A stretch of DNA of 64,000 bases from positions 36,782-100,781 of the forward strand of contig JACPEV010000011.1 of NCBI GenBank assembly GCA_016183325.1, written 5' to 3'. The position numbers and the translations under genes were made by a program. This stretch comes from Candidatus Curtissbacteria bacterium. Lineage in GTDB: Bacteria; Patescibacteriota; Microgenomatia; Curtissbacterales; GWA2-41-24. Under the pieces are notes generated by a model. That model was not told the origin of the DNA and made no database searches. It worked only from the letters and a program-made list of their open reading frames with translations. Positions 1-64,000 of the stretch are shown here, one piece after another; within the stretch, counting starts at the first letter, position 1, and each line of letters opens with the position of its first letter.

Positions 1-1085
1 CAAAAGAGGCGATTATAGTGCCTTCTTTTAGTTGAGGCAAGCTGGCTAGCACCAACTGTTGATTTCTGCCGCCTTGGCCGGAACCTTCTACTTTGAGACT
101 CGTTTCGCCACCTACCAGCAGGATAGTTGATGGCGGTGTTAACTCGAGCAATTTTTTACCGGCAATATTGGCATTGTCTTTGAACCTGTCCGAGTAGACT
201 TGTGCTTGATAGCCCAATTGTTTGGCCTTTTGCTGCATTGCTTCAAGTGCTGTTAGATTGCTGAGAATAAGCAAATTTTCTATTTTTGCAAAATATTTAT
301 CATCTTTGGGACTTTCGACGAAGTCCGAGTCTTTTAGGCCAAGTTGGTCTTTAAGGTTGTATTTTTCAAGAACACTTTGAGCGTCTTGTCTGCTTGTTGG
401 ATCTTTAACTGTGGGGCCTGAGGCAATACTCGCCAGATCATTTCCGGGAACGTCTGAGAATATGAGATTGATGACTGTAGCAGGGTAGATGATTTTTGCT
501 AGTCCCCCACCTTTGACAATATCCAAATGTTTTCTGACGCTGTTTATTTGGTGAATGTCGGCAGCAGAGTGAAGTAGAGCTTTGTTGACTTCTATCATTT
601 GCGCAAGCGAAAGAGTGTACGGTTTTTCCAGCATGACAGAGCCTCCGCCGCAGGTAACAATGATTACCAGGTCGTTTTCTGTGAGGTGTTCGAATTTCTC
701 GATTACATTTTCTGTGAAATCTATATTAGCTTGCGACGGGAGAGGATGAGTTCCGAGTGTGAATTGGCATTTTGCAAATGTTTTGGGAGTTACATCAATA
801 ACGTAGCCTTCATATAAGAAGCTTGCGAGTAAGCTTTCTAAAATAGAGGAGATTTGGGCTGAACCCTTGCCGAAACCAAGAAGAAAGACTCTTTGAAAAT
901 TATCGAGATTAGTAGTGTGCTCTTTGATCTTGAGTTGGTCTTTGTTGCGAGAAACGTTTTTGTGAATGACATTTTGGGGCTGGATTGAATCGAAAGCTGC
1001 TTCTATAAGATCAAGGACTACTTTTCGCTTGGAACTCGTAGCCAGAGTTTGGTAATTTTTAATGTATTCCACACATAAAATTGTA
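1..1085 (-). CDS. Glycerate kinase (MOFRL/GckA family), 5' end inside the window and 3' end running off the window start
   Basis: No stop codon before position 1, so the six-frame track does not list it. My reverse-complement translation gives ...DLVIIVTCGGGSVMLEKPYTLSLAQMIEVNKALLHSAA... and N-terminal LGFGKGSAQI, which resemble GckA/MOFRL motifs. The start is probably a GTG near 1070-1085. Confidence 0.45.
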
Positions 1086-1138
1086 ACACTGAATTTTAAT
1101 TGAAAGATAGTCGGCTTTAAGATAAAATTGCTTTGCAC

Positions 1139-1226
1139 GCCGAGGTGCTGGAACTGGTAGACAGGATCGACTTAAAATCGATTGTCCGTAAAGTCGGACG
1201 TGTGGGTTCGAGTCCCACCCCCGGCA
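1139..1226 (+). tRNA. tRNA-Leu (anticodon TAA), class II with long variable arm
   Basis: GCCGAGG acceptor, D-arm, anticodon stem ATCGA/TCGAT with loop CTTAAAA, long variable hairpin GTCCGTAAAGTCGGAC, T-arm GTGGGTTCGAGTCCCAC. One A·C mismatch in the acceptor stem. Confidence 0.75.
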
Positions 1227-1228
1227 CT

Positions 1229-1305
1229 CGGGGAGTAGCTCAGTTGGCTAGAGCGCCGCGTTTGGGACGCGGAGGTCGAAGGTTCAAGTCCTTTCTCCCC
1301 GACTT
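1229..1305 (+). tRNA. tRNA-Pro (anticodon TGG)
   Basis: C1:G72 acceptor typical of bacterial tRNA-Pro. Anticodon stem CCGCG/CGCGG with loop TTTGGGA, T-loop TTCAAGT. Confidence 0.85.
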
Positions 1306-1369
1306 TGATTTTTGAGGCTAAATTAGCGTGATTTTGGGGTTGATGGAGATAGGACTTCGAACAATTAAC

Positions 1370-2131
1370 TTAAACTTTTCTTGCTCTAACTACTAACCGA
1401 GAGGCTCCAAAAGAAGTATATTTGCTGTATTCCTCTGGGTTTGTTCGTTCTCCTTCTTTTGCAACATCTGGTTCGTCAATCATATCGATTGTAAACCCAG
1501 CACTTATTGTTTCATTTATGAAGTCTGCAGTAGTTCGGTGAAAGAAGGGTGTTTCCGACCCCCAAGGTGTCTTCTCATTTCGCCAACCTCGTTTTTGATA
1601 GAGTGATAGATTGTCATTTACAATCCTAATAGGATGAGTTGTAACGTAAAATAGAACTCCATCGCTCTTAAGCCACTTGTGAAAGTTTGCCATCATTCTT
1701 TTAAGTCCTTCTTCATCAAGGTAATGGAATACCATTGCAGCAGTTATCAAGTCGAAGTGATTTGTTGGAAGGTCAGCGTCAACTAGGTCAGCTTGAATTA
1801 GTTTCACTTCTGGAAGTTTTTTTCTTGCTTCATCCAGCATATTTTGGCTAATATCAACGCCAGTTACGTTATCGGGCTGAATCCCATTATTGATTAAATG
1901 TTCAATTATTCTGCCACTTCCGCAGCCAGCGTCTAACACACGAACTTGTGGTCTACATAAGTCTCTAAGGTGTCTATCAAAAGCAGGTTTCTCTATGAAT
2001 TGCCAACTGAATGAGGTGGGAGCAAAGTCAATGTACGATTTAGCTTGTTCGGAATAAACCCTTGCAATGTTTTGACCATTTGGCTGTTCAGGCATAGATT
2101 GTATGTTATTGTAGTCAGAGGCTTTAAGCAA
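1370..2131 (-). CDS. Class I SAM-dependent methyltransferase
   Basis: 253-aa ORF. Motif I VLDAGCGSGR with a downstream acidic motif (VDIS). Confidence 0.8.
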   Translation of the reverse strand: MLKASDYNNIQSMPEQPNGQNIARVYSEQAKSYIDFAPTSFSWQFIEKPAFDRHLRDLCRPQVRVLDAGCGSGRIIEHLINNGIQPDNVTGVDISQNMLDEARKKLPEVKLIQADLVDADLPTNHFDLITAAMVFHYLDEEGLKRMMANFHKWLKSDGVLFYVTTHPIRIVNDNLSLYQKRGWRNEKTPWGSETPFFHRTTADFINETISAGFTIDMIDEPDVAKEGERTNPEEYSKYTSFGASRLVVRARKV

Positions 2132-2248
2132 GTGCGAGCGTTGGCTGAAGTTTTTCTACCTTCTCTGTTAGGAAGTCTAAGTCCTGCCGATTTACAACAT
2201 TTTGTGTCCAAATTGTTCGAAGATCGTCCAGTATTGTCGACTAGAGAA

Positions 2249-2312
2249 GATTACAAAGAATGCTTATTTTGGATTATCTTAACAAGACTACGGGAGGGCC
2301 GTCCCCAATCCG
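2249..2312 (+). repeat. Copy A of a ~58-nt conserved intergenic element (TTACAAAGAATGCTTATTTTGGATTATCTTAACAAGAYTACGGGAGGRSCGTCCCYAAT)
   Basis: Near-identical to 4131-4192, with 3 mismatches over ~58 nt. Lies between two minus-strand genes. Confidence 0.6.
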
Positions 2313-2325
2313 CTATATTTTGATC

Positions 2326-3234
2326 TTAATTAACAGGAGTTACTTCAAGAGGTTTATCAGCCCCAGTGGGGTATTGCAGAATATAGGTATCGATCTTTCC
2401 TTTTGAGGTACTCTTTTTGATCGAATCTTCTTTTAAGGTGTTAACAAGCCGAGTCATTAAACTATATTCACCTTCTCCATTACCAATTACCTTCAGTTCC
2501 CAACTCCCAATCATATCTGTTATTGCAAATGATTCTAATTGATCAGGGAGTCGTCCTTCATAGTAAACATCTTCAATTCCATTTAACCTCTCCCCAGTTT
2601 TAGGATCATAACCCGCATGAGTACCCTCAGGACTCGTTAAATAAAAATCAGCAGGACCTGTAAGAACCAAAAACACCCTCTTGAGAGATTCTGGTTGTCT
2701 TTGTTGTTCTTCAAAAGGCAGGTTGGTATTACCATAAACAGCAGTCTCACTGTTACTTATTAACCAAATTCCCGAGGTATTTTTTTCCAGTGTCACCACT
2801 GTAGGTAAAGTTTGTCCACTGACGACTAAATCCACATTAACAAATGCTTTATTACCACCAAAATCAGTTTTAGTTTCAGTAATCTTATAGCTAAACTCTT
2901 GATTATATAAAGAGGGAGAATTAGTATCGTTTTCAAAAGTTGATTTGAATGCAGCTTTATTAACATTTTCAGATAAATAGCTCTTAGCCTTACTCTTATT
3001 CTTATCTTTAACTGCTTGAAAGAAGGCTGTTATAATATTTTCAGGTTTACTTTCTGGGGTTTTGTTAGTTCCTTTTGATTCTTTCAACAGTTTCTCAGAA
3101 TTTGTAGCTTCTTGCGATTTATTTTGAACTTGTCCTTTTAGATAAAAAGCTCCCAAAGGAATACTCACCAACAACACAACAAATACTGAAATAATTAGAA
3201 TTGAAGAAAATCCTTGTTGGTTAACAATCTTCAC
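2326..3234 (-). CDS. Hypothetical membrane-anchored protein (N-terminal TM helix, Ser/Thr/Asn-rich exported body)
   Basis: 302-aa ORF. N-terminal hydrophobic helix ILIISVFVVLLVSIPLGAF. No domain recognised. Confidence 0.5.
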   Translation of the reverse strand: MKIVNQQGFSSILIISVFVVLLVSIPLGAFYLKGQVQNKSQEATNSEKLLKESKGTNKTPESKPENIITAFFQAVKDKNKSKAKSYLSENVNKAAFKSTFENDTNSPSLYNQEFSYKITETKTDFGGNKAFVNVDLVVSGQTLPTVVTLEKNTSGIWLISNSETAVYGNTNLPFEEQQRQPESLKRVFLVLTGPADFYLTSPEGTHAGYDPKTGERLNGIEDVYYEGRLPDQLESFAITDMIGSWELKVIGNGEGEYSLMTRLVNTLKEDSIKKSTSKGKIDTYILQYPTGADKPLEVTPVN

Positions 3235-3304
3235 AATTTAATTGTCAGTCTTTATTAGTGAAGTTGTCAATAATAGATTCGTAACTATGATGCCAAGGCC
3301 TTTT

Positions 3305-3481
3305 TTACTTAAAGAAAGGAAATACTGATTTAATCCAAGAAACTAGTTGATTAAGCCGAGCCTCTAAAAAGTTTTGTCTTTGTTTTGACTGCTCCAATTG
3401 ATTTTGTAAATTTTCTACTTTTTGGTTTAACTCCTCAATATTTGAATTATCAGGAGACAGGAGTTCTTTGTAGTAAAACAT
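3305..3481 (-). CDS. Small coiled-coil ORF (58 aa), hypothetical
   Basis: ATG to TAA, MFYYKELLSPDNSNIEELNQKVENLQNQLEQSKQRQNFLEARLNQLVSWIKSVFPFFK. Below the 60-aa threshold of the ORF track. Confidence 0.25.
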   Translation of the reverse strand: MFYYKELLSPDNSNIEELNQKVENLQNQLEQSKQRQNFLEARLNQLVSWIKSVFPFFK

Positions 3482-3511
3482 TATACTGATTTATTTGAGA
3501 TTTTTTTGAAG

Positions 3512-3899
3512 TTATTTTATTTTCGCTTCGCGAAAACCTAGGATTATCAATCCTAGGATGAAGCGAAGAGAAAACATACTTCCGAGAAAGTTTCGAGTTA
3601 GAACCGGAGCCGAATGATATGATTGGTGAAAACCGAGGGCTATTAGCCCTCGGAAGTTTATTTTTTCGAATTCATCTCTAGAGATATTTACATCTCTTAA
3701 AATTTTTCTAAGAAGTCCTATTCTAACATTTTCTCCAGAATGAACTGGTACGCTAGTTTTTCTGCCATCAGCATGTTCTAACCTAACATGACTGCCACTT
3801 TGACGGATCTTCATAGCATCCCTGCAGTTCTGGTACCTCTGCAATATACCATCCATCTTCGTCTTGTTCTATTAACACTTTAAACTGTAGGTCTTTCAT
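3512..3899 (-). pseudogene. hicA: Degenerate hicB–hicA toxin–antitoxin remnant (HicB N-terminal fragment frame-shifted onto a HicA-like C-terminal core)
   Basis: Frame 1 (3899→3783) reads MKDLQFKVLIEQDEDGWYIAEVPELQGCY..., a HicB N-terminal signature, then stops. The overlapping frame (3856→3512) reads ...MKIRQSGSHVRLEHADGRKTSVPVHSGENVRIGLLRKILRDVNISRDEF, a HicA core lacking its usual N-terminal ~15 aa, with a tail that runs through palindromic hairpins. Confidence 0.4.
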
Positions 3900-4130
3900 A
3901 TTAAACGAATTATACCACTAAAATATGTAGTTTGTCGGACTAGTTTCAGCTTTATAAATTAATATTTCATTTCATGATCAAAAGTTGCTGGATTCCAGCG
4001 TTTTAGGATAGAATCTACCGGTGGGAGCAGCGATTCGACTGAGCTCATCGTCGAAGTCTTGCCCTGCGTACTGAGCGAAGCCGGAGTATCGAAGGGTTCA
4101 AGATTTCTCGCTCCTATTCGTCCGGGGAAG

Positions 4131-4192
4131 GTTACAAAGAATGCTTATTTTGGATTATCTTAACAAGATTACGGGAGGAGCGTCCCTAATAG
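4131..4192 (+). repeat. Copy B of the ~58-nt conserved element, immediately 5' of the RBS (AAGGAGG) of the DUF4242 gene
   Basis: Matches 2251-2309 and ends in the GGGAGGAGCGTCCCTAAT motif. Confidence 0.6.
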
Positions 4193-4214
4193 TTAATTAA
4201 GGAGGTGATTACGG

Positions 4215-4463
4215 ATGGCTACGTTTATCGGAATTCATAAGTTTGATGCCGGTATTGGTGACGAGACGATTCGTGGAAAGTGGTCGAAATACAAAGATTC
4301 GTGTGCCAAGTTAAGCTTGAAGCCGGTTAATCTTTATCTCAATGGGGATCAAGGGGCTGCGTTTTGCATAACGGAAGCTTCAAATGGTGAAGAAGTGAGA
4401 AAAGCTCACGAAGATGCTGGTTTAACAGTGGATGAGGTAATTGAAGTTAGGGTGAGCGAGTGA
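4215..4463 (+). CDS. DUF4242-family small protein
   Basis: 82 aa. ...AAFCITEASNGEEVRKAHEDAGLTVDEVIEV matches the DUF4242 pattern (CLVEAP..E.V...H.EAHGL.ADEI.EV). Strong SD 9 nt upstream. Confidence 0.55.
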   Translation: MATFIGIHKFDAGIGDETIRGKWSKYKDSCAKLSLKPVNLYLNGDQGAAFCITEASNGEEVRKAHEDAGLTVDEVIEVRVSE

Positions 4464-4466
4464 CGG

Positions 4467-4940
4467 TTATGTTTTCGGGTAGCAAGTTATCGCGAATTTG
4501 TAGGTTTTTTTGCTTGTTTCCTTATCGAGTGTGAATATTCCCTCCCTTGGTCTTTTGAGAAGTATTTCGCACCGTCCATCTTCGAGCGAATCATTGGTGA
4601 ACAGAAATTCGTCTGGAACAGATGTATATATTTGGGTTGCGACAAACCACCCTTGGGATAGGAAATCTCTGTAATAGGTATAGATTTGTGGCCAGTTGTC
4701 TGTAGTTTGGAATTCGATTATCGAAGGTACTTCTGTGCAGCCATCGAAGTAGACGAAGCAAGGGCGTTTAGTGTTATTGACGTCCCATGACTTGGCATTT
4801 GGGTATTTAAAGATGTTTTCCGATACTTGTTGTGTTAGTGTGTTTGGTTTTTTGGAAAAGTTAGTATAAAGAATATAGCCAAAGAAGGCGGTAAGGCTTA
4901 GGGTTATAATAAGTGGCAGGATAGACCCTTTTCTTATCAC
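4467..4940 (-). CDS. Hypothetical membrane-anchored protein
   Basis: 157 aa with an N-terminal TM helix. No domain recognised. Confidence 0.45.
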   Translation of the reverse strand: MIRKGSILPLIITLSLTAFFGYILYTNFSKKPNTLTQQVSENIFKYPNAKSWDVNNTKRPCFVYFDGCTEVPSIIEFQTTDNWPQIYTYYRDFLSQGWFVATQIYTSVPDEFLFTNDSLEDGRCEILLKRPREGIFTLDKETSKKTYKFAITCYPKT

Positions 4941-4999
4941 AATACCATTTTAGCAGATTATGCGTTAAAATTATTCATAAGTCATGTGGTTGTTTTTTT

Positions 5000-5773
5000 A
5001 TGGCTAAAATTCTTAAGTTCATTCAGGTAAACATTTATAAAGGGAAATATTTGGATGCGCTTGTTGATTTTTTGAAGAGTGAAGATCCGGATTTTGTTTC
5101 GATGCAGGAGGTATCTTCGGGAGTTGTTAACGAGTGTGCTGATAGGAAAATCGATCTTTTTGGTTTTCTTGGAGAAAAACTCAAGATGTACGGTCGGTTT
5201 TCTGATAATGTGGCACTTTCTGATTTTGATGATTCGGGACTCGGTAACGCTGTTTTATCCAAATTGCCCATCATAGACAGTAAGGTTGAAGTCCTTAAAG
5301 ATTTTAGACGTTTGTTGCTTTCCGAACTTAAAGACGATAAATTTTGGCCGGAGATTAAAAGATCGATTGTCGACGTTTCCGTTAAGATAAATGGCGAGAT
5401 TTTGCATGCGATGTCGGTGCATGGAGCTTGGACAGCGCCACCGACGGATACCAACGAAACGGCCCGTCAGGCGAAACTTATTGCTTCTTACCTTAAGTCT
5501 CTTGGCGATGTACCTTTCATTTTAGGTGGTGATTTTAATATGCCGCCGGAGATGAAAGTGATTAAGATTATTTCTGGTGTTGCAAATAACTTGATGCTTG
5601 GCTCACCTTTTAAATACACGACTCATCCTGAGGTGCATAAAATTGTACCAAGGAAGCTTTTGGTTGATTATATTTTTACCTCGCGCCATTTTAAAAAAAT
5701 ATCTCTTGCAGTTCCGGAAGTTTTAGTCTCCGATCATTTGCCGGTGGTTGCTCAGTTGGAGTTTGTGCCTTAA
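5000..5773 (+). CDS. Endonuclease/exonuclease/phosphatase (EEP) family protein
   Basis: N-terminal FVSMQEV and C-terminal LVSDHLPVVAQLEF, both EEP hallmarks. Confidence 0.7.
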   Translation: MAKILKFIQVNIYKGKYLDALVDFLKSEDPDFVSMQEVSSGVVNECADRKIDLFGFLGEKLKMYGRFSDNVALSDFDDSGLGNAVLSKLPIIDSKVEVLKDFRRLLLSELKDDKFWPEIKRSIVDVSVKINGEILHAMSVHGAWTAPPTDTNETARQAKLIASYLKSLGDVPFILGGDFNMPPEMKVIKIISGVANNLMLGSPFKYTTHPEVHKIVPRKLLVDYIFTSRHFKKISLAVPEVLVSDHLPVVAQLEFVP

Positions 5774-5796
5774 TTTTTGGTAAAATATGGTCACTT

Positions 5797-5867
5797 GCGA
5801 GTGTAGTTCAATGGCAGAACACCAGTTTTCCAAACTGGATACGAGGGTTCGATTCCCTTCACTCGCT
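5797..5867 (+). tRNA. tRNA-Gly (anticodon TCC)
   Basis: Acceptor GCGAGTG/CACTCGC, anticodon stem CCAGT/ACTGG with loop TTTCCAA, T-loop TTCGATT. Confidence 0.85.
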
Positions 5868-5872
5868 CACAT

Positions 5873-5945
5873 GCGCCCATAGCTCAACGGATAGAGCGTT
5901 CGCGTTCTAAGCGAGTGGTTGGGGGTTCGAATCCCTCTGGGCGCG
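5873..5945 (+). tRNA. tRNA-Arg (anticodon TCT)
   Basis: Acceptor GCGCCCA/TGGGCGC, loop GTTCTAA, T-loop TTCGAAT. Its 3' end plus 6 downstream nt (CTGGGCGCGCTAAAT) recurs twice downstream. Confidence 0.8.
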
Positions 5946-5951
5946 CTAAAT
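5937..5951 (+). repeat. Direct repeat copy 1 (CTGGGCGCGCTAAAT), overlapping the tRNA-Arg 3' end
   Basis: Identical 15-mer at 6498-6512; 14/15 match at 7268-7282. Confidence 0.8.
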
Positions 5952-6497
5952 CTTGGTCTCACAGAGACCCGGGGACGGTCCTAAGCTTCCTTGTCCTAAT
6001 AATCTAATTTGAGAATTGTTTTTGGTGCTTCTTTATTCAAACTGTCTTACAACTAAATCTAAGGGACTAATTTTTCAGAGACTCTTACAACTATTTCATT
6101 TTTGGACTATTGTATCAAGCCTTCTGAGGACCGTCCCCTAAATAACCTAAATAACTTTTTCTCTAACCGAAGCAAAAAAAATGAGAGTCCCGAGGGCAAT
6201 AAGAAATCTTTTACGATTGCTTGAATCAGCACAAGGGAAAATGATTTTTGGTAATGTGATCTCATATATTAGAGGATGAAATAGCCGTGTGAGAATACCA
6301 AAAGATTATACGGGCATCCGATTAAAAATTTTCCCTCATCAAGAAATATATTTTGTCCAAAATCCTAATATTTGCATAGAAACTGTTCCTTTTACTAGAG
6401 AAGAAGTGGTCACGTTAGCTAATGGGATTTTGAAAAATCCTGGAGTTTATTGAATGCATAGAGTAAATTATAGAAAACGATGTCCAACTGGAGACAC

Positions 6498-6512
6498 CTG
6501 GGCGCGCTAAAT
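6498..6512 (+). repeat. Direct repeat copy 2 (CTGGGCGCGCTAAAT); it contains the stop codon of the epimerase gene
   Basis: Exact match to 5937-5951. Confidence 0.8.
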
Positions 6513-7238
6513 TGAACCAGCATTGTCAGCTGGTTCGTAACCCAATTCTTTTTGAGCATTGCTAATATCCCAAAATCTGCCATCATTATTAGAAACTCCA
6601 TAATAAATCCCAAACTCAACAGGTGCCTGAAGTGATTTCTGTATAAGTTGTATAAGATCTCGATGGCTAAGCCAAGTTTTTCTCATCCTCTCATCTGCTC
6701 TTGGATCGTCCTCTTTTGTAACTGTCCCTATTCTTAGACAGATAGATTGAACATCATATAATTCGTAATATTGCCGCGCTAATCCTTCGCCAAATAGTTT
6801 ACTATTACCATAATCGCTATCAGGCCTTACTGGATCATTAACAGTGATAACTCTTGGAGTCTTTTGTTTATGGAGAGTTGGAGGCGTACCTTCATAGAGA
6901 CCGGTGACGTGATTCGAGCTGGCGAAGACAATTCTTCTTACCCCAAACAATCTTGCGCACTCATATACATTTTTAGTACCAATTATATTATTTCTTAATA
7001 CGGAGTCCCACGGAGCATCAACCCTCGAATCTGCGCCCAAATGAATTATATATTTTACATCGCCAATTTTTGAAAAGATTTTTTTAAATGATTCAAAATC
7101 GGTTATATCTGCTTTATAAAATCTATCAGTATCATCCCCTACTTGATCGACTGTATATACCTTATATAAATTATTCAGGGGTTCTTTTAGCACCGTTCCT
7201 ATTGTTCCTTCAGAACCAGTCATAATTAGCTTTTTCAT
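6507..7238 (-). CDS. NAD-dependent epimerase/dehydratase family (SDR-like) protein
   Basis: 243 aa. N-terminal Rossmann motif MTGSEGTIGTVL. Bracketed precisely by repeat copies 2 and 3. Confidence 0.7.
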   Translation of the reverse strand: MKKLIMTGSEGTIGTVLKEPLNNLYKVYTVDQVGDDTDRFYKADITDFESFKKIFSKIGDVKYIIHLGADSRVDAPWDSVLRNNIIGTKNVYECARLFGVRRIVFASSNHVTGLYEGTPPTLHKQKTPRVITVNDPVRPDSDYGNSKLFGEGLARQYYELYDVQSICLRIGTVTKEDDPRADERMRKTWLSHRDLIQLIQKSLQAPVEFGIYYGVSNNDGRFWDISNAQKELGYEPADNAGSI

Positions 7239-7267
7239 CGGTCTAAGTATATACCAACTAACTGTTT

Positions 7268-7282
7268 CTGGGCGCGCTAAAA
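7268..7282 (+). repeat. Direct repeat copy 3 (CTGGGCGCGCTAAAA), 29 bp upstream of the epimerase start
   Basis: 14/15 match to the tRNA-Arg 3' end repeat. Confidence 0.75.
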
Positions 7283-7343
7283 TTCTTAGATTTGATATTG
7301 CAACTAGTTAAAGGTAGTATATGTCCTTATTTTCAGACTTGTC

Positions 7344-8225
7344 ATGAAAAAGGGAAGGTCAGTTGTGAATAAATTGATCAACTATGGTATTTATCTGGCC
7401 GTAGTTGCGATGTTCGCGGCGTATTTAGTTATATCAACAACGAATGACGGGCTCGGTACTGTTGCGGCCGCTCGCGACTCAGCCCCTAGCATTGGATCCG
7501 CCCCTGACCCAAGTCCGAGCTCATCACCGCCTCCTACCCCAGAGCCGGTGTACAAGGGCTATTGCCTGAATGTTCCGGTTTTAATGTATCACCATGTTGA
7601 ACCGATTGAGCAAGCTCGCGCCGCTTGGCATGCGCAATTGACTGTTGATGTTGGCGTTTTTGAGAACCAAATGAAATATTTGATCTCGCGGGGTTACAAA
7701 ACAATTTTTGCCGATGAGCTTGTTGATGCTTTAATCAATAAGCGAAGCTTACCTGCAAAAAGTGTTGTTATCACTATGGATGACGGATATAGTGATATTT
7801 ACACTTATGCATACGAAATCTTGAAGAAGCATGACATTAGGGCAAATTTGATGATATCAACCGGCCTTTTGGAAAATCCTGGATATATGACTTGGAATCA
7901 ATTAAAACAAATGGTTCAGAGTGGTCACGTGACTGCGTATGATCATACCTGGTCGCATAGTTCACTCGTAGGTAAATCAAATGAGAAAGCAATATATGAA
8001 ATTGTGACAGCAAAAGAGCAACTTGAGCAGCAGCTTGCAAAAAACCAGAATATTTTTGCATATCCTTATGGGACATATGACTCGCGAGTAATTAGTTTGC
8101 TTAGGGAAAATGGATTTATAGCCGCTTTTTCGACAGATGGCGGAACTATCCAATGTGATTCTTTTATTATGAGTTTACACAGGGTAAGGGTGGGCAATTT
8201 TCCACTTTCAGCTTACGGAATTTAG
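7344..8225 (+). CDS. Polysaccharide deacetylase (NodB/CE4 family), membrane-anchored with a Pro/Ser-rich linker
   Basis: VITMDDGYSD, HDIRANLMIS and HTWSHSSL motifs. N-terminal TM helix. Confidence 0.8.
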   Translation: MKKGRSVVNKLINYGIYLAVVAMFAAYLVISTTNDGLGTVAAARDSAPSIGSAPDPSPSSSPPPTPEPVYKGYCLNVPVLMYHHVEPIEQARAAWHAQLTVDVGVFENQMKYLISRGYKTIFADELVDALINKRSLPAKSVVITMDDGYSDIYTYAYEILKKHDIRANLMISTGLLENPGYMTWNQLKQMVQSGHVTAYDHTWSHSSLVGKSNEKAIYEIVTAKEQLEQQLAKNQNIFAYPYGTYDSRVISLLRENGFIAAFSTDGGTIQCDSFIMSLHRVRVGNFPLSAYGI

Positions 8226-8283
8226 GTTCAATTTGTTGTATATCAGCTCTTCGCCTGATATATCAGAGGAGCTCCTCAGCTGC

Positions 8284-8308
8284 TTTGCAGCTGGAGGAGA
8301 TCTGCTGA
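8284..8308 (+). promoter_or_regulatory. Candidate σ70-type promoter (TTGCAG-N18-TATAAT) for tRNA-His, embedded in a complex palindromic region (8240-8300)
   Basis: TATAAT at 8303-8308 lies ~22 nt upstream of the tRNA start. Nested palindromes CAGCTGctttGCAGCTG and GAGGAGCTCCTC lie upstream. Confidence 0.35.
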
Positions 8309-8329
8309 TATAATATTGAATGTTGATTT

Positions 8330-8402
8330 GGAGGTCGTAGCTCAATGGCAGAGCAGCAGCTTGTGGAGCTGCGGGTTGGGGGTTCAATTCCCCTCGGCCT
8401 CC
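8330..8402 (+). tRNA. tRNA-His (anticodon GTG) with encoded G-1
   Basis: An extra 5' G pairs with the discriminator C. Anticodon stem GCAGC/GCTGC with loop TTGTGGA. Confidence 0.85.
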
Positions 8403-8410
8403 CCTATTGA

Positions 8411-9781
8411 TTACTTGGGTAATTTTTCGATTTGGGATTTGGCGTTTTTGTAGGTAATCTTATATTTATAAGGGTGATAAAGAAAGACCGCTGGGGCATC
8501 TTCCATTAGAAATTTTTGAAAATCATAATAAAGCTCTCTTCTGACATCTTCTTTCTTTTCACTTCTGGCGTCTTCTAAGAGCTTATCTATTTTGACATCT
8601 TTATATTGGGTGATGTTGGTTGCGCTTTGAGTTGAGTGCCACATCGCATATTGGTCAGGATCAGGACTTAATTTGTCTCGCGCTAAAAGTGCTTGAAAAC
8701 TTTCAGGTACGGTTTTGATAACAGTCAATTCTGTTCCGACTCCAATTGCCTGCCAGTCTTGTTTAACTTGGCCGGCAACATCTTCAAGTCCCGGCAGAAC
8801 CGACAGTTTAATTTTCGAATTCGCTATTGCAGATTTTGAGAGAAGTTCTTTAGCCTTGCCGGTATTATAGTCGTATCTTTTAACTGACTCATTGTATGCC
8901 CAACTAGTCGGAGCGATAGGGCTAGTAGCCGAACGTCCTGCAAAATTACTCCTATTGACGGCATAGCTTAAGGCTTGGCGCAATTCTCTTGAGGAAAGCA
9001 GCGGATCTTGGTTATTGAAAAAGATAGTGATAATCTCTTGGTCTTCGACCTCTTTCTCAACAGCCAGAGTTGGCCAGCTTGCGAAGTTTTGGCCACTAGT
9101 TACCTCTACATTTTTGATTTCGCCTATTTTGAGAGCATGGATTGCTTGAGCTTCTGTTTGGTAAAACTTAATATTGACCCTGGGCATTTCCTTATTCTTA
9201 GGTACCAAACTTATTTTTTTGACAATATTTTCTTTCTGATCGATGTCGACGATTCTGAACTGACCTGTTCCGTAGAAGCTCTTAGTTTTGAAGACTGGTT
9301 TGTCAAGAGCAAGGAGAAAAGACGAGATAGGACTTTCCAGCTTAAATTCGATGACCCGATTATTAAGTGCAGTGATTTTGACACCCAAGAGTGCAATAGA
9401 AATATCTTTAGCATCAACAGCAGTCGCATCATGCCACTTGAGATTATCTTTGAGAAAAATCAGATAGGTTTTGCCATCATCAGAAACGGTCCAGTAGGAA
9501 GCAAGTTGCGCCAGCGGCCGGCCATTTCGATCTGTGGTGATTAGCGACTCTGTGACCAGTGACAGCACAGGTGTTGGAATAGTATTGAGAGAATAAACGC
9601 CAACATAGCCAATGTTGAGAGTGTTTTTTTGGCTGAGAAGCGGCCAAACTTTTGATATCAGAAAGACAATTAAGAAAATCGTGGCGACAGAGGCTAAAGC
9701 TGGAAATTTATACCTGATGGCGTAGGCTTGTGTCAGATTCCACCAAAACTTAATTCGCCTTATGGTAACTCCTCTTGACAT
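8411..9781 (-). CDS. Membrane-anchored extracellular solute-binding protein, family 5-like (peptide/nickel type)
   Basis: FLKDNLKWHDATAVDAKDISIAL resembles the SBP_bac_5 signature (..KFHDG.P.TA.DV). N-terminal TM helix. Confidence 0.5.
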   Translation of the reverse strand: MSRGVTIRRIKFWWNLTQAYAIRYKFPALASVATIFLIVFLISKVWPLLSQKNTLNIGYVGVYSLNTIPTPVLSLVTESLITTDRNGRPLAQLASYWTVSDDGKTYLIFLKDNLKWHDATAVDAKDISIALLGVKITALNNRVIEFKLESPISSFLLALDKPVFKTKSFYGTGQFRIVDIDQKENIVKKISLVPKNKEMPRVNIKFYQTEAQAIHALKIGEIKNVEVTSGQNFASWPTLAVEKEVEDQEIITIFFNNQDPLLSSRELRQALSYAVNRSNFAGRSATSPIAPTSWAYNESVKRYDYNTGKAKELLSKSAIANSKIKLSVLPGLEDVAGQVKQDWQAIGVGTELTVIKTVPESFQALLARDKLSPDPDQYAMWHSTQSATNITQYKDVKIDKLLEDARSEKKEDVRRELYYDFQKFLMEDAPAVFLYHPYKYKITYKNAKSQIEKLPK

Positions 9782-9788
9782 TTTGCTT

Positions 9789-10004
9789 TTAGATGATAAC
9801 TAATACGGTGGAGATGATAAAGAAAAGAGTTGCCAGAATTACCGTCAGATAAACAAAAAGTTTTTCTACTCCTCTTTTCGATCTATAAAAGCCACCTTCA
9901 CCCCCGAAAGTTGCAGAGAGACCTGAACCTTTAGCCTGAAGTAGAATTATGACCATAAGAAGGGTAGAGACGATTATTTGGATTATCAGTAGGAAATTTT
10001 TCAC
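9789..10004 (-). CDS. secG: Preprotein translocase subunit SecG
   Basis: 71 aa. LLQAKGSGLSATFGGEGGFYRSKRG flanked by hydrophobic segments, the SecG pattern. Confidence 0.75.
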   Translation of the reverse strand: MKNFLLIIQIIVSTLLMVIILLQAKGSGLSATFGGEGGFYRSKRGVEKLFVYLTVILATLFFIISTVLVII

Positions 10005-11002
10005 TTGTTGATTATTTTCTCGATGGCTTTGGCGATTTTTTGGCTGTGGTGGTAGATCGGATATTGATTGTTAACAAAGTCATCGGCGATAATTTCTGCC
10101 CCAAATTTTTCTAAATTTCTTTTATCGTACTTGACATATGAATAATGAAGATTTGCAGGTATTTTTGATTTTTGGTTGGTATTGACTAGTATTGTATCAA
10201 AAGAAAGATCTTTAAGGTGATTTTTAATAGTCACAAGATAATCCGAGCCCATAAAACCAGCTGTTTCAAAAGGTTTATTGGCAATATTGAGGATAAATAT
10301 TTTTTTAGCTTTGCTCTTGGTTGTTGCGATTTTTATTTTAGGGACGATTAAAACTGGCAGAACTGTAGTGAATAAATCGCCTGGCCCAATAATTAAAAGT
10401 TGAGCTTCTCTGATAGCCGAAATTGCCGGTTTGAAGGCTTCGATATCCGAAGGATCCAGGTGGACTTCGGTCAGAGACTGGTGAGAATTATATTTGCCTA
10501 AATCTATATTTTGCTCGCCATAAATTTTCTGGCCATTTTTAGTTTTGGCCCAAATATTGACGTCGCCAACGGAGGCAGGCAAAACACGGCCTTTTGAGGA
10601 GACAATTTTGCAGAATTCTTCGAGAGCTTTGTTTGTGTCCCCCTTGCAGATATCTGTGAGAGCAACAAAAATAAGATTGCCAAGTTTGTGGCCACCAAGA
10701 TCTGTATCTTTGCCATATCTTTTGCCTGCAAAACGATAGATAAAAAGTTTTTGGAGAATTGATTCTTCGTCGGAAAGAGCGGCGAGGCAGTTGACTAAGT
10801 CCCCTGGAGGCGGAACAGAAAAGGCACGTCTTAGGCGACCCGCTGATCCTCCATCATCGGCCATGGAGACTATGGCTGTCAAATCGTAACTGCCTCTTAG
10901 GCCCTTAAGAATTTGAGCTGTGCCCACACCACCACCAAGACAAACAACCTTTTTTGTTTTTTCGGGGAGTTCAAGGTAGTGTCTGAAAAATTCTGAGAAC
11001 AT
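10001..11002 (-). CDS. Gluconeogenesis factor YvcK-like (UPF0052/CofD family)
   Basis: N-terminal VVCLGGGVGTAQILKGLR. Overlaps secG by 4 nt. Confidence 0.75.
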   Translation of the reverse strand: MFSEFFRHYLELPEKTKKVVCLGGGVGTAQILKGLRGSYDLTAIVSMADDGGSAGRLRRAFSVPPPGDLVNCLAALSDEESILQKLFIYRFAGKRYGKDTDLGGHKLGNLIFVALTDICKGDTNKALEEFCKIVSSKGRVLPASVGDVNIWAKTKNGQKIYGEQNIDLGKYNSHQSLTEVHLDPSDIEAFKPAISAIREAQLLIIGPGDLFTTVLPVLIVPKIKIATTKSKAKKIFILNIANKPFETAGFMGSDYLVTIKNHLKDLSFDTILVNTNQKSKIPANLHYSYVKYDKRNLEKFGAEIIADDFVNNQYPIYHHSQKIAKAIEKIINK

Positions 11003-11061
11003 TGAGGGATATGGTAGCAGAAGGGTATCGAGGGTATCAAGAGTATCGGGGGTATCAAGGC

Positions 11062-11463
11062 CTATTCAAAAATAAGGTGGAGGATTTTTTGCGTGACTGT
11101 GAGTACGAGCGCAATGGCAACGATAGTTGCAATCAGATTCAAATTTGCAGGTTGAATAATAATGCCTGCGATGTCTGCGCCAGGAAAGTTATAAGGAGCA
11201 ATGTTAAATCCTGGCAAGAATGTCAACAAGGCAAAAAGCAGCACAATATTGATAATAAGTGAAAGCAAGCCGAATGTTAAAAGATTGAAAGGCAGAAGTA
11301 TCAAAGAAAATATGGGTTTAATTAGGGTTGAGACGAAAAAAATTGTGCCAACTACGATTAATAAATCTTGGGGATCACCTCCAAGCATAATAGTCGGAAT
11401 GATGCTGTAGGCTACGTAAAAGGAGATGGCAGCTATTATAAAGGTTCTGAGGTAGTGTTTCAT
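11062..11463 (-). CDS. YvlD/DUF360 (phage holin 4_2 family) membrane protein
   Basis: 133 aa, four TM segments. LLPFNLLTFGLLSLIINIVLLFALLTFLPGFNI matches the family core. Confidence 0.55.
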   Translation of the reverse strand: MKHYLRTFIIAAISFYVAYSIIPTIMLGGDPQDLLIVVGTIFFVSTLIKPIFSLILLPFNLLTFGLLSLIINIVLLFALLTFLPGFNIAPYNFPGADIAGIIIQPANLNLIATIVAIALVLTVTQKILHLIFE

Positions 11464-11520
11464 TGGGCAGTGCTTGTATTTAGTATTCTGTATTTAGTAT
11501 CCAGCATTAATTTTTGAAAT

Positions 11521-12777
11521 TCAACTTTTGTTCAGTAGCAGTTGTTTTGAGCGTAAATTTCTGTGATAGGTTATGGCAAAGCGGTGGGCTTCATCTCGGA
11601 TTTCTTGGGCAAGTTGTCTTGCTGGACTTTCTTTTGGAAGAGAGATCGGCAAGGTTTTGTCCTTAGTGTAAATTTCTTCAAATCTTTTGGCAAGGGAGAT
11701 AACTTTTATTTCGAAATTAGATTTGGGTAAGGTTGACAAGACGGCATTTAGTTGGCCGCGTCCACCATCTATGATGATTAGTTGGGGTTTGGGCCAGTCA
11801 TTTTTAAATCTTCGTGACAAGATTTCTTTGAGCATTTGGTAGTCGTTTGGAGTGCTGGTAAGCTTGATTTTGAAACGGCGGTACTGAGATTTATCGCTTT
11901 TGCCATTAATAAAGACGACCATTGAGCCTGTGGCAAGTTTCCCGGAAATATTGGAGACATCGTAGCATTCAATCCTCTTTGGGATCTTTTCTAGTCCTAA
12001 CTGAGTTTTCAGAGCTTGGAGCCTTAGAGTGGTTAGATCATCTACAAGGGTGGGTTGTTCTAGAAATTCCCTGGGGGTTCGGAAACTTGCACCAAGAGAT
12101 TGAATTTTTTCTATTTGTTTTTTGATTTCATTTGCAGTTTCATATCTTTGTTCACCCGCGGCTTTTTTCATTTCTTTGGTCAACGATTTGATAAGTGGCT
12201 GGCTTTTTGTGGAAAGAAGGTCTTTGATTTTGCGGATTGTTTTTTGATATTTGATTTTGGAATCAGCATTTTCATAAGGGTATGGACAAAGTCTCAGGTG
12301 TACGTAAAGACAAGGTTTTTGGGGGTTTCTATGGTGGCAAAATGGGAAGATCCGTCTGATTATTTTTAAAATAGAGCGCGTTTCTTTGGTTGACGGAAAT
12401 GGTCCCTTTAAAAATTCGCCTCTTTTTTGTTTTTGTTTTCTTACAAGCTGGACTTGAGGAATTTCATCTTTGGTGACTTTGATATAGATCGGGCTTTTAT
12501 CGTCTTTGGCTTGTGAGTTGAAAAATGGTTGGTTAGTCCTTATGAGTTCGGCTTCAAGCAACAAAGCCTCGAATTCGGAAAATACTTTAATAAATTCAAC
12601 ATGATCGATTTTTGCAACCAAAAGACTCATTTTTGGGCCGAGATTTTTATTTGTAAAATATGATGCGACCCTTTTTTTTATCGATATTGATTTCCCTACG
12701 TAAAGCAGATTATTCTGTGCATTATAGAATTTGTAGATTCCCGGAGAATCTGGAAGGCTGTCTATGCTTGGTTTCAC
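11521..12777 (-). CDS. uvrC: Excinuclease ABC subunit C, short form (GIY-YIG plus C-terminal RNase H-like endonuclease domain)
   Basis: N-terminal PGIYKFYNAQNNLLYVGKSISIKKRVASYF (GIY-YIG). C-terminal LIIIDGGRGQLNA. At 418 aa it is shorter than canonical UvrC. Confidence 0.75.
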   Translation of the reverse strand: MKPSIDSLPDSPGIYKFYNAQNNLLYVGKSISIKKRVASYFTNKNLGPKMSLLVAKIDHVEFIKVFSEFEALLLEAELIRTNQPFFNSQAKDDKSPIYIKVTKDEIPQVQLVRKQKQKRGEFLKGPFPSTKETRSILKIIRRIFPFCHHRNPQKPCLYVHLRLCPYPYENADSKIKYQKTIRKIKDLLSTKSQPLIKSLTKEMKKAAGEQRYETANEIKKQIEKIQSLGASFRTPREFLEQPTLVDDLTTLRLQALKTQLGLEKIPKRIECYDVSNISGKLATGSMVVFINGKSDKSQYRRFKIKLTSTPNDYQMLKEILSRRFKNDWPKPQLIIIDGGRGQLNAVLSTLPKSNFEIKVISLAKRFEEIYTKDKTLPISLPKESPARQLAQEIRDEAHRFAITYHRNLRSKQLLLNKS

Positions 12778-14708
12778 AGAGGAGATTTTATCATTGGGTG
12801 AGGATTTTTTCTTTTCTTTATCTTTTTGTAGAGGTATAGTCCCGCACCTATGATTAGGATGGCAATTATGACGCTTAGCGCGGACTCGCGGATTAGTACT
12901 AGCTTAAAAATGGGCAGAATTGTTACGGGCCTGGAAATTTCTGATCCTGCATAGCTTATGATTAGCATATCTGTAGCAGTTTTGAAAAGTCCTGCAGATT
13001 GTAACCTGAACGTAAAGTTTTCCTGAGAATATGGAGGAAGGATTGGAATTGTTTGGGAGAAGGTATATCCTGACTCGCTTGAGGGTTTTTGTAGACTGCC
13101 AACTTTTTCAAGCTTTGAGGCTGTTAATTTTAGATCTTGGTTAATAATCGAGGTGGAACCGACATTTTTTATGCCTATTAAGATTCTTGTGGGTATACCA
13201 GATAAAATTTTTTCTTGAGCATTTAGAGTCAACTGAGGCGTAGATGTTGGTTCAGGTAAATCTTTAGCAAATTCTACAAAGACACTTTTTTGTTCAAGTT
13301 GGTTCTTTTTTTTGTAGGCACCGGCAGGATATGGACTTGTTGAGGATACACCTCTTTGGACGAAAGTAATGTGATTAAAGTCAAGCTTATTGAAAAAATC
13401 CAGCCCACCAGATGTTGACCCCCAAGTTGGGTCAACCTGGACCCAACCTAAATTGTCATCCCAATATTCAGGCCAAGCGTGCAAGATATCGCCTTTGTTT
13501 AAGCTTAAGGAAAGAGGTTTGAGGCGCTCGTTTTGCGTATAAGCGTAACCTTCCACTTCACGCGCAGGGATACTGGCAGCCCTGGCTAGAGCAATAAATA
13601 GGTCTGTGAATTCGGTGCAAACAGAATCTTTGGGTGAAGTGATACTTGACGCTGCTCCTTTTCTTTCGATTTTGTCAAGGTTAAGCCTTTCGTTACTATA
13701 TTTTAAAAAGTCAGCAACAAAATTGTAGATTTTTTCAGGCGTTTTCAACTCTTGCGCTTTATCTCGGATGAAAGCGTTGTCCGTTTCCCAATAAATCTGC
13801 GGTTGTGTGTAGAGTTGACGTTCTTCACTAGTTAGGCGAGAAAAAATATTCCTGAAGGGTTTTGAAAAAACTTCAACATAACCTGACGCAGTAATGTCTT
13901 TCTGTTCTTTGGGGGCCAATTTGTATTGGGCAAGAAAATTGCCATCCTTGTCGACCTTGACGTTTGAGGGAGGGGGTTCAACTTTTTCAAGAACCACTTT
14001 TTGATAATTGTTATCAGGCGGGAGAGTAATTGTGGCAAGTTGAGCTGTTAAGTTGTTATTCTCAATATGGTAATTAAGCTTGAACGCAAATATTTGTTTT
14101 TTGCCAAATGACATGGCAATGCCAGATTGAAAAAGTTGGTCTTTGTCAAAGGTGAATTCTTGTTGTAGGCCGGTGCGGTTTGAGCTTTTGGGAGCCGGAA
14201 CAGTTGTTGATAGCTCGCCGAAGGAATAAGGAATTAAAATTTTGGCCTCATAAGCGGTGATGTCGGGGTTTTTGGCGAGTCTGGGAATGGAAATATCCCA
14301 AATTTGGCCGGCTTTTGAGGCCAAGTCACTAGTGGTGTAAGTTAAGGTCCAAGGGAGAGTCTTATCAATTCCGATGACGCGTGCGTTGAAGCGGACGCTG
14401 ATGGTGGTAACGTTGTCATCGAATTTACTGGTTGTTTCCATCGGCCCCTCTTTGTCTTGGGCTTTGACGTTTTCTACTTGAGTAGAGCCGATTTTGAGTT
14501 CGAATTTGTCGGCATAACTATCGTTGGTTTTATTTTTAAGAGTGATGTTTTGGGTAATGTCAGTTTTTCCGTCATCTTTGACCAGGTAGCTCACTTTATA
14601 GGCAGTTTCAAATTCGCCTTGCGCGACTACGTCGCGAGTGATGAGTGATGAGTGATGAGTGATGAGTAAAAAAATAAGAATAAATAAGGACTTCAGAAGA
14701 TAACGCAT
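12774..14708 (-). CDS. Transglutaminase-like (Cys-His-Asp) domain protein with C-terminal TM anchor and signal peptide
   Basis: CTEFTDLFIALARAASIPAREVEGYAYT ... HAWPEYW ... GWVQVDPTWG. Overlaps the uvrC start by 4 nt. Confidence 0.7.
   Translation of the reverse strand: MRYLLKSLFILIFLLITHHSSLITRDVVAQGEFETAYKVSYLVKDDGKTDITQNITLKNKTNDSYADKFELKIGSTQVENVKAQDKEGPMETTSKFDDNVTTISVRFNARVIGIDKTLPWTLTYTTSDLASKAGQIWDISIPRLAKNPDITAYEAKILIPYSFGELSTTVPAPKSSNRTGLQQEFTFDKDQLFQSGIAMSFGKKQIFAFKLNYHIENNNLTAQLATITLPPDNNYQKVVLEKVEPPPSNVKVDKDGNFLAQYKLAPKEQKDITASGYVEVFSKPFRNIFSRLTSEERQLYTQPQIYWETDNAFIRDKAQELKTPEKIYNFVADFLKYSNERLNLDKIERKGAASSITSPKDSVCTEFTDLFIALARAASIPAREVEGYAYTQNERLKPLSLSLNKGDILHAWPEYWDDNLGWVQVDPTWGSTSGGLDFFNKLDFNHITFVQRGVSSTSPYPAGAYKKKNQLEQKSVFVEFAKDLPEPTSTPQLTLNAQEKILSGIPTRILIGIKNVGSTSIINQDLKLTASKLEKVGSLQKPSSESGYTFSQTIPILPPYSQENFTFRLQSAGLFKTATDMLIISYAGSEISRPVTILPIFKLVLIRESALSVIIAILIIGAGLYLYKKIKKRKNPHPMIKSPL
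14633..14667 (+). repeat. Heptanucleotide tandem repeat (ATGAGTG, ~4.7 copies) inside the 5' coding region (signal-peptide segment) of the transglutaminase-like gene
   Basis: Sequence is gagtg atgagtg atgagtg atgagtg atgagta. The unit length is not a multiple of 3. Confidence 0.8.
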
Positions 14709-14804
14709 TAAATCTAGTATCTAGGATTTAGTATTTGGTATCAAGTGTTTTTTGACAAGGAACATCCTTTGGGATTAAGGTTTGCTGAAAACCTACGTCG
14801 GACT

Positions 14805-14872
14805 GTCATTCTGGGAAGCGAAGCGACTCCAGAATCTAATTTTAGTAAGGATTCTGGACAAGCCAGAATGAC
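14805..14872. mobile_element. MITE-like palindromic element, copy 1 (TIR GTCATTCTGG / CCAGAATGAC; inner pair CCAGAATC / GATTCTGG)
   Basis: 68 bp, intergenic, non-coding. Same termini and architecture as the elements at 50999, 54912 and 58784. Confidence 0.7.
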
Positions 14873-14963
14873 AAAATGATGGTTTGTTCTGATATTCTTT
14901 TCTCATTATCGTGAGGTCAATAGGTTTTCAGCAAACTTATTAGATTCATGATTTGACTTTTTG

Positions 14964-17963
14964 TTAAAAGCTCTTTGCCAAAAATTGACCGGTGTATGAA
15001 GATTTGACTCTTGCAACTTCACTAGGTGTACCTTGGGCTACAATTTGGCCTCCGCCGTCGCCACCTTCGGGGCCAAGATCAATTATCCAATCGGTGTTTC
15101 TGATAACGTCCATGTTGTGTTCAATAATAATCACCGTATTACCGGTGTCGACTAGGCGCCTGAGGATTGCAAGAAGTCTTTCGATGTCGGCAAAATGTAG
15201 ACCGGTCGTCGGTTCATCTAATATGTATAAAGTTTTCCCGGTTGCCCTTTTTGAGAGCTCGGTTGCCAACTTTACTCGTTGTGCTTCACCGCCTGAGAGT
15301 GTTGGGGCCGGTTGTCCGAGCCTGATATAGCCAAGGCCAACGTCGTAGATTGTTTCAAGTTTTTGTTTTATCTGCGGGATGTTTTCAAAAAAAGAAAGCG
15401 CTTCTTCGACGGTCATTTCCAGAACTTGCGAGATATTTTTGTTTTTATAATGAATTTCCAGGGCTTCTTGATTGTAACGTTTCCCGTTGCAAACTTCACA
15501 GTCGACGTAGACGTCCGGTAAAAATTGCATCTCGATTTTAACTTGACCATCGCCTTCACAGGCTTCGCAACGGCCGCCTTTGACGTTAAACGAGAAACGT
15601 CCCGGTTTGTAGGCTCGAACTCGCGCATCAGTCGTTTTGGAAAACAAATCCCTGATAAATGTAAAAACACCTGTGTAGGTTGCAGGGTTTGAACGAGGAG
15701 TTCTGCCGATTGGTGATTGGTCAATTAATATTACTTTATCAAGATTTTGGGTGCCATGAATTGTTTTGTGCTGGCCTGCTTTTTGACGTGAATGATAAAA
15801 CTCACTCGCGAGGGCATTATAGAGAACATCGTGAATTAATGTAGATTTTCCTGAGCCTGAAACACCAGTGATACAAATAAATTTTCCGAGTGGGAATTCA
15901 ACGTCGATGTTTTTAAGATTATGTTCTTTTGCTTCAAGGACGGTAAGGACGTTGTTACTGTTTGAGCTTGCCCTGTTACCATACGGCACCAGGCTTGTCG
16001 ACCCTTCGATTTTACTCAGGGTCGACACTGAGTTTATCGAATGTGTCGAGAACTTACCATTCCCCAACACCATACGGTGCAAGGTCGCTCGAAGAATATT
16101 ACTTATATCCACTTTTTTCTTTCCCGAAAGATATTTTCCAGTAAGGGAAGAAGGGTTTTTGATAATTTGCAGCGGGGTTCCTTGGGCTACAATTTTGCCT
16201 CCATGTTCGCCGGCTCCAGGGCCGAAATCCAGAATTTCGTCTGACGCTAGCATCATTTCTCGGTCGTGCTCGACAACTATGACGGTATTTCCGAGCTCTC
16301 TTAATTTCTTGAGAGTGGTGATAAGCCTGTTGTTATCCCGTTGGTGCAATCCAATTGACGGTTCATCAAGTACGTAAAGAACCCCAGATAAACCTGAGCC
16401 GATCTGGCTGGCGAGCCTAATTCGTTGAGATTCTCCCCCTGCGAGCGTGTTTGCCGTCCGATCGATGGTTAGATATTCAAGGCCGACATCCAAGAGAAAC
16501 TGAACCCTTGACATTAATTCTTTTAGGATTGGTGTCGATATTTTCTTATCCCGATCAGAGAGTAATTCACGACTTGTGGATAATTCCTTTAGCCACAAGA
16601 GCAGTTTAAAAATGGAGAACCTAGCAACTTCTGAGATGGATTTTTGTATGATTGTTACAGACAAAGCTTCTTTCTTGAGACGTGAACCTTTACACTCTTG
16701 GCACGTGTCTATCCTTATAAACTTTTCGATCTCGAACCTGACATAATTTGATTCCGTGCCCTTATACTTGCGCTCTAAATTATTTATCACGCCTTCGTAA
16801 TTGGTGTCCCAAGAAACAATACGGCCGTAACGATTCGGACCGGTGATGGTGTATGCTTGATCTCCTGAACCATAAAGCAAAATCTTTCTTGCTTCTTTAG
16901 ACAGATTTTCAATTGGTGCATCCATAGGAATTTTGTTTTCTTTAGCAACTGTTACCAAAACTCTCCAGGACCAGCTGTCGGATTCGACTAGGCGTGCCCA
17001 AGGAAGAATTCCGCCCTCTGAAATGGTCAGGTTGGGATTTAGTACAAGATCGGGGTCGACCTTTCGCAGTACGCCTAGTCCGTTACAAGTTGGACACGCT
17101 CCATGGGGGGAGTTGAAAGAAAACGTTCGTGGCTCAATTTCTGGGAGTGAAATATTGTCTTTGGGGCAGGCGAATTTTTCCGAAAAAAGATGATCTTTTA
17201 GCGCGTTTGGAAACTCGGGAATATCAAAAGTCTTATCCAATATCTCGGCAACGATGATTGTGCCTTCGCCAAGTTTTAAGGCCTGTTCTACTGATTGAAA
17301 CAGGCGGCTGTTTTCGGCGGGGATTGTCAGTCGGTCGATAACTGCATCAACTGAGTGTTTATTTGTCTTTATGAGCACAAAATCTTCGTCAAGTGATTTA
17401 ACCTTTCCGTCGATTCTGACATAACGGTATCCTTGCTTTTGCAAGTCTTTAAATAACTCTTTAAATTCACCTTTTCTGTCTTTAACAACTGGGGCAAGAA
17501 GAAGGATTCTGGTGAGTAGCTTGTGGCTTGTAGCACGTAGTTTTTGGATTTCGTCGACTATTTGTTGAGTTGACATGTGGGAAATTTCCCTGCCGCATAT
17601 AGGACAGTGTGGGTGACCAATTCTGGCAAACAAAAGTCGCAAATAATCGTAGATTTCCGTAACTGTTCCAACAGTGGATCTAGGATTGTGGGAAGTAGAC
17701 TTCTGGTCGATGGAAATAGCAGGAGAAAGGCCTTCAATCGAATCAACGTCGGGTTTATCCATAACTCCCAGGAATTGACGTGCGTATGAAGCTAGCGATT
17801 CGACGTAACGGCGTTGTCCTTCGGCATAGATGGTGTCAAACGCCAAGGAAGACTTGCCCGAACCAGAAATTCCCGTAAAAACAACTAGTTTGTTCTTGGG
17901 AATCTCGACATTGATATTTTTGAGATTATGTTCTCGGGCGCCTTTAATAATTATTTTGTCCAT
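14964..17963 (-). CDS. uvrA: Excinuclease ABC subunit A
   Basis: 999 aa. Two ABC modules ([12 protein letters not shown]; [11 protein letters not shown]) and zinc-finger cysteines. Confidence 0.95.
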
Positions 17964-17980
17964 GTCAAAGCTTTAATTAT

Positions 17981-18000
17981 ATCAGAATTTTGATTCTGAT
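17981..18000. promoter_or_regulatory. Perfect 20-bp palindrome ATCAGAAT-TTTG-ATTCTGAT overlapping the uvrA promoter (-10 TATAAT on the minus strand, ~13 nt from the ATG); candidate SOS/LexA-type operator
   Basis: 8-bp inverted arms with a 4-bp spacer, sitting between the divergent uvrA start and ORF 18004. Confidence 0.45.
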
Positions 18001-18003
18001 GGT

Positions 18004-18522
18004 TTGTCCAAAATTCCACCCCGAGTAGAGCACTGGAAAGAACTGACATCTTACGTATATACTTTGCCAATGCAAGAGGTACTTGAACCTGAATCTCTCG
18101 AATCTTTGTTTAGAGAGGTAATGATCATGTTTGTCCTCACAGCTGAAGAAATTGTTGAGGATCACGGGGATGGTATAAATTTTGTCGTTGAAACGTTTTC
18201 AACCGAAAGTCTTTTAAAAGGAATCGATCGAAAAGATTCAGCATTTCTCCGTTTGATTAAGTCTTCATCAGGAGTAATACCGGATTTGTTTCCTGAAAGT
18301 TCTTCTGAAGTTAGAATGTCCAGAGAACAAAATACTTATGATTTTTCAATTTCCTGGACTATCGTTGGAGGAACAATAATCAGTCTCGTCTTTAGTGGCT
18401 ATGAGGAAAAAACTACCAACGAGCCAAATTTATTAGGTGAAGCAAGAATTGCTAATAAAATTGTACACAATTTGAATTCGGCCCTTTGGGACTTGGATAA
18501 TTTACAATCAGACCGCCGGTGA
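18004..18522 (+). CDS. Hypothetical protein (divergent from uvrA; true start possibly the internal ATG near 18070)
   Basis: Only sizeable ORF in the 545-bp uvrA–uvrB spacer. The first codon is TTG. Confidence 0.35.
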   Translation: MSKIPPRVEHWKELTSYVYTLPMQEVLEPESLESLFREVMIMFVLTAEEIVEDHGDGINFVVETFSTESLLKGIDRKDSAFLRLIKSSSGVIPDLFPESSSEVRMSREQNTYDFSISWTIVGGTIISLVFSGYEEKTTNEPNLLGEARIANKIVHNLNSALWDLDNLQSDRR

Positions 18523-20511
18523 TTTAAGAATACTTATCTGATCACGAAATTGGGCCGCCCTTTCAAAATCAAGAATCCTGGCGGCGGCTTTCATTTCTCG
18601 AGTTAAAAGTTTTATGAGTTTTTGCTTGTCGGTTGATAGCATATTGCCCTCTTGGGCCCGTTTGACAGCAGACTGGATAACATCGTCTTTGACCATTCGT
18701 TCCTTTTCCTCGTAAATTTTTTCGCGATCAATAAGTTTTTCGCGTATCGGTTTTTCGACCGATTTAGGGGTGATCCCGTGTTGTTGGTTGTACTGGCGTT
18801 GTATCTTTCTTCTTCTTTCCACTTCCGCGATTGCGCGCTTCATCGATCCTGTTTCGACATCTGCGTAGAGTATGACCGATCCTTCAATATGCCTTGCTGC
18901 CCGGCCCATTGTTTGAATAAGAGACGTTTCTGAGCGAAGGAATCCTTCTTTATCGGCATCCAGAACCGCAACTAGCGCAACTTCAGGTAGGTCTAAACCT
19001 TCCCTGAGTAAATTTATACCTACAAGAACATCATAATTACCCGATCTGAGGTCGTCCAGGACGTCTTGACGATCAAGTGTTTGAATCTCCGAATGTAAAT
19101 ACTGAACCTTTAGTCCCTTTTCTTGTAAGAAATCTGTGAGTTCCTCGGCCATGCGTTTAGTCAGTGTGGTGACTAATGTTCTTTGATGTTTGGTTGCGCG
19201 TTTTTCGATTTCTTTAATTAAGTCCTCGATTTGGCCTTTTGATTTGCGAATTGAGATCTCGGGATCAATTAATCCGGTAGGGCGAACTAATTGTTCAACG
19301 ACTTGATCGCTTAAATTTAGCTCGTACTGGGCCGGGGTGGCAGATGTATAGATTACTTGACTAATTTTTCTCGCAAACTCCTCAAACTTCAATGGTCTAT
19401 TGTCGAAAGCGGATGGAAGACGAAAACCGAAGTCCACAAGCATTTCTTTTCTGGCTCTGTCTCCGTTATACATGCCATTGATTTGAGGAACGGTCATATG
19501 CGATTCGTCGATTATTAAAAGGTAGTCTTTTGGGAAATGCTCGATTAAAGAGTATGGCGGGTCACCGGGTTTCCTGCCGTCAAAATGACGCGAGTAGTTT
19601 TCGATACCTTTGCAATAACCGAGCGTTCTTATCATTTCCAAGTCATAGTTTGTTCTCTGCTTAAGTCTGTGAGCTTCAAGCATTTTGCCAGATTTTTCCA
19701 AAACTTTTAATCTTTCTTTGAGTTCTTTCTTAATGCTTTCTGTGGCATTCAGAGTTGTTTCGTCTGAGGCGATGTAGTGTTTGGCGGGGTACAACCAAAT
19801 TAATTCTGATTCTTCTATTTTTGTTCCTGTAATTGGACTGATTACTTCAAGCTTTTTGATAGTTTGATCATGAAAATTGATCCGTAAGGCATTATTTTCA
19901 TAGGCAGGCAAAATTTCAACATTTTCTCCACGAATTCTGTATGTACCTCGCCTGAAGTCGTAATCGTCGCGTTCGTACTGAAGCTTGGCAAAGCCCCTCA
20001 AGAGATCACTTCTTGACCAAATGTCGCCTACCTTGAGACCAAGCCTGGCGTTCTGATACTCTGTGGGTGATCCCAAATTGTAAATCGCCGAAACCGAGGC
20101 TACGACCACAACATCGCGTCTTGTCGCAAGCGAGGTTGTCGCTGCAAGGCGAAGCCTGTCTATTTCTTCATTTACCTCAGTTTCTTTTTCGATATAGGTA
20201 TCGGTTGCTGGCAGATAGGCCTCCGGTTGATAGTAATCGTAATAAGATACAAAATATGAAACTGCATTTTGGGGAAAGAATTCTCGAAATTCCTGGTATA
20301 GCTGCGCTGCCAGTGTTTTGTTGTGGGAGATAACTAAAGTTGGTTTTTGGACCTTTTCGATGACATTGGCGATGGTGAAGGTTTTTCCGGAACCGGTGAC
20401 TCCAAGTAATGTTTGATGGCGAAAGTTTTTATTAAGGCCTTCGACAAGTTTTTCGATTGCTTGCGGCTGGTCGCCGCTTGGCCTGTAAGTTGATGTAAGT
20501 GTAAATTTCAT
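18508..20511 (-). CDS. uvrB: Excinuclease ABC subunit B
   Basis: GVTGSGKTFT Walker A, helicase motifs, C-terminal UVR domain (ARILDFERAAQFRDQI). Confidence 0.95.
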   Translation of the reverse strand: MKFTLTSTYRPSGDQPQAIEKLVEGLNKNFRHQTLLGVTGSGKTFTIANVIEKVQKPTLVISHNKTLAAQLYQEFREFFPQNAVSYFVSYYDYYQPEAYLPATDTYIEKETEVNEEIDRLRLAATTSLATRRDVVVVASVSAIYNLGSPTEYQNARLGLKVGDIWSRSDLLRGFAKLQYERDDYDFRRGTYRIRGENVEILPAYENNALRINFHDQTIKKLEVISPITGTKIEESELIWLYPAKHYIASDETTLNATESIKKELKERLKVLEKSGKMLEAHRLKQRTNYDLEMIRTLGYCKGIENYSRHFDGRKPGDPPYSLIEHFPKDYLLIIDESHMTVPQINGMYNGDRARKEMLVDFGFRLPSAFDNRPLKFEEFARKISQVIYTSATPAQYELNLSDQVVEQLVRPTGLIDPEISIRKSKGQIEDLIKEIEKRATKHQRTLVTTLTKRMAEELTDFLQEKGLKVQYLHSEIQTLDRQDVLDDLRSGNYDVLVGINLLREGLDLPEVALVAVLDADKEGFLRSETSLIQTMGRAARHIEGSVILYADVETGSMKRAIAEVERRRKIQRQYNQQHGITPKSVEKPIREKLIDREKIYEEKERMVKDDVIQSAVKRAQEGNMLSTDKQKLIKLLTREMKAAARILDFERAAQFRDQISILKSPAV

Positions 20512-20679
20512 AGAAATTTTAATTATATCTCAAAAATTTGCCCCAATCCAGGATATTACGTTCAATATGATAGAATTTCCAATTATTCGCGAGGCAGAGA
20601 TATTGTTGTTTCGATCATAGCGCCAGTTGAGTAAGGTCGACCAATATTAACAACAATTATTGAAGTTATTGGTATTTTT

Positions 20680-21696
20680 CTACAGCCAGTCGTTTTTGAT
20701 GAAAATTCCAAGAAGTAAAATGACTATGGTAAGAATAGTTATTATAATGATAGCGAAAGCGTGAGAGGAATCGGCCAGAGGAAGATGGATATTCATGCCA
20801 TAAATACTGGCAATCATTGTTGGGATGGTGAGTATTACTGTTAGTGAAGTAAATAGTTTAATAACTCTGTTTAAATTGTTAGTCATAATGCTTGAATAAG
20901 CTTGCCTGATATTTACAATGTTGGTTAAGTTGGCCCTACAGAGACCGACAAGCTCTTCGTTTTCCAGAAGTAAATCTTGGGTTAATTCCTTTTCTTTTTC
21001 AAAAAGATTAAGATATTTATCGGAGTGCAAGCTTTTAACAAGGGCATTGGTTGGAACGAGAGCTGCCATGAAGTCATTCAGAATACTTTCGTAATTGACG
21101 AATTGCACAATATCATAATTGGTAATTCTTTCTACATTTACTCCAAGGCTTCTGACCTTTTTGGATATATCGGTTAAGTGGGTTCTATAAAAAGAGTCAA
21201 TTTGAAAAAAAATCTTGAGAACAGCTTTTGTTCTCTGACTCGTAGCAAAGTCAGCTTTACCGTTTGTTAGGTTTTCAAAGAAAGGAAAAGGGTTTTGGGA
21301 AATAGTTAAGATAAAATCATTGGCCATTATAATCAGAAAGGGTTTAGTTTGGACTTTACCGTTTTCGGCGTAAGGAACTCTGGTAAAAATATAAGCAAAT
21401 TCGTCTTCAACTTCAATTCGAGGAACTTCGTAAGGATCTTGGGCATCGCGAAGTTGATCTGGGTTCAGGGAAAAGTCTTTGATGAGTTTTTTTATTTCCC
21501 CTTTAGTGGGGTTTTCTACATAGATCCATGAGCCTTTTTGAAATTGTTGGATTTGTTTAAACTTTTCGTCGCTAGCATTTTTCTTATAAATGGTGATCAC
21601 GTTGGCCTCCTTGTTATTTTCGGCCACAAAAAAACCCTTTTTGGAACAGGAATATAGGGTTGTTATTATATTAACACTAAAATTGCCTCTTGACAA
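20680..21696 (-). CDS. corA: CorA-family Mg2+/Co2+ transporter (true start probably GTG near 21600; the listed ORF overruns the lexA promoter)
   Basis: C-terminal YGMN motif and two TM helices. Confidence 0.75.
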   Translation of the reverse strand: MSRGNFSVNIITTLYSCSKKGFFVAENNKEANVITIYKKNASDEKFKQIQQFQKGSWIYVENPTKGEIKKLIKDFSLNPDQLRDAQDPYEVPRIEVEDEFAYIFTRVPYAENGKVQTKPFLIIMANDFILTISQNPFPFFENLTNGKADFATSQRTKAVLKIFFQIDSFYRTHLTDISKKVRSLGVNVERITNYDIVQFVNYESILNDFMAALVPTNALVKSLHSDKYLNLFEKEKELTQDLLLENEELVGLCRANLTNIVNIRQAYSSIMTNNLNRVIKLFTSLTVILTIPTMIASIYGMNIHLPLADSSHAFAIIIITILTIVILLLGIFIKNDWL

Positions 21697-21719
21697 TTTC
21701 GGGTTTTGTTTGGTATGTT
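21661..21719 (+). promoter_or_regulatory. lexA promoter region: 16-bp palindrome TGTTATTATATTAACA (21661-21676), -35 TTGACA (21690-21695), 18-nt spacer, -10 TATGTT (21714-21719)
   Basis: The palindrome TGTTA-N6-TAACA resembles CTGT-N8-ACAG-class LexA boxes. The ATG at 21726 lies ~7 nt after the -10, which implies a leaderless mRNA. Confidence 0.45.
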
Positions 21720-21725
21720 AGGAGC

Positions 21726-22343
21726 ATGGCAACAGTAATTTATAAACGACAGAGACAAATTTTGGATTTTCTCAACAATTACATATCCGAACATGATCAC
21801 GCGCCAACACTGGTTGAAATTGCCAAAAAGCTTGGCGTTCGTTCATTGGCGACTGTTCATGAACATTTGCAGACGCTGGAGAGAAAGGGACTTATCAGGC
21901 GAGCATCCGGTTTGGTCCGAGGGATCGAGCTTGTGGACAAAAAAATTGGTCAAGTCGTGCGTGGTATCGACTTACCACTTTTGGGATTTATCGCTGCCGG
22001 CTCCCCTATCGAACCGTATACAGATCCCAATGCGACATTTGCTGTTTCTCCTAACATGATTGCTCCAAATAAAAAATCTTACGTTTTGCAAGTCAGGGGC
22101 CAGTCGATGGTGGAGGATGGGATTTTGGATGGAGATTATGTGGTGGTCGAGGAAACGAACGAAGCCAGAAACGGCGACATAGTAGTTGCGATGATCAGTA
22201 GTGGGGTTGTAACGCTAAAGAGATTTTTTAAAGAAAAGGATCGGATTAAACTTGCTCCGGCAAACTCCAACATGCAGCCGATTTATGTGAAAGACGTAAC
22301 GATTCAGGGAAAATGTGTTGGTGTAATTAGAAGGTATAGTTAA
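21726..22343 (+). CDS. lexA: LexA repressor (S24 peptidase)
   Basis: N-terminal wHTH region (LATVHEHLQTLERKGLIRR), catalytic Ser in VRGQSMVEDGI and Lys in VTLKRF. I chose the ATG at 21726 over the upstream TTG at 21690. Confidence 0.85.
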   Translation: MATVIYKRQRQILDFLNNYISEHDHAPTLVEIAKKLGVRSLATVHEHLQTLERKGLIRRASGLVRGIELVDKKIGQVVRGIDLPLLGFIAAGSPIEPYTDPNATFAVSPNMIAPNKKSYVLQVRGQSMVEDGILDGDYVVVEETNEARNGDIVVAMISSGVVTLKRFFKEKDRIKLAPANSNMQPIYVKDVTIQGKCVGVIRRYS

Positions 22344-22417
22344 GACTAGGTAGTCTCCCAAAGTGCAGAATTTTCGAAAATTGACGGGAATCCTCTTTCG
22401 GTACTACAATACTCCAA

Positions 22418-23293
22418 ATGCCTGATAGAAATCCAAGAAGATTTACAAGAAGAGATTTTATAAATATTTCTACGGGGGTTGCAGTAGGTCTAGTTCTGGG
22501 GGCTGCTGCAGAAAAAACCATGCTAGACAGGTTAGCGTTGTCTTCACTTCCGGACAATGCGGAGAACACTCAAGATGAGGAAAAAAGGCAAAAACTCAAA
22601 AGCCTTATAGAAGGTTGGCACGATAATCCCCAATATGTAGGAGTAATGCCTCACGGCGCATATGGACCGGCACTGGATATGTATTATGCGGCTGTGGGAG
22701 ATAAGTTAAGACAAGACAAGGAGGACGGAAAATTAGATGTTTCAACATCAATTTGGAATACCAATTACATAAGTAGCGAATTTTATTTCCAGCCTGAGAA
22801 GCTAGTTATTCCAAATCGCAACGGTTCAACACGCTCTATTTCGGTTGGTCCCAAGGACTTTCCCAATACTTTTAAGGAAGATGACATTGAACTGCTTCTG
22901 AATAGTACTAAAGATGGGACTTGGCAAATTAATAGATTTATGCCTTATGTAGTGGCAGGGGTCCAATATGGAGAGCGAGTGGGTGCAATAACTGCAGTAA
23001 TTCCCACAGAACACTTACCAGAAAATCGTTTTATCTTTGTGTTTACGCATATACCGTATAGGAATGAGTGGCAACGACAATCGGTAGATGCATTCCAGGT
23101 TACAACAGGTGAAGAGCAAAATCCCAAACGCTTTATATATGTCAATTTAGAATCTTATAATCCTGAAAATTTATCTTCCAGAGATAGCCAATTTGCTCAT
23201 GATCTTGTTGCCATAGCCATTAGTGATGCATCCACAGGTCATGTTTTAGAAAAAGCCGTACTTGCTCAGCCTCATTTTACTACTCATAGTTGA
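22418..23293 (+). CDS. Hypothetical secreted protein with Tat-like signal (TRRDFINISTGVAVGLVLGAAA)
   Basis: Twin-arginine motif followed by a hydrophobic stretch. No domain recognised. Confidence 0.45.
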   Translation: MPDRNPRRFTRRDFINISTGVAVGLVLGAAAEKTMLDRLALSSLPDNAENTQDEEKRQKLKSLIEGWHDNPQYVGVMPHGAYGPALDMYYAAVGDKLRQDKEDGKLDVSTSIWNTNYISSEFYFQPEKLVIPNRNGSTRSISVGPKDFPNTFKEDDIELLLNSTKDGTWQINRFMPYVVAGVQYGERVGAITAVIPTEHLPENRFIFVFTHIPYRNEWQRQSVDAFQVTTGEEQNPKRFIYVNLESYNPENLSSRDSQFAHDLVAIAISDASTGHVLEKAVLAQPHFTTHS

Positions 23294-23318
23294 TTCTCAT
23301 TTGATTTCAGTGATTTCG

Positions 23319-24581
23319 TCAGCCTTTGAATTTGAGAAAAAGAAAAACTGTGGCGGCGGCGGTCATCAAAATTAAAGTAAATCCCCCTAAAATATTGCTT
23401 GCTGTATTATTTGCTGCGTTGCCCATAACTTGTTTTTTGTTTGCAATCAAAAGAATGAACATGATCAATATTGGCGAGATTAGACCATAGATGACGGCGG
23501 TCGCAAAAAGTGCTTTGAAGGGATTGATGTTGGCAAGATTCATCAAAAACCCGATAACAGTCGAAACGATTATTACCCCATAGAAAGCTCTAGCTTGTCT
23601 AAAAGATTTGGAAAGACCCTCACGCCAGCCGAAGATTTCTGAAACTGCGTAGGCGGCAGAACCAGCCAGGACTGGAATGGCGAGTAATCCCGTACCGACG
23701 ATTCCCAGAGTGAATAGTAGAGACGAGGCACTGCCGGCTATTGGTTCGAGAGCTTTGGCTGCGTCTGACGCGGTAGTAATTTCATTGATGCCGAATCGGT
23801 AGAGGGTCGATGCGGTGGTCGCGATGATGGCAAACATGACAAGGTTTGAAAAAAACATGCCTAGGTTAACATCCTCCGAAACTTGTTTTAGCTCATGTTT
23901 GGTGACGATGATTTTTTTGTGTTTTTCTCTTTCGATTTCCTTTCTTTCCTCGACTTCTTCAGAGGTCTGCCAGAAAAATAAATAAGGAGAAATAGTGGTG
24001 CCTAGAATAGCGACTATCAGTGTGATCGACTCGCGATTAAAATCAAAACTTGGAACGAAGGTGCTAATTAAAATCTGGTCCCAATCTTGTTTGGTAACAA
24101 GTGCTGAGGCGACATAGGCAAAGAGGGCAAAAGTTAGCCATTTGAGTTTATCTGCAATAAACTTATATGGAAATTTGATCATCAAAATTATGATCAGTCC
24201 CGTGGTTATTGCTGCAACCAGAAGCGGATGGGCCGGGACAAGAAGATTGGTGGCTTGAGCCATGCCCGCCAAGTCTGCGCCGATGTTGATCGTATTGGCT
24301 ACCACGATAAGAAGAGCTAAAAAATAAAGAAGCGGCTTTGATTTATAAACAGATTTGATATTGCCTGCCAATCCCCTTTCCGTAACTACTCCAATTCGAG
24401 CACACATTTCTTGAATGGCTGCCATCAAGGGGAAGGTCAAAAGGGCGGTCCAGAGGAGTCCGTAGCCTTGTGAGGCACCGGCTATTGAATAAGTGGCAAT
24501 GCCTGAAGGATCATCATCGGAAGCGCCAGTGATAATGCCTGGGCCAATTTTTTTGAAGATTCTTTTTAGTTTTTTGGCCAC
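23319..24581 (-). CDS. NRAMP-family divalent metal (Mn2+/Fe2+) transporter
   Basis: GPGIITGASDDDPSGIATYSIAGA signature and multiple TM helices. Confidence 0.85.
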   Translation of the reverse strand: MAKKLKRIFKKIGPGIITGASDDDPSGIATYSIAGASQGYGLLWTALLTFPLMAAIQEMCARIGVVTERGLAGNIKSVYKSKPLLYFLALLIVVANTINIGADLAGMAQATNLLVPAHPLLVAAITTGLIIILMIKFPYKFIADKLKWLTFALFAYVASALVTKQDWDQILISTFVPSFDFNRESITLIVAILGTTISPYLFFWQTSEEVEERKEIEREKHKKIIVTKHELKQVSEDVNLGMFFSNLVMFAIIATTASTLYRFGINEITTASDAAKALEPIAGSASSLLFTLGIVGTGLLAIPVLAGSAAYAVSEIFGWREGLSKSFRQARAFYGVIIVSTVIGFLMNLANINPFKALFATAVIYGLISPILIMFILLIANKKQVMGNAANNTASNILGGFTLILMTAAATVFLFLKFKG

Positions 24582-24619
24582 CTATTCAACTTTGACAAAA
24601 ACTTATCAAAGTTGCAAAT

Positions 24620-25255
24620 TTACCTGGTTTTTTGTTTTTTTCGCAGTTTATAGTGGATGTAGACTCCTAACAGGATTATAGTGACGGCTATTATCGCAAT
24701 GTCAAACTTTCGGAAGTAAGGTCTGATGATTTGCCAATTTTCCCCAAGTTTAAGACCAATGTATCCCAGAAAGAATGACCAGATTAAAGAACCAAAGAAA
24801 GTTAGTACGCTAAACTTTAAAAAAGGAAGCCTGACAACCCCGGCCGGAAGTGAAATAACTGTTCTTATGGCCGGTAAGACACGGGCAATGGCTGCTACCC
24901 ACTGTCCGTATTTTTTGAAAAGTTTAAGGGCAGAATCGTACTCTTCTTCTGTTAAGAGAATAAACTTGCCGAATTTGCTGATAAATCTACGAACAAATAC
25001 TCGATGACCCCAGTAGCCGAGTGCGTAGGCGGCCCAGGAACCAACAAGATTACCTGATGCGCCGGCAAAGGTGATAGCCATGAGGTTGAATCTGCCTTCT
25101 GAAACCAAAAAACCGGAGAAGGGCATGATGATCTCTGAAGGAATGGGAATGAGAGCAGATTCTAGTGCCATTAAAATAAAAATCCCCGGATAGCCAAGGT
25201 TAGATATAACGTCCATGACCCAAAAGGCGATAGTTTCTAAAATTGATTCTTCCAT
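24620..25255 (-). CDS. DedA/VTT-family membrane protein
   Basis: ESALIPIPSEIIMPFSGFLVSEGRFN matches the DedA core. Confidence 0.75.
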   Translation of the reverse strand: MEESILETIAFWVMDVISNLGYPGIFILMALESALIPIPSEIIMPFSGFLVSEGRFNLMAITFAGASGNLVGSWAAYALGYWGHRVFVRRFISKFGKFILLTEEEYDSALKLFKKYGQWVAAIARVLPAIRTVISLPAGVVRLPFLKFSVLTFFGSLIWSFFLGYIGLKLGENWQIIRPYFRKFDIAIIAVTIILLGVYIHYKLRKKQKTR

Positions 25256-25338
25256 AGGTTGACAACTGACAACTGACCCTTCGATTCACTACGTTCGCTC
25301 AGGGCAAGCAATTGACTTTTATATAATGTCGATTAACA

Positions 25339-26052
25339 ATGAACGATAAACCATTAACTGATGATATGGGTACTCTGTTTATTGTAGCGACACCGATTGG
25401 CAATTTAAAAGATATCACGTTTAGGGCGGCTCTCGTCTTGAAAGATGTCGACTACGTTCTTTGTGAAGATACAAGAATATCTGGAAGATTGCTTTTCGAC
25501 CTAAAAATCGAAAAGCAGAAGATTGTTTTCAATGACTTTAATGAGGAGTCGAAAATTGCAGGAATTGTTGGCGATCTTAAATCAGGCAAAGATATTGCTT
25601 TAGTTTCTGACGCCGGAACTCCTCTTATATCAGATCCGGGATATAAACTGGTGAGGGAATGTATTTCGCGTGGAATTAAGGTTGAAGCAATTCCTGGCCC
25701 ATCGGCAGTGATTGCGGCGCTAACGGTTTCCGGATTGCCACCTGATAAATTTTTGTTTTTAGGATATTTGCCGAAAAAAGATGGCAAACGAATGAAATTT
25801 TTAAAAGATTTATTTACCATACTACATAGTATGGAAGATAAACATTTTAGGACGACAGTAATTTTTTACGAGTCACCTTACAGACTTGTTGATATGTTAA
25901 ATGACGTTTTGGAGATTTTTGGGGATATTGATATCATCGTTTGTCGAGAGTTGACTAAGATACATGAAGAAGTAAGGAGAGAGAAAATTTCGGAATCGAT
26001 AAAGCACTTTTCGGAGGTTAATCCAAAAGGAGAGTTTACAGTCTTGATGTGA
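25339..26052 (+). CDS. rsmI: 16S rRNA (cytidine1402-2'-O)-methyltransferase
   Basis: GTLFIVATPIGNLKDITFRA...VLCEDTR, the tetrapyrrole-methylase-fold RsmI signature. Confidence 0.85.
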   Translation: MNDKPLTDDMGTLFIVATPIGNLKDITFRAALVLKDVDYVLCEDTRISGRLLFDLKIEKQKIVFNDFNEESKIAGIVGDLKSGKDIALVSDAGTPLISDPGYKLVRECISRGIKVEAIPGPSAVIAALTVSGLPPDKFLFLGYLPKKDGKRMKFLKDLFTILHSMEDKHFRTTVIFYESPYRLVDMLNDVLEIFGDIDIIVCRELTKIHEEVRREKISESIKHFSEVNPKGEFTVLM

Positions 26053-26068
26053 GATCGAACAAGTTTCA

Positions 26069-27670
26069 CTATTCTAACAAATTTCGGCCAGTCATTTGGG
26101 ATGGCCTGGCAATTTGAAGAATGCTAAGAATTGTAGGAGCGACGTCGGCGAGAAGACCTCTTTTGAGTTGGAGATTTTTGTTTTGGAGTTCTTTTATAAC
26201 AAAAATGCAAGGGGCTGGATTGGCACTATGTTCGGTGTTAATTTGACCAGTTCTGAGGTTTATCATCTCTTCTGCGTTACCATGATCGGCGGTGATAATG
26301 ACCGCTCCACCTTTTGACAGGGCAGATTTAACAACTAACCCCAAGTAGATATCGATCGTCTCTACGGCTTTAACAGTTGCTTGAAAATTCCCGGTGTGGC
26401 CGACCATATCGGCATTGGCAAAATTCACAATTATAAAATCGTAATAATGGCCATTAATCTTGAAGAGAAGTTTTTGTGCGACTTGTGGCGTGGACATTTC
26501 GGGAATTTGGTCATAGGAGGCAACTTTTTGGGAGTTAACTAGAATTCTATCTTCGCCTTGAAACGGGGTTTCCCTGCCTCCATTAAAAAAATAAGTTACA
26601 TGGGCGTATTTTTCGGTTTCAGCGATATGAAGTTGTCGTCTATTGATTTCTGAGAAAACCCTGGCAAGAGGAATGGCAATCTCTATGGGTTTAAAAGCAA
26701 CACCAGCTACTGGTAAGCCGTGTTCATATTGAGTAAGGGTGACAAAATAAAGATTTTTAATTTTAGGACCTCTTTCAAATGTCTTGACAATGTCTCCGGA
26801 GGAGGTTCTAGTATCCTTTAGTTGATCTTGAACGAAGGCTTTGGTCAGCTGGCGGGCTCGATCCGGTCGGTAGTTGAAAAAGATAACGGAGTCATTCTGT
26901 GAAATCGGCCCAATAGGAGCACTATTTTGGTCAACAATAGTCGTAGGCTCAATGAATTCATCGGTAATCCCGGCCGCGTAAAATTTCTCTATTAGATCAA
27001 GCACATTATTTGATCTTCTAGTGCTGTTCGCGGTTAAGGCCAGATAGGCTTTTTGAGTTCTATCCCAGCGATTGTCTCGATCCATAGCGTAGTATCGACC
27101 AGAGACAGTAGCAATCCTGCCAAGTGCAGCTACATTTAAAGTATTTGTTAACTGGGCAAGGTAAACACTGGCGGAAGTAGGAGGACTATCTCTGCCATCA
27201 GTAAATAAATGGAGCATGACTCTTGTGTAATCAATACCTGACAACTTTAAAAGTTTCAAAAGAGCATATAAATGTTCCATCTCACTGTGGACGGAGCCAA
27301 GACCCACAAGGCCTATTAGGTGAACTTTGGAATTGTAAGTATTTGCATGATCAATTGCCGCCAATAATACTTCGTTTCGAAAAAAAGAACCATCTTCGAT
27401 GGTTAAATTGATTCTTAATAAATCCTGATAAACAATCCTTCCGGCTCCTAAGTTGAGGTGACCGACTTCGCTGTTGCCGACGTGGCCAATTGGAAGTCCA
27501 ACAGATTGGCCTGATGTTTGGAGAATAGTGTGGGGATAAGAAAACCAATATCCGTAAAAGTTAGGAAGATTGGCACGAGAAATGGCATTGCCCGGGCTAT
27601 CCGGAGCTATTCCCCAACCATCAAGGATGCAAAGGACGAGAGGTCTTGGTTTTTGAAATACTTTAAGCAT
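26069..27670 (-). CDS. gpmI: 2,3-bisphosphoglycerate-independent phosphoglycerate mutase
   Basis: LCILDGWG...VGNSEVGHLNLGAGRIVYQDL and C-terminal ADHGN motifs. Confidence 0.9.
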   Translation of the reverse strand: MLKVFQKPRPLVLCILDGWGIAPDSPGNAISRANLPNFYGYWFSYPHTILQTSGQSVGLPIGHVGNSEVGHLNLGAGRIVYQDLLRINLTIEDGSFFRNEVLLAAIDHANTYNSKVHLIGLVGLGSVHSEMEHLYALLKLLKLSGIDYTRVMLHLFTDGRDSPPTSASVYLAQLTNTLNVAALGRIATVSGRYYAMDRDNRWDRTQKAYLALTANSTRRSNNVLDLIEKFYAAGITDEFIEPTTIVDQNSAPIGPISQNDSVIFFNYRPDRARQLTKAFVQDQLKDTRTSSGDIVKTFERGPKIKNLYFVTLTQYEHGLPVAGVAFKPIEIAIPLARVFSEINRRQLHIAETEKYAHVTYFFNGGRETPFQGEDRILVNSQKVASYDQIPEMSTPQVAQKLLFKINGHYYDFIIVNFANADMVGHTGNFQATVKAVETIDIYLGLVVKSALSKGGAVIITADHGNAEEMINLRTGQINTEHSANPAPCIFVIKELQNKNLQLKRGLLADVAPTILSILQIARPSQMTGRNLLE

Positions 27671-27743
27671 TAATACATATAAATTTCAAATAATTACCAA
27701 TTTCAAATGTCAGATTTCAAATTGAATATTAGAGATTTGAAAT

Positions 27744-28997
27744 TTATGACAGCTCATACTCAATCTCCAGGAGCCTGTTGTATTTTGCAACACGCTCCCC
27801 TCTTGCCGGTGCTCCAAATTTGACGTAGTCAGCACCCACTCCTACAGCAAAATCTGCAATGGAGTCGTCATTGGTTTCACCAGACCGATGAGACACAATT
27901 ATCTTAAAATTGGCCTCTTTAGCAGCTTTAACGACCCTTAGAGCCTCGGTAATGGTTCCAGCTTGGTTAGGTTTAATGACAACGGCATTTGCAGCTTTCT
28001 GACTGATGCATTTTTCCAATCTCGAATAATTAGTAGCAATAAGATCGTCTCCGGTAATCAAGGTTTCGCCTCCCAATTTTTCAGTTAAAGCGCGCCACTG
28101 ATCCCAATCATCTTGATCGAAGGGATCCTCTAGCGAAAGCAGATGGTATTGTTCATTTAAAACGAGAAAAAAATCTAAAAGGTCGTTGGCTGAAAGGGCG
28201 ACTGGCCGATCTTTAATCTTATAGGAACTTCCTTGTTTAATGTGGGAAGCGGCAATATCAAGGCTAATGAAAGCGTCCCATCCAAATTTATAGCCAGCTC
28301 TTGCGACTGCTTCTTCAAGAATTTTAAGTGCATCTATGTTTGAATAAAGTGTCGGCGCATAACCGCCTTCATCACCAATTAGAGCTATAGCACTGTGACT
28401 TTTGATGGTTTCTCTAAGAGCATAGTAAATTTCAGCGCCAAGTCTGAGACTCAATGAGTAAGAACTTGATCTGGGAGTTACGACCATAAACTCTTGAAAA
28501 TCTAAATTGCCGTCAGCATGCTGGCCTCCATTTAGAATATTGAACATGGGTGTGGGAATTACAAACTCATGGATATTTGCTGACTGTAATTTGGCAATGT
28601 ATTGATAAACGGGCATTTTTTGGGAAGTTGCTTGAGCTTTGGCAATCGCAGTAGAGATAGCAATGGTCACGTTGGAGCCGAGATTTGATTTGTTGGGAGT
28701 ACCATCTGCAGTTGTAATAATTTGATCAATTTGTTCTTGGTTTTGAGCATCTTGGCCAATTAATCTGGGAGCTAAAGTTGAATGGATTTTGCGCAAACCT
28801 TCAAGAACTCCTTTTCCCTGGAATCGTTTAGAGTCAATATCTCTTATTTCGATCGCTTCATATTTACTCTTGCTGGTTCCTGATGGAGAAGAAGATACAC
28901 CCATTGATTTATCAGCGAGTTGGACGATAGCTTCAATTGTCGGATAGCCTGTGCTATTTAGGATTTCTCTAGCGATGATTTTCTCTATTTTGGCCAT
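27744..28997 (-). CDS. eno: Enolase
   Basis: N-terminal IIAREILNSTGYPTIE and C-terminal SHRSGETNDDSIADFAVG. Confidence 0.95.
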   Translation of the reverse strand: MAKIEKIIAREILNSTGYPTIEAIVQLADKSMGVSSSPSGTSKSKYEAIEIRDIDSKRFQGKGVLEGLRKIHSTLAPRLIGQDAQNQEQIDQIITTADGTPNKSNLGSNVTIAISTAIAKAQATSQKMPVYQYIAKLQSANIHEFVIPTPMFNILNGGQHADGNLDFQEFMVVTPRSSSYSLSLRLGAEIYYALRETIKSHSAIALIGDEGGYAPTLYSNIDALKILEEAVARAGYKFGWDAFISLDIAASHIKQGSSYKIKDRPVALSANDLLDFFLVLNEQYHLLSLEDPFDQDDWDQWRALTEKLGGETLITGDDLIATNYSRLEKCISQKAANAVVIKPNQAGTITEALRVVKAAKEANFKIIVSHRSGETNDDSIADFAVGVGADYVKFGAPARGERVAKYNRLLEIEYELS

Positions 28998-29008
28998 TTT
29001 TTGGACGA

Positions 29009-31279
29009 CTAGTGACTAGCAACTAGTTTCTTTTCTGTTTCATAGATCAATTGTCTGGTATCATCAATCCGATCGGGATTAACTGAAATGGAAGAAATCC
29101 CCCATGAAATCAATTTTTCCACAAGCTCTGGGTAAACAGATGGAGCTTGGCCGCAGATAGAGCATAAAACTCGATTCTTAACACATGTTTTGACTACCTT
29201 TTCTAATGCCCAAAGAACGGCCTTGTCCATTTCATTAAACTGGCTGGCGACTTCTTCGTTGTCTCTGTCTGTTCCTAAGATCAGCATCGTTAAATCGTTA
29301 GAACCAATGGAGACTCCATCAATACCAAGTTTTAAAAACTGCTCAAGAAGTATGACATTTGCAGGAATTTCGGCCATCATCCAGAATTGAAAACTTGGAT
29401 CTTTAAACAAATTGGCCTCTTCTACCATCTCTTTGACATTTTTGAGTTCGTTTGGAGTTCTTACGAAGGGAATCATAAGTTGCAAATTTGGATGCTTTTG
29501 ACGAACTTGAAGAATGGCAGACAGTTCAAGTTTGAATACATCAGGGTCTTTTACGTATCGAAATGCTCCCCTGTAGCCTAACATGGGGTTTGCTTCTTTG
29601 GGTTCAAACTTATCCCCTCCTTTAAGGTCTTTATATTCGTTCGATTTAAGATCACTGGCTCTATAGATTACGGACCTTTCGCCGAAAGCTTTAGCAAAAA
29701 CAACTAGTTTATCTGACAGCATGTTTATAAAGTCCTCTTTTTTACCTTCTTTTAAAAATACCTTGGGATGAGTTCCGATTTCGGCAAGAATGAATTCTGC
29801 TCTTAAAAGTCCTATTCCGTCGACTGGCTTTGCAGCTATTTGGACGGCCATTTGAGGACTGGAGAGATTAACCAAAAGTTTTGTGGCAGTTTTAGTGACG
29901 AGACGAAGCGATTCTTTGTTGGCTAAATGTAGTTCTGAGGGCTTGAGCCTACTTCCTTCAAAAACCAAACCTTTGGCGCCATCGACGGTGACTGTCATAC
30001 CACTTTTGAGTTTGTGTGTTGCTCCCTCGGCGCCAACAATGCAAGAAATGCCAAATTCTCTGGCAACTATAGCGGCGTGTGAAGTACGTCCACCTTTTTC
30101 AGTAATAACAGCGGCAGCTTTTTTCATCGCTTGAACGTAATCTGGGTTGGTCATTTTTGCAACTAAAACATCACCTTTTTGGACTTTTGTTAGTTCTTTT
30201 GGTGAGTTTATGACTACGACTGTCCCTGTAGCAATTATTGGAGATGCAGGAGAACCTGTTAATATCGGCGAATGGTGAATAGTGAATGGTGAATGGATAG
30301 TTCCTCTGTCTTCCATTCTCAATTTTCCATTTTCCAGTGTGGTGACCGGCCGTGTTTGAACAATATATAACTTCTTATTCTCGTAAGCCCACTCGATATC
30401 TTGAGGGAAAAAATAATGTTTTTCTATTCTTGCGCCGAGCCTTGCAAGTTCAATAATTTTTTCATCCGGAAGTTTTTGGGTTTTTCTAAATTCCCTGGCG
30501 ATTGTTATCAGTTTATTGCCATTTTTACTCTTGACTAATTGTTTATCTTGGGACTGGATATTCTTTTTGGTTATTTGAAGCGTTTTTTTGTCGACTTCGT
30601 AGTGATCCGGTGTAACCTGTCCACTTACGATCAGTTCTCCAAGACCGAAGGCTGACTCTATAATTATTTTGCCTTTATCATTTGTAATTGGATCTACGGT
30701 AAACATAACCCCAGAAACCTCCGACTGGACCATTTTTTGAACAGGAACGGCGATGCCAACTTTAAAATGGTCAAATTTTTTTTGCACCCGGTAGAAAATG
30801 CTTCTGCCTTCAAAAAGTGAAGCCCACGTGGATAAAATTGCTTCTTTTAGCGCTTTTTTGCCTCGAATATTAAGAAAGGTTGCTTGCTGGCCAGCAAAGG
30901 AGGCACTAGGGAGGTCTTCCGCCGTTGCCGACGAACGAACAGCAACATAGTCTTTGCCTTGAGAAAGTTTGTTATAAAACGTGTCTATTTTACGCGCAAG
31001 CGCTGAATCTAATTGAATGTTTTTTATCTCTTTTTGAGCGCCTTCCGCAGCCTTTTGAAGTGCCAGGGGGTCGTCAACATTAAGACCATACAGAAGGCCT
31101 TTTATACGATCCAGCGCTCCTGAGGATCTGACGTTTTGGAAATACGCCTGAGAGGTAATTATAAAACCATTGGGAATCGGGATCTTAAATCGGGTGAGTT
31201 CGCCAAGATTAGCACCTTTACCACCAACGATCACACCGTCATTTTTGTCAACTTGTTCAAACCAAACAATATTTTCCAT
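29009..31279 (-). CDS. ppsA: Phosphoenolpyruvate synthase / pyruvate, water dikinase (PEP-utilising enzyme family)
   Basis: ATP-grasp N-domain, phosphohistidine region GGRTSHAAIVAREFGISCIVG and C-terminal PEP-utilising TIM barrel. An internal 7-nt repeat at 30270-30300 encodes an insert-like segment. Confidence 0.8.
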   Translation of the reverse strand: MENIVWFEQVDKNDGVIVGGKGANLGELTRFKIPIPNGFIITSQAYFQNVRSSGALDRIKGLLYGLNVDDPLALQKAAEGAQKEIKNIQLDSALARKIDTFYNKLSQGKDYVAVRSSATAEDLPSASFAGQQATFLNIRGKKALKEAILSTWASLFEGRSIFYRVQKKFDHFKVGIAVPVQKMVQSEVSGVMFTVDPITNDKGKIIIESAFGLGELIVSGQVTPDHYEVDKKTLQITKKNIQSQDKQLVKSKNGNKLITIAREFRKTQKLPDEKIIELARLGARIEKHYFFPQDIEWAYENKKLYIVQTRPVTTLENGKLRMEDRGTIHSPFTIHHSPILTGSPASPIIATGTVVVINSPKELTKVQKGDVLVAKMTNPDYVQAMKKAAAVITEKGGRTSHAAIVAREFGISCIVGAEGATHKLKSGMTVTVDGAKGLVFEGSRLKPSELHLANKESLRLVTKTATKLLVNLSSPQMAVQIAAKPVDGIGLLRAEFILAEIGTHPKVFLKEGKKEDFINMLSDKLVVFAKAFGERSVIYRASDLKSNEYKDLKGGDKFEPKEANPMLGYRGAFRYVKDPDVFKLELSAILQVRQKHPNLQLMIPFVRTPNELKNVKEMVEEANLFKDPSFQFWMMAEIPANVILLEQFLKLGIDGVSIGSNDLTMLILGTDRDNEEVASQFNEMDKAVLWALEKVVKTCVKNRVLCSICGQAPSVYPELVEKLISWGISSISVNPDRIDDTRQLIYETEKKLVASH

Positions 31280-31307
31280 GTGGGCAGTATTAGATTTATT
31301 GTAGCAT

Positions 31308-31997
31308 TTAGAAAGAGAGATATTTAAGAAGAAGGACGGAAATTAGTGTTTGACCATTTAAGTTGGTCGCACCTGTTTTTATAAGTGAATCTATTTTTAA
31401 AGCTCCATTGTAAAGATTGATGAGTGTTTTAAGGTTAAACCGCTGGGCTTGAAGGCGATATTTTTCCCATTGCCAATCGGCAATATTTTTGCCGCTTACT
31501 TTCCTTGAAATTTCCAAGTTAAAGCTCAATTTCGCAAGAATCAGAAGGAGAATTCTTGAGGTTAAGTGATAGATTAAATTTGTCTCTTTGCTTCCAAGGA
31601 ACGACAATTGCTCTAAGGCTTTTTTTGCATCGTTAGAAAGGGAATCTAAAAAGCGAAATATTTGTGGTTGGGGTTTGAAATTTTCAATGGAAGCATATTT
31701 TTTTAATTTTACAAGCAAAGAAGCCGGAACTTGAGAATGTTCCCAAAAAATCACGGTTTGATCACTGGTGATCTTTGCAAAAACGTCAGTTTTGATCTTT
31801 TTGCCAGAGATGAGATTTTCGCAAATGATGATTTTTTCAGCACTGATAAGATCTTGTGAAAAAACCGACAAATAAAAGTCTTCTTCTGAATTTTTTTCTG
31901 TAAGTTTTATTTTTTGATGTCTTGGGAAACCTGCCAGAATTTGAGTCAATCTCTGATAAGCGGAGTTGGTATCTTCACCGTGAAGTACGTAGAGCAT
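31308..31997 (-). CDS. DNA polymerase III delta subunit-like protein (short)
   Basis: N-terminal MLYVLHGEDTNSAYQR resembles the HolA N-terminus. Weak overall. Confidence 0.35.
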   Translation of the reverse strand: MLYVLHGEDTNSAYQRLTQILAGFPRHQKIKLTEKNSEEDFYLSVFSQDLISAEKIIICENLISGKKIKTDVFAKITSDQTVIFWEHSQVPASLLVKLKKYASIENFKPQPQIFRFLDSLSNDAKKALEQLSFLGSKETNLIYHLTSRILLLILAKLSFNLEISRKVSGKNIADWQWEKYRLQAQRFNLKTLINLYNGALKIDSLIKTGATNLNGQTLISVLLLKYLSF

Positions 31998-32006
31998 CTT
32001 GACTTA

Positions 32007-32270
32007 GCCGGTTTTTATAACGTCGCTGTTTTCTTTAACCTCTTTGTCTACCTTGAGACCAAATTCATCGCCTGATTTGGCAATATCAATATTTGCGCGT
32101 TCTATCTGCATTGAGGAAACTTCCTGAGTAAATTCCGTTCCGTCTCTTGTTACAAGTTTCACCTTATCACCAACTTTCAAATCACCTTTTGAAAGCTTAA
32201 CAACGGCAACGCCGATTTTATCATAGTAGTGGGAAATTTTCCCGATTTTTTTATCTGCTATTTTTGATCA
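32007..32270 (-). other. Start-less 87-codon ORF encoding a translation-factor-type β-barrel (IF2-C2/EF-Tu domain 2-like); possible gene remnant or non-ATG-initiated small protein
   Basis: ...IGVAVVKLSKGDLKVGDKVKLVTRDGTEFTQEVSSMQIERANIDIAKSGDEFGLKVDKEVKENSDVIKTG*. It opens directly after a TGA with no in-frame ATG before codon 53; in-frame TTG and GTG candidates exist. Confidence 0.25.
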
Positions 32271-32374
32271 CCACCCTTCATTACTTTAAGGGCAAACCTC
32301 CGGTTTTCTCCCTAGGGTCGATCTTTTAGATCAGACCTTAATATTCCCTTTCCCTTTTCAATTGTATTATTAGA

Positions 32375-32578
32375 TTAATTGCTTTCTGGCTTTTCTTCAA
32401 GTAGCTTGTTGATTTTGGCTTGGGCACTTTTTAATTTTTCTTGGCATTTTTTATGAAGTTCGATGCCTTCGGCGAGAAGTTCAACAGCCTCTTCTAAATC
32501 AAGGTCTTGACTTTCCAGTTTTTCGACAATTTCTTCAAGCCTTTCAATCGCCTTTTTGAAGTTTAAGTCCTTGGCCAT
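32375..32578 (-). CDS. xseB: Exodeoxyribonuclease VII small subunit
   Basis: 67-aa helical protein. FKKAIERLEEIVEKLESQDLDLEEAVELLAEG. Confidence 0.8.
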   Translation of the reverse strand: MAKDLNFKKAIERLEEIVEKLESQDLDLEEAVELLAEGIELHKKCQEKLKSAQAKINKLLEEKPESN

Positions 32579-33866
32579 ATGTTTGACTAGTTGGCTGATC
32601 CTCCTTAGTCAGGATTTTTGATGTTACTTTCCCTCTGTGAAATTGTACTTTAAGTTTGGAGCCGATGGCAACCTGGGAAGAGTTTTTGATGACACGATTA
32701 CTTTCATCAGTTGTAATACTATATCCACGAGCTAGCGTGTTTAATGGCGAAAGAATGATCAGCTTTTCGTTAAGGCTGTTAAGTAAACTGGATTTCTCCT
32801 GCAAAAAATATTTGCTGGTGTTTTTGATGGAAACGAGGTATGTTTCAAGTTTTTGAGAATTTTTGACAATAATTCGATCTTCTGCCGTTTTGAGGCTTTG
32901 TTTTAGGAAATCGAGATGGCGCGGGAACTGTTGGAATTTTTCTTTATGGTAGGCGAGCCTGTGGAATGTTAAATCAAGTGTTTGAGAACTTGAAGAGATC
33001 AGTCTTGCGATCGACTTTTCGAGAAGATCTCGGTAGGCTGTCAATTTTTCTTCTAAGGATAAAAAATCTGCAGTTATTATTTTGGCAGCATCTGTCGGGG
33101 TTGAAGCGGCAATATCGGCCACAAGCTGGGCAATGGTGACATCTTTTTCGTGGCCGACACCGACGACTATCGTGGTTTTGGCGTGGAAAATACTGTGTGC
33201 AACTTTCTCATCGTTGAAAGCAGCAAGGTCTTCAAGAGAACCACCGCCTCTAACAAGAACAATGGCGTCGAAACCGCCTTTCTCCGCTTTCTGAATAGCT
33301 TTGACAATCTGATTGACTGCGGAAGATCCCTGAACCATAACATCAAACAAAGTGACATTTATGACGGGAAAGCGATCAACGCTATGCCGTTTGAAATCAA
33401 ACCAGGCATCGGCAATTTTGCTGGTGATGACGGCAATTTTTGTGGGGTATGATGGTAAAGGCTTTTTGCGAGACTTATCAAAATAGCCTTTTTGCTCGAG
33501 TTTCTTTTTGAGTTTTTCAAGTTCGGCCAAAAGAATCCCTTCGCCAAACTGTTCAAGCTGGTGAATGTACATTTGAAATGTGCCGTCCCTTTCATAAAGA
33601 GAAAGATTGCCAAGAGCTAGGACTTTGATACCGTCGGCCATTGCAAAATCGACAGATTGAAAAATCGAAGGTTCCAAAATACAGGGGAGTTTATAGCCAG
33701 TGTTGGGATCTTTTAGGTCGAAGTAAAGATAACGATAATGATGGTTTAATCCTTTGAAAGAGGAAATTTCGCCCTCGACCCAGAATGACATGTTCTCGAG
33801 CGTTTGGCGGGTAAGCGCATTAACCTCTGAAACGCTATATACGGACTTACCGTCAATTGTTTTCAT
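32544..33866 (-). CDS. xseA: Exodeoxyribonuclease VII large subunit
   Basis: N-terminal OB-fold (SVSEVNALTRQTLENMSFWVEGEISSF) and catalytic core VLVRGGGSLEDL. Confidence 0.85.
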   Translation of the reverse strand: MKTIDGKSVYSVSEVNALTRQTLENMSFWVEGEISSFKGLNHHYRYLYFDLKDPNTGYKLPCILEPSIFQSVDFAMADGIKVLALGNLSLYERDGTFQMYIHQLEQFGEGILLAELEKLKKKLEQKGYFDKSRKKPLPSYPTKIAVITSKIADAWFDFKRHSVDRFPVINVTLFDVMVQGSSAVNQIVKAIQKAEKGGFDAIVLVRGGGSLEDLAAFNDEKVAHSIFHAKTTIVVGVGHEKDVTIAQLVADIAASTPTDAAKIITADFLSLEEKLTAYRDLLEKSIARLISSSSQTLDLTFHRLAYHKEKFQQFPRHLDFLKQSLKTAEDRIIVKNSQKLETYLVSIKNTSKYFLQEKSSLLNSLNEKLIILSPLNTLARGYSITTDESNRVIKNSSQVAIGSKLKVQFHRGKVTSKILTKEDQPTSQTYGQGLKLQKGD

Positions 33867-33930
33867 TTTTCAAAGTATAGCATTTTTGACCTGACACATA
33901 TTGATATTTTAAAGTACTAGATTTGGTCTG

Positions 33931-34026
33931 TTGACATGAAATCTTTCATATATTATATTGTCCCATGCTTATCGCAAGATAGGCAATTTGAAAGGGCTTC
34001 TCGCAAGAGAGGCCTTTTCTTTTTTG
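33931..34026 (+). ncRNA. Candidate small RNA module 1: TTGACA-N17-TATATT promoter, GNRA-tetraloop hairpin (CTTATCgcaaGATAGG), intrinsic terminator (GGGCTTCTCgcaaGAGAGGCC plus T-run)
   Basis: Complete promoter-to-terminator unit of ~60 nt with no ORF, on the strand opposite to the flanking genes. Paralogous to 34586-34678. Confidence 0.45.
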
Positions 34027-34027
34027 A

Positions 34028-34077
34028 TGGTAGAAGGTAGAAGATAGAAGATGGAATGTGAGGATAGAAGGTAGACA
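34028..34077 (+). repeat. Iteron-like array of (G/A)(G/A)TAGAA heptamers (GATGGTAGAA GGTAGAA GATAGAA GATGGAA ... GATAGAA GGTAGAC)
   Basis: Tandem motif array immediately 3' of the four-helix-bundle gene. An inverted counterpart lies at 34488-34552. Confidence 0.6.
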
Positions 34078-34485
34078 TTAGAAAGATTTCCAGTTCCTGC
34101 GAAGATTTGTTAATTTACCACCTAGCATTTGATATCTTTTAAGTAAAGCCTCGCAAAAATCTTTTTCCCAATAGTTTAAATCTCTTGCTGTATCTATGTG
34201 CACTTCCATTTCATTTGCAGACCCAAGTAAACTGTCAAGGTGTTTTTTAAATTCCTTCTCGAATCTTCTCTTCGCCCATCCTTCAGCAATGTTAGAGGGG
34301 CAAGATTTTGAAGCTCTTCTCATTTGCGATGCCAAATCGTTTCTCTCGTAAACAGGAAATTTCTCAACTGCTTTATGGACAATCAGCATCAGCTGGTAAG
34401 CCTCTTGGTATACTTCGAGGTCGCGAAAACTCTTGATCATTTTGCTTTTAAGGAAAGGGTTGCACTTTCTATCGGTACATTTCAA
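34078..34485 (-). CDS. Four-helix-bundle protein (TIGR02436 / PF05635 '23S rRNA-intervening-sequence protein' family, Avd-like fold)
   Basis: FRDLEVYQEAYQLMLIVHKAVEKFP...ERNDLASQMRRASKSCPSNIAEGWAKR matches the family signature. Confidence 0.8.
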   Translation of the reverse strand: MKCTDRKCNPFLKSKMIKSFRDLEVYQEAYQLMLIVHKAVEKFPVYERNDLASQMRRASKSCPSNIAEGWAKRRFEKEFKKHLDSLLGSANEMEVHIDTARDLNYWEKDFCEALLKRYQMLGGKLTNLRRNWKSF

Positions 34486-34487
34486 AT

Positions 34488-34552
34488 CTATACTCTATCA
34501 TCAAAATCTACCGTCTACCCTCAATCATCTATCATCTAATTATGATTGATCT
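34488..34552 (+). repeat. Inverted copy of the GGTAGA/GATAGA iteron array (reads TCTACC/TCTATC on the plus strand)
   Basis: atctaccgtctaccctcaatcatctatcatcta. With 34028-34077 it forms inverted terminal arrays bracketing the four-helix-bundle gene. Confidence 0.55.
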
Positions 34553-34585
34553 AAATTGATATTCTTAGGTACTAGATTTGGTCTG

Positions 34586-34678
34586 TTGACAAGGGTCGTT
34601 TACTAGTATATATTTGTCGATGCTTATCGCAAGATAGGCAATGAAAGGGCTTAGGGGGTAACTCTTAAGCCTTTTCTT
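34586..34678 (+). ncRNA. Candidate small RNA module 2: TTGACA-N17-TATATT promoter, identical hairpin ATGCTTATCGCAAGATAGGCAAT, terminator GGGCTTAGggggtaactCTTAAGCC plus T-run
   Basis: Paralog of 33931-34026. Lies in the upstream (5') region of the four-helix-bundle gene but on the opposite strand. Confidence 0.45.
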
Positions 34679-34681
34679 CAT

Positions 34682-35392
34682 TTAGAAATACCTCAGCGTA
34701 CTTGACATGTCCCCTAGAATTTTTTCATAATTTGCGACGTTGTCTTTGGCATCCAGCTGTTGGTAATAAAGAACGAGAGGTGTTTGAGAATCGAAAATTA
34801 AAAAACTTAATTTTTCAAATCCTCGTGGAATCGTGCCGGCTCCCGTGGCCACAGATCTAATTTTTTTAACCGATCTACCATCTATAACGATGCTTACACT
34901 TGAAAGAATACTTTGAAAGTCGTTGGGATTATCATAAAATTTAACCGTTGAGAGCCAGTCTTCTATTTTTACTGGTTCAATTCTGACGGGTACAATATTG
35001 TTTTGGGTTTTAGAATTGACTACAAATGAAAACGGCGCAAAAAAAGTGCATTTTTGTTCCTCTAGGTCATATGTTGTAAACCAGTCCTTGGGATAAGCTA
35101 CTTCGAAACCGTAAAGGGTGTTTGAACAAAGCTTGACAAATGAGGAGATAACAGTTCCAGACTGAACGTCCGTGCCGGGAAGCGGCTGCTCAATTGTATT
35201 GTCAGCAGCCTTATTTTCAATTTTAGATCTTAGAATTTGCCCAAAATCCGAATTCTTTCCAAGAATGAAAAATATGAGGCCATAGACAACGAGGAAAATT
35301 AAAATTGATGTTACTTTAAGGTATTTCTTAAGATTTAAAAGCGTGAGATTTATAAGCGTCAACTTACTCTCCCTTAATTCAGGATAAAGCAA
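34682..35392 (-). CDS. Hypothetical membrane-anchored protein
   Basis: 236 aa with an N-terminal TM helix. No domain recognised. Confidence 0.45.
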   Translation of the reverse strand: MLYPELRESKLTLINLTLLNLKKYLKVTSILIFLVVYGLIFFILGKNSDFGQILRSKIENKAADNTIEQPLPGTDVQSGTVISSFVKLCSNTLYGFEVAYPKDWFTTYDLEEQKCTFFAPFSFVVNSKTQNNIVPVRIEPVKIEDWLSTVKFYDNPNDFQSILSSVSIVIDGRSVKKIRSVATGAGTIPRGFEKLSFLIFDSQTPLVLYYQQLDAKDNVANYEKILGDMSSTLRYF

Positions 35393-35419
35393 AGTCTGCG
35401 CTTAGAGCAAGGGTTGGAA

Positions 35420-35653
35420 TTAAACTTGCGGTTGACCGCCGGTTTGACCGCCGGTTGAATTTTCACCCTCATCCGGAGAACCTACACTTGGCTCTTGGGT
35501 AACCGGGGGTGGAGGTGGAAGTTCTTCTTCGCCAGGTGCCGTAACTGGTGGTTCAGGTGGCGGCGGTGTTGGTTGACCTTGATCGGTGACTGGCGGTACT
35601 TGCGGTACAGCAGGGTTCGGACCACCGGGTTGATTTTGATCGTTTGGATCCAT
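35420..35653 (-). CDS. Small Pro-rich low-complexity protein (77 aa), hypothetical
   Basis: PPPPEPP and PPPPP runs. May be a real gene or a low-complexity ORF. Confidence 0.3.
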   Translation of the reverse strand: MDPNDQNQPGGPNPAVPQVPPVTDQGQPTPPPPEPPVTAPGEEELPPPPPVTQEPSVGSPDEGENSTGGQTGGQPQV

Positions 35654-35735
35654 CTATGTATTCCTCCTTTCTAATATTGTAACAAAATAATCTCACCATT
35701 TGTAAACCCCCGTAAAAATTTAGCAACAAAATACT

Positions 35736-36800
35736 CTAAATTTTGAACGAAGTAACGTAATTAAAAAGATTTCTAGGGAAATCAAAAAATTTTGATAATT
35801 CGGGAAAACGATAGCTGGCAGTCTGAGGCTGACTGTTATAAATATCAGCCAGTCTCCCGTTGATAGCATTTTGGCGAATTTTTACCGAAGCGAGTTTTGC
35901 AAAATTCTCTTTTTGGGAGATGAATTTTAATCTTTCTGCCAGTAACTTTTCGGCAATTTGTTCATTTTCTCTTTTAGCACCGGTTAAAACCTGGTAGGCT
36001 ATTTCCAGTTGGGTAGCGCCATCTTTTTCCAACTTGTCATCTTCGGAAAGAACTTCTGTAATTTTGGTGGCAGTTTTAATCAGAAGTTCAAGATAAGCCA
36101 GTTGGGTGTCATGATACTGCTGAAACTCTTGAGGAGGTTCAAGATGCGCTAAGTTTGCTAAAGTCTGATTGGCCTCTCCTTTAATCTTTTGGTAATAATC
36201 TATGATATCTTGGCCTTTTGCCAGTTGCCACAATGTTTCGTTGGTTAAAACAGGTAGATAGAAGTTAGGGCCAAGAGCAAGAAGCAGGTCTCTGGTAAAT
36301 TTTTGCTCCTTTTCAAGAGCCGCAAAAGTTTGCGCAGTTTGATCGTAGTATTGCTTGAGCTGGTCATGAATGTTTTGGAATTTTCCGGGAGGAGAAAGTT
36401 CTTCCAGTTGTTCCTTTTGGAAAAGGAGGGATTTTTGCACAGACTGGATATTGGCAATGGTTTTATTAAGATCATCGAGGGGAACAAAGAATCCAGATGA
36501 GGCGCTTGACGCTTCTTTGAGCTCGTCAATAATTTTGACTTTTGTTCCCAGGACTTTGAATGTATTTAAGGTTTCTTCGATTGATTGATTAGTACCTATA
36601 AAGCCACTTGAAGCGATTTCCAGGTATTGATTTTGATATCTTACTGGCTGTAGCTTTTGATACTGCCAATATAAAAATGCACTAGATGATCCTAAAAGCA
36701 CGAAAGTTAACCCAACCATGAAAAGCAAAATTTTTTGCAAAGTGGAAACCCTTGGCTTTTCTAAAAATTGGACGTAGTTCTTATATGACTGGATAAGCAT
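35736..36800 (-). CDS. Hypothetical membrane-anchored coiled-coil protein
   Basis: 354 aa, one N-terminal TM helix and long helical segments. Confidence 0.45.
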   Translation of the reverse strand: MLIQSYKNYVQFLEKPRVSTLQKILLFMVGLTFVLLGSSSAFLYWQYQKLQPVRYQNQYLEIASSGFIGTNQSIEETLNTFKVLGTKVKIIDELKEASSASSGFFVPLDDLNKTIANIQSVQKSLLFQKEQLEELSPPGKFQNIHDQLKQYYDQTAQTFAALEKEQKFTRDLLLALGPNFYLPVLTNETLWQLAKGQDIIDYYQKIKGEANQTLANLAHLEPPQEFQQYHDTQLAYLELLIKTATKITEVLSEDDKLEKDGATQLEIAYQVLTGAKRENEQIAEKLLAERLKFISQKENFAKLASVKIRQNAINGRLADIYNSQPQTASYRFPELSKFFDFPRNLFNYVTSFKI

Positions 36801-36832
36801 AAATTCGATTTATTTTTATTGTATGCTACTTT

Positions 36833-37504
36833 TTATTCTTTGACTACCTGAGTATGCTGCGGCCAGGTAAAATACTTTGCGAAGATAAAACCGGTAGCGA
36901 AACCACCTGCATGTGCTACGTAGGCAACACCGCCTACTGAGGCTGAAGCAACAAGAATGGTAGCAACACCACTGAAGGCTTGAGTAATGAACCAATAGAC
37001 AAGCATGAAGGATGCTGGGATAGCAACAACAGCCGGAAAACCAAAAACCGGGATTAGGGTATCGATACTGTGCCTGGGGAAAAATTTAAGATAAGCTCCT
37101 AGAACTGCGGCAATGGCGCCTGATGCTCCAACCATTGGCAAAGTAGAACCTGATATAAACAGGTATTGTACAAAGCTTGCAGAAACTCCGCAGAAAATAT
37201 AAAAGAATAAGTATTTAACGTGTCCTACGGCTGCTTCGACGTTGTCTCCAAAAATCCATAAGAACCACATATTACTAAGAATATGCAAAAACCCCGCGTG
37301 CAAGAACATTGAAGTAACAAAAGGTCGGAGTGTTTCGAAGTTTAAAAAATTTATATTTTGGGGAATAAGAGCGTAGGTTGCTATAAATAGATCAATATCA
37401 GGAGTTATGAGCTGATAGTAAAAAACGTAGAGGTTGGCAACTATCAATGCTAAGTTGATAATGGGGAATTTACCCGAGCTGTGACTATCGCGAATCGGAA
37501 ACAC
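36833..37504 (-). CDS. Rhomboid-family intramembrane serine protease
   Basis: GASGAIAAVLGAY (GxSG) and the H-containing TM helix HAGFLHILSNMWFLWIFG. Confidence 0.8.
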   Translation of the reverse strand: MFPIRDSHSSGKFPIINLALIVANLYVFYYQLITPDIDLFIATYALIPQNINFLNFETLRPFVTSMFLHAGFLHILSNMWFLWIFGDNVEAAVGHVKYLFFYIFCGVSASFVQYLFISGSTLPMVGASGAIAAVLGAYLKFFPRHSIDTLIPVFGFPAVVAIPASFMLVYWFITQAFSGVATILVASASVGGVAYVAHAGGFATGFIFAKYFTWPQHTQVVKE

Positions 37505-37954
37505 TAGATATGTATTTTAAGTTAATGATCGTAAAATTAGCAATTAGACATCTTGATTTTCGGGTTTTCTTTGGATAGAATAACTATATTAAAAATCAAA
37601 ACTCAAAAATCAAAATTACATTCAAGAAATTTGTACTTGATCCCCATAATTTTGATATTTGATATTTAATATTTGGTATGGCTTCTGACACATTTATCAA
37701 CGAACAAGTATCCGTCTGGGCTTTTTTTGACCCTTCGGCGGCGTCATCTCATATTTTCCCAATTGCCATGAATTGGCGAAGACGACTTGTCAAATTCCAA
37801 AAATTAATCCTTTCGACAACTAAAAGAGTTGGCGATGCAAAAATACTGAACTTAATTTGTGCTTCCGATACTGCCTGCTTTGAGCTTGAATATAACTCTG
37901 ACAGCCACTTGTGGAGACTAGTGAAAGTAATGAGTCAGGAGTAACGAAGAAAAT

Positions 37955-38092
37955 TGATGATAGACGGTAGAAAATAGATGGTAGATATAGATAATAGAAA
38001 ATAGATGGTAGAAGGTTGATATTCTATCTTCAAACTTCTATCATCAAAATCCATTATCTAGCTTCAACCGTCTACCATCAAACGTCAGATCT
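37955..38092. promoter_or_regulatory. Palindromically arranged GGTAGA/GATAGA iteron array upstream of dinB (direct half ~37958-38015, inverted half ~38023-38090)
   Basis: GATGATAGAC GGTAGAA AATAGAT GGTAGAT ... ATAGATGGTAGAAGG / ...TCTATCTTC...TTCTATCATC...CCGTCTACCATC. Shares the AGATGGTAGAAGGT core with 34028-34077. Confidence 0.55.
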
Positions 38093-38096
38093 TAAT

Positions 38097-39518
38097 ATGA
38101 ATCGCGTAATTCTCCATGTTGATTTAAATAGTTTTTTTGCGACCGCTGAGCAGCAGGCAAATCCGGTTTTGCGCGGTAAACCGGTAGGTATTACCAAAGC
38201 GGTTGGGCGTACTTGCATCATCGCGGCTTCAGTTGAGGCTAAACGTTGGGGAGTAACTACCGGTAGTAACGTTTATGATGCCAGAAAACTATGTCCACAA
38301 ATTATTTTGATACCTGCTGATTTTGATAAGTATGCGGATATTTCCATGCGTTTTATTGAAATTTGCAAAACATATTCGCCGCTTTGCGAAGTATTTTCTT
38401 TGGACGAATGTTTTATTGATGTAACGGAAACTGAAAAATTCTGGCATAACGTTTTTAATATTGCTTTTGAGATTAAAGATAGGCTGAGATCTGAGGTTGG
38501 TGAACGGATGACTGTATCTTGCGGAGTTTCCCACAACAGGCTTCTTGCCAAACTTGCTTCTTCGCAAATTAAACCGGACGGGCTTTTTTGGATAACTCGC
38601 GACAATGCAATTTCAACTTTAGATAAGTCGGATTTAACGGATGTGTGCGGTCTGGGATTTGCTCTAAATCGTCGTTTGCGAGATTTAGGCATTGATAGTT
38701 TTCCTAAGCTAAGATCAAAGTCACTGGTATTTTTGCATAAACATTTTGGGCCGTTCTGGTCAAAGCATCTTTATAATATCGCACGCGGAATTGATGAATC
38801 ACCGGTTGTGCCGACGGACGAAATACCTGATGCCAAAAGCGTTGGCAGAACTTACACAACACATAGGGACTTAACAAATAAAGATGAAGTTTTGCAGTTG
38901 ATGCGAAATCTGTGTGAAGAAACGACTGCTAAAGCTCGCATGATGGGTCTTGCGGGCAGATATGTAGGATTGACGTTAAGAGGATCGAGTCTTGAAACTA
39001 AATCCGAATACCAAAAATCGTTTTTCGAAGAAAACGGGACTCAATCCGAAACAAATTCTAATGTTCAAAATTCTAAATCCAAAACAGTTTCTAATTTAGG
39101 TAATTTGGATTTTGATATTGTTTCGAATTTTGAGATTCGTGCTTCGAATTTATACCGAGGAGAGCTTAGTTTTTATGGGCATCGGACATTAAAAAACTAT
39201 ATAGATGATGGGAAACGACTTTTTGATATATGCTTAGCAATTTGTAAAGAATGGTCTGTTTTTGCCGCAAAACCAAATGTGCGTTTTTGCGGAGTGACTT
39301 TGGGAATGCTTACTGAAGTGCGCTTTTTAACAACTCCCCTATTTTCTGCTGACAGACGGCGTCAAGACTTAGTAAAAACTATTGATCAGATCAACCGGAG
39401 ATTTGGCGATTATACTGTTTACCCTGGACAACTTCTGGGAATGCCGATTATTCGACCTGAGGTTAACGGCTACTTTGGCGACAAAGCCTACAGGCTTAAC
39501 TTTGTACCTCACGGGTAA
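38097..39518 (+). CDS. dinB: Y-family DNA polymerase (DinB/Pol IV-like) with extended C-terminus
   Basis: MNRVILHVDLNSFFATAEQQANP...SLDECFIDVTE catalytic motifs. I chose the ATG at 38097 over the upstream listed start, which lies inside the iteron array. Confidence 0.85.
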   Translation: MNRVILHVDLNSFFATAEQQANPVLRGKPVGITKAVGRTCIIAASVEAKRWGVTTGSNVYDARKLCPQIILIPADFDKYADISMRFIEICKTYSPLCEVFSLDECFIDVTETEKFWHNVFNIAFEIKDRLRSEVGERMTVSCGVSHNRLLAKLASSQIKPDGLFWITRDNAISTLDKSDLTDVCGLGFALNRRLRDLGIDSFPKLRSKSLVFLHKHFGPFWSKHLYNIARGIDESPVVPTDEIPDAKSVGRTYTTHRDLTNKDEVLQLMRNLCEETTAKARMMGLAGRYVGLTLRGSSLETKSEYQKSFFEENGTQSETNSNVQNSKSKTVSNLGNLDFDIVSNFEIRASNLYRGELSFYGHRTLKNYIDDGKRLFDICLAICKEWSVFAAKPNVRFCGVTLGMLTEVRFLTTPLFSADRRRQDLVKTIDQINRRFGDYTVYPGQLLGMPIIRPEVNGYFGDKAYRLNFVPHG

Positions 39519-39559
39519 TACTTCAAAGTAACTGTTCACCGTTACTGTCACAACGCATA

Positions 39560-39800
39560 TTGTTCGAGGCTGAAAGCCGAGAACTAAACTTCTCGCTCAC
39601 GCTCGAAGAGTAATAACGTATCAGCGATTGTGAGCTCTTACGTATCAAATGAGTTATTGACATTGTAAAAATTCTTCGACTGCGCTCAGAGTTTTTTATC
39701 TAATGAAGATCCTTCGATAAACTCAGGATGTTTACCTAATCTTTCGACTATGCTCAAGACGTTCAGTCGGTAAAAATTCTTCGACTGCGCTCAGAATCTT
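39560..39800. repeat. Repeat-filled convergent intergenic spacer, including a 26-bp direct repeat GTAAAAATTCTTCGACTGCGCTCAGA (39665-39690; 39771-39796) and degenerate relatives
   Basis: Motif family CTTCGA(C)...GCTCAGAG / TCGAAGGGCT, also present at 4058-4115, 40820-40860, 42541-42660 and 42945-42975. Confidence 0.55.
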
Positions 39801-39803
39801 CAC

Positions 39804-40760
39804 CTAATCAGTGAAGACCTGCGTGAACATTTTGCCGTAGACTCCCCCGTCGATAGCGCCGATGCCGATTTTTTTAAAGGCAGGGTCAAGAATGTTACGC
39901 TTGTGACCCTCGCTGTTCATTAACCCAATATGAGCGCGCGTGACATCCGGTGCCAAAGCAAGATTCTCACCAGCCATGGTAAAACCAATATTTGCCCCCT
40001 CTAGTCTATCTCCCACGTCTTTGCCTTCGGGAGAGTAGTGCGAAAAATACCCTTTTTCAAACATATCTTTGGAATGATTTCTGCCGACTTGAGCGCGAGC
40101 TTCGTCCCAAACTAGCGGCTGAACTCCGTACTTAATTCTTTCTTGATTAACAAGTTCCAGCATTTTCTGCTCGCCGGCGTAGTCTATGGTCAGTTGCCTT
40201 TGAGTAAACTCAAGAGGAATCGAGCCTTTTTCTTCGGGTTTAACTGTTAAAAAAGTCAGGCTTTGTTTGGCGATGGGCCCAAAAATGCTACTTATGGGTT
40301 TTTCGAGGACAGAAGCACTGCTGACTAATGCGGAGCCAAGTTGAGAGTCGAATATGTCCTTTTTAATGTCGGGCCTTATGGGAAGCGAGGCCACAAAAAG
40401 AAGAATAAAAGCTAAAAATAAAAGCGCGTTGATTGTGGCAGGAATAAATCCGAAATATTTATTGATGGTATTTTTGTTAACTAATTGTAAAAGTCGGCCG
40501 AAAAAACCATTAAAGATCGTAAAAAAGAGACTCTCTATGATGATCCAAACCAATAAAAATCCAATAGGATTTGCAATGATCTTTGGTAAGTTAAAATATT
40601 TCGTGAGTAGTTGTGCTGAAAATGGGTAAAGATTGAGTGAAGCGATAAGAGAAACCAAAAAGCCGATTATTTCGATGACTTGAGCAAAAAAACCACGTCT
40701 TAAGCCTTCTAGGGCAAATGTGATAACAACAAGGATAATTAAAAGATCAACCCAGTTCAT
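39804..40760 (-). CDS. CvpA-family membrane domain fused to a CAP/SCP (PR-1/YkwD-like) domain
   Basis: N-terminus MNWVDLLIILVVITFALEGLRRGFF (CvpA-like). C-terminus ...GRNHSKDMFEKGYFSHYSPEGKDVGDRL...GENLA...HIGLMNSEGHKRNIL (CAP domain). Confidence 0.65.
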   Translation of the reverse strand: MNWVDLLIILVVITFALEGLRRGFFAQVIEIIGFLVSLIASLNLYPFSAQLLTKYFNLPKIIANPIGFLLVWIIIESLFFTIFNGFFGRLLQLVNKNTINKYFGFIPATINALLFLAFILLFVASLPIRPDIKKDIFDSQLGSALVSSASVLEKPISSIFGPIAKQSLTFLTVKPEEKGSIPLEFTQRQLTIDYAGEQKMLELVNQERIKYGVQPLVWDEARAQVGRNHSKDMFEKGYFSHYSPEGKDVGDRLEGANIGFTMAGENLALAPDVTRAHIGLMNSEGHKRNILDPAFKKIGIGAIDGGVYGKMFTQVFTD

Positions 40761-40801
40761 ACATTAAATTATACCCAAAAAAATGAGAGAATTCTGAAGG
40801 G

Positions 40802-40818
40802 TGGCCCTACGGGGAGTC
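40802..40818 (-). repeat. 17-bp copy of the tRNA-Glu 3' end (GACTCCCCGTAGGGCCA), an att-like direct repeat
   Basis: Exact match to 41180-41196 inside the tRNA-Glu gene. The 361 bp between the two copies contain only a GIY-YIG gene. Confidence 0.8.
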
Positions 40819-40885
40819 TACACTTCGCTCGAAATAGTTTTTTCGAGCTTCGAGTAGTTTATATTCCCTTGAACCATATTCTTCC

Positions 40886-41143
40886 CTAAAGTTTCTTTAG
40901 AGATTTAAGAAAATGTTTATACATAAAAGCAACTCCTGATCCTGATTTTAAGTATTTTTCAAAACCCAAAGCGTCAGCTTTCTCAACGAACGAGGAATAG
41001 TGCACAAGTTTGTAATTCAGGTTAGATTTTGTCGACTGAACTTTACCTGATAGATGTCTTTGGATACGTTTTCTTAAATCTGGAGTGTAACCTATGTAAT
41101 ATCGATTTGTAATTTCGTTAAATAAAATGTAAACGTAATACAT
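40886..41143 (-). CDS. Small GIY-YIG nuclease, YhbQ/UPF0213-like (85 aa)
   Basis: YYVYILFNEITNRYYIGYTPDLRKRIQRHLSGK (GIY...YIG, R, H..G) and the downstream E/K-rich helix. Confidence 0.8.
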   Translation of the reverse strand: MYYVYILFNEITNRYYIGYTPDLRKRIQRHLSGKVQSTKSNLNYKLVHYSSFVEKADALGFEKYLKSGSGVAFMYKHFLKSLKKL

Positions 41144-41179
41144 TAGGGGTTTACTATCCGAAACTTTAGTGAAGGATAG

Positions 41180-41251
41180 TGGCCCTACGGGGAGTCGAAC
41201 CCCGCTTTGGACCTTGAAAGAGTCCCGTCCTAACCGATAGACGATAGGGCC
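41180..41251 (-). tRNA. tRNA-Glu (anticodon TTC)
   Basis: Reverse complement folds as GGCCCTA acceptor, anticodon stem GGACT/GGTCC, loop CTTTCAA, T-loop TTCGACT. Confidence 0.85.
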
Positions 41252-41333
41252 TCAATCGAGATAATAGTGAATAGAAAATGGAAAATAGTCTAGTCACCAA
41301 GACCAGGAAAAAAGCCTAGCAATTTTACCACAA

Positions 41334-42011
41334 TTACCCTTGCTTCTTAAACTTCTCGACTACTGTTTCAAGTAAGGACCGTGCCACAGTTTGTCCACCT
41401 AACCCAAATGCTAAGCCTCCCGCAATCGCGAGCATAGCCACAAGTCCTGCAAATAAAATCCGCAATAATTCCTGGGCAACTCCCAGTTGGTGTAGCACTA
41501 AAAAAGCTACGAAAACTGTCAGGGACCAACGAGCCACAAGAGCCACAACGTGGGCGGTATCCCTTCCCAGTGAGTGACTTGCGCTATAAGTAACTCTATA
41601 AGCGAGTTTTGAGAGTACTATGCCAATTACTGCCAAAATTACTGCAACAACAACATTGGGGATATAAAGTAGAACCCGCGCCAGAACTGTATTGACAGAA
41701 TCGAGACGCCACGCCTGGAAAGTAGGAATCAGGAAAATAATTATGATTGTCCAGCGTGTAATTTCTGCCAAAACATCAGTCCATTCAATTTCTCTGCCTT
41801 CTACCTTGACTATTCCGTACTTCTCCAGATACCTTTCTATCTTTAGAGTCTTGAGAATGCCAACTATGACTCTATAGGCAATGGCTCCAGCTGCTAAGCC
41901 TATTGAAAGAACAATCAGTCCCCCCAAAAGGGAAGGAATAAAATTAATAAAAGCAGCCAAAGAGTTAATCACCACAGAAGAAACTGCTGTCGTTAAATCT
42001 TCAACGCTCAT
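41334..42011 (-). CDS. Multi-pass membrane protein with conserved TM-helix repeats (MscS-N-terminal-like), visibly higher GC than its neighbours
   Basis: 225 aa with ≥5 TM segments and repeated L...AG...A motifs. Confidence 0.4.
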   Translation of the reverse strand: MSVEDLTTAVSSVVINSLAAFINFIPSLLGGLIVLSIGLAAGAIAYRVIVGILKTLKIERYLEKYGIVKVEGREIEWTDVLAEITRWTIIIIFLIPTFQAWRLDSVNTVLARVLLYIPNVVVAVILAVIGIVLSKLAYRVTYSASHSLGRDTAHVVALVARWSLTVFVAFLVLHQLGVAQELLRILFAGLVAMLAIAGGLAFGLGGQTVARSLLETVVEKFKKQG

Positions 42012-42065
42012 TTGATATCACCTCCTTTGCCCATAATCTGTATCTAATTTTAGTTTAGGGATAAT

Positions 42066-42092
42066 TGCCCCAAGAGTCAAAATCGTATATAA
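42066..42092 (+). promoter_or_regulatory. Candidate promoter TTGCCC-N17-TATAAT driving the pseudo-tRNA / GIY-YIG / tRNA-Lys cluster
   Basis: -10 at 42087-42092, ~15 nt upstream of the first tRNA-like element. Confidence 0.4.
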
Positions 42093-42106
42093 TTTAGATT
42101 CAAAAC

Positions 42107-42168
42107 GGGGGTATAGCTCAATTTAGTTAGATCCGGCGGTGCCGGACTTTGACGAGTGAACTCTAGTT
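42107..42168 (+). other. tRNA-like pseudo-element 1: a tRNA 5' half (GGGGGTATAGCTCAATTTAGTTAGA) with the D-stem/anticodon-stem replaced by hairpin TCCGGCGGTGCCGGA, followed by an anticodon-loop-like CTTTGAC
   Basis: Cannot fold as a cloverleaf. Shares the hairpin insertion with element 2. Confidence 0.45.
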
Positions 42169-42185
42169 TTTAGTTTTTGACAAAT

Positions 42186-42240
42186 GGCCCGCTAGCTCAA
42201 TGGTAGATCCGGCGAAGCCGGACTTTTAAGCGATTGGTTC
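42186..42240 (+). other. tRNA-like pseudo-element 2: a copy of tRNA-Lys nt 1-23 plus 34-52, with the central 8 nt replaced by hairpin TCCGGCGAAGCCGGA; it abuts the GIY-YIG start codon
   Basis: GGCCCGCTAGCTCAATGGTAGA-[hairpin]-CTTTTAAGCGATTGGTT matches the intact tRNA-Lys at 42489 except for the replaced core. Confidence 0.6.
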
Positions 42241-42498
42241 ATGTATACTGTCTACGTAATTAAAAGTGAATCGACGGGCAAAATATATATTGGTCAAACA
42301 GCAGTTAAAGTAACAAGATTAAAAAGGCACAATAAGGAGCTGCCTTATAATCCAAAAGGATTTACAGCAAAGAATGTAGGGCCGTGGAGAATTGTTTACG
42401 AAGAAACTTTTGAGACAAGAACAGAAGCATTAAAAAAAGAAAAATATTTAAAATCACACGTGGGACGCGATTACATCAGAAAAACATTGGCCCGCTAG
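42241..42498 (+). CDS. Small GIY-YIG nuclease, YhbQ/UPF0213-like (85 aa); its stop codon lies inside the 5' end of tRNA-Lys
   Basis: MYTVYVIKSESTGKIYIGQTAVKVTRLKRHN... The stop TAG comes from GGCCCGC-TAG-CTC of the tRNA. Confidence 0.8.
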   Translation: MYTVYVIKSESTGKIYIGQTAVKVTRLKRHNKELPYNPKGFTAKNVGPWRIVYEETFETRTEALKKEKYLKSHVGRDYIRKTLAR

Positions 42499-42560
42499 CT
42501 CAATGGTAGAGCAATCGCCTTTTAAGCGATTGGTTACAGGTTCGATCCCTGTGCGGGTCA
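42489..42560 (+). tRNA. tRNA-Lys (anticodon TTT)
   Basis: Acceptor GGCCCGC/GCGGGTC, anticodon stem ATCGC/GCGAT, loop CTTTTAA, T-loop TTCGATC. Confidence 0.85.
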
Positions 42561-42572
42561 CTCTTCGACTCG

Positions 42573-42594
42573 CCCTGAGAGTAATCGAAGGGCT
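42573..42594 (+). repeat. 22-bp hairpin-containing direct repeat CCCTGAGAGTAATCGAAGGGCT, upstream flank of the third GIY-YIG gene
   Basis: Counterpart CCCTGAGTTTATCGAAGGGCT at 42947-42967, immediately after the gene. Confidence 0.6.
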
Positions 42595-42661
42595 CGCTCA
42601 GAGTAAACTCGAGTTGAAGAACCCTGAGCGAATTATAATGTTGAGAGAATCGAAACATTAA

Positions 42662-42934
42662 ATGAGTCGAAGGGCTAATGTATCTTGGTACGTATATATA
42701 GCTAAAGCAAAAACTGGCAGATATTACACAGGTATAACCACAAGTCCAGATAAAAGAATTATTAAACATAACTCCGGGAAGGGTTTAAAGTTTGCCATAG
42801 AGCAAGGCCCATTTGAATTGGTCTATGTCTCAGAAGCATTTCCAAATAAGTCAGAAGCAAGAAAACGAGAAATTCAAATTAAAGGCTGGTCGAGAGAAAA
42901 GAAATTAAAACTAATAAGCGGCGAGTGGAAATAA
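42662..42934 (+). CDS. Small GIY-YIG nuclease, YhbQ/UPF0213-like (90 aa)
   Basis: WYVYIAKAKTGRYYTGITTSPDKRIIKHNSGKGLKFA...LVYVSEAFPNKSEARKREIQIKGWSREKK closely follows the YhbQ pattern. Confidence 0.8.
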   Translation: MSRRANVSWYVYIAKAKTGRYYTGITTSPDKRIIKHNSGKGLKFAIEQGPFELVYVSEAFPNKSEARKREIQIKGWSREKKLKLISGEWK

Positions 42935-43064
42935 AATTGAAGTTTACCCTGAGTTTATCGAAGGGCTGAAAGCGTTCCAGTACCCTTTGCCCCAACTATA
43001 TCTTTAACTTCGCTTTTTAACAAATCTATGTGTAAATGGAATTTTAGCCACAAAAGGCATATAA

Positions 43065-43658
43065 TTGCCGACTATGACTCCCGATTTGCGTCCTAGTGAT
43101 AACAACGAGGACGATAAACCAACTACGAGAGAAGAAATTGCTTTTGTGATTTTAACCTGGTTACAAGAAAGCCCTTCAGAGGTAGTTGAGGCAGCTGATT
43201 TGATGATGTGGGTTAGCGAAAATCATGCTCTGGTAAAGCTCCGTGATAGATTAAGAGATGCTTACTTAAAAGTGGATGGAGTAGAAGTAAGTGATTGGTT
43301 TACTCGTGGAGTTTCTGCAGCTTTTATGTATTTCCATGAAGTAGGTCAGGATATTGATAAAACGGACATACCTGTAATCACTCAAGGCACAATAGACTCA
43401 TTTAGATCAGATGCGGGAGAGAGTCGCAGGCAAAGGATGATTGCCTCAGAGTTTCTACTGGGAGATGAGTTAGCTGCAGAAAGATTACGGAGAGTAAATA
43501 AGATTTACGACCAAACGGATAAAAATCTACTGTTAATTTTAATGGAAACAAGGCTTAGGCCGGAAAATAAAGCAGTTTCGGAAAAAGCCCTAAGGGCTTT
43601 TCTGGAAGGTGGAATAATTGTGAATAATCTATTTGATAAGCAAGTACAATCTGCTTAG
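43065..43658 (+). CDS. Hypothetical protein (197 aa), GC-richer than its surroundings
   Basis: No domain recognised; predicted helical. Confidence 0.4.
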   Translation: MPTMTPDLRPSDNNEDDKPTTREEIAFVILTWLQESPSEVVEAADLMMWVSENHALVKLRDRLRDAYLKVDGVEVSDWFTRGVSAAFMYFHEVGQDIDKTDIPVITQGTIDSFRSDAGESRRQRMIASEFLLGDELAAERLRRVNKIYDQTDKNLLLILMETRLRPENKAVSEKALRAFLEGGIIVNNLFDKQVQSA

Positions 43659-43849
43659 TTCAACGTCCGAGTAGGAGATAGTTTAGGTTTGAATTTTGAG
43701 ATAAAGCCAAATTTGTGTAAAGCGATTTTAGTCCACCGAACGCCTGGTTCCCTTTCGACAAGCTCAGTGCTTTAGCATTCCAATCCCTTCTTGTCCTCAG
43801 ATTTTCGAAGGGTGCCCCACTATCCATAAAAAGAAGATAATTGACGATT

Positions 43850-44284
43850 TTATTTAGAAGTAAATATTATCTTTTCTTCCGGTCTTCTTAACTCAATACC
43901 TTGGAATTGATCGAAAAATCCCTTTTGCCCCAGAATAGTTTGATTATGCGCCGAACTAAAATCCGCAAACGTTTCTATTGTCAAACTTTCAAAAAATATT
44001 TTTATTCCAAAATGACGATAGGCTTCAATTGGAGGCGCATCACCAATGCCTTTTATTCTTATAAGTGTCCCTTTTGTCAGATTTATACCCAACACTCTAC
44101 AAATATCTGCAGGAAATAAGTTGTAGTCTGATCCTGAATCAACTAACGCAGTCAATCTAATCATTTGTCCATGCTTATAATTCACTTGAACGTCTACTAG
44201 TGGCCTAAGAACTGTCGAGGGCTTACCTTTGGTATCTAAACCAGGCGACTCTTGATACCAGACGGTTATTTTTTTAGAAGTCAT
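43850..44284 (-). CDS. Retropepsin-like (clan AA) aspartic protease
   Basis: LTALVDSGSDYNLFP (D-S/T-G-A/S), with a second Gly-rich flap-like segment IKGIGD. Confidence 0.55.
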   Translation of the reverse strand: MTSKKITVWYQESPGLDTKGKPSTVLRPLVDVQVNYKHGQMIRLTALVDSGSDYNLFPADICRVLGINLTKGTLIRIKGIGDAPPIEAYRHFGIKIFFESLTIETFADFSSAHNQTILGQKGFFDQFQGIELRRPEEKIIFTSK

Positions 44285-44287
44285 AAA

Positions 44288-44473
44288 CTACGGAGAATAC
44301 GCAGTATCCGCCGGGGGTACTTTATAGAAAGTTGCCTTCTTCGCTTTTTGTTTGAGTTCATTCCACAATTTATTAAAGCTGCTTCCATGGGCAATTACTC
44401 TACTTTTGGAACGGTCAATCGCAACCCACTCATTGGCATATTTTGCCATATTCGCTATCCTTTTTCTCTTCAT
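44288..44473 (-). CDS. Small protein (61 aa) co-transcribed upstream of the retropepsin-like protease
   Basis: 3-nt gap to the downstream gene. ...YANEWVAIDRSKSRVIAHGSSFNKLWNEL. Confidence 0.4.
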   Translation of the reverse strand: MKRKRIANMAKYANEWVAIDRSKSRVIAHGSSFNKLWNELKQKAKKATFYKVPPADTAYSP

Positions 44474-44737
44474 GCAAAGATAATTATACTACTGATCGGA
44501 TTTTGTTCAAGTTGTCATACATATTTGTTGAACCGGATTGACACGTGTCTCTTTTTTGCAATCAAACGATTAATAAAGTAGACGTGCCAAGGTGAGTCAA
44601 ATGGAAAGTGGATTTTTAACCTTTTTTATCCTGCTACGTGTCTTCCTTCTTTTATGGGTGCAATCCCAAGAGGAGCGGGTACGGCGGACACCGCTTCAAT
44701 CCAAAAATCTTAAATATGTATATTCTAATATTAGCAA

Positions 44738-44766
44738 TTGATAAGCTTGGCAGTTTATGATATAAT
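44738..44766 (+). promoter_or_regulatory. Canonical σ70-like promoter TTGATA-N17-TATAAT for the GHKL operon
   Basis: -35 at 44738-44743, -10 at 44761-44766, ~28 nt before the first ATG at 44795. Confidence 0.55.
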
Positions 44767-44794
44767 AACTTCGATTTTTAGGGAAAATAAAAAA

Positions 44795-45010
44795 ATGTCA
44801 GAAACGCGCAGCGAAAAATTTAAAAGACTTGCGACTTATCGTACCAACATAGTGCTGGAAAAACTCCGTATTCTTGGAAACCTATCTAACAAAACAAACT
44901 ATGATTACACAGATGAAGAAGTACATAAGATATTTTCTGCTATAGATGATGGCCTTAAAAGAGTAAAGGCTAAGTTTAGTTTAACGCGTAAACAACACTT
45001 TACACTTTAA
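44795..45010 (+). CDS. Small protein (71 aa), first gene of the GHKL operon
   Basis: MSETRSEKFKRLATYRTNIVLEKLRILGNL.... I chose the ATG at 44795 over the track start at 44738, which overlaps the promoter. Confidence 0.45.
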   Translation: MSETRSEKFKRLATYRTNIVLEKLRILGNLSNKTNYDYTDEEVHKIFSAIDDGLKRVKAKFSLTRKQHFTL

Positions 45011-45013
45011 TCT

Positions 45014-46681
45014 ATGGAAGTTCTCGAGACTATTCCAATAAATATTAGGGACCAACATAACTTACTTAATCTTCTTGCTGAAAGCTATAAAAGCTTAAAT
45101 AAAGCTTTAATGGAGTATATAGATAATTCTTTTGATAGTGCAGATGACTATTACGATGATGTTTTAGGGAGGTATCAACGTGATGTTGCTATTATCATTA
45201 CCATCGATCGAGCAAATAATACAATATCAGTCCTTGATAATTGTAATGGCATGGACTTGGAAATTCTGAAGGGATTAGCTAATAGTATTAATGATTCAGA
45301 AAAACGTCGACGAGCGCAAAAGAGACCATGGGTTAATGGTCAATTCGGACTTGGAGCTCATGCTTATCGTTTTTTTGCTCAAAAGCTACGCGTAATTACC
45401 AAGAAAAAAAATTCATCTACTGGTGCAATCTCTATTGATCGTGATGAGCCCGATGCGAAACTTATTAAACCATACAAATCTATATCGAATGATAGTGGTA
45501 CTTTTGTTGAGCTCTCGGATATCGATCGACAACAGATCAAGCGTTTAAATATCCAAGAACTCAAGAGAGACATTGAAACGTACTTCGAAATGCTACTTCG
45601 TAGAAATGTTGCAATAACGATCCGCGATGATGATCAAGTATCTGTATGCGAAAGTTTCGATTATGATCAACTCGAGGGGATTCCTATTCAAAAAGTAATA
45701 ACCAGTTGGCATCGTGGTTCGGCAACCCTTAGTTATCCTGATTCAGCTCGCGGAATTCATATAAATCTTAAAGTTTGCACAAAAAAAATGGACAGACCAC
45801 CGTTTTTTTCACGCAAAGGAAGACGAATTAATTACATTTCGCACATGGATTCATTTATTCGAAAAACCGAACACCGAAAGAAGGTCTGGGAGAACTACTA
45901 CCTAACAGGATATATTGAGGTTGGCGACAATTTAGAACCTATTATTACGCGTGACGATTTTATGGGTGGTAAAGGTAAAACAGCGACGCGCAGCGGTATT
46001 TATGAAGAAATTGTTAAAGTTGAAGATGATATTTACGCAGCAATTGAACAGGTCAATCGCGATAGAAGCGATGAAAATTTTCGTAAGCTAGCTTCAGTAT
46101 TGACAGAACTTTTGACAGAAATCACTAAAGAAGAAGATCTTAGAATTCGTCATGAAAATAAAGATGGTCAAAGAAACGAACAACCATGGGTTTCCGTGTC
46201 ACCGGATCCCGGGGAAGGTGAAGAATATGATATTAAGAGTAATGGTAATAATCGACCCGGAGATAAGCCAAAAATCAGCGTAGTAACTCCTGATTTAGAG
46301 GGAGAGCTGATGGGCCGTAAACGTGAGCGCGAAAAACAAGGTATTAGGATTGAGTTTAGTACGTTACCCGTCGTAGAGGGAGATCGCCGTACACATTTTG
46401 GCGACAGCGTTATTACTATTTTTACAAATCATCCGGATTTTTCAGAACGTAGAGGTCGTGGAGATCTTGAACAAATTATTATCAATCCCCGACTAGCCAA
46501 TTATTTAGCTGCAATAATCTCTTCAGAATATAAAGAAGTTTTTTACAATTTAAAGAAATTGGAACCTGATCGAAAAAAAGTTCTCGATGAACAGATAGAA
46601 TTTATTTTTCGTTTCGAGGAAAAACTGAAAAACTACATTAATCAACCGCTTGACGCCCTGGGAAACGTTACTCGCAGCTAA
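45014..46681 (+). CDS. GHKL (Bergerat-fold) ATPase of MutL/MORC/Hsp90 type with a ~350-aa C-terminal region of unknown function
   Basis: N-box LMEYIDNSFDSAD, G1 VLDNCNGMD, G2 GQFGLGAHAYRF, G3 SGTFVELSD. Confidence 0.7.
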   Translation: MEVLETIPINIRDQHNLLNLLAESYKSLNKALMEYIDNSFDSADDYYDDVLGRYQRDVAIIITIDRANNTISVLDNCNGMDLEILKGLANSINDSEKRRRAQKRPWVNGQFGLGAHAYRFFAQKLRVITKKKNSSTGAISIDRDEPDAKLIKPYKSISNDSGTFVELSDIDRQQIKRLNIQELKRDIETYFEMLLRRNVAITIRDDDQVSVCESFDYDQLEGIPIQKVITSWHRGSATLSYPDSARGIHINLKVCTKKMDRPPFFSRKGRRINYISHMDSFIRKTEHRKKVWENYYLTGYIEVGDNLEPIITRDDFMGGKGKTATRSGIYEEIVKVEDDIYAAIEQVNRDRSDENFRKLASVLTELLTEITKEEDLRIRHENKDGQRNEQPWVSVSPDPGEGEEYDIKSNGNNRPGDKPKISVVTPDLEGELMGRKREREKQGIRIEFSTLPVVEGDRRTHFGDSVITIFTNHPDFSERRGRGDLEQIIINPRLANYLAAIISSEYKEVFYNLKKLEPDRKKVLDEQIEFIFRFEEKLKNYINQPLDALGNVTRS

Positions 46682-46699
46682 TTATCTCTTCGGTATAAT

Positions 46700-47566
46700 A
46701 TGCTTATGCAGTCAGAAGATTTAATCACAATTATTGATAGTCTAGCCCCGATAAATAATGCTTTTCGAATGGAAAAAAAAGCAATTAAGAAAGTTGAGTA
46801 TGTCTGGGAACTTGGCTCGCTTCTTGATGAATATATTAAGAAATATAAATTAACATTAGATGAACTTCTTTACTCTATTTATGATCCACATGCTACGATC
46901 AAACATAGTAATATTACACGGTCATTAGGAAGTTATAGTTACAGGATTTTCCATTTTTTTAAAAAGAAAGAAGATGTTCGCAAAACAATTCCAAATTTAA
47001 AGTCGTATAACGTCTTTATAGAAGCATTGCCCTTACTGGTTAATATAAAGTATAAAACGCATGTTAATAGCGAAGATATTCTCGCTATGGTTAATTCACA
47101 AAAATCCACTCGGCAAACTATTAACAGATTAACTTTGATAAAACAATCAATTTTGCCAACAAGAAAACTTAGAATTCCTCCGGGTCTCATGTATACAGAG
47201 GAAAAAAGATTTTTAGTTTCAGTCATTAAATATATCCGAGGTTTATATGAAAAAAATGAGTCTATTTTCTCATTTAATAATTTGCAGTATGAGTTGCATA
47301 AAGAGAAGTATCGTGAGCAACTTGTCTTAATTTTAATGGCATTAGCAAGTGACTCGTTTATGAATAAGGTAAAATCGTATAAGGAAAATGAAGTTAATAA
47401 AAACTTAAGACGCTTGTTCCAAATTGCTATAAGTAATAATGAAAAAAGATCACGATTTCGAAGATGGGTTTTGTCAGCAAACGAACTGCTGTGGTTGGCT
47501 GAGGCAATTCATGCCTTAGGTGATGATAACGACTTTCATTTTTTCAAAAAGAAGCTAGAGAAATAA
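46700..47566 (+). CDS. Hypothetical protein (288 aa), third gene of the GHKL operon
   Basis: 18 nt after the ATPase gene. Lys-rich and helical, no recognised domain. Confidence 0.5.
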   Translation: MLMQSEDLITIIDSLAPINNAFRMEKKAIKKVEYVWELGSLLDEYIKKYKLTLDELLYSIYDPHATIKHSNITRSLGSYSYRIFHFFKKKEDVRKTIPNLKSYNVFIEALPLLVNIKYKTHVNSEDILAMVNSQKSTRQTINRLTLIKQSILPTRKLRIPPGLMYTEEKRFLVSVIKYIRGLYEKNESIFSFNNLQYELHKEKYREQLVLILMALASDSFMNKVKSYKENEVNKNLRRLFQIAISNNEKRSRFRRWVLSANELLWLAEAIHALGDDNDFHFFKKKLEK

Positions 47567-47590
47567 TTTTTTGCCTATAACCATTGGGTA

Positions 47591-47642
47591 GCAGTGATTG
47601 GATTATATATCTATACAATTCCAATGCGCAACTGCTTTTTTT
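47591..47642 (+). terminator. Intrinsic terminator closing the GHKL operon
   Basis: Stem GCAGTGATTGGA...TCCAATGCGCAACTGC followed by TTTTTTT. Confidence 0.7.
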
Positions 47643-47721
47643 ACCTCAACTTTTTAAGAACTATTTGAAAGAAGGCTCCAAATCAGGTAAAACTATGATT
47701 TCCAAAAAGGAGGTAATCTAA

Positions 47722-47865
47722 ATGAAGTTTACTCAAATTGCAGTTGCTGGCGTTGGTAGAAGCAATGATAACTCTGCTTATAGTGTTGCGTTGTTTGCCT
47801 TAAACGAAAATGGCAAATTATTTTTTGTTGTGCTAAACTCCGCCTGGCTAAATTCATTCAATCGT
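47722..47865 (+). CDS. Small ORF (47 aa) with a strong SD (AAAGGAGG, 8 nt upstream), ending 7 nt before the next gene
   Basis: MKFTQIAVAGVGRSNDNSAYSVALFALNENGKLFFVVLNSAWLNSFNR. Confidence 0.3.
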
Positions 47866-47872
47866 TAAAATT

Positions 47873-48853
47873 ATGAATCGACCTGAAGAACTATTACCTA
47901 TCAACGAACAAAATTCGTCGAATGTACCTTCTCCACGAGAAGCAGAGATGCTTTTGAATTCCAAAGAAAGTATCCCTTTTGATTTACGACGTAGAATGAT
48001 ATTTGATCTTATCACCAATATTCCTCAAACTCCCAATTCTGAAACCGAAAGTATTAATAATCTTTTATCCGACATAAAAAATCTCCTTCGAAGTGAACCT
48101 TTAACCGATCAACAAGCGGGAATCCTGACGAGGTGGATGTTCTATGCAAAATATCCTTATAAGGAAATGTCTGAACGGGGAAAAGATGTATCACTGGAAG
48201 AAATTGTAGAACTGAGAGTTGGTAACTGGGAAACAATTGAGCAAATCGCAAATGCGACCTTTGAACGGAAAGACGCCTGGGAAAAAGCAACCAAAGAAGC
48301 ACTGAACGGAGATGGTTACGTGACAGTATATCGAGGTATGAGTATTTCTCCAAATGACGTTCCAGGAATTTACCAAACCGGAATTATTCCGCCCGGAATT
48401 TGGAGATATAAAACATTCGACCAGATTATTTTCAGAAAACTGCAATATTCTCTTAAGAGTTCCTCCGACAGTAGCTATATCTCCACCTGGAACCGCAGCG
48501 ACCAAGCGAAAATAAGCCGCACGCTAGATCTTCCATTTTCGAAAGGCGGGTTGCTAAGAAATCACTGGTTTGTGGATCCTGATGCAGGTTTATTGGGAGG
48601 CGTGGATACTCCAGACTCTTTGGCTATGAGCACTACTAACTTAGAATACATAGATTTGGTGCGTAGATACGGCAACTATGTCGTAGAAATAAAACTACCG
48701 GCAAATCGGTTAGTGCGAAGATGGGAAGAGCGAGAAACTGTTGATTATTCCGTTTTATTTTTTATTGAGCCTCAAGCAATTTCCGGAATTTATGCGATAA
48801 AAGATGAAAGGCCATTAAAAGAGCAACTAAATAAACCAATTGAGAGGCCATAA
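47873..48853 (+). CDS. Hypothetical protein (326 aa) with loose R-S-E ADP-ribosyltransferase-like motif spacing (VYRG ... AMSTTNLEY ... acidic cluster)
   Basis: Motif-level resemblance only; no confident family assignment. Confidence 0.4.
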   Translation: MNRPEELLPINEQNSSNVPSPREAEMLLNSKESIPFDLRRRMIFDLITNIPQTPNSETESINNLLSDIKNLLRSEPLTDQQAGILTRWMFYAKYPYKEMSERGKDVSLEEIVELRVGNWETIEQIANATFERKDAWEKATKEALNGDGYVTVYRGMSISPNDVPGIYQTGIIPPGIWRYKTFDQIIFRKLQYSLKSSSDSSYISTWNRSDQAKISRTLDLPFSKGGLLRNHWFVDPDAGLLGGVDTPDSLAMSTTNLEYIDLVRRYGNYVVEIKLPANRLVRRWEERETVDYSVLFFIEPQAISGIYAIKDERPLKEQLNKPIERP

Positions 48854-48892
48854 TACCTCTCTCCGTTTGAGGTAGGGTTGGCATGTGTGTTT

Positions 48893-50722
48893 TTACTTTT
48901 GTCCCTGGGAGATTTTGCGTCTTTCTTCCAACTTATCGAGGATGATTTTTCTGATGCGGATGTTTTTTGGGGTGACTTCCACTAACTCTTCGTCGTTAAT
49001 GTATTCCAAAGCATCTTCCAGGTCCATTTTAGTTACCGCATTAAGGCTGGCAGAGACGTCTTCGCCTTTGCTTCTCATGTTTGTCAGGTGTTTTTCTTTG
49101 CAGACATTGACTGGAATGTCTTCCAATCTCGCGTTTTTGCCAATGACCTGGCCTTTATAAACCTGCTGTCCAGGACCGACAAATATGACTCCTCTTTCCT
49201 GAGCGTTAACAAGTCCGTAGGTTTTTGTTACGCCGCTTTCATGAGCAACTAATGAACCATTTGCGCGTGAATATGCGGTAGGGGTTTCAGGCCTGTATTC
49301 CAAAAACAAAGTGTTTATGACACCCGTGCCTTTTGTATCAGTAATCAGTTCGCTTCTGTAACCGAAAAGCTCGCGGGTTGAAATGATAAATTCAAAAAAT
49401 GCGGTGTTTTCTTCCGTCTTCATATCCACAAGTTCCGCATGTCTTGCACCCATTTTTTGCATGACTACACCTGAGTATTCTTGCGGTACCTCAACAAAAA
49501 CCTCCTCGTAGGGGGCAAGTTTTTGTCCGTTTGCACCGATTTTTGTGATCACTTGAGGCCGGCCAACTTGGAATTCATAGTCTTCCCGACGCATTCGCTC
49601 GATAAAAATCGCCAAATGCAGCTCCCCGCGGCCGGAAACTATCCATTCACCTTTATCCGTGTCTTCTACCTTCAGGGCAACATCAGTTTCGAGCTCTTTA
49701 TACAATCTGCTTCGCAGCTGACTTGAGGTTTTAAATTTGCCTTCTTTGCCGGCATGCGGTGAACTGTTTACGGCAAAGGTCATTCTTATTGTCGGTTCTT
49801 CGACTCGGAGCGGGGGGAGTGCTATGGGGTTTTTGACATCGGCGATGGTTTCGCCAATTGTGACGTCGGAAATGCCCGAAACGGCTATAATGTCACCGGC
49901 TTCGGCTTCTTTAATATCAACTCTTTCAAGTCCGACAAAAGTTGAGATCGAGCTTACAAGTTTCTTTTGCTGCTCACCCGTGGTTTTAATATGCATTACT
50001 TCTTGGCCAAAGTTTATCTTCCCGCTTTGGATTTTGCCGATTCCAATTCTTCCTTTGTGGGTGTCATAAGTGATATTGGAAATTAACATTTGAAGGGGCT
50101 TATCCGGGTCTGCCGCAGGCGGGGGAACCTCTTTCAAGATCGTTTCAAAGACCGGAGAAATATCGGTCATGTCCTCGATTTTTGGAGTTAAACCTGCTTT
50201 TCCATCTTTGGCTACTGTGTAGATTGTCGGGAAGAAAGCCGTAGTTTCGTCCGCTCCCAGTTCCACAAACAAATCAAATATTCTGTTTCTCGCAAAATCG
50301 ATTCTGGCATTTTGCTTGTCGACTTTGTTGATCACTACGATTATTTTGTGCTTCAGCTTCAAGGCCTGCTTCAGCACGAATCTGGTCTGGGGCATCGGAC
50401 CTTCCTGCGCGTCTACCAAAAGAAGACTGCCGTCTACCATGGAAAGGACTCTTTCCACTTCCCCGCCAAAGTCAGCATGTCCAGGGGTATCTATGATATT
50501 GATCTTGGTACCTTTCCAGATCACTGAAGCATTCTTGGAAAAGATGGTAATACCCCTCTCCTTTTCGAGCTCGTTCGTATCCATTATAAGATTTCCGCTA
50601 GCAAGTTCCTTTTTGAGTTCGGTTTTAGACTGGCGCAAAAGAGCGTCTACCAAGGTAGTCTTACCATGGTCAACGTGGGCGATAATGGCGATGTTTCTTA
50701 GGTTTATCATTTTAGGTGTCAA
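48893..50722 (-). CDS. typA: Translational GTPase TypA/BipA
   Basis: AIIAHVDHGKTTLVD, DTPGHADF, NKVD. The likelier start is the MINLRN Met at 50710. Confidence 0.95.
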   Translation of the reverse strand: MTPKMINLRNIAIIAHVDHGKTTLVDALLRQSKTELKKELASGNLIMDTNELEKERGITIFSKNASVIWKGTKINIIDTPGHADFGGEVERVLSMVDGSLLLVDAQEGPMPQTRFVLKQALKLKHKIIVVINKVDKQNARIDFARNRIFDLFVELGADETTAFFPTIYTVAKDGKAGLTPKIEDMTDISPVFETILKEVPPPAADPDKPLQMLISNITYDTHKGRIGIGKIQSGKINFGQEVMHIKTTGEQQKKLVSSISTFVGLERVDIKEAEAGDIIAVSGISDVTIGETIADVKNPIALPPLRVEEPTIRMTFAVNSSPHAGKEGKFKTSSQLRSRLYKELETDVALKVEDTDKGEWIVSGRGELHLAIFIERMRREDYEFQVGRPQVITKIGANGQKLAPYEEVFVEVPQEYSGVVMQKMGARHAELVDMKTEENTAFFEFIISTRELFGYRSELITDTKGTGVINTLFLEYRPETPTAYSRANGSLVAHESGVTKTYGLVNAQERGVIFVGPGQQVYKGQVIGKNARLEDIPVNVCKEKHLTNMRSKGEDVSASLNAVTKMDLEDALEYINDEELVEVTPKNIRIRKIILDKLEERRKISQGQK

Positions 50723-50998
50723 AAAACCGCCTTATTTGGCGGCCCTTGTGATTATATCATGTTTTAGCCCTTCGCCCTATAGTTTGACATTACCCATTTG
50801 GTCTGTTATACTGCCTTATATATTTAGCAGATTGAAGAAACAGATCTGCTTAATTTGAATAGTTTTTGATTAGACAAGATAAAGATAGTCTACGAATAAA
50901 GTTAATTTAGTATCTTTTCCCCTACTCATAAATACAACTTCGTAATTAAGTAGATTCGTTTCTTTAATTGGGTGTTCCATTTGCACTCTTCTTTAGTT

Positions 50999-51080
50999 GT
51001 CATTCTGAACTTGTCTGATTTTATCGACCCGAATGGGTTTCAGAATCTACAACAAGATCCTGAATTGAATTCAGGATGAC
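50999..51080. mobile_element. MITE-like palindromic element, copy 2 (GTCATTCTGAA ... TTCAGGATGAC; inner TTCAGAATC / GATCCTGAA)
   Basis: Same terminal and inner inverted-repeat design as copy 1, with degenerate termini. Sits in the typA / DEAD-box divergent spacer. Confidence 0.6.
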
Positions 51081-51125
51081 AGACAAGAGGTCTTTGGACA
51101 ATTAATTTGAGGAATCATTATTTCC

Positions 51126-52307
51126 ATGAGACGAAGATTTAGATCGAGAGGAAACTTCAGAAGAAGGTACTACTCTGTCCAAAAAACCAACCAGGACCTT
51201 ATGTGGGCAATTACTGCCGGTAGAAGTCAAAACATGCCAAGCGCGGAGGTGGCACCTACCGTATATATTCCCAATCATAAGTTTGAAGATTTTCCTGTTT
51301 CTTCTCAAATTAAAAGAAACATAGCAAACAAAAAGTACGTCTCTCCGACGCCAATTCAAGATCAGGTAATTCCAGCAATTCTTGCAGGATCCGATATTAT
51401 CGGTGTTGCAAATACCGGAACTGGAAAAACAGCCGCGTTTCTGGTTCCTTTGATCGATAAAGTATTCAAAGACAAGTTCCAAAAAGTGCTTATCATTGCG
51501 CCAACCCGAGAGCTTGCTTGTCAAATAGACGGGGAATTGCGCGATTTTGCGAGTGGCCTTTCTATTGGCTCGGCACTTTGCATCGGCGGGACCAATATAT
51601 TCAGGCAGAGGAATCAGTTGTTACACAACCCAAATTTCGTGATCGGCACACCCGGAAGAATAAAGGATTTAATCAGACAAAGATGTTTAAACTTATCCCA
51701 ATTTAGAAATGTTGTACTAGACGAGGTTGATCGCATGGTAGATATCGGTTTTATTGACGATATTAAGTACTTTATTTCACTTTTGCCAGCCGATCGCCAA
51801 TCGCTTTTTTTCTCGGCGACAATCTCCGGGAAAGTTCGCGAAATTATACAAACGTTTGTTAAAAATCCAATTACAATTTCCGTGAAAGTAAGGGACGTGA
51901 TTGAAAATATTAAACAGGAAATTGTTAAAGTGTCTCAAGGGGAGCAGAAGGTAGACAAACTGCACGATTTATTGATTCAAGAAGGTTTCCATAAGGTACT
52001 TATCTTCGGCCGGACGAAAAGAGGTGTGCAAAGACTTACAAATGAGCTTTGCGAACGAGGTTTCAGGGCCGGAGTAATTCACGGGAATAAGAGTCAAAGC
52101 CAAAGACAGAAAACTTTGGAAATGTTTAAACGTAACCAAATTCGCATACTTCTGGCAACAGATGTTGCTTCACGCGGGCTTGATATTGACGACGTAAGTC
52201 ATGTTATTAATTACGACCTGCCGGCTTCTTACGATGATTATATACATAGGATAGGACGAACGGGCAGGGCAAATAAAACAGGCACTGCTTTGACATTTGT
52301 CGTATAA
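51126..52307 (+). CDS. DEAD-box ATP-dependent RNA helicase with Arg-rich N-terminus
   Basis: Q-motif PTPIQ, Walker A ANTGTGKT, DEVD, SAT, HGNKSQSQR, ATDVASRGLDI. Confidence 0.9.
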   Translation: MRRRFRSRGNFRRRYYSVQKTNQDLMWAITAGRSQNMPSAEVAPTVYIPNHKFEDFPVSSQIKRNIANKKYVSPTPIQDQVIPAILAGSDIIGVANTGTGKTAAFLVPLIDKVFKDKFQKVLIIAPTRELACQIDGELRDFASGLSIGSALCIGGTNIFRQRNQLLHNPNFVIGTPGRIKDLIRQRCLNLSQFRNVVLDEVDRMVDIGFIDDIKYFISLLPADRQSLFFSATISGKVREIIQTFVKNPITISVKVRDVIENIKQEIVKVSQGEQKVDKLHDLLIQEGFHKVLIFGRTKRGVQRLTNELCERGFRAGVIHGNKSQSQRQKTLEMFKRNQIRILLATDVASRGLDIDDVSHVINYDLPASYDDYIHRIGRTGRANKTGTALTFVV

Positions 52308-52736
52308 TTGCAAGTAAATTCAATGAAGGCTTTGCGCAAGAATATATATCTAGATATTGACGGAGTAATTTTAACCAGAGGCGTAACACCCGCACTTCAC
52401 TTGGATAAATTTCTAAAGTACATCTTAAGTAATTATTCTGTTTTCTGGCTGACGTCTAAATACCAAGGAGACAGTAGAAGGATAATTCAATATTTATCCC
52501 AATTTCTTCTTCCCGATACAATTGATTTGATTGGGCAGATTAAAGCAACCAGCTTTCGCTTAGACAAAACCGAGGCCATAGACTTTAGCAAGGACTTTTT
52601 CTGGATAGACAACGAACTTTTTGATTCGGAGAAAAATACATTAAGAAAACATAACTCATACGACTGCTGGATTGAACTGGATCTTATCAAAAATCCGAAC
52701 CAACTTCTCGATCTTGTTAATAGCAAACTAAACTGA
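52308..52736 (+). CDS. Hypothetical protein with HAD-like motif I (YLDIDGVIL)
   Basis: 142 aa. Only the DxDGV motif is recognised. Confidence 0.4.
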   Translation: MQVNSMKALRKNIYLDIDGVILTRGVTPALHLDKFLKYILSNYSVFWLTSKYQGDSRRIIQYLSQFLLPDTIDLIGQIKATSFRLDKTEAIDFSKDFFWIDNELFDSEKNTLRKHNSYDCWIELDLIKNPNQLLDLVNSKLN

Positions 52737-52821
52737 TAAATTTGAAAATTCAATAGAAGGTGGATAAGATTCTCGTTGAATTACTTGATGGCTTTTGTGA
52801 AAACAAGCTATAATTGGGTCG

Positions 52822-53076
52822 ATGGTTGAAAGATCTTCCCCCTGTCAACATTACTGGTTAATTGAACCACCTCAAGGTCCAACTTCACCTGGAGTGTGCA
52901 AACATTGTGGAGATAGCAAAACTTTTTTAAACAATCTTGATGGAGGATACAGAGATAGAGATGATTTGCTAAGTGATTCTACGGGGGCATTTGATACTCA
53001 AGATGCCCAGCAAAGGGCCCGCAGGCATATTACAAGGCTGTTCAGCGCAAGTAGATCCCAGCTTGGAGGTGATTGA
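52822..53076 (+). CDS. Small Cys-containing protein (84 aa), possible zinc ribbon
   Basis: PCQHYW...CKHCG. Confidence 0.3.
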   Translation: MVERSSPCQHYWLIEPPQGPTSPGVCKHCGDSKTFLNNLDGGYRDRDDLLSDSTGAFDTQDAQQRARRHITRLFSASRSQLGGD

Positions 53077-53079
53077 TCT

Positions 53080-53328
53080 TTGGCAAAAGTAACAATGTAC
53101 ACAACTAGAACTTGTCCCTTTTGCAAGATGCAAAAGGACTATTTGTCAAGTAAAAATATTTCCTACGATGAGGTTTTGGTTGATGAAAAACCGGAAGAAG
53201 CCCAAAAAATGATTGAGATTTCTGGGCAAATGGGTGTGCCGTTTACTGTTATTGATAAAGACAATGGACAGCGGGAAACGATTTTGGGATTTGATCAAAA
53301 GAGAATTGATGAAGCCCTGGGAATTTGA
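53080..53328 (+). CDS. Glutaredoxin/NrdH-like redoxin
   Basis: MYTTRTCPFCKMQKDYL (CPFC active site) and C-terminal GVPFTVID. Confidence 0.75.
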   Translation: MAKVTMYTTRTCPFCKMQKDYLSSKNISYDEVLVDEKPEEAQKMIEISGQMGVPFTVIDKDNGQRETILGFDQKRIDEALGI

Positions 53329-53339
53329 TCTTGGAAATT

Positions 53340-53550
53340 AGTTATTAGAAAGCTTGCTTCGAGCAAGTTCTCTTGCGAGAAGTGGAAAGTGGTATTGGAA
53401 ATCAGAAGTGGGAAATGGTTGAAAATGAATTTTCCATTTTCAATTTTCCACTTTCCATTACTGCTTTCAAACTTCCAAAAACCATTTTCAAAATTCATCC
53501 CTTATTTCTTCATACTTGATACTTAATACTTGATACTTAATACTTAAGAT
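53340..53550. repeat. Intergenic array: inverted GGAAAGTGG/GGAAATGG motif blocks (53380-53470) followed by a 4x ATACTTRAT tandem repeat (53508-53546)
   Basis: tggaaagtgg...gtgggaaatgg // ccattttcaattttccactttcca; then atacttgatacttaatacttgatacttaatactta. Confidence 0.6.
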
Positions 53551-53552
53551 AT

Positions 53553-54893
53553 ATGCGCATTTTTTTCTACGGGGCGTGCAGGGAAGTTACGGGATCGAAT
53601 ATTTTGGTGGAGGTTGCAGGCAAAAAAATTCTTCTTGATTGCGGTATTTTCCAGGGCAGTCGGATGGCAGAGGAAAGGAATTATTCACCTTTTGTGTTTG
53701 ATGCAAAAAGTATCGATGTGGTAGTGGTTTGTCACGCTCATCTGGACCATACTGGCAGATTACCAAAACTGGTAAAAGACGGTTTTCGCGGAAAAATTTA
53801 TGCAACTGCCCCGACTGCTCAGTTAACCGAGCTGGTGCTTGATGATAGCGAAAAGCTGATGAGGGAAGAATCCCAGAGGGATAACCATCCACCGCTTTAC
53901 GGTCCTGCAGAAATTGAGACGACGATGGAGCTTTTTACCACAATCCCTTACGACGAAGGCGTTGAAATTTCTCCCGGTATTAAAATTACCCTGAAAAACG
54001 CCGGACATATTCTTGGATCTTCTGTTTTAATTTTAGAAACTGAAGGAAAAACTCTTGTTTATACAAGCGATCTTGGCAATGCACCATCTGAGCTTTTATC
54101 TCCTCCTGAAAGGATTGAAAAAGCAGATTTTGTGATTTCGGAAACAACTTATGGCGGTAGAGTTCACGAAGATATCACTAAACGTCATGCGAAGTTAAAT
54201 TCGATAATTAACTCCACAATTTCCGAAAACGGTGTTTTAATGATTCCGACATTTGCCATTGAGCGCACTCAAGAGTTACTTCACGATATAGAGCATTTTT
54301 GTACGATCGCCAATTGCACGATCCCGACTTTTTATTTAGATAGTCCGTTGGCGGAAAAGGTGACTCGTGTTTTTCAAAAGTATCCTGAATATTTAAATCC
54401 CAGGCTTAATCTTGCCCATGATAATGATATTTTTGGACTCTCTCGCTTACGGATCACTTCAACTGTCGATGCGTCGAAACAAATTGATGATGCGCCTAAC
54501 CCTAAGATAATTATAGCCGGATCAGGTATGATGAACGGAGGAAGAATTTTATACCATCTGCAAAATTATATCGGTGATGCCAACAGCACACTTTTAATAG
54601 TAAGTTATCAGTCTGGCGGCACTTTGGGCAGACGACTTATCGACGGGGAGAAAGTTATTAAGATTTTTGGTAAAAAGTATAACGTTGCCGCAAATGTCGT
54701 GGCCATTGGATCTTACAGCGCTCATGCTGATGCTCCACAGCTTTTAAGGTGGCTTTCTACTATTTCGGGCGTCAAGAAAATCTTTTTGGTTCATGGGGAG
54801 GGTGATCAGGCGCTGGCTTTCGGCGAGTCGGTGAAGGAAAAAATGGGTGTTGATGTTATCATTCCGCAACAGGGAGAAATGTATGAATTATGA
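53553..54893 (+). CDS. MBL-fold β-CASP RNA-metabolising hydrolase (RNase J-like)
   Basis: VVCHAHLDHTGRLP (HxHxDH), β-CASP motifs downstream, C-terminal H in LVHGE. Confidence 0.8.
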   Translation: MRIFFYGACREVTGSNILVEVAGKKILLDCGIFQGSRMAEERNYSPFVFDAKSIDVVVVCHAHLDHTGRLPKLVKDGFRGKIYATAPTAQLTELVLDDSEKLMREESQRDNHPPLYGPAEIETTMELFTTIPYDEGVEISPGIKITLKNAGHILGSSVLILETEGKTLVYTSDLGNAPSELLSPPERIEKADFVISETTYGGRVHEDITKRHAKLNSIINSTISENGVLMIPTFAIERTQELLHDIEHFCTIANCTIPTFYLDSPLAEKVTRVFQKYPEYLNPRLNLAHDNDIFGLSRLRITSTVDASKQIDDAPNPKIIIAGSGMMNGGRILYHLQNYIGDANSTLLIVSYQSGGTLGRRLIDGEKVIKIFGKKYNVAANVVAIGSYSAHADAPQLLRWLSTISGVKKIFLVHGEGDQALAFGESVKEKMGVDVIIPQQGEMYEL

Positions 54894-54911
54894 ATTGTTA
54901 AATTGTTTTTT

Positions 54912-55020
54912 GTCATTCTGGGGAGTGAAATCGAGTCTACTCGATGAAACGAATCCAGAATCATACTAAGAATGCAGATTCTGGACAAGCCCTAGACCCG
55001 GACCTTAGGGCCAGAATGAC
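54912..55020. mobile_element. MITE-like palindromic element, copy 3 (GTCATTCTGG ... CCAGAATC ... GATTCTGG ... CCAGAATGAC) with internal insertions
   Basis: 109 bp between the β-CASP gene and rpe. Confidence 0.7.
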
Positions 55021-55031
55021 GTATAGGAGAT

Positions 55032-55697
55032 ATGGCTAAAATAATACCGGGAATTTTAACAAATAGCGAAGAGGAGTATCATGAGCGGCTTCTTAAGGCC
55101 GAACACGTCAGCGACTTAATTCAAATTGATGTGGTGGACGGCAAATTCTCTGCCAATACTACAATCCAAACGGACGTTATTAAAAAATATCTTTCTTCAG
55201 CCCAACTTGAAATTCAACTAATGGTTGTTTTTCCTCAAAACTACATTGATGATCTAGCACCTTTAGAATACGTTTCCAGAATTATTTTCCCTTTTGAAAT
55301 TCATGGGGACGTTCGAGACGATATCTACTTAATCAAGAGATTCGGTAAACAAGCCGGAATTTCGCTAAACCCCGAAACCCCAGTTAAAGCTGCTATCCAT
55401 TTTTTTGACGATATAGACATCTTGCTTTTGATGACTGGTAAACCCGGATATTCAGGCCAAAAGTTGGGTGAGGACACTTACGATAGAATTAAAGAGGTTA
55501 AGAAAATAGTTCCTGATTTACCTATCGAAATCGATATTGGTGTTAACTTTGAAAACGCAGCAAAACTTGCTCACGCAGGAGCTGATTTTTTAGTTGCTTC
55601 GAGTGCTCTTTATGGCGCGCCCGATTTTAGAGTCGCTTATGAGAAACTTGCCAAATTGGCGGAAGTTAATGAAAAGAAAATGGTTGCTGGAAAGTAG
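55032..55697 (+). CDS. rpe: Ribulose-phosphate 3-epimerase-like
   Basis: LIQIDVVDGKFSANTTI and LLLMTGKPGYSGQKL resemble Rpe motifs. Divergent. Confidence 0.65.
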   Translation: MAKIIPGILTNSEEEYHERLLKAEHVSDLIQIDVVDGKFSANTTIQTDVIKKYLSSAQLEIQLMVVFPQNYIDDLAPLEYVSRIIFPFEIHGDVRDDIYLIKRFGKQAGISLNPETPVKAAIHFFDDIDILLLMTGKPGYSGQKLGEDTYDRIKEVKKIVPDLPIEIDIGVNFENAAKLAHAGADFLVASSALYGAPDFRVAYEKLAKLAEVNEKKMVAGK

Positions 55698-55826
55698 AAA
55701 ATAGTAATAGAAAGTAGAAATGGGAAATTAGAAATTTAACTCTTAACTATTTTCCAATCTCAAATTTCCATTACCATTTTCAAGTCTCTAGTTAACCAAT
55801 TTCTAGTACTTTGTTAATATTAAATT
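55698..55826. repeat. Intergenic inverted array of GAAAGTAGAAA/GGGAAATTAGAAAT motifs
   Basis: gaaagtagaaaatagtaatagaaagtagaaatgggaaattagaaat // attttccaatctcaaatttccattaccattttcaag. Confidence 0.55.
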
Positions 55827-56423
55827 ATGGCCAAAATTCAAAATGTAACCTTTTTGGGCTATTCAGATGCAAAAGAAAATGAAACCCTTTTTAAGCAAGC
55901 CTTCGATGTCGCAAAGCTTTGCGCCCAGCACGGATACACCGTAATCAACGGGGCTGGGCCTGGCGTGATGAAAGCGGCGACAATGGGCGCAAAGAGCGTT
56001 GGAGGAAAAACAATCGGTATAACTTTTTATCCTGTTGGCTTGCAGCTTTTTGAGGGCAGGGACGAAACAAACGAAGTGGACGAGCTGATTGTTGAGGACA
56101 ATTATCTGGCGAGAACCTTGAAGTTACTTGAGATTGGACAAACATTTATCTTTTTTAATGGGGGAACCGGTACTATTTCGGAATTTGCCATGGCTTGGGG
56201 TTTGGCACGGCTTTACTATGGCCATCACAAACCTTTGATTTTATACGGAGATTTCTGGCAGGAAATTATTTTTGCATTTACCAAAAACATGTATATCAGA
56301 GCTGAAGAAAGATTAGTTTTTAAGATTGTTAATAAAGCTGAAGATGTAATTTTCGCAATCGAGGAAACAGCAAAAAAAATAGCCAGTCATACAGAAGAAA
56401 AATCAGGCCCCTTTTCTGTATGA
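55827..56423 (+). CDS. LOG-family / TIGR00730 Rossmann-fold nucleotide-binding protein
   Basis: GGGPGVMKAATMGA and FIFFNGGTGTISEF. Confidence 0.8.
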   Translation: MAKIQNVTFLGYSDAKENETLFKQAFDVAKLCAQHGYTVINGAGPGVMKAATMGAKSVGGKTIGITFYPVGLQLFEGRDETNEVDELIVEDNYLARTLKLLEIGQTFIFFNGGTGTISEFAMAWGLARLYYGHHKPLILYGDFWQEIIFAFTKNMYIRAEERLVFKIVNKAEDVIFAIEETAKKIASHTEEKSGPFSV

Positions 56424-56430
56424 GTGTTTC

Positions 56431-57429
56431 TTGCTCATGGATAAAATATTTGAATTAATTACAATTGGTGATTCTACCGTCGACACTTTTCTTAAGATAC
56501 GTGATGCGACAGTGGAGTGTGATATTAATCATGAAGACTGCAAGATTTGCGTTAAGTATGGTAGCAAAATTCCGGTTGATTCGATCGGACATGGGGTTGC
56601 CGGAAATGCAGCAAATGTGGCGGTTGCGTGCTCAAGACTAGGTCTCAAGTGCGCTATTTATACAAACCTGGGAGATGATGAACCAGGCAAGAGTATTTTC
56701 GACGAGTTAATCCGGCAACAAGTTGCCCCTGATTATATCAGGACAAATCCAGGAAAAAATTCTAATCTTTCTGTTGTAATGACTTATCAGGGGGAAAGGA
56801 CTATTTTTGTTTACCATCAAGACTGGTATTACAAACTGCCTAATCTTGCCTCATGCTCTTGGGTTTATTTAACTTCAATGGCCGAATCCTTCACGAATTC
56901 TAACATCATGGATGAAGTTTGCCATTATATCGATAAGTCGCGCGCAAAACTGGCTTTTGGTCCGGGAACCTACCATTTAAAAGCAAGTGTCGCACGTTTC
57001 CCAAAAATCCTAGAAAGATGCCAAGTTTTATTTGTGAACCTTGAAGAAGCAAAAACAATCCTAGGCATTGACGAAGCAGAAAAAGTAAACGTGAGAGACC
57101 TTCTTTCGAAAATGCTGCTTTTGGGACCAAAAACCGTGGTCATAACTGATGGTGAGGAGGGATCATATGCAACTGATGGACAGGTAGACCTCAAGGTTGG
57201 AATATTATCTTCTCAGGTGATCGAAAAAACAGGCGCAGGTGATGCTTATGCTTCCGGTTTTATTTCTGCTCTTTTTTTGGGCCGGTCACTGGCGGAAGCA
57301 ATGGTCTGGGGAACAATTAACGCGTCTTACGTGATTCGAACTGTCGGTGCCCAAAACGGGTTGTTGACAAGAGAACAGTTGATAAAGTATCGAGGGGAGC
57401 TTAAAGGATTGACGGCAACTAAATTTTAA
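56431..57429 (+). CDS. PfkB-family carbohydrate/nucleoside kinase
   Basis: N-terminal ITIGDSTVD; GNAANVA; C-terminal GAGDAYASGF. Confidence 0.8.
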   Translation: MLMDKIFELITIGDSTVDTFLKIRDATVECDINHEDCKICVKYGSKIPVDSIGHGVAGNAANVAVACSRLGLKCAIYTNLGDDEPGKSIFDELIRQQVAPDYIRTNPGKNSNLSVVMTYQGERTIFVYHQDWYYKLPNLASCSWVYLTSMAESFTNSNIMDEVCHYIDKSRAKLAFGPGTYHLKASVARFPKILERCQVLFVNLEEAKTILGIDEAEKVNVRDLLSKMLLLGPKTVVITDGEEGSYATDGQVDLKVGILSSQVIEKTGAGDAYASGFISALFLGRSLAEAMVWGTINASYVIRTVGAQNGLLTREQLIKYRGELKGLTATKF

Positions 57430-57433
57430 AAAC

Positions 57434-58396
57434 ATGCCCAGCGTATATGTAACTGCCGAAATCCCCCAAAACGGCATCACGATTTTAACGAAAAGAGGGT
57501 TTAAAGTTCAGTCTAACTTGGGGCGTAGATTATCTAAAAATGAGCTCAAGGAGATTTTCGCCAAATATGATGGTGTGGTAACTTTATTAACCGATCACAT
57601 TGACGAGGAGATTATCAAGTCCTCTAGAAATCTTAAAATTATTGCTAATTTTGCTGTAGGTTTTGACAATATTGATGTTTTGGCGGCAAAAAAACATGGC
57701 GTTGTGGTTACGAATACTCCTTCGGTAGCCAATATTTCTGTTGCCGAGCACACAATGATGCTAATTTTAGCCTGTCAAAAAAGATTAATTGGGGCAGATA
57801 GATATGTCAGGGCGGGGAGATTAGAACGCTGGGACCCACTTATGTTTTTATCACCCCAAGTTTGGGGAAAAACGATTGGGATTGTGGGACTTGGAGGGAT
57901 TGGTCTGACTGTTGGACAGATGGCGCTTCAAGGGTTTAAGATGAAAATTTTCTACAACGACATAATTCGTGCCCAGGATTTTGAAATGATAAGTGGGGCT
58001 AAGTTTGTAGACCTGGAAACTCTTCTTTCAAGTTCTGACATTGTAACTCTCCACGTGCCCCTGACTGTTAAAACGCATCACATGATTGATAAAAAAGAGT
58101 TTTCTCTTATGAAAAAAACTGCGATTTTTGTTAATACTTCAAGAGGATCTATCGTCAATCAGGAGGCACTTATTTGGGCTTTAACAAATGGGATTATTGC
58201 GGGAGCGGGGCTGGACGTATTCGAAAACGAACCTCACGTTCCCCACACGCTTTCGGTCCTTGGTAATGTGATTTTGACTCCACACATTGGATCTGCCACT
58301 TTTGAGACTCGAGAGGCTATGGCCAAAATTGTCGCAGAAAATATTATTGATGTTTTTGAAGGCAGAACGCCTTTGGGACTTGTTAAGGTTGATTAA
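57434..58396 (+). CDS. D-isomer-specific 2-hydroxyacid dehydrogenase (glyoxylate/hydroxypyruvate reductase or PGDH-like)
   Basis: GIVGLGGIGLTVGQ NAD-binding motif and catalytic R/E/H pattern. Confidence 0.85.
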   Translation: MPSVYVTAEIPQNGITILTKRGFKVQSNLGRRLSKNELKEIFAKYDGVVTLLTDHIDEEIIKSSRNLKIIANFAVGFDNIDVLAAKKHGVVVTNTPSVANISVAEHTMMLILACQKRLIGADRYVRAGRLERWDPLMFLSPQVWGKTIGIVGLGGIGLTVGQMALQGFKMKIFYNDIIRAQDFEMISGAKFVDLETLLSSSDIVTLHVPLTVKTHHMIDKKEFSLMKKTAIFVNTSRGSIVNQEALIWALTNGIIAGAGLDVFENEPHVPHTLSVLGNVILTPHIGSATFETREAMAKIVAENIIDVFEGRTPLGLVKVD

Positions 58397-58417
58397 CTTT
58401 TAAACTTACTACAAGCC

Positions 58418-58771
58418 TCAACCGGTGGCGTTTTTGATGAGATCGATTTTGGGGGGATCTTGGGTATGATCGATGGCAACAACGTCAATACGTTCTAAAA
58501 GCGGTAACTTTTTGTATGAGTTGGCGTTTCGGTAGAATTTAGCGGCACGCACTAAAAAGAAGATTTTACTTTTGGTGATGGCTTCTTGAGGGTAGCCATA
58601 GGCAAGACTGGTTCTGGTTTTAACTTCGATAAAGACCAGGGTGCTTTTTTCAAGTGCAACGATATCTATTTCGCCGCCTCTAATTCGGAAATTGCGATCG
58701 ATTATTTTGTAGCCGCGCCTTTTTAAAAATTCTACGGCTAAGTCTTCCCCATGTTTACCAATATTTTTCAT
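58418..58771 (-). CDS. yraN: YraN-family (UPF0102) endonuclease
   Basis: GEDLAVEFLKRRGYKIIDRNFRIRGGEIDIVALE...FIEVKTR. Confidence 0.8.
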   Translation of the reverse strand: MKNIGKHGEDLAVEFLKRRGYKIIDRNFRIRGGEIDIVALEKSTLVFIEVKTRTSLAYGYPQEAITKSKIFFLVRAAKFYRNANSYKKLPLLERIDVVAIDHTQDPPKIDLIKNATG

Positions 58772-58783
58772 ATCTTTTCTATT

Positions 58784-58890
58784 GTCATTCTGGAGTCGAG
58801 TGAAACTCGACGATAGAATCTATTGTTGGTTATTAAAGCGGATATTGATTTAAGGGATTCTATCGCTCACTTCGTTCGCTCCAGAATGAC
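58784..58890. mobile_element. MITE-like palindromic element, copy 4 (GTCATTCTGG ... AGAATC ... GATTCT ... CCAGAATGAC); supplies the last ~14 codons and stop of rnhB
   Basis: 107 bp between yraN and rnhB, overlapping the rnhB 3' end. Confidence 0.7.
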
Positions 58891-59512
58891 GAAAGGAAGA
58901 AGCATAGAGAAAATCGAGATTATATGATCTGCGGTGAATATCTGTTAAACCGTGCTTTCTGATAGCGGCTTGATGAAAAGCGGTCCCATAGCCTTTGTGT
59001 TTACCAAAGCCATAGTCTGGGTATTTAAAATGTAGTCTTTTCATCAGATTGTCGCGGAAGACCTTGGCAATTATTGAAGCAGCGGCAATAGATGCGCATA
59101 TCTTATCCCCGTTTTTGACAGCCATTTGTTTTTGGCGGTTTAAGTACTTGATGTGAAAGGCATCAATAATTGCGAAATCGGCTCGCGGGGAAATGTTGTT
59201 TACGATTTTTCTAAAAGCGATAAAGGTGGCGGCACCGACGCCGATTTTGTCAATCTCACGAACGGAGACTTCGGCGATGTAACACCCTACGGCTGCCTTT
59301 TTAATTATCCGGCTGAGTTTGTTTCGTGCTTGGGGTTTGACTAATTTGGAATCGGCAAGGCCGTCGGGAATTTCAAAATCCGGGGCTAAGATGACACCGG
59401 CTGCTACCAAGGGACCCGCCCAGGACCCACGGCCAACTTCATCGATACCGGCTATATATTTATGACCTTTTTCCCAGAGAGATTTTTCGATTTCAAGATC
59501 GGGCAGAATCAT
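58850..59512 (-). CDS. rnhB: Ribonuclease HII
   Basis: IAGIDEVGRGSWAGPLVAAGVIL and downstream DSK motif. Confidence 0.85.
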   Translation of the reverse strand: MILPDLEIEKSLWEKGHKYIAGIDEVGRGSWAGPLVAAGVILAPDFEIPDGLADSKLVKPQARNKLSRIIKKAAVGCYIAEVSVREIDKIGVGAATFIAFRKIVNNISPRADFAIIDAFHIKYLNRQKQMAVKNGDKICASIAAASIIAKVFRDNLMKRLHFKYPDYGFGKHKGYGTAFHQAAIRKHGLTDIHRRSYNLDFLYASSFRHSGANEVSDRIP

Positions 59513-59783
59513 GCGTCTTGCGAAGGTGATATAGCTTTGCTCTGCGGACGTCGCCTTTTTTGACTACTTTGACGCTTTCAATTGAAGGTGAGTCAAGGGG
59601 AAAAATTCTTTCGACGGAAACGTGGGCGGAAGCATTTCTTCTGACTGTAAAAGTCTGATTTTCTTTTTGACCACGCAAGGCTATTACGATGCCTTCAAAA
59701 GGGGTCTTTGATAATTTTTGGTCGGAAAGATCTTTGGTGTAGACCCGAATTGTGTCGCCTACGTTAAATGTTGCTTTCTGCAT
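59493..59783 (-). CDS. rplS: 50S ribosomal protein L19
   Basis: FNVGDTIRVYTKDLSDQKLSKTPFEGIVIALRG...RRAKLYHLR. Confidence 0.9.
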   Translation of the reverse strand: MQKATFNVGDTIRVYTKDLSDQKLSKTPFEGIVIALRGQKENQTFTVRRNASAHVSVERIFPLDSPSIESVKVVKKGDVRRAKLYHLRKTHDSARS

Positions 59784-59825
59784 TGTGCGTACGTACTATA
59801 TTAGATTTTGAGCCTTGATGTCAAT

Positions 59826-62800
59826 TCAAGTCAAAATACGGCAACCTAAAACTTCTAGTTCTTGGGCAAGCTGCGAGGTTTTTTTTGCGCCGAAAGGAAC
59901 CTGGAATTTTTTAGGAGAGCCATTGCTACTTTGTAAAACTAGGAAAGTCTGATTGTCACCCGGATTAGATTTTAAAACATGATATATCTTGGAAAGAAGA
60001 ATTCTGTCAGCATCCTGCGGTATAGCTACTTCCAAAGTACTTTGCGGCTCAAATTCTTCTTCTTCGACTTGGTTAATTGATTTAACGCTCTGTGCAATTA
60101 GAATTGGAGTAGTTTCTCCTTCTTCAAGTTTACCGGCAATTAGAACAATTTGATCGGTAATTAAATAACTCCTTGAAGTTTCGAAGACCCTTGGGAAGAC
60201 GAGCACCTCGATTGTACCGGTCATGTCCTGAAGTTTCAAAAAACACATTTCCTCTTTTTTAACTTTAGTCAGGGTTTTTCGCAGCGAGGTGATAATGCCT
60301 GCTATTTTGACTGATCTTGAAGTCGCCGGGTCTATTTCACTAATTGTAATGCTGGCTATTTTTGCAATTTTGGCTGCGACTTTAGTTAGCGGATGCTCTG
60401 TGAGATAAAGACCTAACAGTTGTCTCTCCCAGGAGAGAATTTCTTCTTTTGGCGCCTCTTCGATGGTTGCCAAAAGTGTCGATATACTTGCGGGAGCAGC
60501 CTGTTTTTCTAGTTCAATATCGTCAAAAAGGGTACCTTGCCCTTCTGCGATCGTTTTTGAAAGAGATGCGCCTTGAGATTTGATTTCGTCAAGGACCCTT
60601 AACATAGCATTTCGCCTGCCGAACCGATCCATTGCTCCTGCCTTAATTAAACTTTCCAGAGTTTTTCTATTGACCACTCTCAGGTTGACTCGCCTTGCAA
60701 AGTCATCAAGGCTTTTGAACTGTCCGTTGGTATCTCTTTCTGAAATGATCGCTTCTATGGCAGCGTCTCCGACATTCTTGATAGCGGAAAGTCCGAATCT
60801 AATGCTTTCTTCCTTATCATTTTCGATCGCGAAACCTGTTTGGGAGAAATTAACATCCGGAGGTAAAACTTTGATTGCCATTTTTGCACATTCTGCGACT
60901 GCAGCACCAATTTTGTCAGCATCATCAGACTCGGCCGACATAACGGCAGTCATGAACTCAACCGGGAAGTTGGCTTTCATATAAGCTGTTTGATAGGCAA
61001 TTACCGCATATGAAGCTGCGTGCGCTTTATTAAATCCGTAGGCGGCGAAAGGCTCAATATGCTTAAAAAGCTCATCGGCCCTTTGTGAAGTCATGCCATT
61101 TTTGACACAACCTGAGACGAATTTTTCTTTTTGCCTGGCCATTTCAGCTGGTATTTTTTTGCCCATGGCCTTTCGAAACTTATCTGCTTCCTCCCAGCTA
61201 TAACCAGCGATATTAATTGCGGTTAGCAGGACATCGTCCTGATATACAATCACTCCGTAAGACTTTTTGAGGTAATCAGCCATCCTTGGGTCAAAAAACT
61301 TTACTTTTTTGGGGTTGTGTTTTCTTTCGATAAACTCGGGAATAGAATTCATAGGACCCGGCCTAAAGAGAGAAATCATGGCCATGATGTCAAAAATGTT
61401 TGTAGGTTTCAACTCTTTAAGATAACGGGTCATTCCTGACCCTCCGAGTTGGAAAAGTCCCATTGTCTCCCCTTTTGCCAGAATTGCAAATGCTTTTTTG
61501 TCATCCAGTGGAATTGTCGAAAGATCGATATTTTCATTTCTGTTTCTTTTGACAATCTCGACGACTTCACCGAGAATTGAGAGATTCCGAATTCCTAGAA
61601 AGTCCATCTTCACAAGGCCTGCTTCCTCAATGTCGTACATGTCGTACTGAGTAATGATTTTTTCGCCCGAAGTTTCTTTTTGAAGAGGCGTGTAATAGGT
61701 AAGATCATCAGGAGCGATTACTACTCCCGCTGCATGAACAGAAACGTGTCTGGCGTTGCCTTCGACTTTTTCGGCTAAATCTAGGAGTTGTTTAACTTCT
61801 GCATCTTGTCTGTAGAGCTCTCCCAGCTCGCGATTTTGTTTTTTGGCTGTATCAAGAGACATATGAAAACCCTGGGCGCCTATTGGTATCATTTTGGCAA
61901 TTCTGTCCGCCTTTGAATACGGCCAGCCAAGAACTCTGGCTACGTCTCTTACGGCAGCTCTGGCCATCATTGTTCCAAAAGTTCCTATTTGAGCAACTTT
62001 TTCTCTTCCGTATTTGTCTCTAACGTACTCGATAACTTCGTCACGTTTATTATCGGCAAAGTCTACGTCGATATCTGGAAGGGTTGGTCTGTAAAGATTA
62101 AGAAATCTTTCGAATGGAAGTTCAAAGAAGAGTGGATCAACAGAGGTTATACCCAAAGCGAAGGAAACAAGACTTCCCGAAGCAGACCCTCTAGTTGTTG
62201 AAATAATTCCTCTTTCACGAGACCAGTTGACAAAGTCTGCAACGACTAAAAAATACGTTGAGTAGCCTTTTTTTGCTATAACCGAAAGTTCGTACTCTAA
62301 TCTTTCTTTTATCTCTTCGGTAACATCAGCAATCCTGTTTTTAATTCTCTCAAAACAAAGACTTTTTAAGTAATCATCTGGATTAATATTTTGAGAGACT
62401 TCGAATTTTGGAAAGGCAATTTTTTGCAGTGTAATTTCAATGTTCACTCTTCTTGCGATCTCTTGTGTATTTGTTACAGCTTCCGGTAAATCTTCAAACA
62501 GTTCCTGCATTTCATCTGAATTTTTCAAATAGTAAGTGGGTGAGTCGATCATGCGAAGCCTTTTTGTGTCCGAAATCATTTTGCCAGTTTGTATGCAGAC
62601 AATAGCATCTTGAGCTTGAGCGTCGAGGGGTTTAACATAGTGTATGTCATTGGTTGCGACAAAGGGAATTTTGGTGATTTTGGAGAGATTTTTAATGCCT
62701 TCAATTAATTTCTTTTCATCCCTAGCCATCTTTTCAAGTTCCTGATAGATTTCGGTTCCAGGAGTATTTGCTGTCATAAACTTTTCAAAAAGATGTCTTT

Positions 62801-63326
62801 GTATCTCTAGGAAAAAGTTTCTTTGGCCAAAAATCTGCTGATACTGCTCGATACTCTTCTGGGCTTCTTTTAAATCTGCTTCAATAATTGATTTAGCGAT
62901 CTGGGATGAGGAACACCCCGACAGGGCAATCAAACCCTCTGAATATTTTGCCAGGATTCCTTGGTCTACTCTTGGCCTGTAATAAAACCCTTCCAGGTGA
63001 GCGATTGTTACCAGTTTCATTAGATTTTTATACCCCTGGTAGTCTTGTGCCAAAACAGTTAGATGGTAATTCTCGTTATCTTTTCCCGCTTCTTTATCTG
63101 TGAGCTTTCTTTTGGCGACATACATTTCGCAGCCGATGATTGGATTGATACCTTCTTGCTTGCACTCTTTATAAAATTTGATTGCTCCATATAGTGAACC
63201 ATGGTCGGTGATTGCTAAATGTTTCATGCCGAAAATTTTGGCCTGGGAAACTAGTTTGGGGATTTTAGAGAGCCCATCCAAAAGCGAATATTCACTATGA
63301 GCATGAAGATGAACGAAGTCGGACAT
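59826..63326 (-). CDS. dnaE: DNA polymerase III alpha subunit
   Basis: N-terminal PHP domain HLHAHSEYSLLDG, palm/fingers motifs, C-terminal OB-fold. Confidence 0.95.
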   Translation of the reverse strand: MSDFVHLHAHSEYSLLDGLSKIPKLVSQAKIFGMKHLAITDHGSLYGAIKFYKECKQEGINPIIGCEMYVAKRKLTDKEAGKDNENYHLTVLAQDYQGYKNLMKLVTIAHLEGFYYRPRVDQGILAKYSEGLIALSGCSSSQIAKSIIEADLKEAQKSIEQYQQIFGQRNFFLEIQRHLFEKFMTANTPGTEIYQELEKMARDEKKLIEGIKNLSKITKIPFVATNDIHYVKPLDAQAQDAIVCIQTGKMISDTKRLRMIDSPTYYLKNSDEMQELFEDLPEAVTNTQEIARRVNIEITLQKIAFPKFEVSQNINPDDYLKSLCFERIKNRIADVTEEIKERLEYELSVIAKKGYSTYFLVVADFVNWSRERGIISTTRGSASGSLVSFALGITSVDPLFFELPFERFLNLYRPTLPDIDVDFADNKRDEVIEYVRDKYGREKVAQIGTFGTMMARAAVRDVARVLGWPYSKADRIAKMIPIGAQGFHMSLDTAKKQNRELGELYRQDAEVKQLLDLAEKVEGNARHVSVHAAGVVIAPDDLTYYTPLQKETSGEKIITQYDMYDIEEAGLVKMDFLGIRNLSILGEVVEIVKRNRNENIDLSTIPLDDKKAFAILAKGETMGLFQLGGSGMTRYLKELKPTNIFDIMAMISLFRPGPMNSIPEFIERKHNPKKVKFFDPRMADYLKKSYGVIVYQDDVLLTAINIAGYSWEEADKFRKAMGKKIPAEMARQKEKFVSGCVKNGMTSQRADELFKHIEPFAAYGFNKAHAASYAVIAYQTAYMKANFPVEFMTAVMSAESDDADKIGAAVAECAKMAIKVLPPDVNFSQTGFAIENDKEESIRFGLSAIKNVGDAAIEAIISERDTNGQFKSLDDFARRVNLRVVNRKTLESLIKAGAMDRFGRRNAMLRVLDEIKSQGASLSKTIAEGQGTLFDDIELEKQAAPASISTLLATIEEAPKEEILSWERQLLGLYLTEHPLTKVAAKIAKIASITISEIDPATSRSVKIAGIITSLRKTLTKVKKEEMCFLKLQDMTGTIEVLVFPRVFETSRSYLITDQIVLIAGKLEEGETTPILIAQSVKSINQVEEEEFEPQSTLEVAIPQDADRILLSKIYHVLKSNPGDNQTFLVLQSSNGSPKKFQVPFGAKKTSQLAQELEVLGCRILT

Positions 63327-63375
63327 AGTTCGGTGTTTCAGTTATTCAGTGTATCAGAAATCTAGGCTTTGTGGT

Positions 63376-64000
63376 TTATTCTCTCAGCTTCTCTTGCAGC
63401 ATTGATTTTACACTGTTTACGTCCAGCTTTGATCCCGCTTTCCTCATCACTTGCCCTATTAAGAAACTCAGTGCGTTCTCCTTGCCGCTTTTATAGTCTT
63501 CTACTGCTTTTTGGTGTTTTGCAAGGATTTCGGTAATGATTTCATGTAATTCCTCCGCGGTAGCAACTTTGATTATTGTGAGACTAGAAACTATGCCTTT
63601 TATTATAGAAGCCGGCCCCATATCGGGCTTCTTGTTTATCATAACGATTGATATCTGCCTTGGAGTGACACCTAGAGGATTTCCTATTTTAACCGCCTCT
63701 TCGAAATCGTTAGCAACTTTTTGTCCTCGAGTCAGAATTTCTATTTCATATGGAGGAAGTTTATATTCGTCCTGAAATCGTTTAAACTTTTCATCGGGTA
63801 ACTCTGGAATACTTTTTTTGAGCTTTACAAAATAATTTTTATTAAATTCAAATGGCGGCAAATCAGGCTCGGGAAAATAACGATAATCATGTGCTGCCTC
63901 TTTTGACCTTTGGCTAACGGTTTGGTTTTTGAACTCATTCCAGCCACGGGTTTCTTGTACTGGAATTTTTCCGCTATCCAGAATTTCCGCCTGTCTTTTA
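63376..64000 (-). CDS. gatB: Aspartyl/glutamyl-tRNA amidotransferase subunit B, C-terminal part (gene runs off the window end)
   Basis: C-terminal GatB/YqeY domain (...ENALSFLIGQVMRKAGSKLDVNSVKSMLQEKL). The open frame continues to position 64000. Confidence 0.8.
   Translation of the reverse strand, partial: KRQAEILDSGKIPVQETRGWNEFKNQTVSQRSKEAAHDYRYFPEPDLPPFEFNKNYFVKLKKSIPELPDEKFKRFQDEYKLPPYEIEILTRGQKVANDFEEAVKIGNPLGVTPRQISIVMINKKPDMGPASIIKGIVSSLTIIKVATAEELHEIITEILAKHQKAVEDYKSGKENALSFLIGQVMRKAGSKLDVNSVKSMLQEKLRE

Follow-up and report, generated by a model that had tools for sequence, protein, structure and literature searches.

A candidate selfish cassette of a GIY-YIG nuclease gene and a hairpin-bearing partial tRNA copy at a tRNA-Lys gene of Candidatus Curtissbacteria

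The tRNA-Lys locus at positions 42107–42560 of a 64,000-nt stretch of Candidatus Curtissbacteria DNA (the window) was interpreted, with somewhat more confidence than doubt, as a selfish cassette of small size, resident in the tRNA-Lys genes of CPR bacteria (Patescibacteria) and composed of a nuclease and a hairpin, which would be moved via host recombination. On the best reading of the data, the cassette is gained and lost, has its home in tRNA genes, and brings with it the duplication of a tRNA segment. Its two parts are an 85-residue single-domain GIY-YIG gene and a 15–16-nt GC-rich hairpin within a partial tRNA copy, and it is bounded by direct repeats of tRNA sequence, namely the 5' copy that the hairpin disrupts and, at the opposite end, the intact tRNA. 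Because the same module is found at the tRNA genes of many CPR lineages and is absent from close relatives, it appears to behave like a minimal mobile element and not like a one-off scar.

The locus was preceded by a sigma-70-like promoter on the forward strand (42065–42093; TTGCCC, a 17-nt spacer, and TATAAT), which was located by a scan with 10 of 12 matches and is predicted to drive both hairpin-bearing elements, the GIY-YIG reading frame, and tRNA-Lys as one transcript. The cgtatataat box was kept in the relative L006 and in the syntenic relative L120, where 12 nt separate it from the tRNA-Lys that follows. Element A (42107–42185), a hairpin-bearing tRNA-Lys-like fragment that the earlier note on this DNA had missed, lay directly upstream of element B (42186–42240), and the block TAGATCCGGCGnnGCCGGACTTT was common to both (repeat family D6). 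The left arm of element A (42107–42131, forward strand; GGGGGTATAGCTCAATTTAGTTAGA) corresponded to the 5' segment of a GGGGGTA-type tRNA-Lys(UUU), which is the resident gene in L118 and L119 and also forms the left arm of the upstream copy in L006. It was followed by hairpin HP-A (TCCGGCGGTGCCGGA; 42132–42146), an exact pattern match of family D6 with a 6-bp stem and a 3-nt loop. The right arm (42147–42185, forward strand) contained CTTTGACG, a small hairpin GAGTGAACTC, and T-rich runs, and was homologous to a piece downstream of tRNA-Lys in L006. Positions 944–999 of L006 and 42114–42171 of the window were 77.6% identical by blastn.

Element B was composed of two exact copies of tRNA-Lys segments, separated by a hairpin. 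The left arm (42186–42207, forward strand; repeat D3) was 100% identical to tRNA-Lys nt 1–22 and, together with one preceding T, gave 23 identical nucleotides between 42185–42207 and 42488–42510. The right arm (42223–42240, forward strand; repeat D12) was 100% identical to nt 31–47 in linear numbering, which comprise the anticodon loop, the 3' anticodon stem, and the variable loop (17 nt; 42223–42239 and 42519–42535), and ended with an extra C at 42240. Between the arms, the perfect 15-nt hairpin HP-B (TCCGGCGAAGCCGGA; 42208–42222) took the place of the 8 nt GCAATCGC of tRNA nt 23–30. The partial copy and the exchange of its central segment for a hairpin had been recognized in the earlier note; the copied segments, given there as nt 1–23 and 34–52, had to be corrected, as did the placement of the ATG on the very next base, since the extra C precedes it. 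A perfect 15-nt hairpin between 100%-identical arms makes sequence decay an unlikely source of element B. No tRNA cloverleaf was called in elements A and B (42107–42240) by ARAGORN or Rfam RF00005, even at E ≤ 10, which agrees with the claim that the 5' copy cannot fold as a tRNA.

The GIY-YIG gene, GIY2 (42241–42498, forward strand; Pfam PF01541), encoded 85 residues as previously described and had no Shine-Dalgarno sequence. Its TAG stop codon (42496–42498) was indeed supplied by nt 8–10 of the intact tRNA-Lys(UUU) (42489–42560, forward strand; ARAGORN; Rfam RF00005, 70.8 bits). The insert measured 383 nt (42106–42488) with GIY2 as its sole gene, and no tyrosine or serine recombinase was encoded within it. 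The reading frame occupied 258 of the 303 nt between the direct repeats. The same arrangement was found, identical, on seven contigs from several sequencing runs, which rules out an assembly artefact.

When the window was compared with four Curtissbacteria loci that are syntenic through an MscS-like gene and tRNA-Glu (L117–L120), the GIY-YIG gene was absent in 4/4 loci, and both the tRNA-Lys and the tRNA-Glu loci were uninterrupted. In L120, the same promoter led straight into a tRNA-Lys 97% identical to that of the window, with no hairpin; a further cassette that follows tRNA-Lys in the window (GIY3, below) was absent as well. By sequence comparison, L120 is an empty site, the kind of uninterrupted relative that the earlier note had proposed to search for. 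The locus L006, also syntenic with the window, contained fragments of three tRNA-Lys lineages, differently assembled. No empty allele within the population was found among contigs sharing the identical neighbouring gene, and a search for a circular junction found none. Losses could also account for the presence and absence among relatives. An insertion into tRNA-Lys, as originally suggested, is supported by the uninterrupted relatives; the upstream copy, however, is not simply a displaced and decaying original, as its hairpin is conserved and covaries in many CPR lineages.

GIY2 matched PF01541 with 45.7 bits (cutoff 22.6; E=8.5e-12) over residues 1–76, and this was its sole Pfam match. Residues Y5, Y16, G18, H30, and E67 were invariant among 29 homologues and R26 was present in at least 90% of them; the catalytic-type residues were kept. 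The dN/dS value was 0.09 against the L006 protein and 0.08–0.35 over homologue pairs with estimable dS, which shows, at the level of codon comparison, a nuclease protein under purifying selection. The nearest reference proteins were UPF0213/YazA-like (E=2e-7 and 3e-6), and YazA matched the clade profile at 1.2e-13. The UPF0213 proteins (B. subtilis YazA and E. coli YhbQ; PDB codes 1ywl and 1zg2) are the nearest relatives of GIY2 with structures or names. However, GIY2 was without their GKGAKYT and KxLT/KGWSR motifs, and UPF0213 genes are housekeeping-like, not fused to tRNA, and have no hairpin-bearing tRNA copies. A search for plasmid-borne relatives of GIY2 gave none at E ≤ 1e-3.

Within the family, 82 of 99 non-identical genes adjoined a tRNA, which bears out the earlier proposal that these nuclease genes colonize tRNA genes. 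Among 71 non-redundant homologous genes, 48 had the hairpin upstream and ran into an intact tRNA, 53 had a hairpin within 120 nt upstream (a subset with a downstream hairpin too), and 6 showed a permuted order. The homologues of 60–85% identity that were examined all ended in tRNA-Lys (UUU or CUU), with a hairpin-bearing copy before the ATG in each. The stop codon was located at tRNA nt 8–10 in 44 genes, and other frames stopped at nt 19–21 or 36–38. Both arms of the partial copy matched the local tRNA in most loci, and in L006, L007, and L014 the partial copy came from another tRNA-Lys lineage than the neighbouring intact gene. Permuted and tandem units were present in L065, L089, L100, and L094. 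A search of a limited set of literature on GIY-YIG genes with tRNA in CPR bacteria found no paper.

The hairpins shared the consensus TCCGSC-N3-4-GSCGGA and formed a GC-rich perfect hairpin or palindrome of 15–16 nt. This class was found in 144 copies in 523 kb of related loci, compared with about 1 in shuffles, and nearly all copies were located in tRNA-Lys or tRNA-Asn fragments adjoining a nuclease gene. In the 64-kb window, the exact pattern occurred only twice, both times at the tRNA-Lys locus, so the hairpin is not there by chance. The stem variants TCCGGC, TCCGCC, TCCGTC, TCAGGC, and CCCGCC were each matched by their 3' arm. Over 26 distinct lineages, double changes were observed at three of the six pairs, 98.1% of the stem cells were paired compared with 84.8% in shuffles, and the covariation score was 0.323 compared with 0.076, with 0/500 shuffles as high. 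Furthermore, protein similarity was tracked by hairpin class (0/2000 permutations as extreme). Other placements of the hairpin were observed as well: within tRNA copies it also occupied the D loop or the T loop, some hairpins followed the intact tRNA or formed tandem arrays, and a few had no accompanying nuclease gene; examples are element A of the window, L021, L089, and L100. On these alignments, conservation and covariation mark the hairpin as a cis element of the cassette. The earlier note had held that a pseudo-tRNA conserved and expressed as a structured RNA in relatives without the GIY-YIG gene would point to a function other than an insertion scar; at the sequence level, this applies in part, with the conserved element present in relatives, sometimes without the gene.

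Classical double-strand homing was considered unlikely to explain the locus. The nuclease would cut an unoccupied intact tRNA-Lys and repair from an occupied allele would copy the gene in, while the hairpin would destroy the site in the 5' copy or break the homology and thereby stop deletion by the direct repeats. The absence of the gene from L117–L120 at a highly conserved target, the specificity of the family for tRNA-Lys and tRNA-Asn, and uninterrupted identity tracts of only 22 and 17 nt, which fit homology-breaking, are all in agreement with homing, and a precedent is phage T4 SegB (PMC2330249), a homing enzyme of the GIY-YIG type that acts within a cluster of tRNA genes and is likewise inherited by presence/absence. 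However, SegB-type enzymes are modular and cut the double-stranded DNA of the empty allele, with no cognate hairpin or duplication of a tRNA segment. I-TevI and SegB carry a C-terminal DNA-binding domain within about 200–260 residues, whereas GIY2, with 85 residues, has the catalytic domain only, and the group I intron endonuclease model TIGR01453 matched residues 3–34 only, with 13.9 bits against a cutoff of 56. In addition, a cleavable intact tRNA-Lys persisted in every occupied locus, and a site-disrupting mutation does not explain the same hairpin at varied positions of the tRNA copy and with different tRNAs.

The probability of an element acting at the RNA level was judged lower again. 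On that view, the nuclease mRNA or the tRNA precursor would begin with the pseudo-tRNA as a structured leader, which could stabilise the 5' end, act as an attenuator, or offer RNase P/Z or tRNA-binding proteins a processing site or a decoy, and the gene would be domesticated. The covarying stem and the position downstream of the tRNA promoter are consistent with such a leader, as is an element that is always in the sense orientation to gene and tRNA and usually stands directly before an ATG with no Shine-Dalgarno sequence. The stems, however, were almost purely Watson-Crick (G–U pairs in 1 of 156 cells), and the 4-nt loops were mostly AGCT, which gives a perfect 16-nt palindrome, as would be expected of recognition at the level of DNA but not of an RNA helix. 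In addition, some copies followed the tRNA, lay within T loops, or stood in tandem; as RNA, the whole elements folded with no unusual stability (z=−0.5, element B; z=−1.3, element A) and had no Rfam match. A passive scar, in which a one-off insertion displaced the original tRNA 5' part and the hairpin is an incidental mutation, would be compatible with the local anatomy alone but is highly improbable for an element that is conserved, shows hairpin covariation over 26 or more distinct lineages, and has a second copy in the window.

Three other candidates were rejected. A group I intron has been reported in a Patescibacteria tRNA gene (PMC13011429); in the present locus, an intron or a split tRNA was dismissed because Rfam found no intron family in 40500–43500 at E ≤ 10 and a complete tRNA lies downstream. 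A palindromic footprint of hairpin-ended breaks (P-nucleotide-like) was rejected since the hairpin is not an inverted copy of its own flanks. The two halves of one split gene, an upstream 5' arm and a downstream 3' arm, hold in L011 but fail in L028 and are not general.

The window contained two further GIY-YIG cassettes. The tRNA-Glu cassette mentioned in the earlier note (40801–41251, reverse strand; repeats D11 and I9) proved to be a mirrored sister of the tRNA-Lys cassette and was composed of tRNA-Glu (41251–41180), GIY1 (41143–40886; 53 bits to PF01541), a 40-nt hairpin (40857–40818), and 18 nt repeated from the 3' end of tRNA-Glu (40818–40801). In L117–L120, no GIY gene followed tRNA-Glu. 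The mirrored order of tRNA, nuclease gene, hairpin, and 3' tRNA copy was also found elsewhere at tRNA-Asn, tRNA-Pro, and tRNA-Phe. The third cassette (42562–42967, forward strand) contained GIY3 (42662–42934, forward strand), a YhbQ/KGWSR-like protein of 90 residues with 65.8 bits to PF01541. GIY3 was flanked by the motif CCCTGAG..ATCGAAGGG, with copies at 42573–42594 and 42947–42967, and no tRNA segment was duplicated. A plasmid search with GIY3 found YhbQ/YazA/KGWSR-type genes.

The closest known system to the tRNA-Lys cassette, by analogy, would be Ssn/NTS. The Ssn nucleases (SsnA of Neisseria meningitidis; cd10448) are single-domain GIY-YIG enzymes whose cognate hairpins flank the gene; they cut site-specifically beside the hairpin, upstream of it, and only in single-stranded DNA, and were noted as IS-like (PMC11893778, Chenal et al. 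2025). Both systems have a stand-alone GIY-YIG nuclease of about 85–95 residues (Ssn family members being single-domain proteins of about 90–100 residues), cognate GC-rich repeats that form hairpins and flank the gene on at least one side, hairpin variants that follow protein variants, and a gene-plus-hairpin layout that resembles a tiny insertion sequence. Unlike Ssn/NTS, the hairpin cores here are of 15–16 nt, lie inside partial tRNA copies, and are not dispersed (two per 64 kb), and the nuclease gene is fused to a tRNA gene; neither tRNA nor Patescibacteria is mentioned in PMC11893778. The published SRM pattern HGTCWYN(0-2)YYVSBRHN(0-5)WNVSBRGN(0-2)RNCYNB gave 0 matches in the 64-kb window and one match, unrelated to the nuclease gene, in about 0.5 Mb of related loci. 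It was also absent from the 1-kb flanks of three GIY3-like plasmid loci (two Sphingomonas and one Acidiphilium) and from the 0.5-kb flanks of the YazA and Klebsiella YhbQ-like loci. A match on a Neisseria gonorrhoeae chromosome, the only one in Neisseria, was rejected as ssnA: the gene is YhbQ-like and neighbours glnA/aroE, and neither NTS nor dRS3 occurs within 16 kb of it.

Mobile DNA has long been known to land in tRNA genes. As in tRNA-targeting integrative elements, whose attP carries part of a tRNA, direct repeats of tRNA segments bound the insert (D3, D12, and D11) and the tRNA stays intact; the tRNA-Glu cassette shows the classic pattern of an intact tRNA with an 18-nt 3' repeat. Unlike these elements, the present insert is of about 0.3–0.4 kb with no integrase, duplicates the 5' part at tRNA-Lys, and has a hairpin marking the repeat. 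IS200/IS605 and REP-RAYT are similar in that DNA hairpins, the likely cis sites, stand on either side of a small gene and the chemistry is suspected to involve single-stranded DNA. Their HUH/Y1 transposase, however, can rejoin DNA, whereas a GIY-YIG hydrolase only is encoded here, and the target appears to be chosen by homology to the tRNA.

For the cassette reading favoured here, we infer the mechanism of movement by analogy. The nuclease would bind its own hairpin in single-stranded DNA and cut beside it, within the tRNA-homologous arm, as in Ssn/NTS. Since a GIY-YIG nuclease cannot religate, movement would have to rely on host recombination: as the break is repaired against a tRNA-Lys gene, the unit would be inserted or cut out, duplicated, or permuted. 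An intermediate may be involved, a circle or tandem of about 0.3–0.4 kb, with a junction of ORF end, tRNA 1–22, hairpin, tRNA 31–47, and ORF start. A single-crossover circle would not predict both arms matching the local tRNA, unless later gene conversion is added. The short identity tracts also count against the cassette model, as does a hairpin that is not dispersed genome-wide like the NTS repeats. Because an intact, functional tRNA lies at the far side of the cassette, the host keeps its only tRNA-Lys. The ORF, with no stop codon of its own, ends at U8-A9-G10 of the tRNA and would be co-transcribed with it from the 42065–42093 promoter. Once RNase P had cut at the 5' end of the tRNA, the ORF would be left with no stop codon; full-length protein would come from the unprocessed precursor only, so nuclease levels may be kept low.

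A bolder proposal, which we hold only tentatively, is that such units form a previously unrecognised minimal autonomous mobile class of about 0.3–0.4 kb, with one single-domain GIY-YIG single-strand nuclease and a 15–16-nt hairpin, moving between tRNA genes (Lys, Asn, Glu, Pro, and Phe) by nuclease-nicked, homology-guided recombination via a circular or tandem intermediate, with the tRNA always regenerated. On this proposal, selfish mobility would be the missing natural role of Ssn-type nucleases and hairpin repeats. If the cassette reading holds, the unit would be among the smallest self-contained mobile units known in bacteria; its targets, the tRNA genes, are essential and conserved in all life, yet would survive its insertion, and its hosts have extremely reduced genomes. 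The cassette would join two themes so far treated separately, the pairing of single-domain GIY-YIG nucleases with hairpins of their own (Ssn/NTS, 2025) and the use of tRNA genes by incoming mobile DNA. Dozens of natural nuclease–hairpin pairs with simple, predictable targets may serve the study of DNA recognition. For the CPR bacteria themselves, the cassette would account for a recurrent oddity of annotation, in which an ORF runs into a tRNA gene and has ahead of it a pseudo-tRNA that escapes detection.

The tRNA-Lys cassette was composed of a hairpin-bearing partial tRNA copy (element B, 42186–42240), the single-domain nuclease gene GIY2, and an intact tRNA-Lys(UUU) gene (42489–42560), which was called by both ARAGORN and Rfam. 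Element B consisted of GGCCCGCTAGCTCAATGGTAGA, TCCGGCGAAGCCGGA, CTTTTAAGCGATTGGTT, and a final C. The first block with its preceding T was identical to 42488–42510 (repeat D3), and the last block to 42519–42535 (repeat D12). The blocks are therefore copies of linear nucleotides 1–22 and 31–47 of tRNA-Lys(UUU); the earlier note had placed two tRNA-Lys blocks around the hairpin correctly, with slightly different boundaries (1–23 and 34–52). The 8 nt GCAATCGC, which cover the 3′ D stem, nt 26, and the 5′ anticodon stem, were swapped for a perfect hairpin (6-bp stem, 3-nt loop). The partial copy received no tRNA call even at E ≤ 10, in line with the earlier claim that it cannot fold as a tRNA. The GIY2 ORF started at 42241, one extra C after the last block and not on the very next base as noted earlier, and encoded 85 aa (Pfam GIY-YIG, E = 8.5e-12). 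Its stop codon was the TAG of nt 8–10 of the intact tRNA-Lys, and the arrangement of partial copy, ORF, and borrowed stop codon was thus confirmed. An assembly artefact was ruled out because the identical sequence was present in seven contigs from several sequencing runs. The organism is given as Candidatus Curtissbacteria in the source annotation.

This arrangement was shared by homologues of GIY2, of which 45 were found. All fetched loci of the homologues with 60–85% identity carried a hairpin-bearing partial tRNA-Lys before the ATG, and the ORF ended at the TAG of nt 8–10 of an intact tRNA-Lys (UUU or CUU). A pattern scan independent of the protein gave nine further true loci, from Daviesbacteria, Levyibacteriota, Microgenomates, Saccharimonadales, unclassified Patescibacteria, and three MAGs labelled Gammaproteobacteria; its seven other matches fell by chance in coding DNA of high GC content. 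Another 80 loci came from scanning metagenomes with the alignment of the protein. The stop codon started at tRNA nt 8 in tRNA-Lys(UUU) (23), tRNA-Lys(CUU) (16), tRNA-Asn (4), and tRNA-Val (1), and other reading frames terminated at the next tRNA stop triplet, nt 19–21 or 36–38, so that the ORF itself lacks a stop codon. The proposed link between these nuclease genes and tRNA genes was borne out: 82 of 99 non-identical genes had a tRNA at most 200 nt upstream or 60 nt downstream, and about half of the other 17 lay at contig ends. Flanking sequence was sufficient for 71 genes, of which 48 had the hairpin upstream and ran into an intact tRNA, and six showed a permuted order.

The catalytic-type residues Tyr5, Tyr16, Gly18, His30, and Glu67 were invariant, and Arg26 was present in at least 90% of the sequences. 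The dN/dS of GIY2 was 0.09 against the syntenic relative L006, within a range of 0.08–0.35 for pairs with estimable dS. Judged by these conserved residues and purifying selection, the protein is probably functional. The pN of GIY2 was 0.19 against a Saccharimonadales homologue and 0.26–0.30 against those of Daviesbacteria (L022 vs L027 and L030). Daviesbacteria are closer relatives of the host than Saccharimonadales, and the nearer Saccharimonadales homologue hints at horizontal transfer.

The hairpin was strongly enriched and its pairing was maintained. Under a strict definition, 144 copies were found in 523 kb (window and loci) versus about one in shuffles, with only two in the window, and nearly all lay in tRNA-Lys or tRNA-Asn fragments adjoining the gene. 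The hairpin usually stood in place of tRNA nt 23–30, but was located in the D loop in L040, L080, and a tRNA-Asn group, at nt 9 in L054, and in the T loop of downstream copies in L044, L040, L048, and L061. In the tRNA-Asn(GUU) group (L073, L085, L092, L093, L095, L096, L101, L103, L107, L109, and L111), whose genes were more distant nuclease relatives, a partial tRNA-Asn copy held the same hairpin (TCCGCCAGCTGGCGGA) in its D loop instead of at nt 23–30, about 30–60 nt upstream of the gene. In 26 distinct segments, chosen by their flanks and not by palindromy, 98.1% of cells were paired versus 84.8% in shuffles, and all slid registers gave less than 50% pairing. Both sides had changed in three of the six pairs (U-A/C-G; C-G/A-U; G-C/C-G/U-A), and the covariation score was 0.323 versus 0.076, with none of 500 shuffles as high. 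Hairpin class went with protein similarity (as extreme in 0 of 2000 permutations), to which shared descent could contribute. By these measures the hairpin is a selected element, and since it covaries and far outnumbers its shuffled expectation, the earlier reading of the pseudo-tRNA as a passive insertion scar was not supported. G-U pairs filled one of 156 cells, and the 4-nt loops were mostly AGCT, giving a perfect 16-nt palindrome, so that either DNA strand could fold or the duplex palindrome could be read. The near absence of G-U pairs and the palindromic loops favour selection at the DNA level over the RNA level.

Three GIY-YIG paralogues lay inside 2.1 kb of the window. GIY1 (40886–41143, minus strand) followed tRNA-Glu in a minus-strand cassette (40801–41251) of intact tRNA-Glu, GIY1, a 40-nt hairpin, and an 18-nt repeat of the 3′ end of tRNA-Glu (D11/I9). 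This AT-rich hairpin (40818–40857) was unlike the tRNA-Lys hairpin in sequence. The same mirrored layout, an intact tRNA, spacer, gene, hairpin, and tRNA 3′-part copy, was found at tRNA-Asn (L083, L063, L079, and L049) and tRNA-Pro (L094); at tRNA-Phe (L104) a 3′ copy followed the gene with no evident hairpin. The hairpins of L049 and GIY1 had other sequences. In both layouts, the gene and hairpin lay between direct repeats of a tRNA segment, with the hairpin at or inside the partial repeat. Neither GIY1 nor GIY2 was preceded by a Shine–Dalgarno sequence; the ATG of GIY2 (42241) abutted the tRNA-derived arm, and that of GIY1 came after a short non-tRNA spacer. The YhbQ/KGWSR-like GIY3 (42662–42934) followed tRNA-Lys and was flanked on both sides by the motif CCCTGAG(CGAA)..ATCGAAGGG (42573–42594, 42619–42632, and 42947–42967), which also occurred at distant intergenic positions (4064–4096 and 25277–25305, minus strand). 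Only a 4-bp stem was evident in this motif, and TCGAAGGG occurred eight times versus 1.9 expected. The motif may be the cognate repeat of GIY3.

Directly upstream of element B lay element A (42107–42185), absent from the earlier note, which carried no separate nuclease gene. Its first segment (GGGGGTATAGCTCAATTTAGTTAGA) came from the 5′ region of another type of tRNA-Lys, the GGGGGTA type that is resident in L118 and L119. The hairpin of element B was repeated next (TCCGGCGGTGCCGGA; repeat D6), and CTTTGACG, a further small hairpin, and runs of T closed the element. L006 shared the 5′ end of the MscS-like gene (75.6% nucleotide identity) and the promoter box with the window, but its pieces stood in another arrangement: the gene was preceded by a copy of the GGGGGTA/CUU type, whose hairpin was longer, and followed by a GGCCCGC-type tRNA-Lys as in the window, and a downstream hairpin-bearing copy ended in a GGGGGTA/UUU-type 3′ half, the type resident in L118 and L119. 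Element A corresponded to the upstream left arm of L006, the hairpin, and the downstream right arm of L006, and looks like a product of recombination between two hairpin copies. A second insertion type (GACG, a small GC hairpin, and TTTTTGCnnnGCAAAAA), common to distant loci, occupied the anticodon loop of downstream tRNA-Lys copies in L006 (975–1015), L014 (about 1240–1275), and the window (42147–42185).

Four syntenic Curtissbacteria loci, L117–L120, were anchored on the MscS-like neighbour (41334–42011). All four had tRNA-Glu after this gene, and L118–L120 had tRNA-Lys nearby, with no GIY-YIG gene in any; the tRNA-Glu cassette was missing after tRNA-Glu in all four, and unrelated sequence came next in L120. 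In L120, the promoter box cgtatataat, the same as in the window, lay 12 nt from a tRNA-Lys 97% identical to that of the window, and the hairpin, partial copy, and GIY3 were all absent from this site, leaving 383 extra nt in the window (42106–42488). The uninterrupted tRNA-Lys of L120 and tRNA-Glu without GIY-YIG genes in L117–L120 support the earlier idea of insertion at tRNA genes. No empty allele was found among contigs with an identical neighbouring gene. Rearranged forms included the order copy, intact tRNA, gene, and hairpin copy (L065 and L089), tandem arrays of hairpin copies (L089 and L100), an incomplete tandem of the entire unit (L094), and, in L021, loss of the gene with a hairpin copy remaining 25 nt from the tRNA. 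At about 2500–2590 of L089, an intact tRNA-Met/Ile-like gene was immediately preceded by a partial copy of its 5′ portion, whose D loop held a long hairpin of another sequence (CCCGCCTCGCCGAGCTGAAGCTCGGCTTCAGCGAGGCGGG); no nuclease gene separated the two.

The closest studied system was Ssn/NTS, to which GIY2 was similar in layout. In that system, a nuclease of ~94 aa with a single GIY-YIG domain binds its cognate hairpin exclusively in single-stranded DNA, and the cut falls immediately upstream of the hairpin. A nearby hairpin repeat accompanies 71% of the genes, 42% have repeats on both sides, and the authors noted that this arrangement is similar to an insertion sequence (PMC11893778). The GIY2 cassette did not show the published hairpin pattern, and the Ssn paper has no mention of tRNA or Patescibacteria (PMC11893778). 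The sole match to the published Ssn-related motif among all loci was an NTS-like repeat in L047 (943–973; CGTCATTCCCCGACTCGATCGGGGAATCCAG); it and a second inverted repeat (about 1000–1036) were intergenic, about 2 kb from a GIY2 relative. L121/L122 (NZ_CP119140.1) was a 2.17-Mb Neisseria gonorrhoeae chromosome filed as a plasmid, and no NTS/dRS3 repeats were found within 16 kb of its YhbQ-like GIY-YIG gene by glnA/aroE.

For the movement of the cassette, we infer the following. By analogy with Ssn, GIY2 would nick single-stranded DNA beside its hairpin, within the tRNA-derived arm, and host recombination with a tRNA-Lys gene would then insert, excise, duplicate, or permute the unit. In circular or tandem form, it would have the order ORF, tRNA 1–22, hairpin, tRNA 31–47, and ORF, and a crossover in the 1–22 segment would give exactly the order of the window, which would explain why the ORF borrows the tRNA TAG. 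The L100 ORF terminated in a hairpin-bearing copy. However, a hydrolase cannot rejoin DNA, the identity tracts were short, and both arms matched the local tRNA in most loci, so that later gene conversion would be needed. RNase P cleaves at the tRNA 5′ end, and from the coordinates this cut would remove the GIY2 stop codon; complete GIY2 protein would therefore come from the unprocessed precursor only.

GIY2 is a GIY-YIG domain protein, with UPF0213 proteins as its nearest named or solved relatives. It was not of the modular homing endonuclease type, and its cassette differed from integrase-driven and HUH-transposase elements in having neither an integrase nor a HUH transposase. None of the papers searched tied GIY-YIG genes to tRNA genes in CPR bacteria. 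We rate the hairpin-plus-single-domain-nuclease cassette as a known kind, and its specialisation for tRNA genes as what is new here.

Follow-up and report, generated by a model that had tools for sequence, protein, structure and literature searches.

The window analysed here, a 64-kb stretch of 64,000 nucleotides, comes from an uncultured groundwater bacterium, Candidatus Curtissbacteria. It contains a tRNA-Lys(UUU) gene, designated the 'type B' allele, on the plus strand at 42489–42561 (the gene ends at 42560 or 42561), which was detected by ARAGORN and by the Rfam model RF00005 (70.8 bits) and is 97% identical to the tRNA-Lys of the relatives L071, L072 and L074. A small gene on the same strand, GIY3 (42662–42934), encodes a minimal GIY-YIG nuclease of 90 amino acids and starts 101 nt past this tRNA, in agreement with a preliminary description of the sequence, in which the region immediately 3' of tRNA-Lys was read as an independent nuclease cassette. 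Downstream of the gene, at 42971–42996 (+), lies the decayed and displaced 3' remnant (positions 50–74) of an older 'type A' tRNA-Lys. In a local alignment with the tRNA-Lys of L095, this remnant matched at 21 of 25 positions with one indel and ended exactly at the tRNA terminus; the alignment score of 25 was reached by none of 500 shuffles.

Two tRNA-Lys pseudo-5' parts are found at 42107–42239 (+), upstream of a second nuclease gene, GIY2 (42241–42498): one of type A (42107–42165) and one of type B (42186–42239). They were recognized from the direct repeats D3, D6 and D12 and from agreement with the 5' end of type-A tRNA-Lys at 17 of 17 positions. In each of them the hairpin TCCGGCG(GT/AA)GCCGGA replaces the 5' strand of the anticodon stem, and the same architecture is present in L095. 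The GIY1 cassette occupies 40801–41251 on the minus strand and is composed of tRNA-Glu (41179–41251), a leader made of a hairpin and GTAAAC (41144–41178), the GIY1 ORF (40886–41143), a hairpin and, at 40801–40818, an 18-nt direct repeat (D11) of the tRNA-Glu 3' end at 100% identity.

We analyzed the GIY3 protein by profile and PDB searches. It matched the superfamily profile PF01541 with 65.8 bits (cut-off, 22.6; E=4.3e-18), PDB 1zg2 over residues 8–86 (E=2.1e-18) and PDB 1ywl (E=3e-10), and it is 100% identical to a Candidatus Curtissbacteria protein at NCBI. The residues expected of a GIY-YIG enzyme (the Tyr of GIY, the Tyr-x-Gly of YIG, an Arg, a His and a metal-binding Glu) are represented by Y12, Y22, G24, R32, H36 and E70, all of which are invariant in 19 aligned sequences. 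Proteins of the UPF0213/YhbQ (Slx1-like) family have a single domain and about 85–100 amino acids; GIY3, in which no second domain was found, conforms to this and is closest to BH0048 and EF2693. It thus differs in family from GIY1 and GIY2: searches of PHROGs, NCBIfam and PADLOC gave weak homing-endonuclease matches for those two proteins and none for GIY3. Moreover, GIY3 consists of the catalytic domain alone, without the DNA-binding module of a homing endonuclease. Membership in a defence system was considered and rejected, as PADLOC returned no match. The dN/dS ratio of GIY3 is about 0.06–0.12, and a value of about 0.1 indicates that the protein is under purifying selection.

The same description had reported two 22-bp repeats, CCCTGAGAGTAATCGAAGGGCT at 42573–42594 and CCCTGAGTTTATCGAAGGGCT at 42947–42967, and both are found at these positions, where they bracket the GIY3 ORF and each contain a hairpin in which CCCT and AGGG enclose GAG-loop-TCGA. 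These repeats are real and beyond chance; the pattern CCCTGAG-N0-12-TCGAAGGG has three matches in the window, whereas 0.00 were expected from 100 shuffles. Additional fragments had been assigned to the interval 42623–42660. This placement needs correction, in that CCCTGAGCG starts at 42622 and the third TCGAAGGGCT lies at 42667–42676, within the ORF (codons 2–5, 'SRRA'). It had further been assumed that the repeats delimit the cassette. They are not its recombination boundaries. Eight orthologous cassettes share a conserved block that extends from the tRNA discriminator base, where the GIY3 cassette begins, and ends some 12 nt after the stop codon, and a unit 3' of the ORF is present in only two of 69 orthologous loci. 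With the right-hand unit so rare, the element has no consistently defined pair of ends.

The left repeat (42573–42594, +) is a complete small unit, CCCT-GAG-AGTAA-TCGA-AGGG, located in the loop of a tRNA-proximal unit of opposite orientation. A different hairpin, ACAATATAATTGT, replaces it at the same position in orthologous cassettes, and therefore the left repeat is regarded as a lineage-specific unit nested in the loop; in L002, the left-repeat unit is present as an extra insertion, CCTGAGAGTAATCGAAGG. The right repeat (42942–42967, +) is a solo unit, complete and headed by GTTTAC (GTTTA-CCCT-GAG-TTTA-TCGA-AGGG-CT); the same variant, GAAGTTTAYCCTGAGTTTATCGAAGG, also occurs in L091, L092, L121 and L125 and at positions 39710–28 of the window. 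It is missing in the relatives L109 and L111, where its two flanks run contiguous, so that it looks like a solo insertion of 22 nt, which probably arrived later, between the cassette tail and the old tRNA-Lys remnant.

The leader of the GIY3 cassette contains two oppositely oriented units. The tRNA-proximal unit (42560–42608, −; regular-expression match at 42561–42603) is inverted, adjoins the tRNA and is nearly invariant in nine aligned cassettes. It consists of an outer stem, ACTCT (42560–42564) and AGAGT (42600–42604), a core TCGAC...CTC and a GTAAAC tail (42603–42608), and the GA-rich strand of its hairpin is the minus strand. The outer stem covaries among loci, with the variants ACTCT/AGAGT, ACACT/AGTGT, ACCAT/ATGGT, ACCCT/AGGGT and ATGGT/ACCAT: 75.8% of cells pair, compared with 17–38% in slid controls, and 40 cells carry double changes, compared with 15.5 in shuffles, the observed score being reached by none of 500 shuffles. 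A spacer or half-unit, TCGAGTTGAAGAA (42609–42621, +), with near-invariant alignment columns, separates this unit from the ORF-proximal unit (42622–42674, +), which is in direct orientation (CCCT-GAG...TCGA-AGGG) and carries the ATG at 42662 in its loop. CCCTGAG and TCGAAGGG near the ORF start are thus the two halves of this single larger unit. It encloses a nested unit at 42639–42657, with an extended stem at 42636–42659; this nested insertion is shared with L067, whereas the unit of L001, L003 and L007 is minimal (CCCTGAGCGAATAAAATGAGTCGAAGGGC). The loop contents differ among cassettes through gain or loss of whole units. At the other end, the conserved 3' tail AATTGAAG(TTTA) (42935–42946, +) resembles the left end, CTTCGACT, in inverted form, and TAAAATTGAAGAA is kept after the stop codon in L001–L004, L006, L040 and L065. 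The leader is under nucleotide-level constraint: its mean identity is 88.6%, whereas the tRNA itself reaches 79% and third codon positions 72.6%. Rfam (E≤5) recognized only tRNAs in 39000–45000, and only tRNAs in seven related loci, assigning the leader and its units to no family.

The units form a family in which a covarying stem of 4–5 bp is combined with a fixed TGAG...TCGA core and a tail of GTAAAC. A relaxed search found 11 units in the window, compared with 0.6 expected and a maximum of four in 200 shuffles. A fourth copy of the exact pattern lies at 16002–16021 (−) inside uvrA, where two units in inverted arrangement (16002–16041, −) form an in-frame insertion; residues 621–672 of UvrA are an extra stretch relative to PDB 2r6f, and the insertion site is a linker. 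Relaxed copies also occur as four clustered solo units (39675–39796, −) 3' of a cvpA/CAP-domain gene, as a solo unit CCCTGAGCGAACGTAGTGAATCGAAGGG (25277–25304, −) in a divergent intergenic region, as a degenerate solo unit CACTGAGCTTGTCGAAAGG (43751–43769, −), and at about 4031–4100.

We then surveyed 69 orthologous loci from many phyla and counted units from −250 to +150 nt of each ORF and in the other 497 kb. Near the ORFs there were 102 units (2.37 per kb), compared with 25 (0.05 per kb) in the remaining DNA, a 47-fold enrichment. If the repeats had been a REP family unrelated to the gene, the idea of a cassette would have been undermined; they do belong to a dispersed REP-like family, but this family is not unrelated to the gene, being enriched beside its orthologues across phyla. 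In most of the 69 orthologues, the region immediately 5' of the ORF has exactly two units, the first inverted and the second direct, and this architecture is conserved across phyla. A co-oriented tRNA lies at most 400 nt upstream in 38 of the 69 loci, mostly at 55–250 nt, and 19 tRNA species are represented. Direct repeats of the tRNA 3' end, 10–20 nt long, follow the ORF in five of these 38 loci and in none of 38 controls. Because the repeats vary in length and are present in only five loci, they do not support a precise target-site duplication and imply no fixed cleavage site; a fixed cleavage point in the T-loop was rejected on the same grounds. A tRNA-like 3' half that neither ARAGORN nor Rfam recognizes was also seen downstream of the Levybacteria copies.

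Several observations concern the mobility of the cassette. The proposed check for presence or absence in relatives bore out an insertion polymorphism: the gene is found at none of 45 syntenic tRNA-Lys loci. However, L109 and L111 carry footprints suggesting a former cassette at the tRNA-Lys locus, so that the 45 empty sites mix losses with sites that were never occupied. A naive empty site 3' of tRNA-Lys was sought and rejected, since synteny of the flanks stops at the tRNA and L109 and L111 show footprints rather than clean sites. The dS between GIY3 and the Levybacteria copies is 0.64–1.08, whereas the adjoining MscS-like gene (41334–42011) has reached saturation even in comparison with the closest relatives; this points to horizontal transfer. 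Two or three cassette copies are present in some single metagenome-assembled genomes (MAGs), and L032 and L039 share an element of about 570 bp that is 97% identical between flanks that are unrelated on both sides. Absence at the syntenic loci, the dS gap and the L032/L039 copies together show the polymorphic presence and spread typical of homing elements. In L003, only the last 8–10 nt of the tRNA remain ahead of the leader, and in L102, L075, L104 and L121, doublets without an ORF lie between 18-nt repeats of the tRNA-Lys 3' end. No phage carrier was found, and the IMG/VR viral contigs contained no relative.

Based on these results, we propose that the cassette is probably a small (about 0.4–0.6 kb), horizontally mobile and selfish element that resembles REPIN/RAYT systems, consists of a nuclease gene and a non-coding leader and lodges 3' of tRNA genes. 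The leader is an inverted doublet of palindromic units whose TGAG...TCGA core can form tandem G.A pairs on one strand. We infer the following mechanism. GIY3, presumably a structure-specific enzyme of the Slx1 type without a DNA-binding domain, would nick or cut the hairpins or cruciforms into which the units fold; the similar T-arm of tRNA genes (a stem with a TTCGA loop) may be another substrate. Repair templated by a copy that carries the cassette would then place the cassette at the break, with the conserved tRNA end as one putative homology arm and, as the other, either a dispersed unit or the tRNA 3' remnant that was displaced. The same activity would also seed solo and nested units in the REPIN/RAYT fashion. 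The association between units and protein could, however, reflect plain co-transfer of the leader. The lack of a DNA-binding domain in GIY3, the usual view of its family, the small number of loci with an exact tRNA-end duplication, the rare right-hand unit, the solo units at relatives' loci that have no GIY-YIG gene nearby and the failure to find a phage carrier also weigh against the proposal.

One alternative is that the units are autonomous REP- or MITE-like sequences moved by another enzyme, for instance a RAYT-type transposase whose gene lies elsewhere, and that they accumulate near the GIY-YIG gene and the tRNA because these flanks are neutral landing sites. The solo units far from any GIY-YIG gene, which are found in the window and also in locus sequences of relatives that lack such a gene nearby, are compatible with this, as are the nesting of units in one another, the in-frame pair in uvrA and the resemblance of the right repeat to an independent insertion. 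However, neutral accumulation would yield neither the layout of one inverted and one direct unit at constant positions nor a leader whose conservation in many phyla exceeds that of synonymous sites. It also fits poorly with the enrichment over other intergenic DNA of the same loci and with the window tRNAs that have no neighbouring GIY-YIG gene, which are free of units as well. In addition, the units lack the GTAG or CGTC tag of RAYT-dependent REPs (PMC3733652). We therefore regard this alternative as unlikely.

The UPF0213 family is usually taken as housekeeping and vertically inherited (PMC1564403), and GIY3 might be a cellular RNA or DNA-repair enzyme that is co-transcribed with the tRNA and has a structured 5' UTR. 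The units would then be RNA hairpins for processing of the tRNA 3' trailer or for translation control, the latter being suggested by the start codon in a hairpin loop, and the copies found elsewhere would be mRNA elements similar to REPs. Consistent with this, a promoter-like site lies 5' of the entire tRNA block and no separate GIY3 promoter was found. The leader RNA has a folding energy of −48 kcal/mol (z=−5.5), with the AUG adjoining a helix, and purifying selection on the protein is strong. Fusion to the tRNA methyltransferase TrmH in the UPF0213 family also prompted an earlier proposal that these proteins act on RNA (PMC1564403). A housekeeping gene, however, would not be expected to be missing at all 45 syntenic sites, to have a dS far under that of host genes, to occur in several copies per MAG beside 19 tRNA partners, to appear as near-identical copies in unrelated contexts, or to be accompanied by tRNA-end duplications and ORF-less derivatives. 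In addition, the two leader units are oppositely oriented, so that the transcript can adopt the G.A hairpin at only one of them. A long-range RNA helix joining the tRNA-proximal half-unit to the ORF start was considered, but its outer pairs are lost in Peribacteria-type leaders, which leaves local hairpins as the conserved structure. Likewise, the window alone had suggested that solo units are all in sense orientation, and this was rejected when all loci were pooled (23 sense and 16 antisense relative to genes, no significant bias). The housekeeping reading is thus distinctly improbable. Chance likeness or ordinary terminators around a small gene, to which the short repeats (21–22 nt) and the stem of just 4–5 bp might point, can practically be dismissed, because the exact and relaxed unit counts and the 47-fold enrichment already refute this reading, the motif is conserved across phyla, and the terminator scan was empty at the repeat positions, with no T-run 3' of the hairpins.

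The proposed mobile cassette can be compared with several known systems. In REP/REPIN-RAYT systems, short palindromic units, often in inverted doublets, flank a nuclease gene and give rise to non-autonomous derivatives (PMC3116915, PMC3337134, PMC3733652). The GIY3 units are similarly small (about 20–45 nt) and dispersed, and they form an inverted doublet by a nuclease gene. However, the enzyme is a GIY-YIG protein (UPF0213) and not an HUH Y1 transposase, the units have the TGAG...TCGA core and GTAAAC tail instead of a GTAG/CGTC tag, and the doublet is on one side of the gene only. Moreover, RAYTs are typically single-copy and vertically inherited, whereas the GIY3 gene occurs in multiple copies, undergoes horizontal transfer and is bound to the 3' ends of tRNAs. 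SegB of phage T4 is a free-standing GIY-YIG homing endonuclease in a tRNA region, with a polymorphic presence, that spreads with its flanks (PMC2330249). The GIY3 cassette likewise adjoins a tRNA gene, is polymorphic in its presence and spreads along with flanking sequence. SegB-type enzymes, however, exceed 200 amino acids and have a sequence-specific DNA-binding domain, whereas GIY3-type proteins are catalytic domains of 85–90 amino acids from the Slx1/UPF0213 lineage, with a palindromic leader and no match to homing-endonuclease families. Paquin, Laforest and Lang are said to have described in 1994 a mobile mitochondrial GIY-YIG ORF that brings a replacement 3' end to its host gene, atp6 of Allomyces, giving the reported order of intact host gene, element and displaced duplicate of the host 3' end. 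The order of tRNA, cassette and 10–20-nt tRNA 3' remnant found here is comparable, although the hosts are bacterial tRNA genes, the duplications are short, the enzyme family is different and a hairpin leader is present. Rickettsia palindromic elements and other MITEs insert in-frame in genes, as the units do in the linker of the essential gene uvrA, but the units here have a specific nuclease gene associated with them and, at 19–30 nt, are much smaller. Two further models were rejected: an integron-type gene cassette, with an attC hairpin after each ORF, because of the rarity of a downstream unit, and an integrase-mediated tRNA-targeting island, because repeats are found in only five of 38 loci and the element is at most 0.6 kb with a single 90-amino-acid ORF. 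A full-text literature search found no description of the cassette or the motif.

UPF0213/YhbQ proteins are broadly distributed, have no assigned function and have so far been treated as vertically inherited repair enzymes. The hairpin doublet, the placement beside tRNAs, the insertion polymorphism and the cross-phylum transfer provide a testable selfish-element role for this family, and the units provide a specific candidate substrate. It is possible, although on balance we are doubtful, that UPF0213/YhbQ proteins in general are the nucleases of unrecognized miniature mobile elements, which would recognize T-arm-like DNA hairpins (a stem with a TTCGA/TCGA core and tandem G.A pairs), home to tRNA 3' ends across phyla and generate REPIN-like solo and nested units that remodel intergenic and coding DNA, as in uvrA, thereby forming a GIY-YIG counterpart of REP/RAYT. 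A selfish-element role of the family would explain part of the tRNA-gene rearrangement in the Candidate Phyla Radiation (CPR), including allele replacement, pseudo-tRNA fragments and local inversions, and the pair of unit and nuclease could serve as a compact structure-specific DNA tool. Such a role would also explain junk peptides of the 'PELVEG/SLSKG/FDKLR' type among metagenome gene calls; in the N-terminal extensions of homologues, one nucleotide stretch is read in three frames, as PELVEG, SLSKG and SRRA.

The hairpin repeats at 42573-42594 and 42947-42967 (the left and right repeats) lie where the preliminary description placed them and flank the 90-aa GIY-YIG ORF at 42662-42934 (GIY3), which starts 101 nt past tRNA-Lys(UUU). 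The pattern CCCTGAG-N0-12-TCGAAGGG has three matches in the window, compared with none in 100 shuffles. Both repeats are copies of a palindromic 'unit', in which the outer stem (4-5 bp) varies in sequence and surrounds the fixed core 5'-(T)GAG...loop...TCGA(A)-3', and which usually comes with GTTTAC (GTAAAC on the other strand). To judge from its sequence, the core would allow tandem sheared G.A pairing (UGAG/CGAA) on the strand as written. A relaxed search of the window found 11 units, against 0.6 expected and at most 4 in any of 200 dinucleotide shuffles. Five copies surround GIY3, four occur at 39675-39796 and two lie in-frame in uvrA (16002-16041); further units are at 25277-25304, 43751-43769 and about 4031-4100. 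At the unit insertion, UvrA has approximately 40 extra residues (621-672) compared with the solved structure PDB 2r6f. One of the two linker units in uvrA (14964-17963, minus strand) lies within a perfect 30-nt palindrome, GTCGACCCT...AGGGTCGAC.

We also examined the outer stems of units found by their core anchors only, complementarity not being a criterion. The stem variants covary (ACTCT/AGAGT, ACACT/AGTGT, ACCAT/ATGGT, ACCCT/AGGGT and ATGGT/ACCAT), pairing occurs in 75.8% of cells compared with 17-38% when the partner column was slid, and two-sided changes number 40 compared with 15.5 in shuffles, none of 500 shuffles reaching the observed value.

A scan for GIY3 relatives with one genome per species yielded 69 loci, from Levy-, Curtiss-, Morani-, Peregrini-/Peri- and Saccharibacteria and also from Omnitrophota, Aminicenantia and others. 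Their common upstream order is tRNA 3' end, inverted unit, at least one direct unit and ATG, the usual count being exactly one inverted and one direct unit. The inverted unit begins at the tRNA discriminator base and reads S1-TTCGAC-TCG[variable hairpin]CTCG-CTCA-S1'-(G)TAAAC. Unit density near the 69 ORFs is 47-fold higher than in the rest of the same loci (102 in 43 kb versus 25 in 497 kb), and only two loci have a unit downstream of the ORF. A co-oriented tRNA, belonging to one of 19 tRNA species, occurs within 400 nt upstream in 38 of the 69 loci, mostly at 55-250 nt; in the window, no unit follows those tRNAs that lack a GIY-YIG gene. Gene calls for the homologues carry N-terminal extensions that translate identical DNA in three frames (PELVEG, SLSKG and SRRA), so that the conservation of the leader is at the nucleotide level; its ungapped columns are 88.6% identical, compared with 72.6% for codon position 3 and 79% for the tRNA. 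Among the loci of relatives, the group L002-L004, L040, L051, L059, L067, L068 and L050/L052 includes several loci that resemble typical CPR sequence and are recorded as 'uncultured Gammaproteobacteria', and one pair of almost identical contigs is assigned to Nanoarchaeia and to Patescibacteria in its two records; these conflicting labels are probably binning or labelling errors.

The preliminary description had taken the two repeats as the boundaries of a nuclease cassette, a placement that does not agree with an alignment of nine cassettes behind tRNA-Lys or a tRNA-Lys remnant. The conserved block extends from exactly behind the tRNA to TAAAATTGAAGAA, approximately 12 nt past the stop codon; even in L003, where there is no tRNA, the final 8-10 tRNA nucleotides belong to it. 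The left repeat is nested in this block as the loop of the tRNA-proximal unit, a spot occupied by an unrelated hairpin, ACAATATAATTGT, in the other aligned cassettes, and its small unit is present in L002 as an extra insertion at a different leader position. An ORF-proximal unit with a nested unit occurs only in the window and L067. The right repeat lies just beyond the conserved tail. Since its flanks are contiguous in L109 and L111 (AAAATTGA(G/A)G|GCTGA(G/A)AG..GTTCCAGTACC), the right repeat in the window is a 22-nt insertion, TTTACCCTGAGTTTATCGAAGG. Of the repeat fragments previously assigned to the spacer, CCCTGAGCG at 42622 is indeed upstream of the ORF, whereas the third TCGAAGGGCT (42667-42676) lies inside it and codes for GIY3 residues 2-5, 'SRRA'. 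These fragments are the 5' and 3' halves, respectively, of a larger hairpin, and the GIY3 start codon is therefore in its loop. Just past the GIY3 stop, L001-L004, L040 and L065 have a minus-strand element like a tRNA 3' half (..GAGTTCGAATCCTGCTCGGGT) with approximately 30 further conserved bases, which L071 carries approximately 85 nt past tRNA-Lys without GIY3. Neither ARAGORN nor Rfam recognized this element, which might be an unusual or intron-containing tRNA gene.

The cassette idea itself is supported: the nuclease gene and its hairpin-doublet leader constitute one conserved, horizontally moving unit at tRNA 3' ends, with ORF-less and solo derivatives. With the MscS-like neighbour gene (41334-42011) as query, a metagenome scan yielded 80 loci, among which the block cvpA - tRNA-Lys - MscS - tRNA-Glu is conserved. 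Of the syntenic tRNA-Lys loci, 45 have a 3' flank of 400 nt or more, and none of these encodes a GIY3 relative. A few loci have a GIY2-type gene ahead of tRNA-Lys or a GIY1-type gene behind tRNA-Glu (GIY1 and GIY2 being the window's other GIY-YIG genes), and L125 has a decayed GIY1-type gene 3' of tRNA-Lys. In L102, L075, L104 and L121, the tRNA-Lys 3' flank contains ORF-less doublets of approximately 100 nt (inverted and direct unit), bracketed by repeats of approximately 18 nt of the tRNA-Lys 3' end (AGTCCCTGTGCCCCCACC), which look like non-autonomous cassette derivatives. GIY3 shows 83-89% protein identity to the Levybacteria copies, with a dN of 0.05-0.10 and a dS of 0.64-1.08, and is under strong purifying selection. 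For MscS, identity to the Levybacteria orthologue is 44%, and synonymous sites have reached saturation even in comparisons with the closest Curtissbacteria; therefore, the cassette was exchanged long after the hosts diverged. Single MAGs contain two or three copies. In different MAGs, L032 (about 2240-2810) and L039 (about 130-770) share a 97% identical element of approximately 570 bp, comprising leader, ORF and approximately 32 nt, with unrelated flanks on either side; upstream, hairpin-containing indels of 40 and 33 nt distinguish the two copies. In 5 of 38 loci, compared with 0 of 38 controls, the ORF is followed by an exact repeat of 10-20 nt from the tRNA 3' end that in every case extends up to the terminus.

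GIY3 has the same protein sequence as an NCBI 'GIY-YIG nuclease family protein' of Candidatus Curtissbacteria and belongs to the minimal UPF0213/YhbQ group (PDB 1zg2, E=2e-18), which an earlier survey grouped with Slx1 and viewed as housekeeping (PMC1564403). Homing-endonuclease models gave no match to GIY3, unlike GIY1 and GIY2. The catalytic Tyr, Tyr-x-Gly, Arg, His and Glu are invariant among the aligned relatives. Residues 27-72 have a weak sequence match (E=0.022) to chain A of PDB 8iaz, a 384-aa protein deposited as 'Transposase'.

Because the enzyme consists of the catalytic domain only and is of the structure-specific Slx1 type, we propose that it acts on a DNA structure, the unit hairpin or cruciform, rather than on a long sequence. 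The resemblance of the unit to the tRNA T-arm (a 5-bp stem, then TTCGA) suggests that the latter may be a further substrate. A break at the hairpin or T-arm would lead to insertion of the cassette if a cassette-bearing copy served as the repair template, with the tRNA end as one homology arm and a displaced tRNA remnant or dispersed unit as the other. Repair using the tRNA end would produce the order intact tRNA, cassette, remnant, and duplications of variable length; nested and solo units could stem from the same nuclease activity. Alternatively, the units may serve at the RNA level, in tRNA trailer processing or translation control. This seems less likely, however, because the two leader units have opposite orientations, solo units have no preferred direction with respect to genes (23 sense, 16 antisense) and the long-range helix of the predicted fold is not kept in other lineages.

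The closest functional analogy to the mobile cassette is REPIN/RAYT, which has another enzyme and another repeat. The cassette is, like T4 SegB, a selfish GIY-YIG gene near tRNAs, and it also fits REP-like repeats with an associated enzyme, but it lacks defining features of each kind of system. A full-text literature search found no description of the cassette, leader or motif, and Rfam has no model for them (39000-45000 and seven related loci).

Directly after the right repeat, 42971-42996 aligns to positions 50-74 of the type-A tRNA-Lys, the other of the two alleles, known from relatives, with a score of 25 that was reached by none of 500 shuffles, and 42107-42123 is an exact copy of the first 17 nt of the same allele. 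Therefore, in the present arrangement, an old type-A tRNA-Lys seems to have been split by a nest of approximately 850 bp, comprising a type-B pseudo-5' part, GIY2, the intact type-B tRNA-Lys, the GIY3 cassette and a solo unit. In each of the pseudo-5' parts of tRNA-Lys (42107-42165 and 42186-42239), which lie upstream of GIY2, a GC hairpin (TCCGGCGAAGCCGGA or TCCGGCGGTGCCGGA) takes the place of the anticodon stem's 5' strand and leads directly into the anticodon-loop CTTT(T), an arrangement like that of an intrinsic terminator; the relative L095 (reverse complement of about 1290-1360) shares this layout, with another hairpin. The GIY2 ORF (42241-42498) overlaps tRNA-Lys (42489-42561), its stop codon being the tRNA's conserved U8-A9-G10 (TAG), and this overlap is kept in relatives with another tRNA-Lys allele (L094, L095 and L131). 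Among L070-L134, two tRNA-Lys(UUU) alleles, GGGGGTA...GCCCCCAC and GGCCCGC...GCGGGTCA, occur at one locus. Compared with the window (39800-43000), these loci show both orientations relative to cvpA for the tRNA-Lys gene and also for the whole tRNA-Lys-MscS-tRNA-Glu block; the region is a local inversion hot spot.

The GIY1 cassette (40801-41251), with its own hairpin and GTAAAC leader, lies directly 3' of tRNA-Glu, with 18 nt of the tRNA-Glu 3' end present on both sides as an exact direct repeat (40801-40818 and 41179-41196). At the position of GIY1, the Levybacteria locus L007 has a GIY-YIG gene that is only 39% identical.

Follow-up and report, generated by a model that had tools for sequence, protein, structure and literature searches.

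An accessory mosaic between tRNA-Lys and typA in a Curtissbacteria genome carries a candidate anti-invader cassette built around a MORC-like ATPase

Between a tRNA-Lys/GIY-YIG cluster and typA in the genome of an uncultured Candidatus Curtissbacteria bacterium lies an AT-rich patch of about 6 kb with eight ORFs that lack a housekeeping assignment; the remainder of the 64-kb stretch of DNA that we analysed (the window) is housekeeping (DnaE, enolase, PPDK, UvrA/C, ExoVII, RNase HII). We consider it probable that this patch is an accessory mosaic at a tRNA-linked hot spot and that its 2.8-kb three-gene cassette encodes an ATP-driven clamp that restricts or silences invader DNA. The three-gene unit, organised around a MORC/MutL-like ATPase, looks like an undescribed anti-invader system, and on the best reading it is a new paraMORC-like, ATP-driven DNA-clamp module with a presumed role in defence. 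The gene inventory of the original prediction holds, since all eight ORFs are where it had placed them and none is housekeeping; only two of the eight proteins, of 61 aa (DUF5678) and 555 aa (HATPase_c_3), pass a curated family threshold. As judged from sequence, the accessory stretch is bounded by the 3′ end of tRNA-Lys (42561) and the typA stop codon (48893). The features of the region, in window coordinates, are:

42107..42239, + strand: two relic 5′ tRNA-Lys fragments (exact repeats D3, D5 and D9; alignment with the tRNA-Lys of the relative L086)
42241..42498, + strand: GIY-YIG gene, 85 aa, bracketed by tRNA-Lys repeats (Pfam GIY-YIG 8.5e-12; repeats)
42489..42561, + strand: tRNA-Lys(UUU), left anchor of the extra DNA (ARAGORN; Rfam tRNA 70.8 bits)
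42662..42934, + strand: third GIY-YIG gene, 90 aa (Pfam GIY-YIG 4.3e-18; sequence, pattern search)
43065..43658, + strand: module 1, orphan 197-aa protein, 194 aa if started at the ATG 43074 (ORF call)
43850..44284, - strand: module 2b, 144-aa protein, weakly retropepsin-like (DSG motif; sub-threshold profile matches)
44288..44473, - strand: module 2a, small protein of the DUF5678 family, 61 aa (53 aa in the gene call on L001; Pfam DUF5678 4.5e-7)
44738..44766, + strand: predicted near-consensus sigma-70-like promoter upstream of the cassette, TTGATA-17-TATAAT with TG extension (by consensus alone, 11 of 12 matches)
44795..45010, + strand: cassette gene 1, conserved 71-aa small protein (homologs upstream of the GHKL gene elsewhere)
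45014..46681, + strand: cassette gene 2, 555-aa GHKL+S5 (MORC/SMCHD1/MutL-like) ATPase (profile match; fold; motifs)
46706..47566, + strand: cassette gene 3, 286-aa all-alpha partner (HTH-like S-x-ITR-x-LG-x-Y motif)
47722..47868, + strand: module 4a, 48-aa ORF coupled to the 326-aa gene (sequence)
47873..48853, + strand: module 4b, 326-aa protein of a tiny family (alignment)
48893..50722, - strand: typA/bipA, right anchor (Pfam GTP_EFTU and BipA_C; 75% identical to Curtissbacteria TypA)

The accessory character of the stretch follows from alignment with L086, the only syntenic relative, a distant and rearranged one with a TypA 75% identical and typA inverted. Window and relative have six flanking genes in common at 43-75% identity, plus one weak match. 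The gene order of L086 is MscS-like (-, 224-895), tRNA-Lys (+, 1077-1150) and typA (+, from about 1167/1251) with no genes between, and its 10.5-kb contig carries no homolog of any of the eight island genes. The tRNA-Lys-typA junction is thus empty of island genes, and because tRNA-Lys directly abuts typA there, the stretch in the window is accessory. For the genes outside the cassette, loss in the L086 lineage is possible.

Base composition also sets the island apart, but towards AT, opposite to the GC enrichment that had been claimed by eye. Island GC is 0.369, whereas windows of equal size average 0.401 (sd 0.012); the island falls in the lowest 2%, and no other 5.8 kb of the window is richer in AT. 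By tetranucleotide distance it ranks in the top 2.6%, and GC3 is 0.28-0.34 in island genes against about 0.37 elsewhere. Codon log-likelihood of the island genes is unremarkable. As for the individual stretches described as GC-richer, 43.1-43.7 kb is at background (GC 0.393), only about 100 bp at 44.6-44.7 kb reach 0.455, and 41.3-42.0 kb is indeed elevated (0.434) but corresponds to a conserved MscS-like gene that lies beyond the island.

The cassette (44795-47575), alone among the modules in having a discernible logic, is an operon whose three genes are separated by 3 nt and about 20 nt. By its motifs the 555-aa protein belongs to the GHKL (Bergerat-fold) ATPase superfamily, whose hallmarks are the catalytic Glu and the Mg-binding Asn of motif I, a DxGxG motif II, a glycine-rich lid and the Thr of motif IV: across 34 homologs, down to 29% identity, E34, N38, D75, G79, G109 and G114 are invariant and G112 and T163 nearly so, and HATPase_c_3 scores 50.1 bits against a cut-off of 25. 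Directly after the GHKL domain comes an S5-fold transducer; the chain then continues with a long helix, a disordered linker that varies, and a C-terminal domain that is conserved. Structural inferences on the cassette draw on AlphaFold models (pTM 0.66 and 0.53), in which the closest matches of the ATPase are SMCHD1 and MORC2/3. Among solved structures the best match at the sequence level is the Hsp90/HtpG N-terminal domain (E 8e-10, residues 17-196); identity with Hsp90/HtpG was rejected, as NCBIfam NF003555 scores 26.9 bits against a cut-off of 371 and the middle and C-terminal parts are unrelated. Neither the 71-aa nor the 286-aa family has a Pfam or PDB relative, and the cassette genes encode no recognisable nuclease, helicase or methylase, so an effector is missing.

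Prokaryotic MORC/paraMORC GHKL+S5 ATPases belong to restriction-type conflict systems (Iyer, Abhiman & Aravind 2008, PMC2292703), and paraMORC3 is now classed as Shedu type I-D (VcSduA, PMC12137116). As in those systems, the 555-aa protein carries at its N terminus a GHKL domain whose ATP-binding motifs are intact, ahead of an S5-fold domain, and it shows a family-specific C-terminal extension and a sporadic, laterally mobile distribution in hot spots with other mobile and defence genes. In contrast to them, the operon has no SF2 helicase, restriction-fold nuclease, HNH, TIR, DUF4263 or methylase, and has instead two partner families without Pfam or PDB relatives; nor does it match the MzaB or Shedu-type GHKL models of PADLOC, the one proxy for the signature motifs of MORC and of paraMORC1-5. 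MutL offers a similar architecture, with its GHKL+S5 N-terminal module, disordered variable linker and conserved C-terminal domain, but its sequence similarity to the ATPase is limited to the GHKL superfamily level. MutL identity was rejected: Pfam and NCBIfam searches gave no MutL_C, endonuclease motif or MutL equivalog match, and no cassette examined adjoins mutS.

As a sharply bordered block, the three cassette genes recur jointly in many different neighbourhoods. DNA homology covers window positions 44852-47574 with L176 (80%), 45573-47580 with L175 (92%) and 44801-47565 with L163, and ends there. The gene immediately upstream of the GHKL gene encodes a homolog of the 71-aa protein in L163, L165, L166/167, L168, L176, L178 and L179, and all three genes are kept in L178, where the ATPase is only 29% identical. 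The cassette, or the ATPase-partner pair, was seen in about ten neighbourhoods, inspected by hand and not a statistical enrichment over the Patescibacteria background. They include OLD-TOPRIM with UvrD (Gabija-like), a HEPN Hypoth_Ymh protein and PycTM (PADLOC matches); large serine recombinases; DUF3800; Fic with DUF433; DUF4145; an inovirus-like Zot module on an IMG/VR contig; and DndBCDE, AIPR, IS21, an MzaB-like GHKL protein and an SBD-HNH protein, the Dnd and HNH genes adjoining the pair in two distant-clade loci only. On one side of the cassette in L176 (GreA) and L175 (PMT) there is nothing defence-like.

These observations are consistent with a scheme in which accessory DNA would have accumulated at the tRNA-linked hot spot as independent small modules, one of them a clamp. 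By analogy with MORC and MutL, ATP binding may dimerise the 555-aa ATPase into a DNA clamp; the 286-aa partner, and perhaps the 71-aa protein, would supply DNA or invader recognition or regulation; and the complex could restrict or silence phage or plasmid DNA, either by way of the conserved C-terminal domain of its ATPase or with the help of unlinked nucleases. A bolder version, which we offer tentatively and think unlikely as it stands, is that the cassette is a self-contained, Patescibacteria-centred immune system without a dedicated nuclease, moving as a 2.8-kb unit, in which the novel HTH partner would load an ATP-gated MORC/SMCHD1-like clamp that compacts or silences invading DNA. If true, such a nuclease-free silencing clamp would be a bacterial counterpart of eukaryotic MORC-type silencing.

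The cassette might instead serve itself or an element that carries it, through addiction (a toxin-antitoxin-like arrangement in which the 71-aa protein would be the antitoxin or a regulator), maintenance or partition, or anti-defence on integrative elements or inoviruses. Its adjacency to large serine recombinases and to the inovirus-like module fits such a role, as does its small first gene, which resembles toxin-antitoxin or regulator gene layouts. A mobile-element backbone is, however, absent from the window and from several other cassette contexts, a GC-rich clade keeps the ATPase-partner pair without the 71-aa gene, and searches of 50,697 phage and 72,556 plasmid records gave no match to the cassette; we regard a selfish role as rather unlikely. 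Less probable still, and in our view doubtful, is that these are lineage-specific chromosomal genes with a cellular role, the MORC-like ATPase and its HTH partner organising or repairing the nucleoid, for example. Many core genes of CPR genomes lack annotation, an effector nuclease could not be recognised, and the L163 cassette lies near recA/recX. Against this, the family is very sparse, with 56 and 86 cluster representatives in billions of proteins (roughly 86 being the 286-aa partner family). The cassette, moreover, is missing at the L086 syntenic site, occupies a different locus in every genome examined, adjoins recombinases, IS elements, the inovirus-like module and known defence genes, and is AT-rich.

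An ATP-driven clamp acting against invader DNA, the reading that we prefer, bears on a wider problem, the phage resistance of Patescibacteria (CPR), whose tiny genomes hold few recognised defence systems. The cassette is a compact, mobile three-gene module shared among Patescibacteria, with an ATPase engine like that of the eukaryotic MORC/SMCHD1 silencers and of MutL. As a candidate for a new immune mechanism it is concrete and cheap to test, and it offers a prokaryotic model of how MORC-type ATPases clamp DNA.

Rather than one acquired element, the island as a whole is a mosaic in which at least four independent modules can be told apart: the orphan 194-197-aa gene, the pair of DUF5678 and weakly retropepsin-like genes, the cassette, and the coupled 48-aa and 326-aa pair. 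That all of 43-48.9 kb is instead a single element integrated by way of tRNA-Lys, be it a degraded prophage, an ICE or a genomic island, is very improbable: its position directly downstream of tRNA-Lys, the relic tRNA fragments, which indicate repeated insertions at that locus, and its deviant composition would fit, but profile searches found no integrase, recombinase, transposase or phage structural match among the eight ORFs, the 3′ part of tRNA-Lys occurs once within the window with up to 3 mismatches allowed and so has no copy at the typA end and no att repeat, only the cassette is common to other contigs, with homology stopping at its ORF borders, a homolog of the 326-aa protein occurs in a different variable patch of Collierbacteria without the cassette, and the whole eight-gene block is absent among the contexts examined. 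Like tRNA-linked genomic (defence) islands, the stretch adjoins a tRNA gene, deviates in composition, is missing at the syntenic site of a relative and holds small conflict-type modules; unlike integrase-mediated ones, it is a mosaic with neither integrase nor tRNA-derived direct repeat at its far end. The description of a horizontally acquired defence or mobile island therefore stands as regards accessory DNA, deviant composition and a cassette found in defence- and mobile-rich neighbourhoods, and falls as regards a single acquired element and GC enrichment. Among the eight proteins only the 144-aa one matches known or candidate defence models in PADLOC-DB v2 (weakly PDC-M08B, and PDC-M52B), the cassette proteins matching no family there at E up to 1; 'defence' is therefore read from context.

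The genes outside the cassette are probably small conflict or addiction genes. The 197-aa protein has no family above noise in Pfam, NCBIfam, PHROGs or PADLOC, no PDB match, and no homolog among about 180 loci compared. A gap of 3 nt separates the DUF5678 gene (30 bits against a cut-off of 23.2) from the 144-aa gene downstream of it, and a promoter scan marks a promoter-like site for the pair at 44510-44483. The label 'retropepsin-like protease' given to the 144-aa protein is a weak one: a DSG motif, of the D-T/S-G catalytic type of clan AA retropepsin-like proteases, is present and PDC-M08B is matched (6.2e-6; PDC-M52B 1.2e-3), but Asp_protease_2 (E 0.013, 16.6 bits, cut-off 24.3) and TIGR03698 (E 0.095, 13 bits, cut-off 57) remain below threshold, and PDB sequence searches gave no match. 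With the small gene upstream of it, the 144-aa gene recalls gene B of the PADLOC candidate system PDC-M08, and also clan AA retropepsin-like proteases that come with a small partner protein; the pair differs in that the DUF5678 gene matches no PADLOC model and the protease-family scores fall short of curated thresholds. The short ORF reported as 47 aa with a strong Shine-Dalgarno sequence is present and counts 48 aa, with AAGGAGGT 7 nt upstream; it ends 4 nt before the 326-aa gene and has no homolog elsewhere among the roughly 180 loci. The 326-aa family numbers 7 proteins in 5.8 billion, and TVYR, (S/A)TT and IEP motifs are invariant in the alignment of 7 homologs. The protein was compared with the R-S-E ADP-ribosyltransferases, which have the ART fold, an aromatic-Arg, an STS motif and a catalytic Glu; its conserved motifs may recall these, and Pfam and PDB profile searches gave no match.

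The island itself is an ordinary phenomenon, and its value is as an entry point to the cassette and to the neighbouring GIY-YIG genes, which are tRNA-targeting mini-elements. The GIY-YIG genes beside the island are bracketed by duplicated tRNA segments. Of the two relics, 42107-42131 corresponds to the L086-type tRNA-Lys and 42185-42239 is identical to the resident one, and the hairpin TCCGGCGnnGCCGGA is present in each. The 85-aa GIY-YIG gene overlaps the intact tRNA-Lys with its 3′ end, and CCCTGAG..ATCGAAGGGCT repeats at 42573-42594 and 42948-42968 flank the third GIY-YIG gene.

The island, eight open reading frames (ORFs) lying between the tRNA-Lys/GIY-YIG cluster and typA (197, 144, 61, 71, 555, 286, 48 and 326 aa), was tested for accessory status against one relative, the distant and rearranged metagenomic contig L086 (TypA 75% identical). 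Seven flanking genes have homologs on this contig, six of them 43-75% identical and one matching weakly (25%); the island genes have none. The MscS-like gene (224-895, - strand), tRNA-Lys(UUU) (1077-1150, +) and typA (from ~1167/1251, +) are contiguous on L086, whereas 6.3 kb separates tRNA-Lys (42489-42561) from typA (48893-50722, inverted relative to L086) in the window, which places the extra DNA exactly at the tRNA-linked junction. L003 and L004, whose TypA proteins are the closest among GTDB species representatives (73-75%), have no synteny with the window in the flanks and so were of no help in locating the island borders; L083, a 92% relative, stops within typA and its reach does not extend to the island side. 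The genes on either flank are ordinary:

Left flank: DinB-like polymerase, CvpA/CAP protein, MscS-like membrane protein
Right flank: TypA/BipA, DEAD-box helicase, beta-CASP RNase

The window belongs to a genome of Candidatus Curtissbacteria (Patescibacteria/CPR), and its genes beyond 40.8-48.9 kb serve housekeeping functions, including DnaE, enolase, PPDK, UvrA/C, ExoVII and RNase HII. Its nearest TypA proteins are from Curtissbacteria, and proteins identical to the 555-aa, 286-aa and 326-aa products are named Curtissbacteria at NCBI, the latter two with HYU92 locus tags.

The gene inventory of the original prediction was right, with ORFs found at the positions assigned to them. Its description of the island as GC-richer had the direction reversed: GC averages 0.401 (sd 0.012) over equal-sized windows and the island, at 0.369, falls in their lowest 2%; its tetranucleotide profile ranks within the 2.6% that deviate most. 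Overall GC of the window is 0.401, and the AT-richest part of the island is the GHKL cassette described below (0.352). Among the stretches called GC-rich, the sole outlier (41.3-42.0 kb, 0.434) lies beyond the island and corresponds to the conserved MscS-like gene. The 320-bp gap at 44474-44795, which holds another of these stretches (44.6-44.7 kb), had no Rfam match in a structured RNA search and gave folding z-scores of -0.3 and +1.7, and a structured RNA there was rejected.

The cassette consists of three ORFs separated by gaps of 3 nt and ~20 nt, with a promoter-like site (44738-44766, near-consensus with an extended -10) ahead of the first:

44795-45010, + strand, 71-aa protein
45014-46681, + strand, 555-aa GHKL+S5 ATPase
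46706-47566, + strand, 286-aa partner

An AlphaFold model of the ATPase (pLDDT 80.8) places the GHKL and S5-type domains in residues 1 to ~335. Residues 337-382 form a long helix, after which come a variable linker modelled at low confidence and, at ~440-552, a C-terminal domain that is conserved. Sequence-level detection finds an Hsp90-type N-domain alone, and the scores for the HtpG, Topo VI-B and BbrUII models lie far under their cut-offs. In the alignment E34, N38, D75, G79, G109 and G111(F)-G114 never vary and T163 and G112 hardly do, so the GHKL site is expected to be active. Fold and motifs assign the cassette to the GHKL+S5 (MORC/paraMORC/MutL) kind. A PHROG profile of unknown function, phrog_6203 (644 positions), matches the GHKL N-domain at 1.4e-11, showing that phage-encoded relatives of this ATPase type exist; searches of cultured phage and plasmid collections with the ATPase and its distant homolog P0055 found no match. 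We rejected a PD-(D/E)xK reading of 'HPDF...SSEYKE' in the C-terminal domain, where the distant clade does not conserve E505 and both motifs fall on predicted helices, and a HEPN reading of the partner, from which the conserved Rx4-6H motif is absent.

Comparison with other loci shows that the cassette travels as a unit. The ATPase is rare, with only 56 homolog clusters among 5.8 billion proteins, nearly all ~555 aa long, and an exhaustive profile search of 1.84 billion proteins recovered just 86 representatives of the partner family. A partner homolog follows the ATPase in every context examined except that of the most distant homolog (L170), a 71-aa homolog precedes it in the AT-rich clade, and the three-gene order is kept even on an IMG/VR contig (L178) whose ATPase is 29% identical. 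DNA homology with the window spans 44852-47574 at L176 (80%), 45573-47580 at L175 (92%) and 44801-47565 at L163, and no DNA similarity to these three loci was detected outside those limits. The flanks differ at each locus compared; the neighbors of the cassette, or of the ATPase-partner pair, are as follows:

L176: DUF3800 / GreA
L175: unknown genes and a PMT glycosyltransferase
L163: MerR-DUF4325 / DUF3800, DUF433-Fic, in the recA-rpsI interval
L165: OLD-TOPRIM and UvrD (Gabija-like) / HEPN Hypoth_Ymh, PycTM
L166, L168: large serine recombinases
L179: DUF4145
L178 (IMGVR_UViG_3300025600_000123, 1-10581): complete divergent cassette beside an inovirus-like Zot/pIII module
L171, L172 (GC-rich clade, pair without the small gene): DndBCDE, AIPR, IS21, MzaB-like GHKL, SBD-HNH

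The inovirus-like module comprises a Zot-like ATPase, an 867-aa Laminin_G_3 protein and small pilin-like ORFs. In the GC-rich clade the pair directly adjoins the DndBCDE clusters (L171 4336-9497; L172 1129-10236), and on L171 it is followed by a second, MzaB-like GHKL protein and then a ScoMcrA-type SBD-HNH enzyme; this pair may be a phosphorothioate-linked variant. A Dnd/Pbe link for the cassette itself was rejected, as PbeABCD has no GHKL component and dnd genes are absent from the window.

The genomic context of the cassette points to an anti-invader role. Activity of this sort was put forward for the paraMORC radiation (PMC2292703) and has been demonstrated in the GHKL-Shedu protein VcSduA (PMC12137116). 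The cassette differs from those systems in being a unit without helicase, nuclease or methylase, and by the operon-partner criterion of described paraMORC systems it falls outside them. In PADLOC, neither the cassette proteins nor the distant ATPase homologs P0052, P0055 and P0056 have a match, and the cassette corresponds to no catalogued defence model. That it is instead a selfish module for addiction or for the maintenance of a mobile element seems unlikely to us, and a cellular function in the nucleoid or in repair is less probable still. By analogy with MORC, SMCHD1 and MutL, ATP binding would cause the GHKL domains to dimerise into a clamp, and the MutL-like linker and C-terminal domain would keep up a constitutive dimer. 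The HTH-like partner, possibly together with the 71-aa protein, would target or regulate this clamp on DNA. The effector step could fall to the conserved C-terminal domain or to unlinked nucleases, or it could be compaction or silencing that needs no nuclease.

It is highly improbable that the whole stretch is a single integrated element, since none of its eight ORFs matches an integrase or recombinase family and an att-site search found no second copy of the 3' part of tRNA-Lys anywhere in the window. A 21-nt pair at 42927/47712 (81% identical), considered as an att repeat, was judged to be chance. Decisive for a mosaic is that the middle three genes are a discrete unit. The family of the 326-aa protein has seven members, and the Collierbacteria homolog has no cassette beside it and occupies another variable patch, the rpsI-recA interval. 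The 197-aa, 144-aa, 61-aa and 48-aa genes have no homologs in the fetched loci. Given this discrete cassette, the separate 326-aa homolog and four further genes without homologs, the island is a patchwork of at least four modules, each inherited on its own. The prediction of an acquired defence or mobile island thus holds for its accessory nature and defence-like context; the island is, however, a mosaic without an integrase, and we infer its defence role. An island of this kind is in itself commonplace.

The rpsI-recA interval forms another variable hot spot in these CPR genomes (L163 6000-15200; L173 6900-10800), containing the GHKL cassette, DUF3800 and Fic/DUF433 at L163 and the 326-aa homolog, an SNase and a methyltransferase in Collierbacteria (L173).

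Curated family thresholds are passed by two of the eight island proteins, the 61-aa (DUF5678) and 555-aa (HATPase_c_3) products; NCBIfam, PHROGs and PADLOC searches of all eight added nothing decisive, and PDB sequence searches with the 197-aa, 326-aa, 144-aa, 71-aa and partner proteins returned noise level alone. The 144-aa protein, labeled retropepsin-like in the original prediction, has the DSG motif and a weak protease likeness (Asp_protease_2, E of just 0.013), and matches the PADLOC candidate PDC-M08B at 6e-6. The strong Shine-Dalgarno sequence ascribed to the 48-aa ORF is present (AAGGAGGT); this ORF stops 4 nt ahead of the 326-aa gene, and the two therefore form a coupled pair. Invariant in the 326-aa family (window 47873-48853) are TVYR (151-154), (S/A)TT (253-255) and I-E-P (298-300), a pattern that resembles the R-S-E motifs of ADP-ribosyltransferases, although Pfam and PDB profiles do not support this likeness.

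Three GIY-YIG genes adjoin the island, each between direct repeats, two of which are tRNA segments; their products share only 32-37% identity:

40886-41143, - strand, GIY-YIG gene (85 aa) between the tRNA-Glu repeats
41179-41251, - strand, tRNA-Glu, with its 3'-terminal 18 nt repeated exactly at 40801-40818, 378 bp away
42241-42498, GIY-YIG gene (85 aa) between exact copies of tRNA-Lys nt 1-23 and nt 31-47
42662-42934, third GIY-YIG gene, with flanking repeats CCCTGAG(A)GT(A/T)ATCGAAGGGCT within 42573-42968

The unit at 40801-41251 resembles a miniature element that has inserted at the 3' end of tRNA-Glu. Nucleotides 1-23 and 31-47 of tRNA-Lys are duplicated ~300 bp upstream, across a GIY-YIG ORF (window 42107-42561); another relic, at 42107-42131, corresponds to the 5' part of tRNA-Lys of the L086 type, and in both relics the hairpin TCCGGCGnnGCCGGA replaces the 5' strand of the anticodon stem. 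These repeats and relics point to serial insertion or replacement events at tRNA-Lys, consistent with an insertion hot spot at this locus. The GIY-YIG genes with tRNA repeats were sought in the relative L088 and not detected there. A 22-mer similar to the repeat of the third gene lies at 16000-16021 (- strand), distant from the GIY-YIG genes.

Two features of the flanking genes were also observed. In L083 (1-700; TypA 92% identical) the beta-CASP RNase gene begins ~590 bp upstream of typA, without the DEAD-box helicase and 142-aa genes that separate the two in the window (50722-53553). The DinB-like polymerase (38016-39518) is unusually long at 500 aa by the listed ORF, and its IMS_C match, stretched across residues 274-433, suggests a ~60-aa insertion rich in Ser, Asn and Lys.
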